DNA from: Andalucia godoyi And28
Lineage: Eukaryota > Protista > Jakobida
Length of the DNA stretch: 64,000 nt
NCBI GenBank assembly: GCA_009859145.1
Contig: VRVR01000006.1
Span: 183,455 to 247,454, forward strand
Direction of reading: 5' to 3'
The translations under genes and the position numbers were made by a program. The notes below the pieces were generated by a model. The model was not told where the DNA came from. It saw only the letters and a list, made by a program, of their open reading frames with translations, and did not search any database. Positions 1-64,000 of this stretch are shown here, piece by piece (within the stretch, counting starts at the first letter, position 1; the number at the start of each line of letters is the position of its first letter).

Positions 1-1014
1 AAGATTCGCCTGCGGACCCACCGAAGAACAGAAGTTGAAACTTCATCAGATGTTCGATCTCTGGGGACGATGCGTATAACAACTGCGTCTTCCTTTACCA
101 GAAACGCAATGTCCCTGCAAGATCCCGAAAGATGGATCGACATGTTTTCCGAACCCCGACTCCAGGCTGACGAAGAACACGAGACGTTGTCCGAAATGCT
201 TCGTCGTGAAACCGCGAGACAAGCATTCCGATCTTCGCAGCTTCAAGGTTCCCAAGAATGGTGGAAAACCTCCCGTCCAATTGTCGGTCGAGGAAGGTGC
301 TGCTTTCTGGTCCACTTTCATTCCCGGAAGCACCATCAAATTGTGGAAACGAGGAAGGAAGGCGGAGCGTGAAATTCGACGGCTACGTGAGAAACCCCAA
401 GGTGGTAGTAGCGGCTCGGTTTTCAATGGCCTGCGCACGTGTTCCATTTCCTATGTCCAAGGACGATGCTTTTCCGATTGTCCCAGTCGCGCGATCCATG
501 GCACCACCCAAGACGAAAACCGGGGACATGATTGTCATCAACAGCTGCGATGGCGGAGGCCGTGTCTTCCAGACTGTTTATGATGGCTGTGGGAATTACA
601 AGGAATATGAGTTCTCCGAGGGCGACCCTTGACGCTGATCAAACCCCAGAAACGCTATCAGAAATTGCAATCGAGACGCGCCACCGAGACGACTCGCATG
701 TCGAAAAACGGCAAGACGGAATGCCCGGCGTAAGATGCGCAACATTTCGCACCGCATTCAGAACATGCAACATGATGGACATGTACACATTGCCAAGGCG
801 GTGTGCCAGAATGCTGATCATATCCTGCTCCCGCCATTGAACACCCAGAAGATGTGCCAGAAACAGAGTGAAGACGTCACAGTGTCCCCACGCGGGATGC
901 ACGTATTCGCAACCTCGTGACCAGCATGGTGCGAGAAACGTTGCGATCTTGGGTGTGGAATGTATTGGCATTGGAGTCTGCCAGCATCCAAGCCCCTTTT
1001 CATCCTCCTCGTAA
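1..1014 (+). mobile_element. Decayed Fanzor (TnpB-family RNA-guided endonuclease) pseudogene; anything upstream lies outside the window
   Basis: Motifs read across frameshifts, in the expected order. KIRLR (1-15, frame 1) plus one extra nt, then PTEEQKLKLHQMFD (17-58, frame 2) and YNNCV (75-89, frame 3) give the TnpB N-terminal 'KIRLYPT.EQ...L...F...R..YN' motif. IVINSCDGGGRVFQTVYDGCG is RuvC-I-like (Asp at 549-551). RIQNMQHDGHVHIAKAVCQNADHILLP (about 753-833) is the bridge helix with the Fanzor-type 'LLP' RuvC-II strand. CPHAGC...RDQHGARNVAI (883-948) is a Zn-finger half plus RuvC-III (Asp at 919-921). Stop at 1012-1014. Confidence 0.88.
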
Positions 1015-1230
1015 TAAGGGGGAGGTGTTTGCGTGGGACTGAAAACACCCGACAACACACTTGTTATGGGAAGCCCTGAACCATTTTCAAGGAAAAGGGA
1101 GCAGCTTCGCCATAACGTCCAGTTGGCGATTTTGAGACTCCAATTGGACCTCCGGTTTCCATGCGCAGTTTTGAAACTCGCTATCGTTGTTGATCAGTGT
1201 TAACCAAGCGGCACACCGTTTTGCGCATGA
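1015..1230 (+). ncRNA. Candidate Fanzor omega-RNA scaffold / element right end
   Basis: Lies directly 3' of the Fanzor stop. Stems found by eye: GGTGTTT 1024-1030 / AAACACC 1043-1049; GTCCAGTTGG 1117-1126 / CCAATTGGAC 1140-1149 (one G-U); CATGCGCAG 1160-1168 / TTGCGCATG 1221-1229 (one G-U). The position is where TnpB/Fanzor guide RNAs are encoded. Boundaries are unknown. Confidence 0.4.
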
Positions 1231-1642
1231 ACAGCAAATAAACAACATCATCCCGGAAGTTGCTTATCTCACCCAATGGGGACGCGATTTCCTTACCGTC
1301 GTCACGTCCAGAATTTCTTCATTCTTCACGTTTTTTCTGTTTGTTTTATATAATCGAACCCTCAAGCACCACCTTTCATCAGAGACAAAACATCTCGTCC
1401 TCAGTTAAAGAAGCAAAACAAAACACGTGGCTTTGGATCTGTCTTCGGTGACAGCTTACCGATAATAATCAGTAACGATTCATGATTTGGCGAGCGGACG
1501 AGCGGCACCTGTTTCCAAGAAGAAGCGGCAACAGAACGAGACTTCGATGCGGCGATGATGAAGAGAGCGCGGAACGCAGATTTAAATTTTAAAAAACCCC
1601 ACCGAGGTCTTTAATTTGCATCTTACACTGGTGCGGAACACA

Positions 1643-2791
1643 TTAATTACTGCTGGTAGAAGCAGCAGAGTTCAAAAGGGATACTTGATTGGCCTGCACG
1701 ATCGCGTCGATCATTGCATCCCAGAACATCTCGACATCCATGCTCTCGCACACGACAACATTGCCAAGCGGACTCCAGTCAAGAGCCATGTGCCCTGCCC
1801 AGTTTGACTCGGAACAGTCAACTATGATATTTGACCGCCGAGTCTGAAACGCTGCTGGATTCAAGACGTAAAAGACGGCGCATGGATCGTGCAAGGGAGG
1901 GTCTTCAAAGTGAAACACAGTTCGGTATGTGTCTGCAAAGAAAAGGAGAAGCGACACGATTAGCTTTGCGAACGGAGTCCCAAGAGACTCAATCCGGTTG
2001 AGAATAGACCGTGTAACCAACGCTGTGTGTGTGACTTGTAAAGGAACCATGACAACTCTCTCACACGCGTTCTGTTCGCGCCGCCGGAATCCAACGACAG
2101 TATCGCACGCTTCCGGGTCCACTTGGATATTAAACTCTGCATATGGTGAAGTGTTCCCCTTGCCATCTGTGGATCCACCCATAAACACAATCTTTTCCAG
2201 ATTAGGAATCTCCGCTCCGTACTTCTTAAGCAAGCGTGCGACATTCGTCTGTGCACCCGTCGCAATCAACACACACGGCTCATTCATCTGGCAAAACTCG
2301 TTGTACAACGCATCCTCTATGCACAGCCCACCTTCCTCTGCAGCACCCATTCGATTTTCTTGCTCCGATTCTACATTTACGTTCCCGGCCGCATTGGCAT
2401 TCCCGCTCACATTGGCATTGGATGGATGGGCGGGAATGGGGTTTGTTGCATCCGACGAATGCTTTCTGGTTCGTTGCGAGTGAATAAACGTTGGGCAGAG
2501 GTTGTGCGACAGAAAATCGTAGCCATCCAGTCCTGATTCTCCGTGAATTTCAGGACAAATCATCGGTGGTCTTCGAAGTGGGTCTGAGCATCCTTGAAGC
2601 ACCGGAATATCCGTTCTGTTCGCTACAGCCAACATATTGAATGCATTCGCCGTTACTTTTTCAATCGACTGATTTCCCGCAACAGTCGAAATTCCGCACA
2701 AGCGAAGCCCAGGACTGAACAAACACAGAATAATGGCCATTGCATCATCATGACCAGGATCACAGTCTAGCCATACTCGCGTTCGTTGCAT
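1643..2791 (-). CDS. Inosine-uridine preferring nucleoside hydrolase
   Basis: N-terminal DCDPGHDDAMA Ca-binding motif, AEFNIQVDPEA, and PLHDP. Carries a low-complexity insert (SNANVSGNANAAGN) mid-protein. Confidence 0.95.
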   Translation of the reverse strand: MQRTRVWLDCDPGHDDAMAIILCLFSPGLRLCGISTVAGNQSIEKVTANAFNMLAVANRTDIPVLQGCSDPLRRPPMICPEIHGESGLDGYDFLSHNLCPTFIHSQRTRKHSSDATNPIPAHPSNANVSGNANAAGNVNVESEQENRMGAAEEGGLCIEDALYNEFCQMNEPCVLIATGAQTNVARLLKKYGAEIPNLEKIVFMGGSTDGKGNTSPYAEFNIQVDPEACDTVVGFRRREQNACERVVMVPLQVTHTALVTRSILNRIESLGTPFAKLIVSLLLFFADTYRTVFHFEDPPLHDPCAVFYVLNPAAFQTRRSNIIVDCSESNWAGHMALDWSPLGNVVVCESMDVEMFWDAMIDAIVQANQVSLLNSAASTSSN

Positions 2792-3247
2792 TTTCTATTC
2801 CTCCTTTCTATTTTCCCCTTACCTTTCCTTTTCCTCTTTTAATAATATATATATATATGTATAAATATATTTGACTGTTGATGTTGCTCTGTTTTAAATA
2901 TCCTATTCGCTATACCTCAAAAATAATAATATTAATAATAATTCATTCTCATAGAGCTCTTCCCCTTTGTTTCGCGGATCTTCTTCACTGGTTTTTTTTG
3001 TGGTTGTTGCTGTTGTTGTTGTTGCTTTGCGATTCAGTATCTGTTCCGTTGATGAGGTGTCGTCAGCACGAAGTTGACATGTGTCGACAGCGTCAGTGTT
3101 CATACAGCTTCTCTACAGTGGGTGAGGGGGTTTCCGCTCGTCGGTGGCTTTGCATTTTGGCTTCCTTTCCGTTTGCGTAGTAGTTGTTGGTGACTTGTGA
3201 CTGGTAAGCAGTAAGAAGGAAGCGGACGACGGGTCGAGGTTGAATTT

Positions 3248-4087
3248 ATGGGTAAAGAAAAGAAGAAAGAAAAGCAGCGGGCGAGTTCTGGGCATCGCCG
3301 CCGGAAGATAAAGGCCGTCGATCCGTTTGCACGGCCGTCTGACAAGGCAAATACGGATCAGCATATTCGACCTGGGAAGCGCGAAAGACCGTTCAACAAG
3401 GCTCCGTCTTCCACAGATCTGGATGTCGTGTTTGAGAACAAGGAGCTTATGGAGGGAAAGGAGACGGAGAAGAAGGAACGGAAGCTTAGTCGGAAACGGC
3501 CAATCGCACCAGACGGTCATGAAATCACGCCCGAGGAAGTCGAGAGAATGGACTCCACAAAGAAGCGTCGCCGATTGGATGGGTCGCTCATGCCGACGCG
3601 TGTGGATGCAGATGGTAACGAAGTGGAGAATGATGGTAATGATGCGGCAGCGGCAGAAAGAGGGATGAAGCTGGAAGGCATGAAGAAAGGAGAGACGTGG
3701 AACGACTTCAACTCTCGGATGCGAAAGGAGTCGCACGAGCTTGTCGTGAACCAGATTCGGGCAAGGAAGGGCGTGTCTGCACGCCGCAAGGAGTATCTCA
3801 GAACAAAGATGGAAAAGGAAAGGGAGAAGGAGGACAGAAGAACGGTTCTGCTGGGAGAGAAGCTGCAAGGAAGAGCGGATCTCCGACGAGAAGTCAAATT
3901 TGGAGAGCAAGTCAAGGAACCGCCAAATATCACGGTTCTTCCGAGAGGCGCTAACAAGATCGACAAGATCAAAACTGCCGAGCATCCCTTGCGATCTTCA
4001 GTTATCGATAATTGGAGAAAACTCAAAGCACAGCGAATCGCCAATGCTTCCAATGCTGCTCAGTCCTCTTCGTCGGCTACTTCATGA
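3248..4087 (+). CDS. Basic K/R/E-rich nuclear protein, CCDC137-like (tentative)
   Basis: ATG ORF of 279 aa with charged composition. KIKAVDPF near the N-terminus and VKFGEQVKEPP near the C-terminus resemble CCDC137-family motifs as I recall them. Confidence 0.6.
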   Translation: MGKEKKKEKQRASSGHRRRKIKAVDPFARPSDKANTDQHIRPGKRERPFNKAPSSTDLDVVFENKELMEGKETEKKERKLSRKRPIAPDGHEITPEEVERMDSTKKRRRLDGSLMPTRVDADGNEVENDGNDAAAAERGMKLEGMKKGETWNDFNSRMRKESHELVVNQIRARKGVSARRKEYLRTKMEKEREKEDRRTVLLGEKLQGRADLRREVKFGEQVKEPPNITVLPRGANKIDKIKTAEHPLRSSVIDNWRKLKAQRIANASNAAQSSSSATS

Positions 4088-4782
4088 ATCATGAAGTGAT
4101 TTGATGGAGGAGACGGCTGATCAGGATTCAAAAACGCGCTCCGTTCGGTTTTCCCGCTTTCCTTCCTTCCTTCCTGTTTTTTCTCACTATTCCTAGAACT
4201 TGAACAGTAGCTGTTTACCCTCCAACCCAAACCTCTCCACGCACTTGGCTCGCATGCTGCGCCTCAGACAGACTTTGTGGCGTAAAAAGTGACTTTTACA
4301 ATCCGCATCAGCGCCCATCATCAATTACAAGGAATCGGTTGTGAATATTCGACAGTGTCTCTCATTGGGCCTCGACCTGCGCATCTTTCAGCCATACTAT
4401 CCGATGATGTTCACAGCCGTCCACCAAACGTTTGGTTTGGAGGGCGTTAAAAAACCTTGTTGTACATCGATCGTACCACCGAAACGACAACCGCGTTCTC
4501 TGCATCGCACGCTACCAGTGACCACTCCTTCGTCCCGCACTCCTTCCGCGAAACATTTTTACTCCCTTTGTCTTTCTTTTCCTGCCCGCGTACAATGTCC
4601 ATTTCGTTTTTCATCAAGTATATATGTGGGGCACGGATTCATTGACTTGGTCATTGCTGATCCCTTTTTGGTAATAACACGTTTCACATTTTGGATCTCC
4701 AAAGCTATACGAGAAAGTTGTCGTTGTCTCTCGGCAAGCTTTGTTTGGATTGGCTCCTTTCACCAGACGACGGATTTTTCTG

Positions 4783-5370
4783 ATGACGACGATCCGAAAG
4801 TGTCTTGTAGGATTGGGAAATGTCGGATTGGAGTTTGCGGGCACACGTCACAACATTGGGTTTCAAGTTGTTGACGATTTTGTCGCGTCTCGCCGTCCGG
4901 TGCTCTCCTTCCGACCTATGAAGCATTTACATGGAGACGTTTGCTTGTTTGATGACGCAATAGTTGTGAAGCCATCGACGTTTATGAACATGTCTGGAGA
5001 CTGTGTTCGAACGGTGCTGGAGTACTACAAGATTCCAATGGACCATCTTCTTGTTGTCTGTGATGATGTGGAGCTTCCTCTCGGCAAACTGCGTCTTCGT
5101 GGAAAGGGCTCGCATGGAGGACAGAACGGGCTTCGGTCGATCCAGCAGCGGCTTGGAACCGTTCAGTATGCTCGGTTGAAAGTCGGTATTGGGCGTCCGG
5201 AGGACAGAACTGCAGAATTGGGAAACTATGTCCTCGGGAGATTTAGCAACCAGGACAGCCGCTGCGTGCCGTTCGTCGCTCATGCCGGTGCTGCAGTCTG
5301 TGAGGCTTGGATCTCGAAGGGGGTCGAAGAAGCAGCTCGAATGGCCTCGGAATATAAACTGCCGTCTTGA
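4783..5370 (+). CDS. pth: Peptidyl-tRNA hydrolase, bacterial/organellar Pth1 type
   Basis: CLVGLGN, GTRHNIGF, KPSTFMNMSG, VVCDDVELPLG, GSHGGQNGL, RLKVGIGRP and YVLGRF. First in-frame ATG is 4783; the track start at 4741 is TTG. Confidence 0.95.
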   Translation: MTTIRKCLVGLGNVGLEFAGTRHNIGFQVVDDFVASRRPVLSFRPMKHLHGDVCLFDDAIVVKPSTFMNMSGDCVRTVLEYYKIPMDHLLVVCDDVELPLGKLRLRGKGSHGGQNGLRSIQQRLGTVQYARLKVGIGRPEDRTAELGNYVLGRFSNQDSRCVPFVAHAGAAVCEAWISKGVEEAARMASEYKLPS

Positions 5371-5777
5371 CCGCCTGTCGTAGAGAGCGCCTCCAATTAT
5401 CCTTTTGGTCCGGAGAGATGCTCCAAAGACTGATATTCTTGTGAGCCTACGACAGGTGTCTTCCGGAAAGGAAATGCTTTGGTCGGGAAGCTCAGGCACT
5501 TGCATCCTTCGTCTTTTGCAAAGTCGCAAAGTTGTTTTTTAAATTTAAATTAATTGAATCAAGCTATAGAACACATTACGACAATCAAACTAAAAAATAT
5601 AAGACAGAGATTTATACAAGGGAAAGGGAAAAAAAAAAAATAAGGAAAGAAAGAAAGTGAACAGAAACTTTTTTCAAAGGTTTGTGCCGCAGTTGTGTAC
5701 ATATTCTTTCGGCACACTCACCGACTGCCCCCAACCCCACCCCCACCCCCGCATAATTGCTTCTGACACAAGGACAC

Positions 5778-8700
5778 ATGCTGACGACCACACCGTTCGC
5801 ACGCCGGATTCTATCCAAAGAGTCAGTATCCGGCTTGTATGAATCCGTTCCGACAAAGTCGGGGCTCAGAGTGTCCTTACACTCTGGAAACAGTCCATAT
5901 GCTGGTTCAAACAGTCTCCAAAACTCGTCTAATTCGCTTCTTCGCTCAGGCAGTGATGCGTCAAGCCTCGCTCTTACGGGTCACTCGTCGATGTTGATGA
6001 TGAGCGGCATGTCGGACCTCGGTGCAAATTCCTCTACTCTCGACGTGAAAACGGACCTGCACCGACACGCTGCACAGAACGACGTCGAGGCAATTCGAAG
6101 GTATCTAAATACCAATCCAGTGGCTGTTGTGGATTCAAGGTCTTCGTCGAAGTTGTGGACACCGCTTCACGAAGCAGCCCTTCGAGGATGCTTGGACGCC
6201 ATCAGAGTGCTGGTGTTGGAACACAACGCAGACGTCAATGCCGAGACGAAATCGGGATCGACAGCACTCCATCTTGCTGCGAGAAAAGGACATGTTGCCG
6301 CTGTTCGGCTGCTGGTTTCTCTCGGTGCAAACGTGCGGTCACGAGATGCGAATGGAGAAACAGCTGTCCACTGGGCGTGTGCTCTTGGGTTGCCCAAAGT
6401 TCTCGTTTCATTTGCTGAGAAAGACATTTCCCTGCCGTCGCTTCTGTGGGAGTCCGGCTGTCCTGTTGACAACTCGGGAAAGTCTGCGCTTCATCGAGCA
6501 ACCACGGAGATTTGGGATTCCATCATTTCTCACCCGAAAGCGAGAATGGAAGTAGACCTCACCTCCGTACGTGACACAAGCGGCTGGACCCCGTTCCACG
6601 ACGCAGCAGCTGCTGGAGACCACCAGCTTGTGGCGAGAATGCTGCACCATGCACGTCTGTCAACGCACAGCATGCCTGCGGCCGGTCTGAAGCATCTGGT
6701 ATTGCATCAGACATCAACATCTAAGGGAAATGCTATGCATTTAGCATGCCGTGGCGGACACATCGCTGTCATCAAGCTGCTGCTCGATGCATCTCAGATG
6801 GCCGATCCGCACCGACTGTCCTGCTTAGAAGAGATTGTATTCGCCAGAGACTCCTCTTTGGAAACCCCGCTGCACTGGGCAGTTGTCTCCAAGAATCGCG
6901 ATGTCGTCTCGGTGATCTTGAGTGTCGTAAGAAAACTGTCGGATGCTCCAGGAAAGATGTCACTGCAAAGCCTGGTCAACCAACGAAATGAAGCCGGGTT
7001 GTCTGCAGTCCACCTGGCAGCGCGATACGGGTTTGCAGATGTGTTGACAATGTTGATCTCACATGATAAGTCCAAAGAGACGCTCGACGCGAAAGAATCG
7101 CATTCTCTTTGGACAGCGCTGCATGACGCCGCTGCACACGGACACGATGCTTGCATTCAGGTGCTCATCAATGCCGGCTCAATGGTTCAAGCGCGAGATA
7201 TTTTGGGGAAGACTCCGCTACACTACGCGTCATCCTCTGGCGTCGAAAGCGTTCGCTCGATACTCGAGACCAAATCCGGCTTGGAATGTCTGTGGCATCC
7301 CTCGTCGGATACTGGATGGCTTCCACTGCACGAAGCATGTGCGAAGGGAAAATCGGAAGTATGCCAGCTTCTCTGTCGAAAAATGTACGACTCTCTGTCC
7401 AAGAAGGCGTCTTCGCCCAAAGAAATTCTTTTCTCTATCTTGCTGGCTACCACGAAAAGGAAATCAACGCCCCTGCATCTCGCATCCCGCTGCAGTGACT
7501 CTGAAAACGGCTCGGGCCAAAAGACTGTGCAGGCATTGTTGTACTTCGCTCGATCAGCATCAGCGGACTTGGACTGCAAGAAATTTGCAGACGCCAAAGA
7601 TGAGTGGCTGGAAACGCCGCTTCACTGGGCCGCTTATGCAGGTCAAGAAGAATGTTGCACTTTACTTTTGGAGTACGGTGCGTCAGTTCACGCGACCTCC
7701 AAGACTGAAGCCACTCCGATACATCTAGCAGCTCGGTACGGTCATCTGCAGTGTCTCAGAGCCCTCGTAGACGAAGGCAAGCACGAAGTGCTGTGGACTC
7801 TTCTGGGTGAAGAAAACAAAACTCCCCTGGATGAAGCCGCGGCTTCCGGAAGCACCATCATCATTGATTGGTTTCTGTCTGCCGAGGGCACTGTTCGCTT
7901 GCCCCGCACGGCAAGAAAACTCCCAGGACACTGGGCTGCCATGAACGACCAGCAGGATATCATCCATCTGGTACTGCAGATGTTTCCCAGACCATCTTCC
8001 AGAAGAAGAGTTTCATTCTTTGAAATACAAGAGGACGACAAAGTCGAAAGTCCGCCTGACAATCTCAGTTTGTGGGATCTTGACCATCCGGATGAAGACG
8101 GATGGACACCACTGCACCATGCTGCGGCACGGGGGCATTTTCGGAGTTGTGCAATGCTACTGTTCCGAAAAGATCTGGGAAATGCCGTGGACGTGCAAGA
8201 AGCAGCCGCGCTTTTTCCATCGGCTGCTGTGCGGCAGGCTGTTCTTTCATCCCTTTCGGAAGCAGATCTGCATGACCGATACACCATGCATGCGAGCACC
8301 GCATCCAGATCGCCCTTACACCTTGCGATGCGATCCGGTTCCTCAAAGGTGATGGACATTCTCTTGCTGTATGGGTGCGTGAAAGGTACGATGAACGATC
8401 TCCTGCTGCTTCCCGACGAAGACGGATGGACCCCGATTCACTGGATGTTCTTCGAAGGTAACTTTGAACTGCTGAGCCATCTGCATGCTGTGTGGAAAGC
8501 GTTTGACAGTCCAGAATTGTTGTTAACGCGAGACCTGGAAGGATTTACTCCCTATCTAAGAAGCGTCTCTGCAGGGAAAGGCGCATTTCTGGAAAGCCTG
8601 AGAAGCCTGAAAATAGCCGAGATACCAGAGGCAGAACTGATCCAAGAAAGTGCTGATCTTGAAGGCTGGACGGTTGCTCATGTTGCTGCATTCTTCGGAC

Positions 8701-11700
8701 ACCATTCGCTGTTCCAGCTGTGGAAGACAAGAGTAATTGCAGATCGGACTGCAAAGGGGTCAAGCTGTCTCCATATTTCATGCAGAAAATCGTATCCACA
8801 GTGCGTGTCTGAAATATGCAATCTCTGCTCAACGGCAGACACGTTTGAAGACGTCTTGTGCAGCAGTGACGAATGGGGGATGACTCCGCTGCATTGGTGC
8901 GCACTTCAAACGTCAAAAGATGGGCTGGCATGCTTAGCAACTGTCATGAAGAACATTCTTCACTATGAAACGTTCCGTGCGTTGAACTGCGAAGATGCAA
9001 GTGCGTCTACTGCCCTTCATCTCGCTGCGTTTGCCGGCAATGCGTTTTTCATCGGAGCATTTTTGCTTTTGGCAGTTTCTGTCCGGAAGACTTCAATGAC
9101 CCCTAAAGTGAGGGCGAAGATCGTAGAGTCAATGATCGCGCAAACAACCAGGAGGATGCAAAACACGGTGCATCTTGCTTGCGGCTCGGGTCATGTGGAC
9201 TCGGTAGCGTTGCTTTTAGGGTTCAGCAGAATTGTAGAGCATCTGGACTCTGCTGCATTGGTTGCATCGCTGCTGGATGACGCATGTGTCGGCCCCACGA
9301 TGCAGGGTCTCTTAAAAGAGGTAGAAAATCACATCACGAGCCTTTCTCCAATAGGAGATGTTTCTGATCAAGACGGACAGCATCCGGCCCACTACGCCTG
9401 CAAAGAAGGAAGTGACGGATGTCTCCAGATACTGCTGTCGTGCGGATATAATGCTTTGCAAGCTGACAAAAGCGGCTCCCTTCCAGTTTCGTATGCTGCC
9501 AGAAAGGGAAGTGTGCGCTGCATGGCTCTCATTTTCAATCTCGAACCAAAGTGCGCCTCGTTTGTCAGTCACAGCGGCACATCGGTTCTGGATGATGCAG
9601 TAGCATCCGGAAGTTTTCTTGCAGTCCAAATGGTTTTGCAGCATCTTGACAAAAATAGTCTGCATCACCGTTCCATAGTGATCGCAGCACTTGCCAACAT
9701 GTCACGAACTAGTGACCATGCGAATCTGATTCAAACTGTTGATACTGGGCTCCGCTTCCTCGGGGAAGTGTCGGAAGCTGAGAGGTGTGCGCTGGCCAGA
9801 TCACTGATTCCACATGTATGGAAAGCATCTGTTTGCGCAGAGCCATATCAGGACGCTGCTCTTCTCTCAGAGATCGTGCACCTAGCAGCAGACCACGAGG
9901 AGCTTTGGATGTATTTGCAGGCGTTGCTTCAGAAACAGTCAAAGACGCAGCTGTCGCAGATTGACTTTGTGCCTGTTTTGATGGAATACATGGAGAGAGG
10001 GCTCGTCGATCTTGTCTCACTTCTGATGTCTCTGCTGACCGAAAAGCACTGTTTCAGCACGCTGCAGATCGAGAATCTACTGGTAAGCGCTGTTACGGCT
10101 GACCAAGCAATCATCGCGGATTCTCTTCTGAAGGCCAAATGGGAGCTTTGCGATCGGGATCAAAACTGCTTGGCGAACACGGCGTGCGCTCTCCACTTTG
10201 TCAGATCCTTGAGCTGCTGCAAGCTGTTGGTAGAAAAGTACGGATTCGACGCGGATCATCAAGACGGTAAGGGAAATTGTCCTTTTCATACCGTTTGCAG
10301 TGTCGAGTGTCTGGAATTTCTGTCGTGGCACTCTGAAACCCCAAACTGGGTGACCGTGAGAAACACCGATACCAACACGCCGCTGATGATGCACCTGCAG
10401 CATTTGATGTCGAAAAACGCGTCTGCACATGAATGCGAAGTCTGTGCTTTCATCGTCACCAAGACCCCCGAAAATGCGATTGCTGCTCTGTGGTCTGACA
10501 TGATCCGAATGCACGACAGAAGTGCAATCGTCACGAGGATTCCCCATTCTTTAGTCCTTGAGATCATTCAACGGAATCCGAAAGCGACTGTCGAGTCTTT
10601 TCTTCTTGCTTCTCTTGATTACAACACACGCCTTGCTGGAGAAATTATGGAGAATTTTCTCGAGTTCTGCGGTCAGCCGCTCGAAGCGAACACGGATAGC
10701 GTTCACAAGCTGTCTTCTCCAACTCTCATCGAGCACTCCATAGCTGCTCTGAAGCTGCAAAACGTGCAGTGGATGTCGCTTTTCCGATCGAAGCACAGCG
10801 GTTCGGGGCTGTCGCCCGTGCAGTCGTATTCCAAAAACAACTGGAAAGAATCGGCCGTGTACTTGCTCAAGATTCTGCTGGAGAATGCCAACAGATTAGA
10901 AGAAAAAGAAAAAGAAAAAGAAAAAGAAGAAGAAAAGGATGAGGATAAGGATGCAGAAGAGACGGAGGAGATTCTGGACTGCGCTTTCTTCTTGTGCCGC
11001 CATTCCTTCAGCGAATGGCTGTTGAGCATCCTGAAGAACGCCCCCCTGCTGTCCGACCCGACTCGACAAGCTCAGATCCTTCTCAACTGTGCGTTTTCCG
11101 GAGAAGAGCCTCTCCGACTTGCTTCCCGATCGTTTCCCCTTCTGATTCAGGACGTCGATTATTCCCTGTTGTGTCCGGATGCTACGTTCAATGTCGCGCT
11201 GCTTTTTCACCGACTGTTCTGTCAAACGCTTCCCAAGTCTGAGCTGCTAGCAAAGGAAGTGTGCGCCCTTATCAACCATTCCTGTCGAACAAACTGTGTG
11301 GATTTTTCTTGCAGCGAAATCGGCGTCGTTGTAGAATCAGATCTCATCCCGGCTCTCAGACAGACCGATTCTTCTCCGCAGCTCGATTCGATGATTGCGC
11401 AGGCATGCTGCTCACTGCTGGAAAGGAATCTTCCGGAGTTGGTTGGAAAACTGATTACATCCTATCCCAGTTTGCTCGCTTGCAAATCGCCGTCCGTTGT
11501 TCAAAAGGCATTACTGTCACCCAATTGCGAGGAGCTAATCGCGCAAATTGAGCGTTTTCGCTCTGACCTGGGACAACTTCTGCAGCAGCAAAACGATACA
11601 GAAGAGGGTGCGTCGTCCTCTCACGCAAATCAAACTATTGACAGTACTACAGAGTCCCTCGCATCTCCACTTCATTTGGCCGTGTGCAAGAACGACGCTG

Positions 11701-14700
11701 ATTCTCTCGTGTTGCTGCTCAGACAGTATCCCACAACGACTGGAAAAGCACTGGCCCTAAACGCCACATTTTCTCCCAATGGAAACAATCCGCTGCATGC
11801 AGCCGTGACCTTTGGGTCCGCCGAAATTGTGAGCATCCTACTGCAGCACGGAGCGGATCTGTTAGTCCGTTCTTCCACGCCATTCAAAGAAACAGCAGTG
11901 CATCTTGCTTCAAGGCTGAACAGAGTCAGCATTCTCAAAGTCCTGCTGGAGGAAGCAAAAAGCAAAAATCTGTCAGTCCTCGAAATACGAGATGGCTCAG
12001 ATCGTGGCTGCACTCCATTGCTGTCATCGGCTCTGGGCGTGGCACCAGCCAGTGCCGCACTGCTGCTTAATTCCGGAGCTCTTTGCGCCGTCCAAACAAT
12101 CGACACGGATGCGTTCTTTCCTACCCACCTTGCAACAGTATCGGTATCTCTGAATCTCTCGGAAACCAAAGCCATGTCGCTCTTGCCTTTTATCAAAACA
12201 ATGTTTGATCTGGGACGCTTTCCGCATGGTGCCCGCGATCAAGGTGGCAGAACGACACTAATGACCGTATGGCAGTCATACAGAGATCCTGTGTTCGAAC
12301 AAACCTGGAAAAGCGTTTCCGACTACCTGGTATCCGTAGGAAGCTTACTGACGAGCGTTCGGGATTCGTCGGGTCGATCTGTTATCTTCTCAATGCTCGA
12401 AGCTGCAGTTCGGGAAGAAGTTATTTGTGACATCTATCGCACAAATGTCATTCAGCAGCACGTCGAAATTTCGAATCTCTTTGAGGATATCCAAGAACGT
12501 GTGCTCCCAAGAAACGATACTGCGCTGCACTTGTGTGCGTTGTTGGGGTACGATGCCCTGCTTGAAACATTGCTCACTACCATGTCACATCACTTTTTGG
12601 AGAAGGATCAGAGATTTGACGAAACTGAAAATGTGCCGGATTTGCAGAACTCGTTGGGAGAAACACCGCTGCATTCCGCAGTTGTTCCTCGAGGATCCCC
12701 GGGGCATTCGAGGGCCATCGGGGTCCTGCTCCGATTTGGAGCTTCCCCGCGGTCGAAAACAAAAGGCGAGAGTAAGACTCCTCTTCATTTAGCGGTGGCG
12801 CTGGGTGCGAATGACGCGGCACTGATTCTGCTGTCCTTTCCCTGTCCAGATTCAATTCAGCAGACACTGCCCATCATCCGAGACTACCGGGGTTGGACTC
12901 CGATCCACGAAGCGGCGTTTCATAACAATCCGATATGTCTTCGTGCGTTGATCGATGCGCTTCCGGGCACTCTAAAGGACAAGAAGATCTGTCTTGACCT
13001 CGAAACGTCCGCGGGTTCCACTGCACTTCATCTGGCCTGTCGTTCAGGAAGCTCGGAATGCGTCAGATACTTGTTGTCGCTCTTTGAGCCACCCGCGGAC
13101 GCGGCTGCGTTGTATCAGAAATCCGCGACGTCGAAACGCAGTTCTTTGAGCTGCGCGCTGCATTCAGAGGACGAGAAGACGATTGATTTCGTCCTGAACT
13201 GCTGCAGGAATTCTTCGGAACCACTGCTGCAGGCAAACTTGCTCGAGTGCGGGAATGCACAAAATGGCTACTCGCTTCTCCACACTGTGTTTTCACTGTC
13301 GAAAGCCTCTACAATGCAAAAGATCCTTGGATCACTTCCGACAGATGTAATACCCAAGCTTTGCCGACCGTCGCAACTGGATGGGAAAAACCCCTTCCAC
13401 ATTGCGGCCGCAAATTCCGCTTCCAATACCACGACGCTGGAAACGGTTCTAGCGTGTTGCAACAACCGACGAATTCCTCTGCTAGAACGAGATGCAGATG
13501 GATGGATGCCTGTGCACTACGCCGCTGCGTGCAACAATTTTGAAATTTTGGCGACTGTGCTTCCCACAGATTCTCCACTGACTCAGCTCACGACCGCAGA
13601 TGATAATTCCAATCCTGTGCTGATCTGCAGCCGATTTGGAACAGTGGATTGTCTGAAATCCCTGTGTGAAATGAAAGGAGCGGAGTCGTTTTTACTGGCC
13701 TGCTGGGCAACTAACGACGAAGGCTGCAACGCGTATTTTGAAACCTTGAAAGAAGGACACGAAGAGTGTTTCCAGTTTTTGGTTTCCGTTTTGCACACGA
13801 ACGGAAAAGAGGCGGAGTTGATTAGAAAGAAAGACACGAAAGATCGAAACATCTTGCATTATGCAGCGCTTAGTGGAAGACCAAGAATGGTGGAGACGGT
13901 GCTGAAATTTGGTGTGGACGTCAACGCCCAGGACGGCGATGGAGCTACGCCTCTTCACTACGCTTGCCGTTCTGGCGCTGTGATAGCGTCGTTGATGTCT
14001 TTTGAAGATATAACGCTGGAGGAAGGGGGCGGAATGCAAGCAACAAGAGATCGCCTGTCCAAAGCGGAGGCCGATGCTGAGCAGCCGGCGTCGGCACCAA
14101 CCGGAAACACAAGCGTGGAGCGCAGCTGTCCGCGTCAGTACGACCAGGTCCTTGGTATCCTCCTTCGTAAGGGAGCCGATCCATTTGCTGTTACACACAG
14201 AGAGAAGATAACTCCTCTTTTTGAACTTGCGTTCAAGAACAACGCAGAGCTCGGAAACTGCATGCTGAGCATTCTTCTTCAGGAAGGCCTGGCCATCCCC
14301 TCCAAAAAGGCCAACTCTTCTCGTTACTCAACGGTTCGAGACCTTCTGGCGGTCTCTTCAGCACAGGACGGAACTGCATTCCACTGCTGTGCTACCAGAA
14401 GGTTTAAAGAGTTTCTGCTGTGTTTGTTTTCTGTGGCGGAAAGAATTCGAGAGGAAGGCGGATTATCGGTAACGCCGTTGCTCACCTCAGCGAACCAAGA
14501 AGGGCAGGCACTTGTCCATTATCTGGCATCCTGGGGAAATGTCGAGATGTTTTCCAAGTTGAGATCACTAGACTCGGCTGCCATGGACGTGCTGAATGGA
14601 ACGAACTGTCACGCCATCCACATTGCAGCACTGCATGATCACAATGACCTGATTGCTTTTATCCTCGACGTAGAACACACAGACAGCCTTGGGAATCCTC

Positions 14701-15674
14701 GGGAAAAGGCCACCATGACGGAGTCCAGCGCGGTACAGAACGGATGTGCAGCAAAGCCCCGCGGTAAGACGCCGTTGGTGCAGATCACGGATCATGCAAA
14801 GGCGACACCGTTGCACATGGCAGCTCGTGCGGGATGCCCGCATGCTATCCAGCAGCTTCTTTCGGACAAACGGACCGAAACGTCGACGGAAGACGAAGAA
14901 GGAGAATGTCCGTTGCTGGAACTGCTGCATCACCAAGGTCATCATGCCACGCCGCTAGCAACAAGAGAATCTCTGGTTGCCTTCCTTCAGTGCTCTCGCG
15001 TGGACCGGACGGCGAGGAATTCCAGAACTGGGCAGAACGGGATCCACTACTTGATTAGTTCTCAAGCAGACACCAGTCTTGCAGAGATGCTACTGTACGG
15101 AGACGGCCCTAGTGTTCCAAGCGAACAATCTCGAAGACTGTTGTTGGAGGGCACCGACAATGAGGGCCAAACTCCTCTGCATTGCGCTGCCTCCGTCGAA
15201 CCAGCTCCAGTGCAGTGGATAAAATTCCTGGTGAGCAAAAATGTTGGAAAGAATGGAAGGGACAAATACGGAGTCACTCCATTCCTTCGATACGTCGCTG
15301 AGGGGACCTTCGGGACGTTTCTTTCCGAGGTGCAGCTGGAAATTCTCAATGCTCTTTGCACTCGAGAGTGCGTAGTCTCTGCCGATGAAGACGGAACAAC
15401 GCCGCTACATGAAGCAGTACGAAAAAACTCTCTAGGCGTAACCGAATGGCTGCTCAACAGGGTGGACGACTACAACACAACTGTTGATAGTTCCAAGCAG
15501 CAGTTCATCGAAGCAAACATTCCGAACCGAAACAAGGTAACTCCGCTCGATATCTGCAAGAATGGAAAGATCTCTCCCGCAATCGAAAAGTCGCTGAAGA
15601 TGCATGTGGAAGCATTGAAAGACAAAAGGAAGGCCTTCGAGAAACAGAGAAAGTCAGCAAGTAAGAACCAGTGA
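5778..15674 (+). CDS. Giant ankyrin-repeat protein (about 3300 aa), no intron required
   Basis: One uninterrupted ORF. Two long blocks of TPLH-x-AA-type ankyrin motifs (about 6050-9650 and 11660-15560) flank a mostly non-ankyrin helical region with an E/K/D tract (about 10900-10975). First in-frame ATG is 5778. Confidence 0.92.
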   Translation: MLTTTPFARRILSKESVSGLYESVPTKSGLRVSLHSGNSPYAGSNSLQNSSNSLLRSGSDASSLALTGHSSMLMMSGMSDLGANSSTLDVKTDLHRHAAQNDVEAIRRYLNTNPVAVVDSRSSSKLWTPLHEAALRGCLDAIRVLVLEHNADVNAETKSGSTALHLAARKGHVAAVRLLVSLGANVRSRDANGETAVHWACALGLPKVLVSFAEKDISLPSLLWESGCPVDNSGKSALHRATTEIWDSIISHPKARMEVDLTSVRDTSGWTPFHDAAAAGDHQLVARMLHHARLSTHSMPAAGLKHLVLHQTSTSKGNAMHLACRGGHIAVIKLLLDASQMADPHRLSCLEEIVFARDSSLETPLHWAVVSKNRDVVSVILSVVRKLSDAPGKMSLQSLVNQRNEAGLSAVHLAARYGFADVLTMLISHDKSKETLDAKESHSLWTALHDAAAHGHDACIQVLINAGSMVQARDILGKTPLHYASSSGVESVRSILETKSGLECLWHPSSDTGWLPLHEACAKGKSEVCQLLCRKMYDSLSKKASSPKEILFSILLATTKRKSTPLHLASRCSDSENGSGQKTVQALLYFARSASADLDCKKFADAKDEWLETPLHWAAYAGQEECCTLLLEYGASVHATSKTEATPIHLAARYGHLQCLRALVDEGKHEVLWTLLGEENKTPLDEAAASGSTIIIDWFLSAEGTVRLPRTARKLPGHWAAMNDQQDIIHLVLQMFPRPSSRRRVSFFEIQEDDKVESPPDNLSLWDLDHPDEDGWTPLHHAAARGHFRSCAMLLFRKDLGNAVDVQEAAALFPSAAVRQAVLSSLSEADLHDRYTMHASTASRSPLHLAMRSGSSKVMDILLLYGCVKGTMNDLLLLPDEDGWTPIHWMFFEGNFELLSHLHAVWKAFDSPELLLTRDLEGFTPYLRSVSAGKGAFLESLRSLKIAEIPEAELIQESADLEGWTVAHVAAFFGHHSLFQLWKTRVIADRTAKGSSCLHISCRKSYPQCVSEICNLCSTADTFEDVLCSSDEWGMTPLHWCALQTSKDGLACLATVMKNILHYETFRALNCEDASASTALHLAAFAGNAFFIGAFLLLAVSVRKTSMTPKVRAKIVESMIAQTTRRMQNTVHLACGSGHVDSVALLLGFSRIVEHLDSAALVASLLDDACVGPTMQGLLKEVENHITSLSPIGDVSDQDGQHPAHYACKEGSDGCLQILLSCGYNALQADKSGSLPVSYAARKGSVRCMALIFNLEPKCASFVSHSGTSVLDDAVASGSFLAVQMVLQHLDKNSLHHRSIVIAALANMSRTSDHANLIQTVDTGLRFLGEVSEAERCALARSLIPHVWKASVCAEPYQDAALLSEIVHLAADHEELWMYLQALLQKQSKTQLSQIDFVPVLMEYMERGLVDLVSLLMSLLTEKHCFSTLQIENLLVSAVTADQAIIADSLLKAKWELCDRDQNCLANTACALHFVRSLSCCKLLVEKYGFDADHQDGKGNCPFHTVCSVECLEFLSWHSETPNWVTVRNTDTNTPLMMHLQHLMSKNASAHECEVCAFIVTKTPENAIAALWSDMIRMHDRSAIVTRIPHSLVLEIIQRNPKATVESFLLASLDYNTRLAGEIMENFLEFCGQPLEANTDSVHKLSSPTLIEHSIAALKLQNVQWMSLFRSKHSGSGLSPVQSYSKNNWKESAVYLLKILLENANRLEEKEKEKEKEEEKDEDKDAEETEEILDCAFFLCRHSFSEWLLSILKNAPLLSDPTRQAQILLNCAFSGEEPLRLASRSFPLLIQDVDYSLLCPDATFNVALLFHRLFCQTLPKSELLAKEVCALINHSCRTNCVDFSCSEIGVVVESDLIPALRQTDSSPQLDSMIAQACCSLLERNLPELVGKLITSYPSLLACKSPSVVQKALLSPNCEELIAQIERFRSDLGQLLQQQNDTEEGASSSHANQTIDSTTESLASPLHLAVCKNDADSLVLLLRQYPTTTGKALALNATFSPNGNNPLHAAVTFGSAEIVSILLQHGADLLVRSSTPFKETAVHLASRLNRVSILKVLLEEAKSKNLSVLEIRDGSDRGCTPLLSSALGVAPASAALLLNSGALCAVQTIDTDAFFPTHLATVSVSLNLSETKAMSLLPFIKTMFDLGRFPHGARDQGGRTTLMTVWQSYRDPVFEQTWKSVSDYLVSVGSLLTSVRDSSGRSVIFSMLEAAVREEVICDIYRTNVIQQHVEISNLFEDIQERVLPRNDTALHLCALLGYDALLETLLTTMSHHFLEKDQRFDETENVPDLQNSLGETPLHSAVVPRGSPGHSRAIGVLLRFGASPRSKTKGESKTPLHLAVALGANDAALILLSFPCPDSIQQTLPIIRDYRGWTPIHEAAFHNNPICLRALIDALPGTLKDKKICLDLETSAGSTALHLACRSGSSECVRYLLSLFEPPADAAALYQKSATSKRSSLSCALHSEDEKTIDFVLNCCRNSSEPLLQANLLECGNAQNGYSLLHTVFSLSKASTMQKILGSLPTDVIPKLCRPSQLDGKNPFHIAAANSASNTTTLETVLACCNNRRIPLLERDADGWMPVHYAAACNNFEILATVLPTDSPLTQLTTADDNSNPVLICSRFGTVDCLKSLCEMKGAESFLLACWATNDEGCNAYFETLKEGHEECFQFLVSVLHTNGKEAELIRKKDTKDRNILHYAALSGRPRMVETVLKFGVDVNAQDGDGATPLHYACRSGAVIASLMSFEDITLEEGGGMQATRDRLSKAEADAEQPASAPTGNTSVERSCPRQYDQVLGILLRKGADPFAVTHREKITPLFELAFKNNAELGNCMLSILLQEGLAIPSKKANSSRYSTVRDLLAVSSAQDGTAFHCCATRRFKEFLLCLFSVAERIREEGGLSVTPLLTSANQEGQALVHYLASWGNVEMFSKLRSLDSAAMDVLNGTNCHAIHIAALHDHNDLIAFILDVEHTDSLGNPREKATMTESSAVQNGCAAKPRGKTPLVQITDHAKATPLHMAARAGCPHAIQQLLSDKRTETSTEDEEGECPLLELLHHQGHHATPLATRESLVAFLQCSRVDRTARNSRTGQNGIHYLISSQADTSLAEMLLYGDGPSVPSEQSRRLLLEGTDNEGQTPLHCAASVEPAPVQWIKFLVSKNVGKNGRDKYGVTPFLRYVAEGTFGTFLSEVQLEILNALCTRECVVSADEDGTTPLHEAVRKNSLGVTEWLLNRVDDYNTTVDSSKQQFIEANIPNRNKVTPLDICKNGKISPAIEKSLKMHVEALKDKRKAFEKQRKSASKNQ

Positions 15675-15790
15675 GAAAAGGTGGCAAGGGAAGAACGTTC
15701 TACATGGGAAAGGAAAATAATTTATAGTAAACCAATAGAATTATGTGATTGCCGTCGGATCTAGTCCGCCGCAGGGGTAAAGCGAAGAAA

Positions 15791-17443
15791 TCATGGGGAC
15801 AGCGCGAACGGAGGTGCAAGATCTGGAAAGTCTCCTGCTTCAGGAGAAAGCAGCTCGCCGGTGCGCAGCATGTGGGATCGCAGAAAGTCTGGTAACGATG
15901 CGCCCGAATTGACGGGAGACAGAGAAGGACGTGGAACCACCGGAGAGATGGGGGAGAACTGAGAAAGTGCGGCAGACGCTGGCAGAATCCGTTTGTCCTC
16001 ACGTCGGCTGTTATCCTTGTCCTTTGAGCTCTCCTTGTCCTTTGAGCTCTCCTTGTCCTTTGAGCTCTCCTTGTCCTTTGAGCTCTCCAGCATGTACACC
16101 TTCCTTCTTAGCAGCGCGATCTCACCAGCCATCTCAGCCATCTGTTCTTGCCAATCCCGCTTCTGAGCGTCAAACTCGCGTCGCTCCTTCTCACTGTCCA
16201 ACACAAGCGCATTAAACGCCTCCTTTTGCTTGGAAAATCGGTACTGCCAGATGCTGATATCTCGTTTCTCAGTTTTCCCAAGATCCTCTAGACGGGACTT
16301 CAGCGAATCTCGCTCCTTGATCACCGCATCAAGCTCTGCCCGCAGGGTCACCACAGCATGGTCATTTCTATCAAGTACCTCGCGAAGGTACTCGGAGGAC
16401 TCTTCGCTACGACCAGATCTTGTATTTCTTCGAACAGAAGACGGCCTACCAGCTAACTTTGCATTTCGCGATGACAGCAACAGCCACGGTGAACTGTCTT
16501 TGCTGATTTCCTGTTCCAACTCTGCAATCTTCCGATCGACGAGACTTTCAAATTCGGAAGGAACATAGTCCGATGCACCCTTCTTTTGAGATTTCAATGA
16601 CTGTGCCGTCGGTAGCGTCGAAGTCACTTGCGATGCTGTTCGTGATGTAGCGAGTGCGACAGGCTGCTGCTTGGTAGACGGTTCCGACGAACTGCTGGAC
16701 AGCAATCGAGATGGCAGATTCAGTGGTTGTTGCTGCTGCGATTGCTGCTGCTCCTCGACAAGTTTGACATGAGAATGTAGAGCCGATCTCTGAATGCGGA
16801 TTGCATCAAGCTCTGCCTCGCACCCGGCGACTTCCGAACGGAGGCGGTTGACAGTTGCGCGATCCATCATGCCCCAGTCCTGATCGACTTGAGAGGATAC
16901 GATTCCCTCTGCCTTTCGACCAGCCGTATTCAATATCCGCTGTTGGACTGACGCCATATCCGAGTGCAGCATGTCTAACCGCGACAGCAGCACAGATTCG
17001 CGGTCCGTAAGCCTCGACAGCTGCGCATAATGAATGGACAATGAACGGCTTGTGCCACCACGATCTTCATCGCCACCATTGCCAGCATTAACACTATTCT
17101 CGAGATGAAATTTGGATACCCCGAATTTCTCAACTTCGCCATGTGCCTCGCCCGACAACGAGCGCGCTTCCGAAGAAGAAGAAGATGATGATGATGACGA
17201 CGACGACGATGACGACGACGACAAGCGTGACGAAGAGAATGGTGCCTCATTATGTCGGTGTTCACGTTGTTGCCGTTGCCGTTGGTGTGGGTGTGAGTGT
17301 TGAGCAGCACCAGCAGAAGAAGAGGAAGAAGGAGAGGAATGTACAGGTTGTGAAAGGTGCTTTTCAACGATAAAAGACAAGGGTTTGTGCGCTAATGAGC
17401 TTTTCCGTGCATACAAAGAATTAAAATGGTCTAATAAACTCAT
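15791..17443 (-). CDS. Coiled-coil protein with poly-Ser tracts and an ESSKDK repeat, function unknown
   Basis: 550-aa ATG ORF with heptad-rich segments (LSRLDMLHSDMASVQQRI; LRAELDAVIKERDSLKSRLE) and low-complexity S/Q tracts. Confidence 0.8.
   Translation of the reverse strand: MSLLDHFNSLYARKSSLAHKPLSFIVEKHLSQPVHSSPSSSSSAGAAQHSHPHQRQRQQREHRHNEAPFSSSRLSSSSSSSSSSSSSSSSSEARSLSGEAHGEVEKFGVSKFHLENSVNAGNGGDEDRGGTSRSLSIHYAQLSRLTDRESVLLSRLDMLHSDMASVQQRILNTAGRKAEGIVSSQVDQDWGMMDRATVNRLRSEVAGCEAELDAIRIQRSALHSHVKLVEEQQQSQQQQPLNLPSRLLSSSSSEPSTKQQPVALATSRTASQVTSTLPTAQSLKSQKKGASDYVPSEFESLVDRKIAELEQEISKDSSPWLLLSSRNAKLAGRPSSVRRNTRSGRSEESSEYLREVLDRNDHAVVTLRAELDAVIKERDSLKSRLEDLGKTEKRDISIWQYRFSKQKEAFNALVLDSEKERREFDAQKRDWQEQMAEMAGEIALLRRKVYMLESSKDKESSKDKESSKDKESSKDKDNSRREDKRILPASAALSQFSPISPVVPRPSLSPVNSGASLPDFLRSHMLRTGELLSPEAGDFPDLAPPFALSP
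16015..16086. repeat. Four perfect 18-bp tandem repeats (CCTTGTCCTTTGAGCTCT)
   Basis: Units start at 16015, 16033, 16051 and 16069. They encode (ESSKDK)x4 on the minus strand. Confidence 0.97.
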
Positions 17444-17594
17444 ATATCGTGGCTCTCTCTATTTCAAAAATGGACTATGGAGGAATAATCACCCGCTCTC
17501 GTGGCTCGCTGTTGCTTTTTTGTTGTTTTGGTTTGTTGTCTGTTCTTCCCTGTGTCTGTTGTGACTTCCCCCCTTCTATCGTCCCGTCTCCCTG

Positions 17595-17664
17595 GATCCT
17601 CGATCCTCGATCCTTGATCCTCGATCCTCGGTACTCGGTACTCGGTACTCGATCCTCGGTCCCC
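17595..17664. repeat. Heptamer minisatellite G(A/G)T(C/A)CTC x10 in a divergent intergenic region
   Basis: Units in order: GATCCTC, GATCCTC, GATCCTT, GATCCTC, GATCCTC, GGTACTC, GGTACTC, GGTACTC, GATCCTC, GGTCCCC. Confidence 0.93.
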
Positions 17665-18148
17665 AGCAGTCAGCGCAAAGAAATGGGAAAACAAAGCAAA
17701 CACGGGAATTCTGCATTTTTCATTGCCAAAACATCCATATTTCCCAACAGAAGCAAAAACGACAACGAGAAAAACCGCTGCTTTTCCGAACCTCAAGTAT
17801 CCTCAAGAACGATTCCGTCGACCCATCTCGTCGACAATTGTCAATGGCCAGCAGAACCAACCATTTTGACACGACTGTAAAGAATGTGATAATAAAAATG
17901 ATACAGCAGCATCCATACGAACCCCCACTTGACTTGAACTTTCGTCCGCCTCTCAAAAGCGCCTCTTCTTATGCATTCTCTCTGTTTTTCGATTTCTCTA
18001 TTCGTCGTTTTCTTCGTTTCATATCTCTTTTTTTCATAATTTCTCATTTTATTTTATTTTTTTTTATAAAAGAAAATTTAACAAAGGGCGTGATTCTGTT
18101 TGATTTTTCTTTCTTGTGTTTGTGTTCTAGTGCCTTGAATTGCTTGTC

Positions 18149-21100
18149 ATGCCGCCTGGCTCTTCGATGGTGTATTCGTCCGCGTCGGCGTCTTCGGTGC
18201 TTGCATTGCTTGCTGAGCCGTCGATTGCGCTTCAGACGCAGGCTCTTCGCGTTTTGCAGGAACAGGCGTCGACACTCTGGGCTGAGGCGTCGGACCAGCT
18301 GCCGCTCATCGAGTCTCTTGCGGACGATCCCGCAATTCCAATCGAGACACGGCGTCTTGCGTCGCTTGTTGCAGCGAAAGTGTACTTCCATCTTGGGGCA
18401 ACGTCCGATGCTCTGGATGCATCGCTGCGATCGGGAGAGCTCTTTAGAAACGCCATGGTTTCGTCTTCGGCCGCAGACAGCTCTCGTGAATCCACAGAGT
18501 TCGTGTCGATGGTGGTTGGTGCTGCAATCGATCGATACATTGCAGTTCGTGTGAAGAACTGGTCGCAGAATGCGCCTTCTGCAGACCAAGGAAGCGCCGC
18601 CGATCGCGCTCTTGATGTCTTGATCGAGGATGTGTTTACACAGTGCTATGCCACTGGAAAACTCCGAGAGGCTCTTGGAATCGCAGTGGAGTGCCGCCGC
18701 TTGGATCATATGGAGAAGGCTATTAAGCAGGCAGGCAGCAGTTCCGACGCTGACCAAAAAGCTGGGTTGCTGGACTTTGCGGAACATGCGGCAATGTCGT
18801 ACGTTTCGGATCTGGAATTCCGTGCTGCAGTGCTGCGCATGCTTATCCGTTTGCACTCATCATCACTTGGACGGTCGTCGTCGTCGTCGTCGTCGTCGCT
18901 GTCCAGTGCGAACAACAACGAGTCTGAAGAAATGCGGCTGGCTGCCTCCGAGTTGGCCGTGGCCCGCTGTTTGGTGGCCCTCGATGATGCACCTTCTCTT
19001 GCGGAGACGCTGTTCAGACTGTTGTCGAACGGACAGACGCTGGTCGCCTTCCAAGTGTGTTTCGATGTAGCAACTGTCGCGAAGTCGCACTTTGTTCAGG
19101 AATTAGTACAGTCACTGCAGAAGCAGGATTCTTCTGCAGAATCCACAGTCACATCTGTCGGTCAGAACTTGAAGGCTGCTCTATCAATCTTGCGTGGAGA
19201 AGCCAATCAGGAACTGCAACGAGATTTTCTGACGCGCCAGTCTCATTCGGACATGTCAATTTTGAACTACATGAAGACTACTCTCGACACTCGGAATTCC
19301 ATTTCTCACGGAGCCCTTATCGCCGCTAACGGATTGATGCATGCGGGCACTGGAGTTGATTCGTTTTTGAGATCCAATATTGACTGGATGTCGAGAGCCA
19401 GCTATTGGAATAAGTTCTCTGCTGCCGCATCTCTTGGAGTGATCCACGCGGGTGCAGTCAAGGAGTCTGAGACCATTCTTGAGCATTTTTTTGCTTCGCA
19501 GGAGCCATACTCGTATGCCGGAGGCCTTCTGGCTCGAGCATTTGTTGGAGGCGCCTCCAAAATTGAACGCATCCGGGAGGCGTTGAAGAACGCCATTGCG
19601 ATTGGAGGAGGAATGGACTCTGGCGCGTTAAACATGCGAGGTATGGATATGATGGGTATGGGAGGGGGAGGGCGAGAAAGGCCGTCCGGTCCGAGCTCAT
19701 CCACCGTCATTCAGCATGGTGCCTGCTTGGCCTTTGGAGTTGCTGCTTTGCGCGCATCTTCGTACACGTCTAGTACAAACCCTGCGAGTAGCTCCGATGG
19801 GTCGTCATCCACTGCGGTCTGGGAAGGCATGTATGACGAACTTCGTGATATTGTTTACCAAGATGACGCTGTTGCTGGTGAGGCTGCAGCACTGGCAATC
19901 GGTCTGTCTCGAGCGGGAACTCTTCCGACAGGTACCGACGAGTCCGTTCTCTCGGATATGCTCACCTATGCTCGTGAGACGCAACACGAGAAGATCATTC
20001 GGGGGATTGCACTCGGACTGGCTTGCATGTGCTGTGGTCGAGAAGCAGCTGCAGATTCCATCATCGAACAACTTATTGCAGACAAGGATCCCATTCTTCG
20101 CGCCGGAGCCATGCAGTGCTTGGCTGCAGCCTATGCCGGCACTGGTCATTCTGCTGCAGTCAGAAAGGCATTGCACATCGCGGTATCGGATGTATCGGAC
20201 GATGTCAGACGCGCTGCAGTCATTTCTCTTGGGTTCGTTCTTCGAGTACGCGCGTCTGTGCTGGGAGACCATACTTCTAAACAAGCGGACGACCGATGCC
20301 CCAGGCTCGTGTCTCTGCTTGCTCAATCCTACAACCCACATGTGCGATATGGAGCAACTCTTGCTGTCGGAATTTGCTGTGCAGGCACCGCACTTCGCGC
20401 TGCCATTGACCTTTTGAAACCGCTGGCGGAAGATCCTGTTGACTTTGTTCGACAGGGCGCATACATCGGTCTTGCCATGGTGTTGATGCAGACCAACGAG
20501 ACACGGGAACCTTTTGTTGCCGAATTTCGTGACAAGATTGATCGAATCGTGTCGGACCGACATGCGCCGATCATGGCGAAACTGGGAGCTATCCTTTCTG
20601 CGGGATTTCTCGATGCTGGTGGCCGAAATGTGACGCTGGATGCGACTGGTGGAATGCGGCAGACTCTTGGTGCGTTGATTGGCTGTCAGCAGTGGTTCTG
20701 GTATCCGTACATCCACTTCTTTTCCTTGGCATTCGTACCCACGCACGTTACTGCTCTTAATGAGAAACTTCAAATGCCGCGGATGGAGATTGTTTCGCAT
20801 GCCAAACCATCGCAATTTGCCTACCCTGCAGTGCGGGTGCATAAGAAGGAAGACGACTCGTTGAAGAAGAAGATGGTTGTGGTGGAACTCTCCACATCGT
20901 CGAAACATCGCCAAAGAGAGAAAGAGAAGGGAAAGGACAAGAAGGAAGGCGCAAAGGCTGCTTCTCAGACTGTTTCTGGAGCGGCAGCTGCTCCTGCTGT
21001 TCCGAGTGAACCCACGAGTGAAAGATTGCAGAATCCTGCCCGTGTAACCGCGGAACAGACTGCGCTGATTGAGTTCCCCTCGGGCCCCGAAGCGCGATAT

Positions 21101-21265
21101 GTGCCTGTTAAAGGCACTCGTGGAGTTGTCGGTATGGTTATGGTACGTGACCGCAGGCCGGCTGAGCCTGAGGATATCTTGGAGGAGCACATGTCGGAAG
21201 CTGCACGACATGTAGCGCAAGAGGGACCGGAGGCTGCTCCTCCCGCGCCGTTCCAATTTCCTTGA
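18149..21265 (+). CDS. PSMD1: 26S proteasome regulatory subunit Rpn2
   Basis: LAALLAEP...QALR-type N-terminus, NGLMHAGT, NWNKFSAAASLGVIH-like (SYWNKFSAAASLGVIH), PC repeats, YNPHVRYGA, DPVDFVRQGA, LDAGGRNVT, and C-terminal NPARV and EAAPPAPFQF. ATG at 18149. Confidence 0.97.
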   Translation: MPPGSSMVYSSASASSVLALLAEPSIALQTQALRVLQEQASTLWAEASDQLPLIESLADDPAIPIETRRLASLVAAKVYFHLGATSDALDASLRSGELFRNAMVSSSAADSSRESTEFVSMVVGAAIDRYIAVRVKNWSQNAPSADQGSAADRALDVLIEDVFTQCYATGKLREALGIAVECRRLDHMEKAIKQAGSSSDADQKAGLLDFAEHAAMSYVSDLEFRAAVLRMLIRLHSSSLGRSSSSSSSSLSSANNNESEEMRLAASELAVARCLVALDDAPSLAETLFRLLSNGQTLVAFQVCFDVATVAKSHFVQELVQSLQKQDSSAESTVTSVGQNLKAALSILRGEANQELQRDFLTRQSHSDMSILNYMKTTLDTRNSISHGALIAANGLMHAGTGVDSFLRSNIDWMSRASYWNKFSAAASLGVIHAGAVKESETILEHFFASQEPYSYAGGLLARAFVGGASKIERIREALKNAIAIGGGMDSGALNMRGMDMMGMGGGGRERPSGPSSSTVIQHGACLAFGVAALRASSYTSSTNPASSSDGSSSTAVWEGMYDELRDIVYQDDAVAGEAAALAIGLSRAGTLPTGTDESVLSDMLTYARETQHEKIIRGIALGLACMCCGREAAADSIIEQLIADKDPILRAGAMQCLAAAYAGTGHSAAVRKALHIAVSDVSDDVRRAAVISLGFVLRVRASVLGDHTSKQADDRCPRLVSLLAQSYNPHVRYGATLAVGICCAGTALRAAIDLLKPLAEDPVDFVRQGAYIGLAMVLMQTNETREPFVAEFRDKIDRIVSDRHAPIMAKLGAILSAGFLDAGGRNVTLDATGGMRQTLGALIGCQQWFWYPYIHFFSLAFVPTHVTALNEKLQMPRMEIVSHAKPSQFAYPAVRVHKKEDDSLKKKMVVVELSTSSKHRQREKEKGKDKKEGAKAASQTVSGAAAAPAVPSEPTSERLQNPARVTAEQTALIEFPSGPEARYVPVKGTRGVVGMVMVRDRRPAEPEDILEEHMSEAARHVAQEGPEAAPPAPFQFP

Positions 21266-21472
21266 GAGAACATGCGATGCGGCGAAGGACCAGAAAAGAA
21301 GAAGAAGAAAGGGAAAAAAAAACACAGAGAGGGATGCAAACGCCCTCTTGTAAAAAATGCAGAAACGACACGAGTGTGTGTATGTCTGCTTTTTCTTTAT
21401 ATTAAAAAAAAAAGGTTTATTATTTATTATTACTTTTTATTGCTATCATTATTTGTTGGGTTGCCATCAAAG

Positions 21473-23383
21473 TCACGAGTCGAACAGCACAGAGATCAAC
21501 AGCAGGATCGCCAGCACGGCCAATGTAGAGCTGACTGAAAAGGCTGCATAGGAATTAACATCAATGGAGAATGGGTACAACACGTCGTCGGAAAGACGAG
21601 GCAAGATAGGTGGGGTCGACGGAACAACCAGTGACACGTCCGAGGCTTGGTCAACAAACGACACGACAGACCGGAATCGAACACCATAAGACGCAGTCGA
21701 TGACACTTCGGGAGGCCAGTACACAAGATCTGTAACATAGCTGACGGAAACACCCGTGATCAGTTCTTGCGGGTTGTCGAGCCGCCCGGCAAACGTGCGG
21801 GCAAATCGAACGCGTAGCCCAACGATCATTCCCTTGCACACCTTGTACGTATTGTCCCACGTTGGTGTGGCAGTAGGAGTTGCAGGCATGGAAACTTGGA
21901 TCCAATCGGACACATTGTTAGCATTGGCAGTACCGTATTTGGCAATATACCACTGTGAGAGGGAGGCAAGCTCCACTGGAACCGGCATTGTGGTGCACTC
22001 CGTGGACAAGGCAGCTTGGTTAGCGTACATTTTGGTGCATTGGATAATCATGTCACCCCCATAACCAACAGGAGTGTTTTCCTTGACGCACGCACCCGAC
22101 GAAGCGGGTCCCGTAATCAAAAAGCCGCGAGAATCTTCCGTGACTGCAGTCAATGATCCTGAAGTCGCGAGAACTCCTCCAAGAATCCGGTGACCAGGTT
22201 CGTAACCAGCATTACCAGACCGCACCCGAGACTGTGCAACAGCAGTGGAGGCCCGCAAGAATGATACCGACGTCTTTTGCGCCCACGCCCCACGCAGCGG
22301 ATTGACTGCATCGACAACAATACTGACCTGAACTCCCGTGATGACTCCGGCACCGTCATGCGACACAAGATAGGTGACTTCCGATACGATATTTTGGCAC
22401 ACAGACCCGCTGGACACGGGATCTACGAAGCTCGCCGCACTCGTCGAGACAGTCCACGAATATCCGGCGGAAGTGGAAGCAACGACCCACTCGTTTGTGG
22501 TGGGAGTCACGAACGACGACGCAGCAGACGCAAGGGTCACCGACGGATTCACACCAATTGCCAAGGTTGACGACGTCCACCAACTCTGTGCAAGAGTCGG
22601 CGCCGCTGCCACAAGCAATGCACATGTTGTTGTTGCAGTGCCGTCCCACTTCACCACACAGGACGTTCCTTGCTTCGAGGTAAGGTACCGTGCATACTGT
22701 GCGTTTGCGTTACAGAAACCATCCAGCCCGGGACCAGGAAGTCCGAAGAATCCGTTGGAGTAAGGCAAACTCGACCGAAATGCGACCAATGGAGATCCCA
22801 CAGAATACTGCGTAGAGGAACTTCCGGTGATGGTTGCCGCGGACTGATCCGCTTCTTCAAATGTAGAGGTCGTTGCAGACGCTGATCTACTATAAAGGTC
22901 ATTCACTTGCGTAGATGACAAGAACGTCGGTGCTGAATAGAACCAGCCTTTGGAAGGCGAGTTGTCGTATCGAATGCACAGCAATTCAGAAGCAGTGTCC
23001 TGCGCAGTAAATCCAGCGTTCTCAGGCAGGTTTGTCTCGTGAACAAGATCCTTTCGAATGCATGTACGGAGCGTCGATTCCGACGGACCTTCAGGCACAC
23101 AACCCGTAAACAGCGCCTTTTGCTGAGTGGAGCAGTCCAAGTCGCAGCAGCAGTTCGTGTCGCACTGCGTAAACGTCAGATCACATGCGCAGGCCCCGTA
23201 TGCGTCCACCTGGGTGTTCAGCGAGTCTGCCGGTGTCGCAGGAACAAGTGTGAAGTCAACTGTGTAGGTGCTGTACGTCGGGGTCGGAAGCGGGAGATAC
23301 TCCGTGACAATTTGAGAAGAGCAGAGTAACGAAGGCGATAGACAAACACAAACTACGAACCAGCAGAGAAATCTATATTCCAT
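21473..23383 (-). CDS. TCTN: Tectonic family ciliary transition-zone protein
   Basis: Hydrophobic signal peptide after MEYRF, Cys-rich CACDLTFTQCDTNCCCDLDC motif, RSGNAGY, and a C-terminal hydrophobic tail. Start codon is approximate (23383 or 23392). Confidence 0.9.
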   Translation of the reverse strand: MEYRFLCWFVVCVCLSPSLLCSSQIVTEYLPLPTPTYSTYTVDFTLVPATPADSLNTQVDAYGACACDLTFTQCDTNCCCDLDCSTQQKALFTGCVPEGPSESTLRTCIRKDLVHETNLPENAGFTAQDTASELLCIRYDNSPSKGWFYSAPTFLSSTQVNDLYSRSASATTSTFEEADQSAATITGSSSTQYSVGSPLVAFRSSLPYSNGFFGLPGPGLDGFCNANAQYARYLTSKQGTSCVVKWDGTATTTCALLVAAAPTLAQSWWTSSTLAIGVNPSVTLASAASSFVTPTTNEWVVASTSAGYSWTVSTSAASFVDPVSSGSVCQNIVSEVTYLVSHDGAGVITGVQVSIVVDAVNPLRGAWAQKTSVSFLRASTAVAQSRVRSGNAGYEPGHRILGGVLATSGSLTAVTEDSRGFLITGPASSGACVKENTPVGYGGDMIIQCTKMYANQAALSTECTTMPVPVELASLSQWYIAKYGTANANNVSDWIQVSMPATPTATPTWDNTYKVCKGMIVGLRVRFARTFAGRLDNPQELITGVSVSYVTDLVYWPPEVSSTASYGVRFRSVVSFVDQASDVSLVVPSTPPILPRLSDDVLYPFSIDVNSYAAFSVSSTLAVLAILLLISVLFDS

Positions 23384-23869
23384 TCTTTTCATCGTCGTCG
23401 TCATCATCACCATCTTCATCATCTTCTTCTTCTTCTTTTCTTCCTCGTTTGATCCCTATTCTCCCGCCTATTTTCAGCGTTCGACAGAAGTATCAATGTG
23501 ATTGCTATCGCCGAGGTGAGGGGGAAAACGGAAAGCGAAAACTAATATTATTGTTTTAATTGTTAAAATAATTTAACTTGAAATAATATTCTTCAAACGC
23601 TGTGAAATCGTTAAAACGAATGTGTGTCTTTTAAATGAAATGCATTAGAGCATTTTTGCTTGAAAGAGGAAAATCCGGCGGGCAAAGGCTTCCCCCTCTC
23701 CATCTTCCATCAATTGATGCAGCGAGAGCTTTCGCAAGCGGGCATCCCGCCCAAAAAGCACGTTTCGATGATGTAATGCTTTCTATTCTCTTTTTGAAGT
23801 TTGCATCTCTCAACAACGGCTCGGTTTGATTGTCAGGGTTGAGCGGTTTATTTATTACTTGTTGGAGGA

Positions 23870-24082
23870 ATGGAGGGTTCTGCGTCTTCGAGCGATCTAC
23901 ACATCCGCCAACAGAAGCTTCTTATCGAAAGAATTACAAAGTCTGTGTCGGGTCTCTGTGATGTTTTGGAAGCTGTCAACGACGAGTTTCGTCACTCGAG
24001 ATCCACAGCCGCTGACATCCACTTGGTCAGCGACATTCTATCACGCTACGGTGCTCTTGTGCAATCGACGTGCAAATCGTAG
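23870..24082 (+). CDS. DAD4: DASH/Dam1 kinetochore complex subunit Dad4-like
   Basis: 70-aa ATG ORF. The pattern H..QQ.LL.ERI.KSV..L...LEAVN..F.......DIHLV..I...Y matches the size and residue pattern I recall for Dad4 (HEEQQ..LLSRI..NV..LN....ELN..L.......IELV.QM..NY). Confidence 0.68.
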   Translation: MEGSASSSDLHIRQQKLLIERITKSVSGLCDVLEAVNDEFRHSRSTAADIHLVSDILSRYGALVQSTCKS

Positions 24083-24479
24083 CTGTTCCATGCTTTTTCA
24101 GTGCATGCTTACGACTTACCGATGTACATAATGATTTTTTTATAGTACACATGATCAAGAGACTGTTGCAATGCTGCTGTGAGGTTGCCTTCTCTTCTGA
24201 ATCTCAGTGGCTTTTATTCGCGACGTTCTCTTGCTCCTGTATCCCCGCTTTTCCAACGTAAGTGAAAATGAAATCCATCTCGCTCGCCATCTTGTGGAAC
24301 ACTTCAGCTCGACACATGCGCTACTCGTCTGTTTCTTTTTCCTCTTCTTGATTTCTTTTCTTTTTTTTATTTATTTTTTAAATTAAAATTTTAATGTTAA
24401 AAATTTGTCCTTCTGTGGGGTGGCTTTCGATGGACAGAAGACAGCTGTGGGCTTTGAGAGTCGGTGCAAAAAGATACAG

Positions 24480-24760
24480 ACGGATGTGCTGCGGTATATC
24501 ACAGAACGCCCTACATTGCACGCTGAGAATGCATGATCATTGCTAATCATGCCTACTCAAAATCCCATCCACCGTCGAAGAGTGATGCGTTGCGGCAAGG
24601 AGGGGAATATGCGGATTTTGACGGCTCTTCCGACCGTCAGCTTTGGTAGACGGCTTTTTTCCCTCCTCTTCTTCTTCTTCTGGAATATCCCACTGATTGT
24701 CCGCGTCTGTTTTTGGTTTTGGTTGGATGACAGGCGTCGGAGGAGGGAGAACCAAGCAAT
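24480..24760 (-). pseudogene. 5' fragment of a second Fanzor/TnpB, directly downstream of the IS607 TnpA
   Basis: A Pro/acidic leader (VLPPPTPVIQPKPK...EEEEEE), then after a frameshift AVKIRIFPSLPQRITLRRWMG (24557-24625), the TnpB/Fanzor 'KIR.YP...Q...L..W.G' motif. A possible further scrap FCDIPQHIR lies near 24480-24506. Confidence 0.75.
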
Positions 24761-24794
24761 TTGGAGCACCAGACTGGATGTGCCAGGATGAGTC

Positions 24795-25182
24795 TCAATC
24801 GGCCACCACGACAGCGCCGATCTCTCTGCGACAGACGCGCGCTCCAGAAGGGCCGTAAAAACCTCGGCGGTGGAAGTTGAGCTCGGACCCGGTATCACAA
24901 AGGAGTTCAGCATTGGGGTAATTTGTGCGGAGGTCGTTAATCTGCCATTAGAGGTCTTTTTCCTGATGCAACGAGAAGACACGAGCGTAAAGGACGATTT
25001 GCTTCTCTTTCTGCCGATGGCCTAGGAGACCGATGATGGCTTGGATATCGTCTTTGATGTGGTAGACATGATGCGAACCTGTCTGGAGGGCGCGGATGCG
25101 ACCCGCGGCGGCCCCGTTTCGTAAGTCTGAGATGCAGATGTCATAAGTCTTATGCACAGCAGACGGGCGAAGAAATATTCAT
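24795..25182 (-). pseudogene. tnpA: IS607-family TnpA serine recombinase pseudogene
   Basis: MerR-like HTH (KTYDICISDLRNGAAAGRIRAL...HHVYHI), IVLYARVFSLHQEKDL*WQINDLRTNYP, DTGSELNFHRRGF, then via compensating +1/+2 insertions TALLER-VCRREIGAVVVAD*D. This matches IS607 TnpA 'YARVSS..QK.DL.RQ...L...YP.....D.GSGLNF.R.G...LL..V....I..VVVA..DRL'. Stops at 24948-24950 and 24795-24797; the catalytic Ser codon reads TTC (Phe, 24975-24977). Confidence 0.9.
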
Positions 25183-25407
25183 AAGCCAAGAAAAAAGAGA
25201 AAATGAAAACAACAACTTGGTACTTTGCATTGGAAAGAGGAGCCTTTTTGCGCAGCAGAAAAGCAGTGTTTGTTGTTGCTATTTTTCTTTCACATTTTTT
25301 AATATTAAAAACCTGCAATAACTTCTCGTGTAATTAACTTCCTTTTTATTGTTGTTTGGTTTTGTCATTTATTTTTTTAATTTTTTTTTTGAGGGTCCAG
25401 AGTTAGA

Positions 25408-27717
25408 ATGTCTGGGATATCGGATGCTCTTCATTATGCTCAGACTCGGGACGTGCAGACGGAGAATCTGGAAGCATTTGCACGACAGCGAGATGTTCAT
25501 CAGCATCGAAAGCAGGAATCCGCGTTGCGAGATGCACTCGATTGGACAGCGAATACATTCGTCGATCTGCAGAGTGCGGAAGAATGGGTTGGAAGATTCA
25601 ACAGGCTGCAAGAATGGAGGAGTCTCTCACACCAGTTTCTGGGAAGAACGGAAATGGAGTGGCTGTCTTGGATAGACGACTTGCAAGTCGCTCTCACAGT
25701 TCTTTTGCATCAGTCGTTTGCGCAACTAAATGTCGTTGTTCTTAATCTGAAGCAGGCATTGGTCAAGACGTGTGCGTATGCGGTGTGTGAGATTACGTCA
25801 ACGAGGCTCTGGACGAAGCGGATTCAATGCGTGAGCGAACTTGGTTTGGATGTGCGGGATCTCAGCACGTTTGAGATTGTCGCTTTTGACAGAGATGCAC
25901 AGCAGCGGGACCTTCAGAACCGCGTGATTCATTTGTATGAAGAGAGCATTCACTGGTGCGGAAGCTTTTTTCAAGGCGGATGGGAGCTGTGGATGGACTA
26001 CTTGCAGTTCAGCATGACCCTGTTCGCGAACGATCCGTCACCTGCGCGCGGCGTGGCTGGGGAGTGGAGCCAGCGGGACAGTGTGCTGAGCCTGCTGTTT
26101 CGTATTGCGTCCATTCCTCTTCACGGAGCGGACAATGCAAATTTCGATACCACAGAAAGTACGCAGGATGCAGAATGTCAGTTTTTGAGCGCTGTCCTGG
26201 AAGACCACCTCGACACGCACTACAAAGATGTCGTCAGCACAGAGGATCGGGAGGCGTGCATCCGATCATTTTCATCTGTTATGGAGAGCACTTTTGCTTT
26301 GAAGCGCAAACGAAGAAGATTTGAGAGGAACATCCGCGAGTATGCTGCGCTTTCAAAAAATCTAGAAGCGGATGAGACCGTGGCGGGATGGTTTGCTACA
26401 CTGTGTCGCACGGAAAGAGATACTAAAAACTGGGACCGATTGAAAACCGTCATGGAGAGGGCGGTGTCCGTCTGTCCTCGAGTGCCTTCTCTTTGGATGC
26501 TTTATGTGAATTCCCTTGCGGCCTCTGTCAAGGAGCATTCACCGGCATTGCTAGCGGAGGCCATTAGCGTGAGTACTCGCAGCATTCTTTTCTGCTGCGG
26601 GGAAATGGATCTGTGGGTTTCTCGGCTCAGGTTAATGGAAGAACTTACGAGAAGCGCGGACGTTGAAGAACATTTGCAGACGTGCTTGCAGTGCTTGCAG
26701 AGTGCGATTGAGTGTTATGCGTCCAATCCGAAGCCTCTCCTAAAGCTGTTTGAGGAATTTTCCAGTCTTCTGTGTCGAGTACGTTTGCGATGCATTGCAT
26801 CGAACGACCATGCGAGCGTGTCCAGAGTGGCCAACGCTGCACTGTATCTATTTCGACTGGCTCTTACTCAGTTCGTCGAGCCAGATCCTCCCGTAGACGT
26901 GGAATGTCGCACGACGTTCCGCATTGGCCGGGACATCCTGCAGCTCTTTGGATGCGATCTGCACGTCTTGTCAGATCTCATTGACCACTACTGTATCCGG
27001 CATCAGCACTTCCGATTCGTAGACGATGCTGGATTTTGGCTATCCTATGCCGAAATGCTCTCTACATCTTCCCATTATGATGCTTCTCAGCAGGTGCTGA
27101 AGAGGGGACTGTTCTCCGTGTTCGGGTCGGAAGACGCGCACCGATTGTCAGCAGCGTGGTTGGAAAGCGCTCAACGCGCACTTGTTGATCCGCTTGAGAT
27201 TATTCACCAGCAGCAGATTGTATCGGACCGCTTGCAGCAAATTACGAACATGAAGCGCAAACGCGATCGAGAGCGCATCGGGGATGCTGATGACGTGCTT
27301 GGGAAGAAGCAACGGAGAACCGATCCTGCTCCGGAAGTCGAGCAACTGGCAGCGGTAGAAAATGGCGGTCGAGATCCTGTCCATGAAGCGCACTGGACGG
27401 AATTGGTGGAAACAGACACGCTTTTCATCTCTAACCTTCCCGAAGTTGTGGCCGATGACGACATCTGTCGCATTCTTGGTTATCTAAAGAGCGACATACA
27501 AGAAATTCGGATTGTGCGGGATAGGTTCAAGCCTCATTTTCCATGTCGTGGTTTTGCGTATGTACAGATGAAGACTCCAAAGGATGCGTCTGTTGCTACT
27601 CGAAAATTTCACAAGAAGATATACAACGGCAGGCAGGTTTATATCCGTCTTTCCAATGAACCGCTGAAGGTCGTCGTGCCGCCCCCAAGCGCCGTTCACG
27701 ACGCCCGGCAGGAGTAA
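25408..27717 (+). CDS. SART3: SART3/Prp24-like U4/U6 recycling factor (HAT repeats plus RRM)
   Basis: HAT-repeat signatures (ELWMDYLQF, VMERAVSVCP...LWMLY, FWLSYAEM), a basic NLS (KRKRDRER), and a C-terminal RRM (TLFISNLP, RGFAYVQM). Confidence 0.85.
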   Translation: MSGISDALHYAQTRDVQTENLEAFARQRDVHQHRKQESALRDALDWTANTFVDLQSAEEWVGRFNRLQEWRSLSHQFLGRTEMEWLSWIDDLQVALTVLLHQSFAQLNVVVLNLKQALVKTCAYAVCEITSTRLWTKRIQCVSELGLDVRDLSTFEIVAFDRDAQQRDLQNRVIHLYEESIHWCGSFFQGGWELWMDYLQFSMTLFANDPSPARGVAGEWSQRDSVLSLLFRIASIPLHGADNANFDTTESTQDAECQFLSAVLEDHLDTHYKDVVSTEDREACIRSFSSVMESTFALKRKRRRFERNIREYAALSKNLEADETVAGWFATLCRTERDTKNWDRLKTVMERAVSVCPRVPSLWMLYVNSLAASVKEHSPALLAEAISVSTRSILFCCGEMDLWVSRLRLMEELTRSADVEEHLQTCLQCLQSAIECYASNPKPLLKLFEEFSSLLCRVRLRCIASNDHASVSRVANAALYLFRLALTQFVEPDPPVDVECRTTFRIGRDILQLFGCDLHVLSDLIDHYCIRHQHFRFVDDAGFWLSYAEMLSTSSHYDASQQVLKRGLFSVFGSEDAHRLSAAWLESAQRALVDPLEIIHQQQIVSDRLQQITNMKRKRDRERIGDADDVLGKKQRRTDPAPEVEQLAAVENGGRDPVHEAHWTELVETDTLFISNLPEVVADDDICRILGYLKSDIQEIRIVRDRFKPHFPCRGFAYVQMKTPKDASVATRKFHKKIYNGRQVYIRLSNEPLKVVVPPPSAVHDARQE

Positions 27718-27854
27718 AGAAGATCAAAATGCTTTTTCCCGTGCTCCGCGAGAGCATGCAATCGCTCAGCGTCGCAGGTAGTTTCGTTTTATTGGTATAT
27801 GCGAAAACAATTTAATTTCTTAAATTTTAAAAGAGGATGCAATGACTTTGTTTT

Positions 27855-29783
27855 TTATCGATGAACCTGGATGTCCTCCATTCCAACTCCTTCTAACCTC
27901 AGACCATGTTCATTGGCCAAATGCAGTAGACAAATAAAACGTAGTGCAATCGATTCGTTTGGAGAAAAGCTTGTCTGCGGAAGATCGGAAAACAAAAGGT
28001 CTTCCTTCTTGGAGACAGATTTCCAAATCTTTTCTTTCAGAGACTTGACGTCCACGACGCGTGCAGTTGTGTCAAACGTGACGGATTCCACCTGAACAGA
28101 TTCTGGAACAGGGACGAGGGAGTCGTCGACGGCGTCCATGTCCTTGAGCGGCAGGTCAGACTGTGGCTCTTCATTTTGGAGAGGAGAAGAAAAACTCGAT
28201 GCAGACGCTGGAACGGCAAAATCGTCGTCCATTCCAAATCCTTCCGCGTCAACATCGGAGCCTTCGTCCTCCAGCGCAATGGCACCATGCGATCCCCCTT
28301 GTACTGAAAGTTGCTGTCGAGAATGCAGAGACAATTTCGGCTTCAAGAACAAGCGCGTAAGCGACTCGTCCTCGAAATCGGACTTTTCTGGAAGCAACAG
28401 CAGCTCTTCTGCGAAGGAGGCGAGCAGCGTCTTCGCACTCCGCGGTTGAGAGAACATTTTTTGGAGCTCGGCCTGGGAGACTGAAACCGAAAAATCAATA
28501 CAGTACTTCTTTTTCAGTTTTTTCGGTTTCGGAACGTCGGTTTTAGGCGCTTCCATGCCTTCCCTTTCACCTCTTTGAGCAGCAGCACGCTGGCTGCGAC
28601 GGAACTTCCAATGCTGGTCACTTTTGGATCCCATGAACGAAAAAACGACATTCATTGGATCCTCTGCGCTTCCTGCATTGTCTGCTGGTACGGAATCGCC
28701 CGATGCTCCAAACCCAAGTTCTTCGTCTCCGTAACTTTGTCCTCGCCCGTCCCTGTCATCGTTCATGCCGACAACTGCTTCTTCATTGTCTTCATGATCT
28801 GAGGCCACGCTCGCAACGTCGTCTTCAAATCCAAATTCTGGTGCAGCAATGAGTTTCGGTTCGGTATCTACGCCAGTGATTACGGAGTCCGAACCACCAT
28901 GAGCTGTCGACGGTGCGAAAACAGGGGACTTCGAGTCGGAACTTCGCGGGTCCTCGACGGCTGCATCATCCTCATCACGACTGGCTGTTGACATTTTGGG
29001 GTGTCGCACTGCAACGTTCTGTGAGCCGTGAAAGTCCCCTGTTGACGCGAAATTCGGATTCCTGTCAAAAAACAACGTCGATGAATCAAACATAACGGTA
29101 CCAGAGTGCGTCATCGGCAGGTTGACAAGCAGCATTCCATGAGCCCCGGCAGCATCAAACATCTTGGACATTCTCGCAAACAACGGATCGACATCGAACG
29201 ACGACTCGACCTTTTTCAAATTCAGGGCGCCAAACGATTCTTCCAGCGTATCTGTGAAGGACATCTTTGCTCTTTTCTTTGGTCTTTGTGACTCCCCTCC
29301 TTCCTCATCATCCGAATGGCTTGCGCCCGGCTTGGATTTCTCATTGGCGTCGTCGTCACTTTCGTCTTCGCCATTCTCATCGTACCCGCTTTTTGACCTT
29401 GACAATCCTGACAGCAGCTTGCACGTCTGGTTGTGCACAGAGTCTACGCGGTGCGAGTATATCTTTACCGACGCATCGAGCGTGGCACTCGCAATGTTGA
29501 AGTCACCGCTGTTGACTGTGGACGAAATCACGTCCTCGATATAGTCCACGAGTGATAACTGCCATGCGTTCTTCGAGGTGATCTTGTCTTCAGTCGAAAG
29601 CTTAACACAATCTGAATAAATCTTTGATACTTCGACACTCGGCATCTTGGATGTCTGCTGGGAACCAGCAGACGAAGCAGTGCGAAGCTTTGTTGGCGGA
29701 GAATTCATCAGCTCTTTCACATCGTCATTTTCTTCAAGAATCACTTCTTGCGAAACTGACGAAATCCGATGCTTACTCTTCAT
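27855..29783 (-). CDS. NCAPH: Condensin I kleisin CAP-H (Barren/Cnd2)
   Basis: CVKLSTEDKITSKNAWQLSLVDY, ASATLDASVKIYSHRVDSV, FDVDPLF, and C-terminal FICLLHLANEHGLRL. Confidence 0.96.
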   Translation of the reverse strand: MKSKHRISSVSQEVILEENDDVKELMNSPPTKLRTASSAGSQQTSKMPSVEVSKIYSDCVKLSTEDKITSKNAWQLSLVDYIEDVISSTVNSGDFNIASATLDASVKIYSHRVDSVHNQTCKLLSGLSRSKSGYDENGEDESDDDANEKSKPGASHSDDEEGGESQRPKKRAKMSFTDTLEESFGALNLKKVESSFDVDPLFARMSKMFDAAGAHGMLLVNLPMTHSGTVMFDSSTLFFDRNPNFASTGDFHGSQNVAVRHPKMSTASRDEDDAAVEDPRSSDSKSPVFAPSTAHGGSDSVITGVDTEPKLIAAPEFGFEDDVASVASDHEDNEEAVVGMNDDRDGRGQSYGDEELGFGASGDSVPADNAGSAEDPMNVVFSFMGSKSDQHWKFRRSQRAAAQRGEREGMEAPKTDVPKPKKLKKKYCIDFSVSVSQAELQKMFSQPRSAKTLLASFAEELLLLPEKSDFEDESLTRLFLKPKLSLHSRQQLSVQGGSHGAIALEDEGSDVDAEGFGMDDDFAVPASASSFSSPLQNEEPQSDLPLKDMDAVDDSLVPVPESVQVESVTFDTTARVVDVKSLKEKIWKSVSKKEDLLFSDLPQTSFSPNESIALRFICLLHLANEHGLRLEGVGMEDIQVHR

Positions 29784-30230
29784 TCTTTTGACAACAACAG
29801 CACCAGCACCACGCTATATGAGAATAAAAATGAGCGACGCAAATACCGGAGGAAACAATAGTAAATCGTTGTCAGAGAAAACACAATATGGCGGCGGCAA
29901 CGGGGGGTGGTTAACGGTGAACCTGGAATTTTGGATTCCCCGAATTGAGAGCGGGATGCTTGCGCTAAGCATCAACTCGGCAAAAGCTCCGCAGTCCACT
30001 ACAGTACGCAACGAATATACTGAATCGTCGATTTTCCTGCCAAAAACAAAGCGAAAAACAAAGTGCAAAGCATACATATATATGTAAGATAATCAGCCTT
30101 TTTTCATTTTGAGAAAGAACAATACAATATGGGCTTACTTGTACATGTATATGAGAAGAGAGTAGAGTGAACACAGTGATTGCGAAAGTGTTTGTGGTGA
30201 CACGGGCAGATGTTTTGACGTTGACAAAGG

Positions 30231-31724
30231 GTGATGCAGAGTTTATTGGGTCAGTTTGTCCGTCGTGCGTCGCGTCCTCGATGTACAAATGCAGATCCTT
30301 GTTGTCGCCTACTTTCGAGCACGACGTCGCAGCGGAACACTGAGCACCACAACAGAATGCACGCTGAAAAGGAGCTCAAAGCTGCAATGAAGATTGTTTA
30401 CAAGAAGATTCATCCAGATCTTCTCTTTCAGGATGAAGCCAAAAAACAGATGAACGTTGAAGCTCTGCAAGTGATTAATTCCGTGGTTTCCGAATTGTCA
30501 TCTCCTGGAAACTCCCATCCCGTAACCCACTCGAGGCACATTGAATTTTACGTGGTGGACCACGTGTCTCACCAGCCCGCTTCTCGTCCTTTGAAAGTTA
30601 CTGTTACCCCTGGGGCCTCTGGTCTTGCTGCGGTTTTCAAGGCGCTCGGCATCTTGGTTCCTACATCTTTCGTCTCGCTGTATGCAAAGCATGCCAGCGA
30701 GCATAATGCTTCGGACGCGCAAGCAGGGTCGCTTCTTCATTTCATGCAGCATCACTTTTCGGAATCAATGTACGTTGAACATGTCACAAAAGAACGAGAC
30801 TACCAGACATTGCGCAACGCGCTGCAGATCAAGTTCAGGTCGTTCCGCCTGGGAATGGAACGCAATACCTTGGAAGAATGTATGAGAGTGCTTTCTGCAT
30901 ACTCGGAGTTGAACATGGAATGGCTGGATTGCGTGGTTTTCATTGGAAGCCCTGCCGACGACAGCAAGTTCGGCGATCGCTCGAATCACGAAATCCAGGA
31001 TGTCTTGGTGGACTCATACGGAAGAGTAATTCTTCCGTTTCTTACAGATTTTACAAATGACATTCGAGCAATTGTTCCGGGATCGGAGAAACACCGTCTC
31101 CTCTTAAACGAAGTCAGAGAGAAGAAGCAGCGAGCAGAAAGGGTGCGAAGACTGGAACAAAAACTTGCCTTTGATCTCGGGTTTTCGGTGGCTTGCGCGG
31201 CGACTCTGACTGTTCACGAATCCAGCACTTATGAAGCGACACTTAACAAGTACATCCACGATTTCTCTTCTGAAGGCAGTTTGCTTCGCAACGCTCGCGC
31301 ATCCAAGTATGGACGATGCTCGCTTATGTTTTCGGCCAGTCCTTCAAAGAACCACCCACATGAATTTTCTCCAGGAGTCCTGATGCTTCCATTGCATCTT
31401 CCTTCTTCCTCGCTGGTGTCATTTTTGCTAGCGAAAGGGCAGAAGATGGTCGAAGCAGAAGTCAGAGAGCGTGCACGCTTGCAGCGCATGATCAAACTGA
31501 CAGTTGAAAAGAAGAAGGATCTGCGTATTCGCGAATTGACTTTCGATCATGGATTGTCGGAAGAACAATTGACAATTGCCTGTTCCCGGCTCGGTGAACT
31601 GGAAAAATGGGGCGAACGCTGCTTCATCCACTTCTCCGCAGAAAAAGAGGCGGTAACGGATTCAAATATTAGAATGAACGACCGTGGCCAAGTAGTTGTT
31701 TACTGGAATTTCGATCTAAGGTAG
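30231..31724 (+). CDS. TCAIM-like mitochondrial protein (DUF4460-type)
   Basis: Arg-rich presequence-like N-terminus followed by KAAMKIVYKKIHPDLLF...NVEALQVIN, the degenerate J-like HPD motif of the family. Confidence 0.7.
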   Translation: MMQSLLGQFVRRASRPRCTNADPCCRLLSSTTSQRNTEHHNRMHAEKELKAAMKIVYKKIHPDLLFQDEAKKQMNVEALQVINSVVSELSSPGNSHPVTHSRHIEFYVVDHVSHQPASRPLKVTVTPGASGLAAVFKALGILVPTSFVSLYAKHASEHNASDAQAGSLLHFMQHHFSESMYVEHVTKERDYQTLRNALQIKFRSFRLGMERNTLEECMRVLSAYSELNMEWLDCVVFIGSPADDSKFGDRSNHEIQDVLVDSYGRVILPFLTDFTNDIRAIVPGSEKHRLLLNEVREKKQRAERVRRLEQKLAFDLGFSVACAATLTVHESSTYEATLNKYIHDFSSEGSLLRNARASKYGRCSLMFSASPSKNHPHEFSPGVLMLPLHLPSSSLVSFLLAKGQKMVEAEVRERARLQRMIKLTVEKKKDLRIRELTFDHGLSEEQLTIACSRLGELEKWGERCFIHFSAEKEAVTDSNIRMNDRGQVVVYWNFDLR

Positions 31725-34013
31725 CCCGTCCCCGAGACTTGTCTTCATATTTTGGAAAAACAAATTCAGATCGTTGGTTGTGGAAGCTGCATTGGGTCGT
31801 ATGGACCGCTGGATCCAAGACGGAAGGTCGTCCGAAATGTGTGGCGTGCCATATCGCTCATCGACAAGCAGAATAGCGGCATAGTCACGGATGTGTCGGA
31901 TCACACGTCCAATGCACTGGTTCACTCGCTTCATGCACATCTTTTCATAGAACTCCTTACCGGAGAACTTGAATTCTGGATGCATGTCCAAAAACTCCAT
32001 GCGTGATGTGAGAACAGGGTCTTCCATCGGAGCGAACGGAAGACCAAGCATAACCAGTACTCGACCGCAAGCATCTGCGAAATTGATACCCTCACTCAAC
32101 TTTCCACCTGCAACCGCAAACAACACCGCTGGCAGCTCTTTCTTGCAATGATTGCTAAACTTGTCCAATATACCTTGAATCTCTCCGCTCTGACGCGGTT
32201 CAACAAACACGGGACACCCGGATGCGACAATTCTGTTAAGGCAGCCGGATTCTCTGCAATGAAGCACAAGACGGTCCAGAAACGAAAAGGATGGAACAAA
32301 CACAACCGCTCCTCCCGGACAGATGCTGCTCACCGATTCCAGCAACACACTGGTATCTTCAAGCATGGGCGCACTAGAGCGATTGCCAAACGTAAATCGA
32401 AACGGTCCACGAGGTCCTGAAGAAATCACTGTGGCGTACACTTGATCGGAAGGAACAACGTGAGGACACTCTACGAAACTGACTCTTCCTGAATTCAACC
32501 CTCGGAACAAAATGCTTTCAAACTCCTGAATGGGCTTCATTGTACCCCCCACACAAATGACAGCATGCGAATCGGCAAGAATTGTCTGCAAGGCCGGCCG
32601 CGGGTCAAGCAAGTACGTTGACAAACAATTCTGCGACGCATCTACGAGGACACGAACATTATCGTCGGAAGACAGCAGTGTTGCAAGAAAACTTCGAAGG
32701 TCATAGGCATAATTGCGACTGTTCGAATCAAGGACGGCATACATTTTCTGAACAAAATCAGAATGCTCCAAGAACCTGGCAATCTCGAACAAGTCCAAGG
32801 ACCCCAGATCCGCGACCGTGACCAACGCAGAGACTTTCAAAGACTTGTTCAGAGAGGCAGACTTGAGGAATGCGAGGAGCTTTTCACACAGGATTTGGAC
32901 GACGTCTGCATGCCGTCGATTCGCAGCAGAGAGACGAGAACCGTATTTTGACAAATAGTCACAGACAGATTGAAGGACTGATGATAAGCCACTGTGGTGC
33001 AGTGTGGCGCGATAGGCCGAAATAACCGCGTCAAACAGATTATGAGCTTCATCGAAAACCACGATGTTGCCCTTCAGGTTAATGTCAAGGGAACGTCGAT
33101 TAGATTCGGAGAGAATAGTCGCGTACGGGCATGTAATGATATTTGCTTCGCGAAGTGATTTTCGCGAAGCAAAGTACGGACAGCTCTCAAGCCTCTTTCC
33201 CTGCTCGCCTCCTTCAACGACCGAGCACGGACTATCGAGCAACACATCGGACAACACGCTTATTCTGTCGCGATCATAAAACGAGCAACGACTGTGTTCT
33301 CTCAAGGTCCGGCAGGTTTCGTTAACAGCCCACGAATCATGATATATGCTTGCATCTGGGTGAATGCACATATGAGATCGCGATCCTAATGACACAAGAG
33401 AAAGCTCCGAGACGTACGACGTTTTCTTGAATTCGGAAATGACCTGGTTCAGCTGGGAGTGCGTACGTGAGCAGAAAAACACTTTCAGCGCTTCAGGGTT
33501 ACTTTCCCCAGCGTCCGTGTCGGAATCCGAGTTAAATCCGCGCTCCACCACTCGACTGATGACATCAAACTGAGAATCTCCAACGGGGCCGGCATCCGCT
33601 CTAGTTTTCTCATCGGCGTCCACTGTGTCATTTCGCTTGACTTTTTTCCGGACATTGATGGGCCTGGATTTCAAACGAGCGAGTCTGGCGCGTCTTCTGT
33701 CTAGCAATGCATTGTGAATTCTGAGACGTTCTGAATCTGCCTCGTGGTCGTCGGAAGTCGTGATCCACTTTGGTATCGATGACGAAGGACGAGGACAATC
33801 TGTACTGTTGTTCGCAGTAATTTTGCTCAACGGCACGCGAAAAGGTTGAGCACATATCCACGAAGACACCGCACAAAGCACGGACAGAGTTTTCCCAGTT
33901 CCTGTTGGAGATTCAAAAATTCCGACAGATCCCGCATCGAGGACGGTCGTGATTCCTTCCATCAAACGAAGCTGCGTCTCATACGGCTTACACGGGAACC
34001 CATAGGGATTCAT
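31716..34013 (-). CDS. DDX11: Fe-S DNA helicase Chl1/DDX11
   Basis: FPCKPYETQLRLM, FESPTGTGKTLS, CSRTHSQLNQ, SLGSRSHMCIH, CPYFASR, VVFDEAHNL, GGTMKP, GGKLSEGINF, NQCIGRVIRH. Likely ATG is 34013; the track ORF extension upstream runs through a microsatellite. Confidence 0.95.
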   Translation of the reverse strand: MNPYGFPCKPYETQLRLMEGITTVLDAGSVGIFESPTGTGKTLSVLCAVSSWICAQPFRVPLSKITANNSTDCPRPSSSIPKWITTSDDHEADSERLRIHNALLDRRRARLARLKSRPINVRKKVKRNDTVDADEKTRADAGPVGDSQFDVISRVVERGFNSDSDTDAGESNPEALKVFFCSRTHSQLNQVISEFKKTSYVSELSLVSLGSRSHMCIHPDASIYHDSWAVNETCRTLREHSRCSFYDRDRISVLSDVLLDSPCSVVEGGEQGKRLESCPYFASRKSLREANIITCPYATILSESNRRSLDINLKGNIVVFDEAHNLFDAVISAYRATLHHSGLSSVLQSVCDYLSKYGSRLSAANRRHADVVQILCEKLLAFLKSASLNKSLKVSALVTVADLGSLDLFEIARFLEHSDFVQKMYAVLDSNSRNYAYDLRSFLATLLSSDDNVRVLVDASQNCLSTYLLDPRPALQTILADSHAVICVGGTMKPIQEFESILFRGLNSGRVSFVECPHVVPSDQVYATVISSGPRGPFRFTFGNRSSAPMLEDTSVLLESVSSICPGGAVVFVPSFSFLDRLVLHCRESGCLNRIVASGCPVFVEPRQSGEIQGILDKFSNHCKKELPAVLFAVAGGKLSEGINFADACGRVLVMLGLPFAPMEDPVLTSRMEFLDMHPEFKFSGKEFYEKMCMKRVNQCIGRVIRHIRDYAAILLVDERYGTPHISDDLPSWIQRSIRPNAASTTNDLNLFFQNMKTSLGDGLP

Positions 34014-34221
34014 TTTCCACGCACATGTGCCAAAAGAAGAAGAAGAAACAAGAAGAAAGAACAGCGAAAGGAAAATCCGCGCACAAAAATGAAAAGAAAG
34101 GCTTGCGGACACTTTTGGTTTTTCCAAGACTCCGACAACAGATACCAGCAAGATCAAGCTACGAGCAGAGAGAGTCCGGGACTTTCGACTTGCGACATTT
34201 AAGGACTGGAGTTTTTCCGTG

Positions 34222-34227
<6 letters not shown>

Positions 34228-34266
<39 letters not shown>
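34228..34266. repeat. (ATT)13 microsatellite
   Basis: Read directly, in the divergent spacer between DDX11 and RMC1. Confidence 0.97.
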
Positions 34267-34370
34267 GTGGTTGTTTGTTTTTCTTTTTTTTTCCCCCAGT
34301 CTGTCTCAATTTTTTCCTCCAAATTGATAATTTGGAACATTGCAAGGCAAGTGTAGTTGCTGTCGGGCTG

Positions 34371-36531
34371 ATGGAATCTTACATCGTGTTGAAAGAGTTT
34401 TGCGCTCTCCATTCCAAAGACATCAACGGAGTGGCTTCGGCAAAGGTTTTTTTTGACGAGGCACGGCACGAAACAGTGGTGGTTACGGACGATGGACACA
34501 TCTGGGCGCTTCCGTATGCATCTGCAACTCAAAGTGTTATTTGTGAGAGCATAGTAGAGGCATGGGGCATAACGCTTGCAAAGTTCTCCCCGGATCAATC
34601 TTCTCTGGCCGTTCGGGTGGAGGACCAGTTGTTGGTATGTGCGCTTGCTCTTTTGCTTCTCATTCACTGTACCCCTGTTATGCTCGTCGATAGGCGTTCT
34701 CGAAATCAGTGTTTAATCCATGTTTCTTTGCTTGTTTGGTTTTTCTTGTAACACGTAGAGGATCAAGGCCCGAATGAGCAATTTATATATGACGCACATG
34801 CTGAATGATTCCCGCAATTCTTGTAACACTTTGCTTGGGTTTGAATGGATCGACAATGAACATCTCTTGCTGGTTACATCAAGCGGAATGGAGATTTTCA
34901 AGCTTTTTCCCACCAAGAAGACATTGAAATGCATTAAGACGTTCCAGACTCCGGTGTCGTGGTATCATTTCGATCACAAGGACCGATTGTTGCTGCTGCG
35001 AGGGGTCGATCACAGTCCTGAGATTTCTGTGCTGGAGATTCTCGATGCAAAGAAGACCATTGGAAGAAATTACCGATTTTCTGTGGTCACTGATTCAAGT
35101 CTTCCTGTTGACACCCACTCTCCTCAAGTTTGCGATCTGCATGTGTTTCGGATGTACGGAAAACTCTTCGTATCCTGCTTTCTCGCTCACCGTCAGGAAG
35201 TGTGGCTGTCTTTCATTTCTGCGGACCGTCTTGAGAGGCAGCTATCGGTCAGTACGCGGAGTTCCGGCCGTGTTCGTCCTTTTGTGATCGACAACATTCT
35301 TGTTTTGTGCAACCTTGATACGTCGCTGTGTCTTCTTTTTGACGCGAGGCATGGCATCGAGACTCCTTTTGTTCCTCCGTTTCCTCCGCTGATTCAGAAC
35401 CAAGATGGCTCTTTTCGGCATATTGACTCACTGTTTACTATTTTTCAAGGGTCGCCTGTTTTCTTTGAAGATTGCTTTCTGTTTGACTCCGTTTCAAAGG
35501 TCGTTTTTCGATTTTCTGTGGATCTTAAGCTCTTGATAAACAACGTTCCCAGCATTCTGGCAGCGTCCACATTCTTGATGCGCCGCGAGAACGCAAAAAA
35601 GGTGCTGTTGGAGCTCGTTCATGATTCAATTCTACGATCCGAGAACCTGGTGTCGATTGGCTCCGTGTTTGACGTCGTCAATCAGGCCTACATTAGTCAT
35701 ATCGTTAAAAAAACGGCGGATGACGGCTCGGGCAGTGGACAGGGTTTTGGTGGTGGTCAACATAATGGGAGTACGATTCGAAGTTCGGATTCCGTCCGAT
35801 CTCGAACGTTTGGTGGCGCAGATGAACGAAGAATGTCTGTAGCATCCTCTGTTTCCTTGTTTTCCAGATCGAATTCGAACAACGAAGAGGACGTGGCACT
35901 CCTCCATGAACTACCGATCATTGGCACTGGAAGTAGTGCGTTTTGTATTGTGGACCAGCATGACATGTATTCGCGTGTGTTCTTTCCTCTGGAAGAACAG
36001 CACTCTGATCATACGGGCTTCATTCTGTCGTCATTGCTGGAGTACATCCGAAGTCTGCATGCATCCTGCATTCCTGTTCAGCATTTCATCTTTGAATTTT
36101 TGATCCGGTGTTTGGTGAAACTCGGAAAGTTTGCGGATTTGCACATTCTCATTCAATATAACGTCATTTCTGCTAGCGTACCAGTGGCGATGGCTTTGTT
36201 TTCTCTCCGTGACGTGTATTATCCAGCCGGGCAGCTGGGGTTGGACATGTTTCAGCGGCTGAGAGATCCACTTCACATCTTCGAACTCCTGCTTGCGAGC
36301 CAGAATGTTGGGGAAGCTATGGAATTCATGTTGACAATTCGCGGACTGCCAAAGTCGTTGGATGCTTTGCTGGAAGCGGCCGCTTCCAAGGGCGACCGGT
36401 ACTTGGCGCTTGTTGTGAGACTTTTTCTCCGTGATTTCCCAGACGTTGTGGCTCCATACCTGAATCTAGATCATGTTTGGTCCGAACGCATAAGACGGGT
36501 TCTTCCAGACGTGGTCGTGTCTTCTCCATAA
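34371..36531 (+). CDS. RMC1: Regulator of MON1-CCZ1 (Mic1/RMC1), 2 exons: 34371-34634 and 34759-36531
   Basis: VFFDEARHE and KFSPD in exon 1; LLGFEW, VIDNILV and the Mic1-domain LLEYIRSL...LIQYNVI...QLGLDMF in exon 2. Intron GTATGT...TAG at 34635-34758 joins the exons in frame. Confidence 0.85.
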
Positions 36532-36613
36532 GAATGTTGAAGTGTATTGCTTTACTTTCTTTTTTTTTTAATTGACGCGTCCTGCCTGCCTTGGCTTTGC
36601 GTTTTCTCATCAT

Positions 36614-37346
36614 TCATAGTTTTCCGCTCACAAAACGGTGGAATTTTGTGGATTGATTCTCAGTAAACTGGATTCCCGCATTCGCCAGGACCGTTGACCT
36701 AAATTTTCCGTCGACTGTGCGTTAGCTCCGCGTCTGATGTCAAGAAAAGAGAGGATAAGAAAAATGAAACGAAAAGAAAAGAAATTTGGATGACGTAAAC
36801 ATACAAATTTGACTTCACGAGTGCGGGGTTCGTGCATTCAATTTCAATTTCATAATTCGTTCCAAATGAATATCGAGTCTCGTCAACTTCCACGACAAGA
36901 CCAGACCATTCAAACTTGGTTCGCAGATTCTCGAATCCGCCAAGCGGACGCACCGAAGACACTCCAAAATCAGAACGAATGAGATCAAAGATTGCCGTGT
37001 TTTGTGGCAGTGTAACCGCCGCCGATCCGGTCTCCGCCAACAAACTCTGCAACAGTGATCGTCCAAGCGTTTCCTCTATCTCCTCTGATCGAGCAACTCC
37101 GTCTTTCACGACAGTCCCTCGTTTCAAGGTGCAAAGCAGCTTGTCTGACCCCGTGTCACGAATTCTGAATATGGACCGCTTGGACGACAGCTCATTCGCG
37201 GGTCCATCGAAGAATGAGTTTCGCTGCAACACACCACCGACATCGGACAAGCATTTGCCGATTTCTGAAAAGAGCGTGATCGCCTTCAGATACGTCGGTC
37301 GATCTGGCAGCACGAGTTTAATCTCCACTTCCGTCCCAGAAATCAT
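36614..37346 (-). CDS. CYTH / triphosphate tunnel metalloenzyme (TTM3-like), 2 exons: 36805-37346 and 36614-36698
   Basis: EVEIKL (ExExK motif), QRNSFFDG, FRIR, EEIEE, GGFENLR, EVDET, YEIEIE. Intron 36699-36804 (GTATGT...GCTAAC...TAG) restores the C-terminus LANAGIQFTENQSTKFHRFVSGKL; total 209 codons including the stop. Confidence 0.9.
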
Positions 37347-37701
37347 CTTGCAGATCACAACGCCTTCTCCGTCATAATCGTCACCACTATCACGGTCGTC
37401 CCTGTCATCGACTCATCCTGCATTTTCCTGATCTCGATCCCCCCGAATGCCCGAAATCTCAGTCAGAACGCTTTTCGATCCACCGGCCGTAATTCAGCCT
37501 TCCAGCCCTGTCATTCGTAGTGTTGCGGGTGAGGAGGGTCCTGCGTTGAGCTCGTGCCCAAAAGTCGTGGCTCGTGGAGCGCTCTGGGAGTTTTCCTTTC
37601 CGCACTCCGAACAAGGTTTTATTTCCCCATCAGGAGTTTTGCGGCTTGCGGGGTTTTGTGTTGCAAAAGACCTTGCTTATTAGCCCCTGCGCGTCTTCCT
37701 C

Positions 37702-39190
37702 ATGTCGCGCGTAACAAAAGAAGAGCTTACTCGTGAATTGAATGTCAGAGTTCGGTGCCAAGGATGGCTGACCAAAGAAGGACGTGTTGTCAAATCATGG
37801 AAAAAGAGATGGTTCGTTCTGCGGGCTGGACGCATCATGTACTTCAAGCAACCGAATGACCCTGTGGAAAGCCTGAAAGGATGCTTGCATTTGAAGGCCT
37901 GTGAGGTTTTTAAGGATGATTCGTATGCCGGATCCACGGAAGACGGCGATTCCGACGGTGAAAATGACGATCAAGAGGCTGCAGACAGTGTGGAAGGCGC
38001 GGAAGAGAGAGAGTATGTGTGGAAATTTGCAATCAAGTGCGCAGACAGAATTTTGAAATGTGCTGCCAAAACTTCTCTTGAGCGAGACGAGTGGGTGAAT
38101 GAGATTTTCAAGAACATTTGTGTGGTTCAATACATTGAAAATTGCAAAGGACGCCTGAAGCCTGTCGTGGCTGCGGTCCAGCATGGTGTCCAGACGCTTT
38201 CCCTGGATGGATCATCCCTTACACTGTCTGATATGAAAGGACTCTCAGCCTTTGTTGCGGACAGGCAACTCTGCAGATTGACCTCTCTGTCTCTGCTGAA
38301 CTGTGGATTGACCGATTCCTTTATGAGACCCCTCGGTTTCGCTCTTCGGACAAATCTTTCTCTCGACTATCTTTGCGTCGCAAGCAATCGCATTACGGAA
38401 TATGGAGTTTCCGAACTTGCAGAAGGGATGTTTTTGAACTGCAATCTTCGATCATTGGATTTGTCGAACAACAATGTATGTTTGCTTCGGAGGATTCTCT
38501 TCTGCATCCTTTTGGTTCTGTTAAGACTAACCTGTTTCTTTTTTTATTTTATGCTTAGATTGGCAATCATGGTGCATTTGTCGTGGGCGATCTTGTGCGA
38601 GCGAATGCCCAGTTGAAATGTATGTCCCTCTTTGTCTTTTCAACAATAGCAATCAAACAAAAAAAAAAAGACTTTGCTTTTTCTTATCTCACATTCGTTT
38701 GTTTTTTGTTGTTCTTTTTCCCTCACTCGCTCGCTTTTTCTTTTCAGGCTTGAATATCTCCACGAACAACATTTCTGCGTTTGGAGTGAAAGGTATAGCA
38801 CCTGCTTTGGAGCATCTTCTTGAACTAGATCTTGGACACAATGATGTTGGGGATGCGGGTGCAGAATTGCTCTCCGGTTTTGTTGGGGGTTCGGTGGAGC
38901 AACTCGGCCTGGCCTTCTGCAACATTGGGAAGTCTGGGATACTCTCCTTGTTTCAAAAAATCAGGTCTTCAAAGACAATTCAGACATTGGATCTGAGAGG
39001 AAACCCAGGGTCTCTTCACAGTAGCGAAGTCGCCAAAGAGATTGTGGATGCGCTCAAACATCTGAAACAGTTTAAATGCCTCTCCCTTTCTGGTGAAGGA
39101 AACGAAGGCATCATATGCTTGTCAGAGGTTCTAAAGAGTCGATTTTCATTCTCAACGTTTATTGCGCAGAAGTTGGTGGGTGTCTCGTGA
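37702..39190 (+). CDS. PH domain plus RI-type leucine-rich repeat protein, 3 exons: 37702-38475, 38559-38619, 38748-39190
   Basis: PH motifs GWLTKEG..VKSWKKRWFVL and ERDEWV; LRRs LSLLNCGL, LDLSNN|I, LDLGHNDVG, LDLRGN. Two GTATGT...AG introns keep the frame (1278 nt). Confidence 0.88.
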
Positions 39191-39197
39191 ATGCACT

Positions 39198-41867
<2,670 letters not shown>

Positions 41868-42183
41868 GCTGGGTTCACAATTCTGCCCTTGTGCTAAAAC
41901 AAAAACAAAAACAATATATATGTAAAAGGAAACTCACTTTACGAGATTGTGCGAAAGAAACGTCCAGGGCGAAATGGACTGCGTGGTGCAGATTCCAGAA
42001 GAATGAATGAAAGAAACGTCATGCTGATGATGAGAGGACTCAAGCAGCCGAGCGTTTTTCCGACCAATTAGACAAATGTCAAAAAGTCCTTTGGTGGACC
42101 GAGTTTGTTGGTTGTTTTGTTTGTTTGATTGGAACGCCCGTGTACTGCTGCTCAACGAGGACGACGACGAGAGCAACAAGAAC

Positions 42184-42930
42184 ATGGCTGTTTATGCGCT
42201 TTTACCAGAAGATACGTTGCGTATATTGATTGTTGGCGCGTCTGGTGTTGGAAAGACAACTATTGTCAAACACATTTGTGGGCAGTCAGGTGCGGATGTG
42301 GCACCTTCGCTTTGCTGCGACATTCAATTCTTGGAGCATGGCAAACGAACTATAGAGTTTTGGGATATAAGCGGAAGCGTCAAAGATGAAGCCCTGTTTA
42401 AGGCTTACCTGAAGGAAACGGATGTGTTCCTTCCAAAGACGACGTACGAGTCCAGCAGGCACTTTGCTTCTCGAAGCCGGCTTCGGTTTCACGGAGTGAT
42501 TGCTGTGTTTGACAGAACAGATCCATCGTCTTTAGATAGGCTGGAAAAGGAATTTTTGCCGTGGATTGCGGAGTTTTCCGATTCAGAATCAGCGAAACCG
42601 CTGCTGCTTCTTGTGGCGAACAAGCAAGACGTGTTTGAAGAGGAGCACAGAATGCAACAGTCGTTGTCATCTGGCCGCTGGCTGTATCGGTTGGTAACCC
42701 TTTGGACGGTTGGATCACAAAGAGACATATCTGAAACCCGAATATCGGGAATCACGAAGAAATTTGAAGACAAGTTTTGTGTGTATTCACGAGTCGTGCA
42801 CAGCAGCGTTGCTGATTTAGCGTATGATGCTGCAGGAAGCCGCACTGAAATCCTTGAATATATCAGCAACGTGGCGAATAACTCCTTATCAAAGGAGTCC
42901 GTTCGATTGAAAGGAGTGAAATTGACCTAA
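42184..42930 (+). CDS. Rab-like small GTPase (RABL3-like, tentative)
   Basis: G1 GASGVGKT, G3 WDISG, GVIAVFD, G4 NKQD, and no C-terminal prenylation Cys. ATG at 42184. Confidence 0.75.
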   Translation: MAVYALLPEDTLRILIVGASGVGKTTIVKHICGQSGADVAPSLCCDIQFLEHGKRTIEFWDISGSVKDEALFKAYLKETDVFLPKTTYESSRHFASRSRLRFHGVIAVFDRTDPSSLDRLEKEFLPWIAEFSDSESAKPLLLLVANKQDVFEEEHRMQQSLSSGRWLYRLVTLWTVGSQRDISETRISGITKKFEDKFCVYSRVVHSSVADLAYDAAGSRTEILEYISNVANNSLSKESVRLKGVKLT

Positions 42931-42963
42931 GTCGCACGAACGTACTTGCTTGTTATGGTTCAT

Positions 42964-44277
42964 TTACAACACCTTGCGAGAAAGGCCATCGTGGACAATT
43001 TCCAACTGTTTAATCCACTTTCCAACGGCCGAAGGCCGCAAACAGAGCTCAACGGCATTGTTGAGAATTAGATAATCATTGGCTTGGTCTACCAACCCGT
43101 CAACCTGGCCGTCCAAAATCAAGAATGTCAGCAGCGACTCGACCTCGTCCACAGAAATATTGAGTTCCTTTGCGATGAAGGAGATCTGCACTGTCTTGAA
43201 TGGTTTGATCAGCTTGATCAGCACCTGTGTTCGGATGCTAGTGAGCAGTTCTTCAACATAGTCTTTCAGAAAGTCGTCGTCCATAATACCACGTCGATTG
43301 TCGTTCAATACACGCTCAAAACTGTAGACATCATCAGACTGGTACGCCTCCAACAACGATGTCATGGCCAGCACTTCTGGGTCATTTTTGTACGGCTTTG
43401 CCTCTTGCGAATCAAATGGATCAATATTCGACCGGTTCAACATTGAAGAGAGAACGAGGTATTTCAAACACTGGGTGCGCCTTGGATGACCTGCTTCATC
43501 GTAGCTCTTGAACGCTTCAAAGAAGGCAGAAGTGGCTTCCGACCACCTTTTGTCCATCATGTGCATCTTCCCGCCGCATTCGCGTATCACGCCCATAATT
43601 CGTGGGTGTGGAATGGCGGCTCTAACACGCAAGGACTTTTCATACAATTCCTTCAACCTCTTGTTGTTGCGCTGCGCTGTGCACAGCATGATGTCAAGTG
43701 CATATACTTCCAGAAGCTGTGTTCCTCTTTTGGAGTCCGTGTTTCCAGCATCAGAGTTGCAGAATCCGTAAAGATCTTTCAGAATCCTTGAGACGCGGAC
43801 AAAGTCTGATGCCTCAAATGCCAACCTTCCTGACCGAAGCAGCGCCGAGAACCACAACCGCTCATTTTGATTACCCTCCAAAGCAGACAACGTTAGCGTA
43901 CATAGTTCCTGGAGCACATGCAGTGCGCAAGAGGACGTTGAAACGTAGTCTAGCAGTGAATTAATTGCTTTTTCAGAATCGTTTCGAGTAACTGCCGATT
44001 TGGTATAACTGAGTAACGCACGGAATTGGTCAATTACTTCAGAGGATCGATTGAGCTTCGCAAGCACTTTAATGGATCGTTTCAACGCTTTGAACCCCCA
44101 CTTTCCCTTTTCTGTTTCCATATCCAGCACTCGAGCAAAACCGGCAAGGGCGGCCTGGGGATCGCTGTCAACAATGCTCTTTGCGGAATAATACTCATTT
44201 TCTATGTCCACGTCCTCTTCCATGTTCTCATCCTCGTCTTCATACTCAAACTCATACTCCATCTCATCGTCACTCAT
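42964..44277 (-). CDS. COPS2: COP9 signalosome subunit 2
   Basis: EYEFEYED, VDIENEYYSAK, WGFKALK, NERLWF, GTQLLEVYALDI, IPHPRIMGVIRECGGKMH, PFDSQEAKPYKNDPE, and a PCI domain. Confidence 0.98.
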   Translation of the reverse strand: MSDDEMEYEFEYEDEDENMEEDVDIENEYYSAKSIVDSDPQAALAGFARVLDMETEKGKWGFKALKRSIKVLAKLNRSSEVIDQFRALLSYTKSAVTRNDSEKAINSLLDYVSTSSCALHVLQELCTLTLSALEGNQNERLWFSALLRSGRLAFEASDFVRVSRILKDLYGFCNSDAGNTDSKRGTQLLEVYALDIMLCTAQRNNKRLKELYEKSLRVRAAIPHPRIMGVIRECGGKMHMMDKRWSEATSAFFEAFKSYDEAGHPRRTQCLKYLVLSSMLNRSNIDPFDSQEAKPYKNDPEVLAMTSLLEAYQSDDVYSFERVLNDNRRGIMDDDFLKDYVEELLTSIRTQVLIKLIKPFKTVQISFIAKELNISVDEVESLLTFLILDGQVDGLVDQANDYLILNNAVELCLRPSAVGKWIKQLEIVHDGLSRKVL

Positions 44278-44638
44278 TTCTATACAAGCAAATCTTGCGC
44301 GCTCTTCGGACCCTACCTAACTACCAAACCGACGACAGTCAACCAAAACGAGAAGAAGAAGATTTTTTTTTGTTAAACATGCTTGGCTTCGCCTTGATTG
44401 AACGCCGAGATTTTGAGATTTCCCAGATTCAAGACTTCGTTTCACTGATACATGCACAATATCAGTTGCACGCTATCAACACCCCGCACGGCAACATGTC
44501 GGGGATGACTGTAGACAGAACACTCCAACAGCAAGTGTGTTTCCCGCCAACATTTCCCGGCACCCCGACTTTTGCCCTCCCGACTGTTGCCCCTCCCGAA
44601 TTTTCCCGCTTCCTGCTCTTGTGTTTTTCTCAGTCCAC

Positions 44639-44666
<28 letters not shown>
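44639..44666. repeat. (CT)14 microsatellite
   Basis: Read directly, upstream of MSH6. Confidence 0.95.
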
Positions 44667-44670
<4 letters not shown>

Positions 44671-44801
44671 CTGACGTCCCGTTTTTCTTCTTGTTGTTGT
44701 TTTTTGTGTTTTTGGATCTTTCCCTTTATATACGTAGTTTGCACTGCTTGGCTGGACTTCTTTTTTTTTCACACCCAGATTCGCAGGTCTTTTTTCACAG
44801 C

Positions 44802-47800
44802 ATGTCTCAGAAAAGAATCACGTCGTTTTTCACCAAGGGGCCGGTTGAGCCGCCCTCGGCAAAGAAGCCGCGAGTTGACGAAACACCGTTGCACTCCTCC
44901 TCTTCCTTGACCTCCTCCCCACCAAGTACAGTGTCTTCTGTTTCAACCGTTGCTCCGCATTCCTCCAGCCGATCCGAGGATTCGTCACTGGACATCGTGC
45001 CAGTGCCGGTCCCAGCGGTAAAACTCATCATGATCAGTCCTGCTCTTGACCAAAAACAAAATCATGCGTACATGCCTCAGCAGTCTCCACGGCTCTCGCA
45101 TGTGAAGAGTGCTCGTTCGTCGCTGTCTTTTGGCTCTCCCCCGTCGGCACAGAAAGTGACTCTTGCGCAGTTTGACAAGGAATCCCGAAAGGTGGCTCGG
45201 GCCGAGGATTTTGCTCAAAGAAATGAAAATCGGTACGGATGGCTTGAGAAGAGGCTGGATGCGGAGCGACGACCTACCTCAGATCCTGAATTCGATCCCA
45301 GGACTCTGTATATTCCTCCTGGGGAATTCAGAAATCTAGCCCCGTTTGAGCAGCAGTATTGGTCGATTAAAAGGGAGCATATGGATGTCATCATCTTCTT
45401 CAAAAAAGGAAAGTTCTATGAATTGTATGAGGGAGACGCCGATATTGGGCACAAGGAATTTGATCTGAAGATGACGGACCGTGTTAATATGCGAATGGCC
45501 GGGGTCCCGGAATCCTCATTTGAATTTTGGGCGTCGAAGCTGGTTGCCAAGGGTTACAAAGTGGGGCGCGTTGAGCAAATGGAACCAGCAAAAGCAGCTG
45601 CAGCAAAGGCAGGGCCTTCCTCAAAGCCAAAGATTTGTGAACGGCAGCTGTGCCAGATTTTGACTTCAGGAACGTTGACTGAACTGGACATGATGACTTC
45701 CGAAGAAGCCTGCTATCTCATGTGTTTAACTTTTGAGGGTGATTTGGCCCGATCATCTGGTGCGTCCTTTGGCATCACTGTTGTTGACGTGTCCCGCGGT
45801 TGTCTGTTTTTGAGAAAGTGTACTTCCTTGTTGGAACTTGAAACAGTTTTTCTGCAGCTCATGCCTCGTGAGTTGTTAGTTGAAAAACAGTTACAAAGCC
45901 AATTGTCGCTATTGAAGTCGCAGCCTGTGCTGATTTCTGAGAGAAAGCCGCAGAACGAAATGGGGAAGTTGAGGATGATGGAGGCCTACCCTGACGTGTT
46001 TCAACATCCAGTGGTTCAACGCTTCTTGTCAGTGAACGTTGTTTTGGAGAGTCTCACATCGACGCTGGCTTATCTCAAGGAGCTCATGCTTGATCAGGAT
46101 CTTGTCAGCATGAATCGAATTCTGGAGTTTTCTGCAGAAATCGGCGAGTGTGACCAGTCCATGATCATTGATGGGCAGACTCTTCTCAATTTGGAGGTAT
46201 TTCAGAATTCGCTGGATGGCACGGCTTCCGGAACACTGTTTTCGGTTTTGAACAACTGCAGTTCTCCCGGGGGCGCTCGTCTTCTCCGGCGATGGGTCTC
46301 GCATCCGTTGTCTTCTGTGGCGAAGATCAACGCACGGTTGGATGCTGTCGAAGAGCTGAAAGATGACCCGCGAATGCGGTCCAATTTGATGTCCGCCCTG
46401 CGTCGGCTGCCGGACATTGAGAGATTGCTGGGACGAATTCATTCTTTCTCGCGCAAGAAATCGAAGGACGTGTACATGGTGGACAACGTCGATGAAAAAC
46501 GTCGCGCTACGTTCATGCAATTGTTGAACGGTCTGTCAGTGTTCACGGTGGCCATCTGTGAGCTGTTGGATGACTCTGTCTATGTGGATGGTCACAGCCA
46601 ATTGATTAGCGATCTCTTGAACCAAAGAAATGCATGGGAAGCAATTCAAGTTTCATTGGATTCCTTCAAGGCGATGGCTCAGAATCCTGAGAGTTATGAC
46701 GAATTTTACTGTGAAAAGCTGGGGTTCCTTGAGAACGTTGAAGAACAGCTGGAGCAGCACCTGCAAAGCTTGCAAAAACGCTTCAAGGATTCGTCTATCA
46801 GTTTCAGAAGCATGGGGAAAGAATTGTACCAAGTGGAAATTTCGCGCAAGACGGTTGACAGGAATCAGATTCCTCCGTCTTTCGAACAGATCAGTTCCAC
46901 AAAGGAGGTTGTTCGTTATTGGACGCCAGAGATTAAGAAGCTATTGGAAGTTCTCGAAAATGCCAAGGAAGCGTCGGACGCGGCCTTGAGGCAGTCTCTG
47001 GCGTCGGTGTTCAGCAAGTTCATGGAATCGTCTCAAACTTGGCTGCATATTTTTGAAGTCGCGTCCACTTTTGATGCCTTGTGTTCCTTGGCTGTTTATT
47101 CCGCTAACATTGCACCTGCTTGTCGTCCACAACTGTTGGATGGTGCCTCCACGGAGCCAGTGTTGTTACTAAGACAGATGAGGCATCCTATGATGATTCG
47201 AGGCGCTTCTCATGATTTTGTGCCGAACGATCTTCTCATTGGTGGCAGAACAGCTCCATGCATGCTCCTTACGGGTCCGAATATGGGAGGCAAGTCCACT
47301 CAACTGCGGCTGTCTTGCTATGCAACCTTGTTGTCTCAAATTGGTTGCTTTGTCCCCGCAGAGTCGTGTTTGATCACTCCAGCAGACAGGATTTTTACCA
47401 GACTCGGAGCTACAGACAGAATCATGCATGGAATGTCCACGTTTCATGTCGAACTGGATGAAACGGCTGTCATTCTCAAACACGCCACTCGTAACTCAGT
47501 CGTTATTCTTGATGAGCTTGGAAGAGGCACGAGCACGTTTGACGGATATGCAATTGCACACTCTGTTCTAAACCACTTAGCAAACGAAATTGGTTGCCGG
47601 ACGCTGTTCTGCACACACTACCATATGCTCACGGCGGAATTGGCCTTCCATCCTAATGTCTCATCATATCACATGGCTTGTCGCGTGGACGATTCGACAC
47701 GAAGCATTACGTTCCTTTATCAGCTCTTGCCAGGCTCTTGTCCAAAAAGCTACGGTCTACATGTCGCTCTTCACGCCGGTATTCCGAAGGAGATCGTTGA

Positions 47801-47915
47801 AAATGCCGAGCGTGTGGCTGAGGTATTCGAGTCGGAAACTGTAATCTGCTCCACGAATCAAGTATCCGCACTTCGCAACTTCTTGGAAAATGCTGTGTAT
47901 AGTCTGGCATCATAA
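44802..47915 (+). CDS. MSH6: DNA mismatch repair protein MSH6
   Basis: N-terminal PIP box MSQKRITSFF, FDPRTLYIP, QQYW, FFKKGKFYELYE, LLTGPNMGGKST, DELGRGTST, and CPKSYGL. ATG at 44802. Confidence 0.97.
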   Translation: MSQKRITSFFTKGPVEPPSAKKPRVDETPLHSSSSLTSSPPSTVSSVSTVAPHSSSRSEDSSLDIVPVPVPAVKLIMISPALDQKQNHAYMPQQSPRLSHVKSARSSLSFGSPPSAQKVTLAQFDKESRKVARAEDFAQRNENRYGWLEKRLDAERRPTSDPEFDPRTLYIPPGEFRNLAPFEQQYWSIKREHMDVIIFFKKGKFYELYEGDADIGHKEFDLKMTDRVNMRMAGVPESSFEFWASKLVAKGYKVGRVEQMEPAKAAAAKAGPSSKPKICERQLCQILTSGTLTELDMMTSEEACYLMCLTFEGDLARSSGASFGITVVDVSRGCLFLRKCTSLLELETVFLQLMPRELLVEKQLQSQLSLLKSQPVLISERKPQNEMGKLRMMEAYPDVFQHPVVQRFLSVNVVLESLTSTLAYLKELMLDQDLVSMNRILEFSAEIGECDQSMIIDGQTLLNLEVFQNSLDGTASGTLFSVLNNCSSPGGARLLRRWVSHPLSSVAKINARLDAVEELKDDPRMRSNLMSALRRLPDIERLLGRIHSFSRKKSKDVYMVDNVDEKRRATFMQLLNGLSVFTVAICELLDDSVYVDGHSQLISDLLNQRNAWEAIQVSLDSFKAMAQNPESYDEFYCEKLGFLENVEEQLEQHLQSLQKRFKDSSISFRSMGKELYQVEISRKTVDRNQIPPSFEQISSTKEVVRYWTPEIKKLLEVLENAKEASDAALRQSLASVFSKFMESSQTWLHIFEVASTFDALCSLAVYSANIAPACRPQLLDGASTEPVLLLRQMRHPMMIRGASHDFVPNDLLIGGRTAPCMLLTGPNMGGKSTQLRLSCYATLLSQIGCFVPAESCLITPADRIFTRLGATDRIMHGMSTFHVELDETAVILKHATRNSVVILDELGRGTSTFDGYAIAHSVLNHLANEIGCRTLFCTHYHMLTAELAFHPNVSSYHMACRVDDSTRSITFLYQLLPGSCPKSYGLHVALHAGIPKEIVENAERVAEVFESETVICSTNQVSALRNFLENAVYSLAS

Positions 47916-47961
47916 TATTGATTTTTAAAAGTGGGATGGAGATGATGTACTTTGTTTCAAT

Positions 47962-50064
47962 TTATACAGGTGGATTCGCTCGCTGCAAAAGAGGACGTGA
48001 CCGGCTCCGCAACAGAGGAATATCAGGAGGCTGAGGGACTTGGCGAGACTCTGCAAGAGAGTGATTCTGTTCCAAAGCAGCTTGCAACAGGCTTCGGCTG
48101 GCAATTGCCTTTTTCTCGGAAATGATTTTCCGAAAAATAGCCAAAAGCTCCAGGATTTCTCCTTCTGACATTGTGTAGCGGAAGGATGGGCGTCTCGGTG
48201 GCTTAGAAATCGAACTGGCAGCTGATTTCGGAGCCTTGGCGGACGAAGAAATCCCAAAGCCACTCAACTTCAGTTCGGACAGGAACATTTGCCGAGCATT
48301 TTCCAAGCGTACTTGCTTCTGCCAAGATTCCATTGCAATCGCGTGTTCTTTGAGCCGATCAAGGTGCTCTCTCTCTCTTTTTTTGTGAAAACTATGTAGA
48401 ATTGGATTCACGTCTCTCGGCACAAGTTGACTCATCACCCGCTCATACTCAGAATCTGCTGGTGCTGGTGCTGGTGCAATGGATCTCTTACGAACATCCT
48501 GTGCAGAAAACACGTGCGATCCAGATCGGACTAAAGCCCCACGTAGCGCGGAAGAAGAGCCGGCGGAACTCAGAGACGGTCTCTGGAACAAGAGCCGAGA
48601 GGGGACCACTCCCTTGCTCGGAGATGCGAACTTTGCGTTCGCGTCCGCCGCTACTAACGTTCTTTCTTCATAGTCCATCAACTGCTTTGCGTATAACACC
48701 TTCCTGGCTGTCGAGAAAACTTTGTATGTCCTCCAAACTCTTTGGATCCTTGTCACCCATTTCATAAATCTCCGAACAACAACGCGAAACCTCATGGCAG
48801 AGTAGAATTCACGCAGGGTCTTGCAGATTTTCTGGCAAGCCTTCCTTTTCTTTTGAAATTTGATGACCGCCAAAGCAAAAAAGACGTACTTCCAGAAAAT
48901 GCTGTATAGCTGACCAATTCGCTTCGATTTTTTCCACTTCAAATACGCCTTCTGAATTCTGGTTATAGCAAGAGTTCGACGGTGCGTCATTGCCCGCACG
49001 GCACGATGCAATCTGATGACCTTCAGAAATAGCATATTGCGTTGCACAACTTCAAAAACAGTCAGCCACCGCCGTCGAGACTCGGATACCTGGATCCTCT
49101 CTCTGGGGGAAAGATGGGTAAGACAGGAAATCCTTCGATCATACAGAACCTGTTCATGGGACAGTCGGTCAGAATACTGCAGAAGAAGATCTTGTTTGCG
49201 TTTTCTTGCACTTTCCAGCCGCTCGGAATACATTGCAGACGGCTTCTGCTTTCGTAATTCAGGGAGCGAAGTTTGCAAAGCCAAAGGTGGAATGGCCCCG
49301 TGTCTGCCATTCGTGCTTACCACGGATTTTGGCAATCCTTGCTGCACGGGAGCGCGTTGTTTTTCATATCTTCGAACTCTCTCTTGCAACTCTGACCGCA
49401 AATCATCTCTGGACCTCAATTCTTGGAGAAGGTCGTTCAACTTGGAGGCGACGGTCGGCTGACGATTTCGCGTTGGAACCCTGACTGTCGAAGGACGCCT
49501 TTCGTCCGAAACAGGGCGATGATGATTCTCAACATGCACTGGCGACTGGGCGACAGGAACATCCGCGCCACCAGCATGGTGATTACTCAGTTGCACTGTG
49601 CCTGCTTGACGTAACGTGCTGTTTATGTCGGCAATCATCAAATAATTCGACTCCGCAATTGACAGCACACGAGACTCCATATTGTTTCCAGAGAGCGGCA
49701 TTGCAGGAGAAATTGACGAAGATGGCAAGAAGAGCGCACTGTCAGTCTCTGCTTCCTTTGGTGTTTCGGTGTTCGACACTGCGCCCTGTACACCGCAGGA
49801 ACTATTCCGAAATGACTTGTTTTTGCTCCGCAGGCTGGTTGGAATCAACTCACTCATTGCGGACATCAGCTCATTCATTCTGAATGACGCAGTGAAGTTC
49901 GCAGCGGTAGTCTGCGGTCGGGAATGTGACCATGATCCGCGATTTCGTAGCAGATCAACACTGAAAGGATCCTGAAAATGTGATCTCGTCAGCACCCCAC
50001 CAAGTTCCGACAAAGAAACGCTTCTTCCTGGAATTGCAGTGCTTGCCCTTGACTTACCGCTCAT
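47962..50064 (-). CDS. IQ-motif basic/coiled-coil protein of unknown function
   Basis: About 700-aa ORF with IQ-like motifs ITRIQKAYLKWK and VTRIQRVWRTYK. First ATG is 50064. Confidence 0.78.
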   Translation of the reverse strand: MSGKSRASTAIPGRSVSLSELGGVLTRSHFQDPFSVDLLRNRGSWSHSRPQTTAANFTASFRMNELMSAMSELIPTSLRSKNKSFRNSSCGVQGAVSNTETPKEAETDSALFLPSSSISPAMPLSGNNMESRVLSIAESNYLMIADINSTLRQAGTVQLSNHHAGGADVPVAQSPVHVENHHRPVSDERRPSTVRVPTRNRQPTVASKLNDLLQELRSRDDLRSELQERVRRYEKQRAPVQQGLPKSVVSTNGRHGAIPPLALQTSLPELRKQKPSAMYSERLESARKRKQDLLLQYSDRLSHEQVLYDRRISCLTHLSPRERIQVSESRRRWLTVFEVVQRNMLFLKVIRLHRAVRAMTHRRTLAITRIQKAYLKWKKSKRIGQLYSIFWKYVFFALAVIKFQKKRKACQKICKTLREFYSAMRFRVVVRRFMKWVTRIQRVWRTYKVFSTARKVLYAKQLMDYEERTLVAADANAKFASPSKGVVPSRLLFQRPSLSSAGSSSALRGALVRSGSHVFSAQDVRKRSIAPAPAPADSEYERVMSQLVPRDVNPILHSFHKKREREHLDRLKEHAIAMESWQKQVRLENARQMFLSELKLSGFGISSSAKAPKSAASSISKPPRRPSFRYTMSEGEILELLAIFRKIISEKKAIASRSLLQAALEQNHSLAESRQVPQPPDIPLLRSRSRPLLQRANPPV

Positions 50065-50516
50065 TTCCTTTAACAATATGGCGTCTTCAACAAAACAAAA
50101 AAAACTCTCTGCAAGCTCTGCGAATGAACGCCCGCAGTATTTATTCTTGAGAAATTATTCGGAGAACAAAGCAGCGTATAATCTGCAAACCAATTCGTCA
50201 GTTTCCTAACGTTGGGAAACCTTGGAGAAGTCAAAGAACGAGAAAACATCGAAACTGGCCGACCCAGTCTGCTAATACATGCCACATCATGTAGCATCTG
50301 AACGGAAGCAGTTCCACCACGCTGAATGAACCGAAAGCAGAAGAAGGGATTCGGGGGGTGAAAATTCGCCCAACATTGTACACCGAATGCAACTCGGACT
50401 GCGTTGCAGTACTCGGAAGGGGGATAGGACGACGACGACGGCAAGGACGACGACGAAAATAACAACATGAAAAACAAGGCGACGAGGCGAAAAGCAAGCT
50501 ATTAATCTCTCGTGTC

Positions 50517-53500
50517 TCAGACTCGTCTCGAAGCCGCAACAACCTCGTGAATTGCCCCTCGCAAGTCAGTGGCCAATGTACTTGCGTATGCAGGACTTGG
50601 GCAATCGATTTCGATGCGTTTAGTACGGAACAGTTGCATTTGTTCAACAGATTCATGAGTCACTGATCGCTCAGCCACCACCTTGTGGCCAACGACAGTG
50701 ACGGACTGGACCTCGCCAACAGGGAAGCAGGCATCTATAGAAGGAGGTGGATGGCGGAACAGCACAAGATGTCGGTCGGTTACCGCTATACCGTATCCAC
50801 GGGATGGTAGACAGCAGAAGTGCAGCGGACGGTTATACTTTCCACTGTTACAGGACGTTAAAACCGAGTGGGCAAGAGAATCTGCAACGACGTACGGACT
50901 GACTGGGCGTCCAGAAATCAAATATCTGGGTTCCAGTATTCTTTGCACTTCATTGCCTTCCAGAAATTTCGGGGTGTTCTTGACGCCCTCCGTGGTCTTC
51001 GCAACAAAAGTAAGCGCTCCAGACACCGGCTTGGCAGCTACTCCCGCAATTCCTTTCCCAACTCCTTTGAAGAATCCAGCAACTCCGTCCTTCTTAGCTC
51101 CTTCCACTGGCTTTGTCACGAGTCCTACGATGCCTCCGAAAAGACCCTTGGCGAGAGCTTTACCGCCCTGCTCCAAACCTTCACCAAGATGACGCGCCTT
51201 GGTACGGTTTGTGGATTCCATGGATCGCACGTAATCCTTGTCAAATGACGCAGCAGTGACCGCTTTGCTCACTGTTCCGGTAATCTTCTGCGCAGCATTC
51301 ATAGAGGACTCTATGGTTTTCGACAACAGCGACGCACTCCCAGTACCGAGTCCTTCTAAAAACGCTGTTGGAGAACGCACAATTCCCTGCGCAGGCTCGA
51401 CGAAAAAGTCCACAACCCCAGTCCCAAGATTCTTCACCAGAAAGACGGGATTACCCAGCATGTCGACGGAACCAACAGCGACGACCAACTGAGCACGAGC
51501 TTGCGCGGCATAATAAGAGACGATTTTGTTCAAGAAGAATCCCGCTGGCGAAAACAAATTTGAAATTGATAGAGCATTGAAGCGTAAAGGCATATCTGAG
51601 CAATTAATCAGACTTCGCTGAAGGGAATAAAACGCGCGGAAAACTCCTGGGCTGTCTTCATGCGCGTGCGACAAAGCGGAATTAAATGTCAATGAGAATT
51701 TGAGAGAATTCAACTCCAGCGAACCAATTTTCAGGAACTTCTGATCAGAATTCAAAACATGCACACCGTAGTAACTTCGGTTCCAGGATGCGCGTTGCAA
51801 TTCCAGAGTGTCCTTTGACATAAAAGGAGAGACCAATTGCCCAATGGCCGAAATCAGGTTCGTATCTGCCATCAGATTGAATTCTCTCATAAGCACAGAA
51901 AAATACGGTATGACAATAGCAGAAGAGTGATCTGCAGCAACGACTGTGCTAACATGTAGAAATGGCGGTTTAGAAGACTGCGAGGACGCAGACGACGACG
52001 CAGCTGGGCATAACAGTATCGGATTGATACACTCGGGCAACTGGTTGTCAATTTGGAAGCCACCAACTTTAAATTCAAAAGATGATTGCAAGTCAAAAAG
52101 ACGAACGTGGCTCTCCGTATTCATGAACGACGCGAGGATAATTTCTCGAGGCACAGTATCAACAATCGAAAAGTGAAGCAGGGGAAGCTGCAGCACTATA
52201 TCCCACGGCTTGTTGTGCGACACTGCCGAAGAAGATTTGGCGGAAAAGACTATTGTCTGCGAATGATCTGCAACTTTGACAGTGCAAAATAACAGTGAAC
52301 CGTCACTGCACGTGACAAATGGGCGGTTAGGTAACGAAGAGTCCTCAAAATAGAAAGCAGCGGACTGTGTTCCTCTCCACGACACGACAGCAACATGATG
52401 CTCAGAGTTCAGTGTTGGCCACCCAAATGCCTTCTGAGATTGAGGAAGAATCGACTGAGAGAATGAAGTAGCTAGCTTTGGAAACGACAATGAAATCGTA
52501 GCGTCTGTTTCGTTCACAAGAAGATAAGGCGGCTGCGCAGGAGAACTCTCAATTGTAAGGAATGATTGCAAAGGTGAGAAATCCACGACAATGCGAGGAC
52601 AGAACCCCTCACAAATCTGCAAGAACCCTTCAGAAGCGTTGTCCAGACGGATGGGAGACGAATATACAGTCCCGTTCTGTTCTACTGTCAACAGAACAAC
52701 AGGAACAGTGCAAGAAAGCAGATAACAAGGCCGCGGAGCAGACTGAGAATCACAGGAGATTAATTGTCTCCTAGTAGAATCAAGAACCTGTACAATTCCA
52801 ATTTTCCTTTCCGAGCTGTTTTTGATAACGAAGCAGGGGCGTACAGTCACCAACACGCAACGAGAAAGGGGTGGAGGGCATTCCTTGACATCCATCGTGA
52901 TGTCAAACTCATCGCCAGAGTCTGCTTGACAAGTAATCTTCGACGTCTGGCCGACCTCGAAGGTCACAAACGACTTGGAACGGTAACTCTGATTCAATGA
53001 AAGATAAACTCGGCCGTTGCGACAAGACCTAGAAGAAAACATCAACGGCACATCAACCAACGGGCAACCTTCAATTAAACTGCCTTCCTGATCCGCAGAA
53101 ACAGACCCACAAAACGGCTGCCAGTCCCCGCCTTCCAAGGGAAGTGACATCAAATCTAACTTCAATCCTGTGTTGTTAACAATGAGAAACTCGGAGAATA
53201 CCGTCACAACTCTTTGCATTCGATCAAGGTGAGAATCAACCGTCAAAAACAGAGCACGACCTTGTCGGTCCATCACTTTCAGCGAGGACTCCGCTTCTAC
53301 TGAATTCCAACCATCCGTGCCAAGACCACAGTGGCACTTGAGAAAGGAAGATCCTCGGTAAACCCCTGCTGGAAGAACGGACATGTACAAGTCTTGTTTT
53401 GGATTTAACCGATCAAGTTTTCGGCTTTCTCCCGACGGAATGCTCATTTTCAAGGCGATAACTTCCCCGTTGGCGAAACAGGAAAATAAAAACACGCATT

Positions 53501-56500
53501 CCACAGGCATTTCATTACGGACGACAAACGGAGCAGCGGCAACAAGCGATGGGATCAGAATAGAATCGTCATAAAGAGAGAGGCCGCTCTTAGGAGAATT
53601 CGATATCAAGTAAGAGACCGAAGCGCCCTGAACATCCTTGTCCACTGCCAACGACTTCAGGTGCACAAACTGAGTTGCGACAGAAGTTCTTGAATAGACT
53701 TGAGGCGCATGCAGACTGAAATTGTCAGAGGAAAAAACAGGGGCAAGGCAAAAGCCGTCCGTAAACGCAATGTACGAATCTGTATCCGGCAACAAATCCT
53801 CCACCGGCGCGAATCCAGAATCGACAACACGAAACACCCGGAGCATGAATGAGCACGCATTTCTTATTGAAATATCCGAATGAAATGTGACCACACGAGA
53901 ACCGGTTGCCTGCACCTCAGTCGTGCAGCCAAAAACCGCACCGCGGGTAGTGTACATCCAACGTGTTCCTGTAAAGTTGAGAAGAAGGTCAGATATAGAG
54001 TCCCCAGTCGCAAAATGGATCGTAAACCTCACGTCAAAATACGAGCTTGGAGTATGTCGATTCAGAAGTGAATCGGTCGAGCGGCGCAGAAGATCGCAAG
54101 AAATCGGGAACGGTACACCATAGACAAGGTCTACTCCTTGAGAAAACCAAGAAAGAGAAGCTCTCTCCGCCAAACGATTGACGAATACAAGAGGAATGAA
54201 CTCGGATCGGTATTTCATGGTCTGTTGCCGACTGTCGAATGAAAATACCTCGTCCGTTACAGTTCTTAAGCGTTGCAAGAAACATATTGTTGAGGGCGAA
54301 ACCACACACAAAATCCTTGAAGTTGACGAAGCTTTCATAGATGTTTCACAAAAAGAGCCCGTCAGCTGACAATCCTCCACAAAAGGCTCAAAGGCCATAC
54401 ACGAAGAAGAAAAGCAATCAATGGAAAATGCAGACAAGGAAATATTAGTGTTAAGACGATTGCCCCATTCCAGAACACCATTGGAGACCCGGAAGAAGAT
54501 CTTGCACAGAGGACTGTCGAAACCTCGTAAATCGTCCACGAATTCCACCAGGACGTCAATTGCACTTCCCTCTGTCACAGAAACTGTGTGCACAGAAGGT
54601 CGAACAGAAGGAGGCAGCGCATCCGCCTTGGAACCATACTCATCCTGAGCAACCTCTATGTCCCTCTGCAATTTTCCAAGCATCAAATGCAACAATCGCA
54701 AATCATTGATCGACAAACGAGATCTTAGAGCGGAACAATCAACAGTATGCGAAATCAACAACGCACCGCCATGCACGCTTCCGTCGCTTGACGAAGAAGA
54801 ACACAAGTCAATCTTCTCCATTAGGTAAGTATTCACTGGACTGGAGACAGCATCCAGTACATCCTGCAAAAACACCGTTAATCCTTTCAGCGTCACAACA
54901 TTGGTTTCCTTGCTGTCAGAAGAATTCTGATTGAACAACACATCTCCTGCAATGCAAAAATCCGAAGATTGTGAGGGGTGCGCGACTTGTTCACGTAATG
55001 GAAAACGTAGTAAAGTGTCAAACAACGTCACATCTAAACGCCTGCGGAGAACAGGCGACAAGGCCGGAATGGGAGACAATAATGGTGTCAGAACATTGTT
55101 GCCAACTGATTGAAGTTTTAGCCAGAACCCGGGGAACGAAAAGAAATCCACAGACTGAGACTCGACAACCGTCGATGATGAGCCGTTCGTCTTGGAATCT
55201 GTTAACGAAATATCCAAAAATGAAGAACTACCTCGGGGCTTCACAACTGGACGACCGGCAGAACAGTCAATCAGCATTGGCTGCACAAATCTGCATTGGA
55301 AACGATTCCGAGCGTCAGATTGAAAGTTGTCTACGTCGCAACGATCGGATACAAATTTGACAAATCCGGCAGTTTCTGCACCACCAACACCTTCCGAAAA
55401 CAACGCCGCAACGCTTGACAATCGAACAGACAATTGGACCGATGCGGCGGGTACAGTTGGAATATCTGCAGAAGTACCCATAAAACGTGCGAATGAATTA
55501 GAGACATTGCGGACCAAAGCCCAATAGAGAGCGTGCACAGCTGTTCGCGAGAGAAAAGCTTCAACAGCCACCGAACATGACACTGCTGTGGAAATGCTGC
55601 CGTCGCCACCCATGCAGAGACTGAACTGCAACGGAATACTACGGATGATTCCGTGGGACACACCGTTTTGATTGTGGATCAGCGAACAAGCGTGGGATTC
55701 TCCACGAATCACCAATTTGCTTTGGGAAGGCACGGCTGCGTCTTCGGAACCAGTCTGGAAATTCACATCCAAATCAGACACTTCGGCAACAATGCCGTAC
55801 AAGCAGTTGACAGTACAATTCTCGATATGGACACACGCATTCAAGACAGAATTGCTACGCGGAGGCAACGGGGCATTCACTGATAAATCTTGAACAGCAG
55901 CACTGGATAATGCGAACCATTCAGAAAGGTGCTGGAAGAACTGCTGGGAGTACACAACAGAGAAGTCCTCTAAATGGCAACCAATTTTGTTCTCGCAAAC
56001 AGTAAATCGAAACGACGGCTCAACGTCGTCTACACGAGGTCCAAACAACATTGCGTCAGTCACTGTTGAATCCAGATCCACGGCCAGCGTTGAGTGATAC
56101 CGCACACACAGCCCTTCAGTAGTTCCCCGCAGTCCATCTTGTGACGAAGTGACCTCCATACATCGCGACTGAGATGTACAAAACAACCGGTCCTTGAAGC
56201 ACAGGGCAATCTCACATCCATTGAGACGAAACTTTGCGAGATGGCTATTCGCAGACTCTCGAGGCATTGCGGGAGCTAAAATACGAAGCTTGGCTGCAGC
56301 GAAAGGAGATAGGGATAATTGCACATGGGACTGCAGACGAGTGTACTCGGGAAGAGAAAACGAATCGACTAATATCCGTACAGCTGTCATTTCGACAACC
56401 GTTTCCTTTGGGTCAAACTGAATAGAGAGGAAGTTGTTGCTCTCCAGACCACAGCGCACAGACGGGGAAAAGACCGTCCTTCGTGAATCTCCGGTCAAAG

Positions 56501-59153
56501 GCTGATTCGAGATCAAATCATCGAAAATGTTGAAAGACGCTAAGGAAACAGACCCTTGCGAATCACCAGAAGCAAGAATATCAAGGTTAGCCATCAAGTC
56601 TGATGATTGAAGAGAGTGCGAAAGCGACGTTCCTTGGATCCGCAATTGCACAGATTTCAGTGCACACGAAATGCGTGAAACAGCAGCATCTTGCACCTTC
56701 GGGACAGTGTTTGCCACCTGGCGATCAATCAACACCGGCGTTTGAACCGATTCTATAAGCCTGTTCCATTCCTGGCAAGAACTTGCGTTGGGGAAACAGA
56801 ATCGGACAGCCTCGGAGCCGAATCCCAAAGTCAGAGAATCGACTTGAACAGAACGATTACATCCATTCACATACAACAACAAATCCGGTTCAGACGTTCG
56901 AGAACGACTAACAATCACCTTGCCTGCAACCAACTTGCAAAATGCATTCTTACCGTCAACAACAAGATCAGCTTCGGCAAGGCAGTGTCCCGGATAGTAA
57001 TGACCCGTTGGAGATTCGACGAAAGACATCAACGACTTGCACGCAAACGACAAAGCAGTGACATGAGGAAGCGTGACAGATACGGCAATTGAAGGACACG
57101 AAACGTGAACAAAGGAACGCATCATGCCATGATGGATGCCAGCCTTTAGTAAGGATTTCAAGGACAGATGAACCTCGACAGGGTCAGTAATTCGACAGTC
57201 GTCAACTGCAAGGAATAAGTTCGACGCTCGGATAGTGTAGACTGTGTACTTCGGGTCGGCATCGTCCGAAGAAAGCACCATGATACTGCCGAAATCCATA
57301 ACTACCGCCTTGGCAGCGCAGATTGAGGAATCAACAGGAATGATGACAGTCGGAGCCTCTATGTTCAACGACATGTCCATTTTTTCCGAATACTCAAAAC
57401 TCTCTAGGACAGAATCGTAGGCACTAGACAACTCCATTTGCAGGTATGCCATAGACGAATCACTAGACGACAGGAAAAAGGCACAAAGCCGTTGAAAAGA
57501 CCGCCGGTGGAAGTACGTTTTCAATTTCCCGCAAGACACCTCCAACTTAGGAACAGCACCCACTGCAGCAGAACCGTACTTATATGAGCACGTGACAGCG
57601 GTCGAAGAAGAAGACTCATCAAAGGTTAGCAGGGTTTGCTGATTCGACAATGAAAAATCTTCAAGAGTGAACCTACAATACTCTGGGGTGACCTGCACAA
57701 AAGCAGACTTGAGAACAACCGCAAAGCAATCCTCTCTGGTATCTTCCGACGACAGTTTGACGACTACATCTCCAATAGTAACATGAATCTCAATGCGTCG
57801 AGGCCGTATTCGAGTGCAGTCGGCTTCGGTAAAGCTGAGGTCCGCATAAAGCTCGCGGCGAGCCACATCGTCTAAAACAGGCAATGGTTCCTGAACAGTA
57901 GAAGAGGAAGAAGACCGGCCCCACAAATTGGACATCCAGGAACTAGATTTCTTCTTCTCTGCTTGATAAGCAGAAAATAATTCATCATGCTTGCGAATCT
58001 CCGCATCCACCAGTGAGCGAAGGAAGGCAAGGAACTCCATTGGGAGAAGCCGCTCCAGGTGCTCCAGTTCCTTGGCCTCCTGAGGAGAGAGATTCTTATG
58101 ATACTGGCGAACATGGTTTCTCTTGTAGATTTCAAGATAACGTCGACGAGCAATGCAAGACGTTCGGAAGTCATCCCAAGAGACACGATGATGTTTAAGT
58201 CGGCACTTGTCTCGAACAGCCAAGAATGCATACTTCCACCAAGCCCGCGTGTTTTTCAGAACTGAGACAGTGGGTCTGAGTTTCCAATTAAGGAATAATT
58301 TTCTTCGGAATGCAAGAAAATCAAGGATACTCAAGATTGACTGGTATTGAGCAGAGGAGAGGCTGAAGGACCATCCATCAAACGAAGGATACACTGTAAA
58401 ATCCCCGGTTTTTCGATCCAAGATGATCTTCACAGAGCCATTGACAGGATGCAGCACAAGAGACGACGTTGATGATGATGAAGAATCGGAAATTTCGTGT
58501 ATCGAATCAGACATGGATGCCAGATTGTCAGTAGATCGATCATAAGACAGGGCATCGCAGTAGAGTGCAAACGCTTCAAGGGAACCAACCTTCCGAACTC
58601 GGTCGCCACGGAAAAACACAAAAGCAGGACTGAAATTCTCGTCCGCTGATTCCAGCGACAGGGACTTGAAACACATTCCTACCACGACAGATCCTTGTCG
58701 CAGTCGAATGTGCATGTTGCGGATCTTCAAACGGACATTTGAAATCACAGTTTCGGTCAGTTTCGAAGTGAATGAGGCATCTTCTGGGTTTTCAGAGGAC
58801 TCCAGAGCAGCAAGTTGCGCTTTCTTCAATTCATATTCATCGTTCTCAAGCTGCTGCTTGTCCAGGTTGGCAAAGTCATACGGCTCCAAGAACAAATTTA
58901 CGTCACCCACTTCAATTTCGGTGGACTGTGATTGCAGATTCTTCCAAGGTATCGACATGTTCACACTCGATATCGTGCCAAGCGTAACTTTGTATGGAAA
59001 TCCTTGAGAAGAAAACACATTTTCTCGCACCTTCACATTCTGCATGGAAACAGACCCACGTAAAAGAGAGATCCGAAGGTTTTCTTCATTGATATCTTTG
59101 ATGTAGTTGCCCAAATATTTGGACAGCACCGACGACGCAAGTTTCTCCAGCAT
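50517..59153 (-). CDS. VPS13: VPS13 bridge-like lipid transfer protein (2878 aa), no intron required
   Basis: Chorein-N start MLEKLASSVLSKYLGNYI...L.ISLLRG, VAB/SHR-BD region, FEFKVGGFQIDNQL, DMLGNPVFLVKNLGTGV.DFF.EP, ATG2-C (GFFKGVGKGIAG..AKP), and a C-terminal PH-like domain. Confidence 0.96.
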   Translation of the reverse strand: MLEKLASSVLSKYLGNYIKDINEENLRISLLRGSVSMQNVKVRENVFSSQGFPYKVTLGTISSVNMSIPWKNLQSQSTEIEVGDVNLFLEPYDFANLDKQQLENDEYELKKAQLAALESSENPEDASFTSKLTETVISNVRLKIRNMHIRLRQGSVVVGMCFKSLSLESADENFSPAFVFFRGDRVRKVGSLEAFALYCDALSYDRSTDNLASMSDSIHEISDSSSSSTSSLVLHPVNGSVKIILDRKTGDFTVYPSFDGWSFSLSSAQYQSILSILDFLAFRRKLFLNWKLRPTVSVLKNTRAWWKYAFLAVRDKCRLKHHRVSWDDFRTSCIARRRYLEIYKRNHVRQYHKNLSPQEAKELEHLERLLPMEFLAFLRSLVDAEIRKHDELFSAYQAEKKKSSSWMSNLWGRSSSSSTVQEPLPVLDDVARRELYADLSFTEADCTRIRPRRIEIHVTIGDVVVKLSSEDTREDCFAVVLKSAFVQVTPEYCRFTLEDFSLSNQQTLLTFDESSSSTAVTCSYKYGSAAVGAVPKLEVSCGKLKTYFHRRSFQRLCAFFLSSSDSSMAYLQMELSSAYDSVLESFEYSEKMDMSLNIEAPTVIIPVDSSICAAKAVVMDFGSIMVLSSDDADPKYTVYTIRASNLFLAVDDCRITDPVEVHLSLKSLLKAGIHHGMMRSFVHVSCPSIAVSVTLPHVTALSFACKSLMSFVESPTGHYYPGHCLAEADLVVDGKNAFCKLVAGKVIVSRSRTSEPDLLLYVNGCNRSVQVDSLTLGFGSEAVRFCFPNASSCQEWNRLIESVQTPVLIDRQVANTVPKVQDAAVSRISCALKSVQLRIQGTSLSHSLQSSDLMANLDILASGDSQGSVSLASFNIFDDLISNQPLTGDSRRTVFSPSVRCGLESNNFLSIQFDPKETVVEMTAVRILVDSFSLPEYTRLQSHVQLSLSPFAAAKLRILAPAMPRESANSHLAKFRLNGCEIALCFKDRLFCTSQSRCMEVTSSQDGLRGTTEGLCVRYHSTLAVDLDSTVTDAMLFGPRVDDVEPSFRFTVCENKIGCHLEDFSVVYSQQFFQHLSEWFALSSAAVQDLSVNAPLPPRSNSVLNACVHIENCTVNCLYGIVAEVSDLDVNFQTGSEDAAVPSQSKLVIRGESHACSLIHNQNGVSHGIIRSIPLQFSLCMGGDGSISTAVSCSVAVEAFLSRTAVHALYWALVRNVSNSFARFMGTSADIPTVPAASVQLSVRLSSVAALFSEGVGGAETAGFVKFVSDRCDVDNFQSDARNRFQCRFVQPMLIDCSAGRPVVKPRGSSSFLDISLTDSKTNGSSSTVVESQSVDFFSFPGFWLKLQSVGNNVLTPLLSPIPALSPVLRRRLDVTLFDTLLRFPLREQVAHPSQSSDFCIAGDVLFNQNSSDSKETNVVTLKGLTVFLQDVLDAVSSPVNTYLMEKIDLCSSSSSDGSVHGGALLISHTVDCSALRSRLSINDLRLLHLMLGKLQRDIEVAQDEYGSKADALPPSVRPSVHTVSVTEGSAIDVLVEFVDDLRGFDSPLCKIFFRVSNGVLEWGNRLNTNISLSAFSIDCFSSSCMAFEPFVEDCQLTGSFCETSMKASSTSRILCVVSPSTICFLQRLRTVTDEVFSFDSRQQTMKYRSEFIPLVFVNRLAERASLSWFSQGVDLVYGVPFPISCDLLRRSTDSLLNRHTPSSYFDVRFTIHFATGDSISDLLLNFTGTRWMYTTRGAVFGCTTEVQATGSRVVTFHSDISIRNACSFMLRVFRVVDSGFAPVEDLLPDTDSYIAFTDGFCLAPVFSSDNFSLHAPQVYSRTSVATQFVHLKSLAVDKDVQGASVSYLISNSPKSGLSLYDDSILIPSLVAAAPFVVRNEMPVECVFLFSCFANGEVIALKMSIPSGESRKLDRLNPKQDLYMSVLPAGVYRGSSFLKCHCGLGTDGWNSVEAESSLKVMDRQGRALFLTVDSHLDRMQRVVTVFSEFLIVNNTGLKLDLMSLPLEGGDWQPFCGSVSADQEGSLIEGCPLVDVPLMFSSRSCRNGRVYLSLNQSYRSKSFVTFEVGQTSKITCQADSGDEFDITMDVKECPPPLSRCVLVTVRPCFVIKNSSERKIGIVQVLDSTRRQLISCDSQSAPRPCYLLSCTVPVVLLTVEQNGTVYSSPIRLDNASEGFLQICEGFCPRIVVDFSPLQSFLTIESSPAQPPYLLVNETDATISLSFPKLATSFSQSILPQSQKAFGWPTLNSEHHVAVVSWRGTQSAAFYFEDSSLPNRPFVTCSDGSLLFCTVKVADHSQTIVFSAKSSSAVSHNKPWDIVLQLPLLHFSIVDTVPREIILASFMNTESHVRLFDLQSSFEFKVGGFQIDNQLPECINPILLCPAASSSASSQSSKPPFLHVSTVVAADHSSAIVIPYFSVLMREFNLMADTNLISAIGQLVSPFMSKDTLELQRASWNRSYYGVHVLNSDQKFLKIGSLELNSLKFSLTFNSALSHAHEDSPGVFRAFYSLQRSLINCSDMPLRFNALSISNLFSPAGFFLNKIVSYYAAQARAQLVVAVGSVDMLGNPVFLVKNLGTGVVDFFVEPAQGIVRSPTAFLEGLGTGSASLLSKTIESSMNAAQKITGTVSKAVTAASFDKDYVRSMESTNRTKARHLGEGLEQGGKALAKGLFGGIVGLVTKPVEGAKKDGVAGFFKGVGKGIAGVAAKPVSGALTFVAKTTEGVKNTPKFLEGNEVQRILEPRYLISGRPVSPYVVADSLAHSVLTSCNSGKYNRPLHFCCLPSRGYGIAVTDRHLVLFRHPPPSIDACFPVGEVQSVTVVGHKVVAERSVTHESVEQMQLFRTKRIEIDCPSPAYASTLATDLRGAIHEVVAASRRV

Positions 59154-59573
59154 TTTTTTCCTTTGTATTGACTGTTCTGATTAATGTTGTGCAGCTACAT
59201 AAAAACCTCAGATCGACCCTTGAACATCTGACAGTTTCAGCTTGCCTGTTTTCCCTCGCATATTTTTTACTTTATTTTGTTCTATTTTTTAATATTGTTT
59301 TGTTGTTCTTTGTTTGGAGGAGTCTTTTCCTTCAAGTCCGGCCAGCCCGAGAGGACTCAAGCAAAACCACCAGGATCGCGAGCGACGACTCAAAGACATC
59401 ACTGGATAATTCCGCGGGAAACGAGAGGATTTCGAGGAGGAAGAAAAAAGCGTGGTCTTCGATTCGTGAGCACCGATTTCAGAGTTGCAATCGCCAGTCC
59501 CATCGTTGCGGTCGCCAATCGTGCAGAAAAAAGGTAGTCATCTTGTGTCTAATCAAGCATCCGTTATTCGGAA

Positions 59574-61203
59574 ATGCGGAGAAGGATTCCACAATCCATA
59601 TATGAACAGCGTGCGACTCCTCACGGAACACCAGCACATGTTGCTGCGCCTGCTTGTATGCGTCTTCTTTGTTTCCGTTTTTCGCAAAACAATTGCTCTC
59701 ACGTGTGTGTTTCGTCTGTTGTGTTTTTGTTTATTTGTTTGTTTGTTTTTTGTGGCTCAAGACTCCAGCGATCTTCTCGATGAAGGCGAAATCTTTGAGT
59801 CTCAACTGTTCGAAGTGGCGGAAGCGATTGAAAAACAGGTGGATCCACCGCGCCTCATGGCGTCGCAAATCCCTGCAGTATCATCCTCATTGCTTGGATC
59901 ACAGAGATTGCAGAATAATGCTGATGAATTAAAGAATGCATTGGATGGAATTTGGGCCGAACTCGAACAAAAAAAATACTCAGTAATGAAGCAAGAAGGA
60001 GAACTTGATGTGCTAAGAAAGCGAGTGCAAGGATTGGAAAAGGAAAGGTTTGAGCTCTTAAAACAATTGAAGAGCCAGCCCACACAACAAGGCGCTTTGT
60101 CGTCGTCGTCGTCGTCGTCCACCGCAACTGTTCATGAAATCAAGCAACTGAAACAATCTGTCGACTCGTTGAAACGGGATCTTGTTTACAGGGAACGTGA
60201 TTTAGAGGAGACAAGACAGCATTATGAGACGGCTTCCAAAAAGGCGAAATCAGTTTCCTCTGTTGGTACCGAAACAAAAGATATAACAGAGGATTCGCAA
60301 GTGCATCTTACCGGTGCAACATCAACGGAAATTCGTGGAGAGGCTGCATTTTCCGTCTGGTCTGATCCTTCGTTAATGTTTGAACGGAAGAGAATGCTGC
60401 AGAGATTGGTGAATGGACTTCCAAATATTCCCTCCTTGGCTGCTATCCTTTGTTCTGATCAGTTGTTTTCCGTCCGGCGATTGTCAATGTGTATCGCGGT
60501 GCTGTTCACTTCCACAGATAGGAAATCGGTTCTGGCATGGTGTGCAGCGGCTTCCGAGTGTTTCTCCAGCTTCTGGGATCCATGTGTTGTGTCTCTTGTT
60601 TTCCACGCTCTCTTTGAGTCTTCTTCGTCAGATCTCGAGTCTGTTAGGGTGCTGTGTTCATGCCTGACTGCATCTGCTCAGTTTGATACTTCTGCAGAAG
60701 ACTTCAAAGAGTACAGTGCGCAGATTTGCAAAAGGTTGCCGACTGACAGACTTGAGTTTAGCACGGCCTTGATATTGTCGAATTGCCACCCACAAATTGT
60801 GCCACTGAATCTTTTGCTCTGCTGCGTCAAGTCGTTGAAGGATGAATTCTGCTCCAGCCTCTCAAATCTGAACTTGGTTCTGCGAATCCTTGTCGCTCAA
60901 TCGATGGACATGTATCAGAATGTTGTTTCGCGCAGTGATCGTCTCTTGTGCTGCTTATCATACAGACTGCGAGATCTTTGTGATGTTCGCACCTCGCAAG
61001 GAACCTGTGATGCTTCTTGGGACACTTCAGTAAGTTTGCTGGTCATGCTGATCAGAAGGACTTGCGTATGTGGCCTTCCGTCGGAACTTCCTCCTCTTAA
61101 GTTCGATCTCGCAAGCATTCTGTTGAGATTGCTCAAATGGGATTGCAATTGTGCTGATCAACTTGCCCCTATTGTGCATCAGTCCGATGTGCCATCTGCA
61201 TAG
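59574..61203 (+). CDS. Coiled-coil plus helical-repeat protein, unknown; probable exons 59574-59655 and 59762-61203
   Basis: Coiled coil (LQNNADELKNALDGIWAELEQKK...LDVLRKRVQGLEKE). A GTATGC...AAG intron at 59656-59761 removes a U-rich stretch and gives an in-frame 508-codon CDS. The start is inferred. Confidence 0.7.
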
Positions 61204-63300
61204 CGTAAGATTGAGTAAACGAAGAGTTCAATGCCGCTGCAGAAAGAGTAACCTTGAACCATCCGCGGAAGTCTTTCTGATGGGCCTGGAAGTCGAACTC
61301 GAGTACACGATGTTGAAAACATAGTGCGTTTCTAGAGAGACGTTGGGTGGGATAGCTGAGTCATGTTGGACACATCACTGCGAGACGACTCAGGATCCGG
61401 AGGACGTGCCAGCCGGAATGCAGATCCGGTCAGAATCTAGAATTCACTGCTAATAGTAAAAAATGGCAAGCGGATTTCAGTCGACTGTTAAGCCGCTGAT
61501 TCATTGCTAACACAGACAGCCACGCCTGACGGAAGTCGTCATTAGGAATCATCAATGCCTTCACATTAAATCGATAAACGAAAAGAACCAACCGAATATC
61601 AAGACGAAGGTAATAAAGCGTAATCAGACAGCGCGAAAGAACAATTGACTGAACTCCTGGTGAATGAAAAGGGCAGACGAAACAAAATCGAAAGTCCACA
61701 GCAGCTGGGAAACGAAACGAAAAAAGGAATCAAAATGCAAACAAGCAACAGCATTTTCAGACATGTCGACAAGCGTTCCGAAACATGCGTCGGCAATTTG
61801 TGGAATACCGGAAGTGCATCCTCGGCAACTCCAGTCACAGCTCACTGGATCTCACAGTTCTTCTGTTTCAAAAAAGGGTCCAACATGTGTTGCCAGCGCT
61901 GGAAATTCCAGCTTTAAATACGTAGTAAGGGCTTGCAAAAATGTGGAAAAGACTCAGGACAGAAATACGCATATGTCAACGTCAGTCATGATTTACGGAC
62001 ATTACACGCAAGGATGATGTCATTGTTATGAAACGAGCTTGTTACTCGCGCACAGAACACATTTTGCAAAAAACAAAAAACGGAATGCAACATCGCAGAA
62101 TGCTGGCATTTTTGACACATGGATTGCTGAAAACCTTCTTTGACGTATCTCATCTTGTTGGAAACGTCAATTTAGCAGTCCAAAGTAAGGTGGTTGCCCT
62201 TTTGTTGGAGTTTGTAGTTTCTCCAAATTTACACGGCGGATCTTTATGAACGCATGATGGGCTTTAGTTTCAACAAGCATCCTCTGGATTCGCAGAACTT
62301 GCGAACCTCACGCACTTCAAATGCGGAACCACTTCTTTTGCTAACGATTCTGCAGATGGAACCCAGCGTCTTACAAACTGTCTGAGATTGTCGACGGGGT
62401 GATCTCCGCATCTTCAAAATAGAACGGATGACCTCAGGTCTCTCGGAGTACCTGATGGTTGACAAAAGTTTTTTCGGAGATTTCATCTTGTTGAACTTTT
62501 CATCGAATGGGAGACTCCCATATCCGCTGTGTTCATGGGATTCTCTTCTGCGTTCTGCACAGCCTTCTTGATGTCAGCAGTCTCCGACAACGCTGACCCT
62601 CTCAATTTTACAGATGCTTCCATGAAATAGTAATTACCCGGTCAATCGGAATTGTTGGAACTCTTCTGCAGTCGTCCTTCGGTTTCCCACGCCTCTTTGC
62701 ATCGCTGTTCACCGCTCGCGTGGTTCAATACTGTTGTCAACGGATGATTCTTTGTCGGTTTCTTCCCCGTTGGCTGGCACGGGTATTCTCGATTTCAAAT
62801 GATTTGGAAGAATTTTCGAACGGTCAATATTGTGGAAGTGTCCTTGATCGTTTTGCGCTACGCATGTTTTGCTGTCCGCAACCCGTGAATCCCTCCTTCT
62901 TTGTTAAGTTGTTCATCTTTCGCAGGTGTGATGATTCATCGCTAGATCGTGGCTTCTGGATTTTTTGTTTGTCGCTTCTTGCTTTTGCTTACGTGTTGAC
63001 CATTCTTGCCTCTTTCCGGTTCCGTTTTGTTTACATCGCGTTTGCTTGTTCTCGTTCAATCAACATCATGATGCTGGTCGATTGCCCGAGCTCTTGCCTC
63101 ACTGTGGTTGTGATCTATTTGCTGTTCAAGTGCTTGGCTTCCCGCCGCATTCATGACCGAAGTGCTTGTTTTACGCTCTGACTTTTGAGTGCTCACCACT
63201 TCCTTATATACACGATGCTTCAGCTGCATAGTGCGCTTGCGGTAAGTTTCACTGAGAGAACATGAAGCATCCACAATCGCTGCGGTCGTACGTGATGTAA
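61204..63300 (-). pseudogene. Decayed coding-like sequence of unknown identity (one or two pseudogenes)
   Basis: 2.1 kb with no long ORF in an otherwise tightly packed genome. Minus-strand frames read as protein-like runs broken by scattered TGA/TAA, e.g. IPQIADACFGTLVDMSENAV...FFRAV* and KMKSPKKLLSTIRYSERPEVIRSILK. Confidence 0.45.
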
Positions 63301-63433
63301 TTCAGTTTATTGGAGGTATGACGCCCAATTGCGGCTATGCGGCTAACAAAAAGGGACAAAGGTAGAACATGAGGTCAGTGCGAGACTTAACCCAGAGCAA
63401 GAACAAACAGGACTCATGACTCATAAACGCAGC

Positions 63434-64000
63434 TTACAGGCGGGAACGAGTCTTGGCGGCCTCATTTTCAATCACCATCGCAACCCCCATTCCAAACCCT
63501 ATGCACAAAGTGACGAGACCCCAGCGCTTTCCAGTTCTTTCCAGCTCATTGATGCATCGTGTGCACAACACGGCACCTGAAGCGCCTAATGGATGACCAA
63601 GAGCAATTGCTCCTCCATTGGGATTCAGTTTTTCAGAAGGAAACTTGAAATGCTTGGACCAAGCCAACACAACAGAAGCAAAAGCTTCATTTGCCTCCAC
63701 AACATCCACATCGTGGATGGAAATGCCAGCGCGTTGCAGAGCCTGTTCCGTTGCAGGGATGACGCCAGTCAACATCAATTCCGGATCGGATCCTACGGTG
63801 ACTCTAGAGGCCAAGCGAAAACGCCGGGGAAGTCCCAGGGCGTCCACAAGGTCATCGGACATGAGGAGCACTGCTGACGCCCCGTCAGAAATTTGAGAAG
63901 CATTACCTGCTGTCACAACTCCATCTTTCTTGAAGACAGTCTTCAGCTTTGCAAGGTCCTGGATTGTCGATGGATAGCGTACTCCCTCATCGCGGTCTAC
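63434..64000 (-). CDS. Thiolase (acetyl-CoA acyltransferase), 3' part; the gene continues beyond the window
   Basis: DEGVR, VTAGNASQISDGA, NEAF, NPNGGAIALGHPLGASG, and CIGFGMG. Confidence 0.96.
   Translation of the reverse strand, partial: VDRDEGVRYPSTIQDLAKLKTVFKKDGVVTAGNASQISDGASAVLLMSDDLVDALGLPRRFRLASRVTVGSDPELMLTGVIPATEQALQRAGISIHDVDVVEANEAFASVVLAWSKHFKFPSEKLNPNGGAIALGHPLGASGAVLCTRCINELERTGKRWGLVTLCIGFGMGVAMVIENEAAKTRSRL

Follow-up and report, generated by a model that had tools for sequence, protein, structure and literature searches.

Results

Organization of the locus

The DNA analysed here, hereafter the window, is a 64-kb stretch from Andalucia godoyi. Its first 1014 nucleotides (plus strand) aligned colinearly, in three reading frames, with the intact metagenome proteins P0006/P0019, P0001 and P0003; the intact metagenome relatives are 559–680 aa long. 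The features of this relic are collected in Table 1. About 178 N-terminal residues of the relic gene fall upstream of base 1, and the left part of the relic, any transposase and the chromosomal position on that side lie beyond the window edge. Exact look-ups of the window genes 1646–2791 and 3248–4084, aimed at the DNA ahead of base 1, returned no record. The same contiguous DNA carries the eukaryotic genes of proteasome RPN2, MutS/MSH, condensin and Tectonic. Five window ORFs were exact EukProt entries, and the sibling copies were named Andalucia godoyi. A second copy of the relic was not found inside the 64-kb window.

Table 1. Positions of the relic and of the adjoining features in the window.
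Feature	Position (nt)	Strand, frame	Remarks
KIRLR, start of the conserved FK(I/M)RLRP motif	1–15	+, frame 1	P0006 residues 179–183
PTEEQKLKLHQMF	from 17	+, frame 2	string quoted in the initial annotation
PTEEQKLKLHQMFDLW, HTH_OrfB_IS605-like N-terminal helix	17–64	+, frame 2	P0006 184–199; PF12323 E=0.067
Frameshifts bounding the HTH_OrfB_IS605-like helix	16 and 65	+	frameshift-aware alignment to P0006
DDAYNNCVFLYQKRNVPARSRKMDR	66–140	+, frame 3	P0006 200–224; 19/25 identical
C, then FPNPDSRLTKNTR	143–184	+, frame 2	P0006 225–239; frameshift at ~141
Deletion 1	184/185 junction	+	59 aa of P0006 (240–298) missing
WED/REC-like middle part, RCPKCFVVKPRDKHS...KVPKNGGKP...LWKRGRKAEREIRRLR...TCSISYVQGRCFS	185–475	+, frame 2	P0006 299–411
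Annotated 124-aa "protein" P0015 (EukProt)	258–632	+	chimeric ORF
Frameshift in TTTT run	476	+	common to 6/6 A. godoyi copies
RuvC-I segment, IVPVARS...GDMIVINSCDGGGRVFQTVYDGCGNYKEYEFSEG	477–623	+, frame 3	catalytic Asp codon 549–551
Linker helix, PLTLIKPQKRYQKLQSRRAT..TTRMS	626–703	+, frame 2	P0006 468–492
Frameshifts bounding the linker helix	~624 and 704	+	alignment to P0006; AAAAA run at 704
Long helix and RuvC-II strand, KTARRNARRKMRNISHRIQNMQHDGHVHIAKAVCQNADHILLPPLNTQKMCQKQSED	705–875	+, frame 3	family HMM E=5e-21; published-Fanzor2 HMM 7e-10
Pro at canonical-Glu position of RuvC-II	831–833	+	aligned with catalytic E of ISFba1 TnpB 8iaz
Frameshift 876 and deletion 2 junction (nt 882)	876–882	+	64 aa of P0006 (552–615) missing
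Second zinc knuckle and RuvC-III, CPHAGCTYSQPRDQHGARNVAILGVECIG	883–969	+, frame 1	E=2.8e-9; RuvC-III Asp codon 919–921
CPHAGC...RDQHGARN	883–942	+, frame 1	RuvC-III RD at 916–921; PRDQHGARN at 913–939
C-terminal tail IGVCQHPSPFSSSS, TAA stop 1012–1014	970–1014	+, frame 1	translation
Non-coding spacer, GC 0.46	1015–1642		between relic and convergent nucleoside-hydrolase gene
Nucleoside-hydrolase gene	1643–2791	-	3' end faces relic (convergent)

The native path of the alignment between P0006 and the window contained seven frameshifts, two large deletions and no in-frame stop. The TAA codon that closes the last piece is probably the original stop; the intact relatives terminate 11–13 residues past their IG(E/D)Y motif. 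Three of the seven frameshifts, at nt 65, 476 and 704, were located within homopolymer runs of at least 4 bases and four outside homopolymers. The 59-aa deletion sits in the REC-like part. The 64-aa deletion takes out the relocated catalytic Glu (E-x6-C) together with the first CxxC of the zinc finger, so that one of the catalytic residues and half of its zinc finger are missing from the window copy. Because of the seven frameshifts and the two deletions, the window copy is, as judged from its sequence, dead and incapable of nuclease function. The two large deletions were not mentioned in the initial annotation.

Homology and class assignment

The frameshift-aware alignment, in which an intact database protein is compared with the DNA, resulted in 172 identical codons out of 318 (54%) between the window and P0006. 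In tblastn, the E-values of P0006 and P0001 against the window were 8e-49 and 4e-47, respectively, both with colinear HSPs in frames +1, +2 and +3. The remaining homology searches were run on the pieces apart. Among the 2,409 stop-to-stop pieces from the six frames of the 64-kb window, the top five matches of the family HMM were all in 1–1014 and in profile order (E-values of 5e-21, 6e-19, 3e-17, 3e-9 and 4e-5); the third of these values (2.7e-17) is that of the piece 80–580. The 93-aa piece 639–917 found a 645-aa PF07282 protein among 1.84 billion proteins (E=5e-13), and it was also matched by an HMM built from published Fanzor2 sequences only (E=7e-10). The Fanzor1 HMM had no match anywhere in the window. 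When the separate pieces were compared with Pfam, nothing was detected above the threshold, HTH_OrfB_IS605 (PF12323) with E=0.067 being the sole match. With phmmer, applied to three pieces, no relevant PDB entry was retrieved; the matches to BurrH and a phage tail fibre (E>0.1) were noise.

In the initial annotation, the segment had been read as a TnpB/Fanzor gene in decay, its parts distributed over three frames, and the colinear tblastn matches and the five ordered HMM pieces bear out this layout. All the strings quoted there were present in the given place and order: KIRLR, PTEEQKLKLHQMF and YNNC (frame 3, within 66–140), SCDGGGRVFQTVYD (543–584, frame 3), RIQN..H..IAKAVCQNADHILLP (frame 3, within 705–875) and CPHAGC...RDQHGARN. 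The RuvC-I Asp, the RuvC-III RD and the Pro that replaces the canonical RuvC-II Glu were located as claimed (Table 1). Of the zinc finger that had been read there, the second half (CPHAGC) is present, whereas the first CxxC is lost in the 64-aa deletion.

The TnpB/Fanzor superfamily is defined by the motif D-X(125,275)-[TS][TS]-X-X-C4 zinc finger-X(5,50)-RD (Bao & Jurka 2013). The RuvC-I Asp of the window lies in a D-x-G-x-R loop, SCDGGGRVFQT, and aligns with the Asp that is invariant in the family and in the references; the RD after the zinc finger is found in PRDQHGARN. Of the zinc finger itself, [TS][TS]-x-x-CxxC...CxxC, only CPHAGC is left in the window, due to decay and not to non-membership, since the intact relatives have it. 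The profile matches agree with the superfamily both for the relic (piece 639–917) and for its relatives, which match PF07282 and the TnpB, Fanzor2 and Cas12f structures in PDB. Yoon et al. (2023) recognise Fanzors by DPG in RuvC-I, by an alternative Glu that precedes the zinc finger by six residues, and by a eukaryotic or eukaryotic-virus host. The host of the relic is a eukaryote. The alternative Glu (E-x6-CxxC) is invariant in all intact relatives, and the segment that would hold it is deleted in the window copy. The window copy has DGG instead of DPG, which is a deviation of the lineage. For the CDGGGR loop, both an undescribed subfamily and simple decay had been considered; the former option is favoured and the latter is rejected, because the intact P0006/P0019 carries SCDGGGRVFQT too.

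By sequence, fold and tree, the relic is of the Fanzor2 type and not Fanzor1. Fanzor1 membership was rejected by the family HMM (no more than 7 bits), the lack of a Fanzor1-HMM match in the window, the tree and the fold comparison given below.

Intact metagenomic relatives

The known intact relatives come only from metagenome contigs. They match PF07282 above the Pfam cut-off, and their profile retrieved ApmFanzor2 (9b0l) first from PDB (E=3e-27), followed by Cas12m, TnpB and Cas12f. The family HMM gave 60–164 bits with nine published Fanzor2 and no more than 7 bits with five Fanzor1 proteins. The AlphaFold model of P0006 had a pLDDT of 73.8 and a pTM of 0.74; its top PDB match in the fold search was again 9b0l (E=6e-19), SpuFz1 reaching only ~1e-4, and its best viral matches were giant-virus "transposases". 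In the tree, which had been suggested as a check, the window piece clustered with P0006, P0001 and P0003 at 100/99 and Fanzor1 was separated at 100/100, whereas the position within the Fanzor2/TnpB assemblage was a polytomy.

The D/E/D residues, which in P0006 are D436, E591 and D628, and the zinc cysteines are invariant across the intact relatives. The RuvC-I motif reads SCDGGGRVFQT in P0006/P0019, CDSGAR in P0001 and VDPGVR in P0003; DPG occurs only in P0003 and P0007, its place being taken by DGG in the window and in P0006 and by DSG in P0001. The YTT(K/Q)GCxxC half of the zinc finger is present, and the second knuckle is of the unusual C-x3/4-C type.

The genes of the relatives are inserted singly into metagenome contigs that are dense in genes and rich in ORFans; one of these contigs, Ga0376277_0001042, is 124 kb long. 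The Fanzor ORF is the sole feature shared by L001, L002, L005 and the window, and the genes flanking it in the relatives' contigs are ORFans. Apart from L087, which is a further copy of the L005 genome, a metagenome scan detected a single distant locus only. The relatives' contigs were not found in IMG/VR, where the single-piece scans were empty and the scan with the family alignment gave only L004, 22% identical. A motif scan of 185,579 prokaryotic genomes resulted in no prokaryotic relative of the family. From their gene density and lack of Pfam hits, we infer that the relatives' contigs resemble large DNA viruses.

Ends of the element

No convincing terminal inverted repeats were detected. 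Past the stop codon, no DNA conservation was observed among the window, L001, L002, L005, L086 and L087, which are few and distant copies. Rfam had no match in 1–1700, and nothing recognisable as an omega-RNA or a right end was seen in the spacer 1015–1642, where it was expected. No recombinase domain, such as that of the IS607 TnpA serine recombinase, was found in the genes beside the intact relatives.

Copies in the A. godoyi genome

That a Fanzor family had invaded this genome, as proposed earlier, agrees with the protein clusters and searches, by which at least six A. godoyi copies of the relic were found, the window copy included. The window ORF 258–632 fell into one 90% cluster with ANDGO_03584, 04189, 02407 and 06239, and ANDGO_03455 was a further close relative. 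At least five other annotated "hypothetical proteins" of A. godoyi represent the same RuvC-I piece, which has 85–95% aa identity among the copies. All the sibling ORFs read MSKDDAF(P/L)IVPV, and since this reading exists only with the 476 frameshift, the frameshift is present in them. For the segment 447–632, for which the shared lesions are established, the 476 frameshift was found in six of the six copies and a stop after SEGDP in four. The relic family had therefore been inactivated before it multiplied. Its copying may have proceeded by trans-mobilisation of a non-autonomous element or by duplication of DNA that is rich in repeats and possibly subtelomeric.

The protein searches and the predicted proteins of A. 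godoyi yielded no full-length member of the family. The earlier expectation of intact programmable nucleases elsewhere in the genome is unsupported, because all the copies seen share the 476 frameshift and the proteome holds no full-length protein. The six "hypothetical proteins" of A. godoyi are pseudogene artefacts and call for re-annotation.

Discussion

Taken as a whole, the segment 1–1014 is very likely the 3' two-thirds of a Fanzor2-type (TnpB-superfamily) pseudogene in the A. godoyi nuclear genome. The relic is a real mobile-element fossil, because at least six similarly broken copies reside in the genome, and it is without a working nuclease and has no present protein function.

By homology, the ancestor would have been an RNA-guided DNA endonuclease of ~650 aa in which a basic NLS-like extension at the N terminus was combined with a WED/REC part and a split RuvC domain. 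Its predicted catalytic triad is of the Fanzor type and consists of the Asp of RuvC-I, the "alternative" Glu that lies six residues ahead of the zinc finger, and the Asp of RuvC-III. The 3' end of the gene would be transcribed into an omega/reRNA, and the protein, with this RNA bound, would cut matching DNA beside a target-adjacent motif. RNA-guided cutting aids the persistence or homing of the element, as shown for TnpB and Fanzor. A giant virus, or the mobile elements of one, appears to be the most likely source from which the family was acquired, because the closest intact relatives sit in contigs resembling large DNA viruses.

A related explanation, which differs from the best one in the vehicle and the mode of copying only and otherwise overlaps with it, is that the relic is debris of integrated giant-virus DNA, i.e. 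a subtelomeric endogenous viral element whose copies arose by recombination or duplication of chromosome ends. The nearest intact relatives in ORFan-dense, virus-like contigs (one of 124 kb), the giant-virus proteins among the structural neighbours and the inactivating lesions common to the copies are all compatible with it. The genome paper mentions subtelomeric "transposon/viral-like sequences", and the truncation of the relic falls precisely at base 1, as would be the case with a scaffold that ends inside a repeat. However, ordinary host genes occupy the window from 1643 onward and other virus-like genes are not visible in it, and tblastx of L005 against the window found the Fanzor ORF only. 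The unrelated contexts of the Fanzor ORF in L001, L002 and L005 are moreover the behaviour of a single-gene mobile unit. Debris of an integrated virus is therefore considered rather unlikely, although it is the strongest of the alternatives.

It is very unlikely that the remnant has been co-opted, with the 124-aa ORF (258–632) or a regional transcript having a present host function. Co-option would fit the protein annotation of this ORF and the retention of similar ORFs at five other loci, but the first ~73 aa of the window ORF are the ancestral gene (185–475) read out of frame and only the last ~50 aa are the RuvC-I piece, which lacks two of the three catalytic residues. The sibling ORFs are only 59–115 aa long with differing start points, one of them has the RuvC-I loop mutated to CDGGD, and the lack of an Rfam match in 1–1700 speaks against a functional transcript. 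The 124-aa ORF is an annotation artefact of the pseudogene.

Similarly, the assumption of an intact or nearly intact gene, the frameshifts of which would stem from 454 homopolymer errors or from misassembly of a repeated region, is highly improbable. According to the genome paper, the assembly is 454-based with Illumina correction; with three of the seven frameshifts in runs of four or more identical bases, some of them could be sequencing errors, whereas the two large deletions cannot. The native path without an in-frame stop and the 54% identity to P0006, which equals the level among the intact relatives, also favour a near-intact gene. In contrast, the four other frameshifts are outside homopolymers, the 59- and 64-aa deletions remove essential parts, and the lesions at 476 and after SEGDP recur in six and four, respectively, of separately assembled and diverged copies; the proteome of the organism is also without a long ORF of this family.

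Finally, a chance match, a similarity due to low-complexity sequence or contamination by a bacterial TnpB has a negligible probability and was rejected: single pieces indeed have no Pfam match (except that with E=0.067) and no meaningful PDB match, but the five pieces are colinear with E-values down to 8e-49, the segment is contiguous with eukaryotic housekeeping genes, and the family motifs gave no relative in the 185,579 prokaryotic genomes.

With the relic regarded as a Fanzor2-type pseudogene, it is tentatively proposed that the relic and P0006/P0019, P0001, P0003 and perhaps P0020 form an undescribed, deep-branching Fanzor2-like clade, that the carriers of this clade are large, uncultured DNA viruses with heterotrophic flagellates as hosts, that its intact members are active RNA-guided nucleases and that the A. 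godoyi copies testify to DNA exchange between virus and host in the past. This joint proposal is possible rather than probable. The features of the clade are the DGG/DSG RuvC-I loop versus the near-universal DPG, the C-x3/4-C second knuckle, the long D-to-E spacing and the ~170-aa basic N-terminal extension. If the proposal is true, the known range of Fanzor2 would come to include Discoba.

RNA-guided nucleases of the Fanzor kind are well known to be widespread in eukaryotes and giant viruses, so that one more decayed copy changes little, and the window copy itself is of no use for genome editing. However, a Fanzor2-type family is hereby documented in a jakobid (Discoba). The distribution of Fz2 according to Saito et al. 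comprises fungi, a few molluscs and choanoflagellates, and viruses, and the searchable Fanzor surveys do not mention jakobids or Discoba. Starting from the relic, moreover, one arrives at a small clade of divergent intact proteins whose RuvC-I and zinc-knuckle motifs are non-canonical. Judging from these motifs, the regular-expression screen of Yoon et al. would miss the clade of the relatives, since two of the three core members have a D-to-E spacing above 160 and the second knuckle deviates from CxxC.

Comparison with known systems

Among the solved structures, the best match of the family by both sequence profile and fold is ApmFz2 (mimivirus L79, PDB 9b0l, PMC11832414), the profile match covering the whole RuvC/TNB half. 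In the family as in ApmFz2, the canonical RuvC-II position is occupied by a residue other than Glu, and a Glu precedes the zinc finger by six residues. An N-terminal extension is likewise common to the two, that of ApmFz2 containing a functional NLS (PMC10530073). However, the identity is only ~18%, and the window copy is a pseudogene. The family differs from ApmFz2 also in DGG/DSG (or DPG) of RuvC-I, in the second knuckle C-x3/4-C (CPHxGC) instead of CxxC, in RDQH(S/G)(S/A)R instead of RDxNAAxN, and in the distance of 155–172 residues from the RuvC-I Asp to the Glu.

The top scores of the family HMM, 164, 130 and 124 bits, were obtained with ISvAR158_1 of a chlorovirus, FEsv-1 of a phaeovirus and PCa-3 of Phytophthora capsici, respectively (PMC3627910). 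These IS607-type TnpB/Fanzor2 proteins share DPGVRTFQTTY (as in P0003), I(I/L)(I/L)PPF/LxTQKM and EEYTSKTC with the family. In contrast, they are shorter (351–483 aa), are without its ~170-aa N-terminal extension and do not group specifically with it in the tree; the family's own motifs are absent from the sequence set of Bao & Jurka 2013 (PMC3627910).

The cyanobacterial IS607 TnpBs, or "pro-Fanzors" (Yoon et al. 2023, PMC10711439), have DPG and the alternative Glu, an active-site arrangement as in the family, and belong to the same Fanzor2/TnpB assemblage, a polytomy in the tree. Unlike the family, they are prokaryotic, ~330–520 aa long, with a canonical CxxC...CxxC and a D-to-E spacing of 134–142. 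Fanzor1, represented by SpuFz1 of Spizellomyces punctatus (PDB 8gkh) and the oomycete PUl/PSo, belongs to the same superfamily and follows the same RNA-guided RuvC logic.

Detection of the relic

All strings quoted in the initial annotation for the Fanzor relic (nt 1-1014, + strand) were present in three frames and in the correct order, as determined by three-frame translation, and none of the window ORFs spans all the segments. The stop-to-stop pieces of the relic were queried separately and never joined. The Pfam search with these pieces resulted only in HTH_OrfB_IS605 (E = 0.067) and the PDB sequence search gave no useful match, since the single pieces are too short and too divergent. The 93-aa piece 639-917, searched with phmmer against 1.84 billion representative proteins, matched the metagenomic protein P0001 (645 aa; E = 5e-13, 54% identity), and P0003 (559 aa) and P0004 were retrieved in the same search. 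PF07282, the Cas12f1-like TNB family, formerly OrfB_Zn_ribbon, scored above the curated cut-off in P0001 and P0003, and HTH_OrfB_IS605 was weak in both.

In tblastn, P0001, P0003 and the closer relative P0006 (655 aa) produced colinear HSPs switching between frames +1, +2 and +3 of the window, with E-values of 4e-47, 7e-35 and, for P0006, 8e-49. As a background control, all 2,409 stop-to-stop pieces from six frames of the 64-kb window were scored. The top five scores with the family HMM (E = 5e-21 to 4e-5) all came from the five pieces within 1-1014, which follow one another as in the profile, and the sixth-best piece reached E = 0.03. An HMM made exclusively from published Fanzor2 sequences (nine, taken from the supplement of Bao & Jurka 2013) also ranked piece 639-917 first (E = 7e-10), and an HMM of five Fanzor1 proteins matched none of the 2,409 pieces. 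Both the tblastn values and this control bear out the assignment to TnpB/Fanzor.

Features of the relic and neighbouring genes in the window
Feature	Position (nt)	Strand	Source or remark
KIRLR	1-15	+	Frame 1; three-frame translation of window 1-1100
PTEEQKLKLHQMFDLW	17-64	+	Frame 2; three-frame translation
DDAYNNCVFLYQKR	from 66	+	Frame 3; three-frame translation
SCDGGGRVFQTVYD	543-584	+	Frame 3; three-frame translation
RuvC-I Asp, kept	549-551	+	P0006 alignment
RIQNMQHDGHVHIAKAVCQNADHILLPPLNTQKM		+	Frame 3, between SCDGGGRVFQTVYD and CPHAGCTYSQPRDQHGARN; three-frame translation
Pro at canonical RuvC-II Glu position, kept	831-833	+	P0006 alignment
CPHAGCTYSQPRDQHGARN	883-942	+	Frame 1; three-frame translation
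Second zinc knuckle CPHAGC, kept		+	P0006 alignment
RuvC-III Arg-Asp, kept	916-921	+	P0006 alignment
Stop codon	1012-1014	+	Probably the original one
IU-nucleoside hydrolase	1643-2791	-	Window gene
3,305-aa ankyrin ORF	5757-15674	+	Almost wholly ankyrin repeats; Ank_2, 19 stretches, E = 1.7e-180

Damage to the window copy

The proposed frameshift-aware comparison was performed by dynamic programming with P0006 residues 179-644 and window nt 1-969. Of 318 aligned codons, 172 (54%) were identical; seven frameshifts (nt 16, 65, ~141, 476, ~624, 704 and 876) and no in-frame stops were detected along the native path. The alignment begins at P0006 residue 179, which places roughly 178 N-terminal residues outside the window, and a relic cut exactly at base 1 would fit a scaffold ending inside a repeat. 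Two segments are missing: 59 aa (P0006 240-298, junction nt 184) and 64 aa (P0006 552-615, junction nt 882). With the second, I-V-x-E-x-Y-T-T-x-G-C-x-x-C was lost, in which the catalytic Glu at its relocated position lies together with the first zinc-finger half. The replacement of the canonical RuvC-II Glu by Pro, claimed previously, was reproduced: the family motif 'hillP' lines up with 'itiE' of ISFba1 TnpB (8iaz) in the profile-to-PDB alignment, so that Pro occupies the canonical Glu position.

Homopolymer runs of at least 4 nt were found at three of the seven frameshifts, the other four being elsewhere. The A. godoyi assembly is 454-based (genome paper), so sequencing error might account for a few of the frameshifts; it cannot explain the two large deletions. 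Having lost the alternative Glu and one zinc-finger half, and with seven frameshifts, the window copy is unable to encode the enzyme. The decay recognised initially is real and the damage is greater than was described.

At the junction of the second deletion (877-917), frame 3 reads VTVSPRGMHVFA, resembling VTVRAMHVWA of P0001 upstream of the deletion. In frame 1 this DNA gives QCPHAGCTYSQPRD, which belongs to the part downstream of the deletion, and it is the frame-1 match that is firm; the likeness in frame 3 may be coincidental or a hint of microhomology-mediated deletion.

The remainder of the window is compact, near intron-free eukaryotic housekeeping DNA with genes on both strands, including RPN2, MSH-type MutS, condensin Cnd2, Tectonic and others. 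ORFs 3113-3985 (-, 290 aa) and 3248-4087 (+, 279 aa) cover nearly the same DNA on opposite strands, and neither was on record in an exact database look-up; the true gene is probably the + strand ORF, which is rich in Lys/Glu/Arg. Within ORF 15791-17443 (-) lies a perfect tandem repeat of 18 nt x 4.2 (16014-16088), and a 7-nt (CCTCGAT) x 10 repeat (17591-17662) in the short spacer between this ORF and ORF 17838-18554 (+). The 2,878-aa ORF at 50517-59153 (-) is an exact EukProt entry, and the AT skew in its region is strong and sustained (+0.15 to +0.23 over 50-58 kb).

Copies in A. godoyi

The A. godoyi genome is compact and intron-poor, about 20 Mb (genome paper). Five of the window ORFs have exact counterparts in EukProt, each a singleton entry. 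The profile search with separate window pieces retrieved two short EukProt proteins, ANDGO_03455 and ANDGO_03584. P0015, the 124-aa protein annotated in EukProt at window 258-632 (+), shares one 90% cluster with ANDGO_03584, ANDGO_04189, ANDGO_02407 and ANDGO_06239, all from EP00762 Andalucia godoyi. Protein identity among the six RuvC-I pieces (P0015 and the five ANDGO siblings) is 85-95%, which agrees with the suggested lineage-specific family in this genome. The sibling 'hypothetical proteins' (59-115 aa) represent the same pseudogene fragment as P0015, and each of the six gene models appears to be an artefact of annotation.

MSKDDAF(P/L)IVPVARS was read in all six pieces, MSKDD being the out-of-frame reading of ancestral YVQGR. 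This reading is possible only with the +1 frameshift at nt 476, which is therefore common to all six; a stop after SEGDP is common to four. Such common lesions indicate that the family multiplied after inactivation. The family in A. godoyi appears to be made up entirely of copies that had died before they multiplied. Trans-mobilisation, or else duplication of DNA that is rich in repeats and possibly subtelomeric, would have spread them. Intact copies had been anticipated as possible nucleases; no full-length A. godoyi member was found in the protein searches.

Intact relatives and their loci

Few intact family members were found, every one of them in environmental data: P0001 (locus L001), P0003 (L002), P0006/P0019 and the more distant P0020-P0022. 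P0006/P0019 represent one genome, with 100% nucleotide identity across three independent datasets, L003 (Logan SRR18595301), L005 (JGI 3300037810, a 124-kb contig) and L087 (Ga0172379_10085579). The sole feature common to these loci and the window is the Fanzor ORF, with unrelated flanks, as a single-gene mobile unit would look. No IS607 TnpA was found in the genes beside intact relatives, nor were terminal inverted repeats of the element, conserved non-coding DNA downstream of the ORF or an Rfam family at the relic.

The neighbouring genes are dense ORFans with almost no Pfam matches (only TraB/PrgY/gumN and a weak F-box in the P0006/P0019 genome), which suggests large DNA viruses; no viral hallmark genes were seen among them. 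The P0006/P0019 genome may be that of a large DNA virus not yet characterised.

TnpBs with DPG were also observed in Desulfobacterota-type MAGs (L038, L047), the alternative Glu in E-x6-CxxC being confirmed in both, and in Clostridia, Blastocatellia, Chloroflexota and Desulfobacterales MAGs (L051, L052, L077, L078), where the full zinc-finger pattern was not found by regular expression. DPG TnpBs in non-cyanobacterial MAGs could reflect real spread or MAG contamination.

Family assignment

The profile of alignment A1, built on intact relatives, matched the mimivirus Fanzor2 structure 9b0l (ApmFz2, 'TnpB-like protein L79') over the whole RuvC/TNB half (E = 3e-27), followed by Cas12m, ISFba1 TnpB, Cas12f and ISDra2 TnpB; no Fanzor1 structure in the PDB was matched. 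The family HMM scored 60-164 bits with all nine published Fanzor2 sequences (highest with chlorovirus ISvAR158_1 164, Feldmannia virus 130, Phytophthora PCa-3 124) and at most 7 bits with five Fanzor1 sequences. The AlphaFold2 model of P0006 (31-sequence alignment, pLDDT 73.8, pTM 0.74) was confident from residue ~170. Its closest PDB neighbour was 9b0l (E = 6e-19, TM 0.64 on target), and the Fanzor1 protein SpuFz1 reached only ~1e-4. The BFVD neighbours were giant-virus 'transposases' of Pandoravirus, Klosneuvirus, mimivirus, phaeoviruses, CroV, chloroviruses and Bodo saltans virus, all with at most 19% identity.

In the maximum-likelihood tree (LG+C20, 475 columns, including prokaryotic IS607 TnpBs), Fanzor1 was separated from all else (100/100), and the window piece formed one clade with P0006, P0001 and P0003 (100/99), on a long branch within an assemblage where Fanzor2 sequences and IS607 TnpBs with the alternative Glu form a polytomy. 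The profile, HMM, model and tree results together indicate that the relic is Fanzor2-type, a placement that the proposed tree was to provide, and that its family is a distinct, divergent clade. The observation and main interpretation of the initial annotation are retained, refined to a Fanzor2-type relic of a real subfamily, more damaged than described, in a family that appears to have been dead before multiplying in this genome.

Comparison with known Fanzors

In TnpB/Fanzor systems, the protein-omega-RNA complex recognises a target-adjacent motif, the guide pairs with DNA and the RuvC site cuts (PMC10432273, PMC10530073, PMC10711439, PMC11832414). The D, alternative E, D and zinc ligands are conserved in the intact relatives, which, as shown by the P0006 model, are predicted to fold like ApmFz2. 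The intact relatives would be active, and the ancestor of the relic likewise. Their N-terminal ~170 residues are basic and poorly ordered (e.g. TRKRTKSTQPKPRKKRQKT); this extension may resemble the regions of Fanzors that are reported to act as an NLS (PMC10530073).

The CDGGGR loop had been regarded as the mark of an undescribed subfamily or as decay. Decay was rejected because SCDGGGRVFQT of the window is identical to RuvC-I of the intact P0006/P0019; the loop is therefore a lineage trait and marks a real subfamily. P0006/P0019 carry DGG at this site, P0001 carries DSG and P0003 has DPG. In the intact relatives the second knuckle is C-x3/4-C (CPHGC, CPHEGC, CPRAGC), RuvC-III reads RDQH(S/G)SR, and the D-to-E spacing is 155-172 compared with 134-144 in the references. 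As a clade, the intact metagenomic proteins may represent a variant not described before. The definition of Fanzors by Yoon et al. (PMC10711439) combines DPG in RuvC-I with a Glu located six residues ahead of the zinc finger. The alternative Glu is present in all intact relatives, whereas DPG is absent from the window, P0006/P0019 and P0001 and present in P0003.
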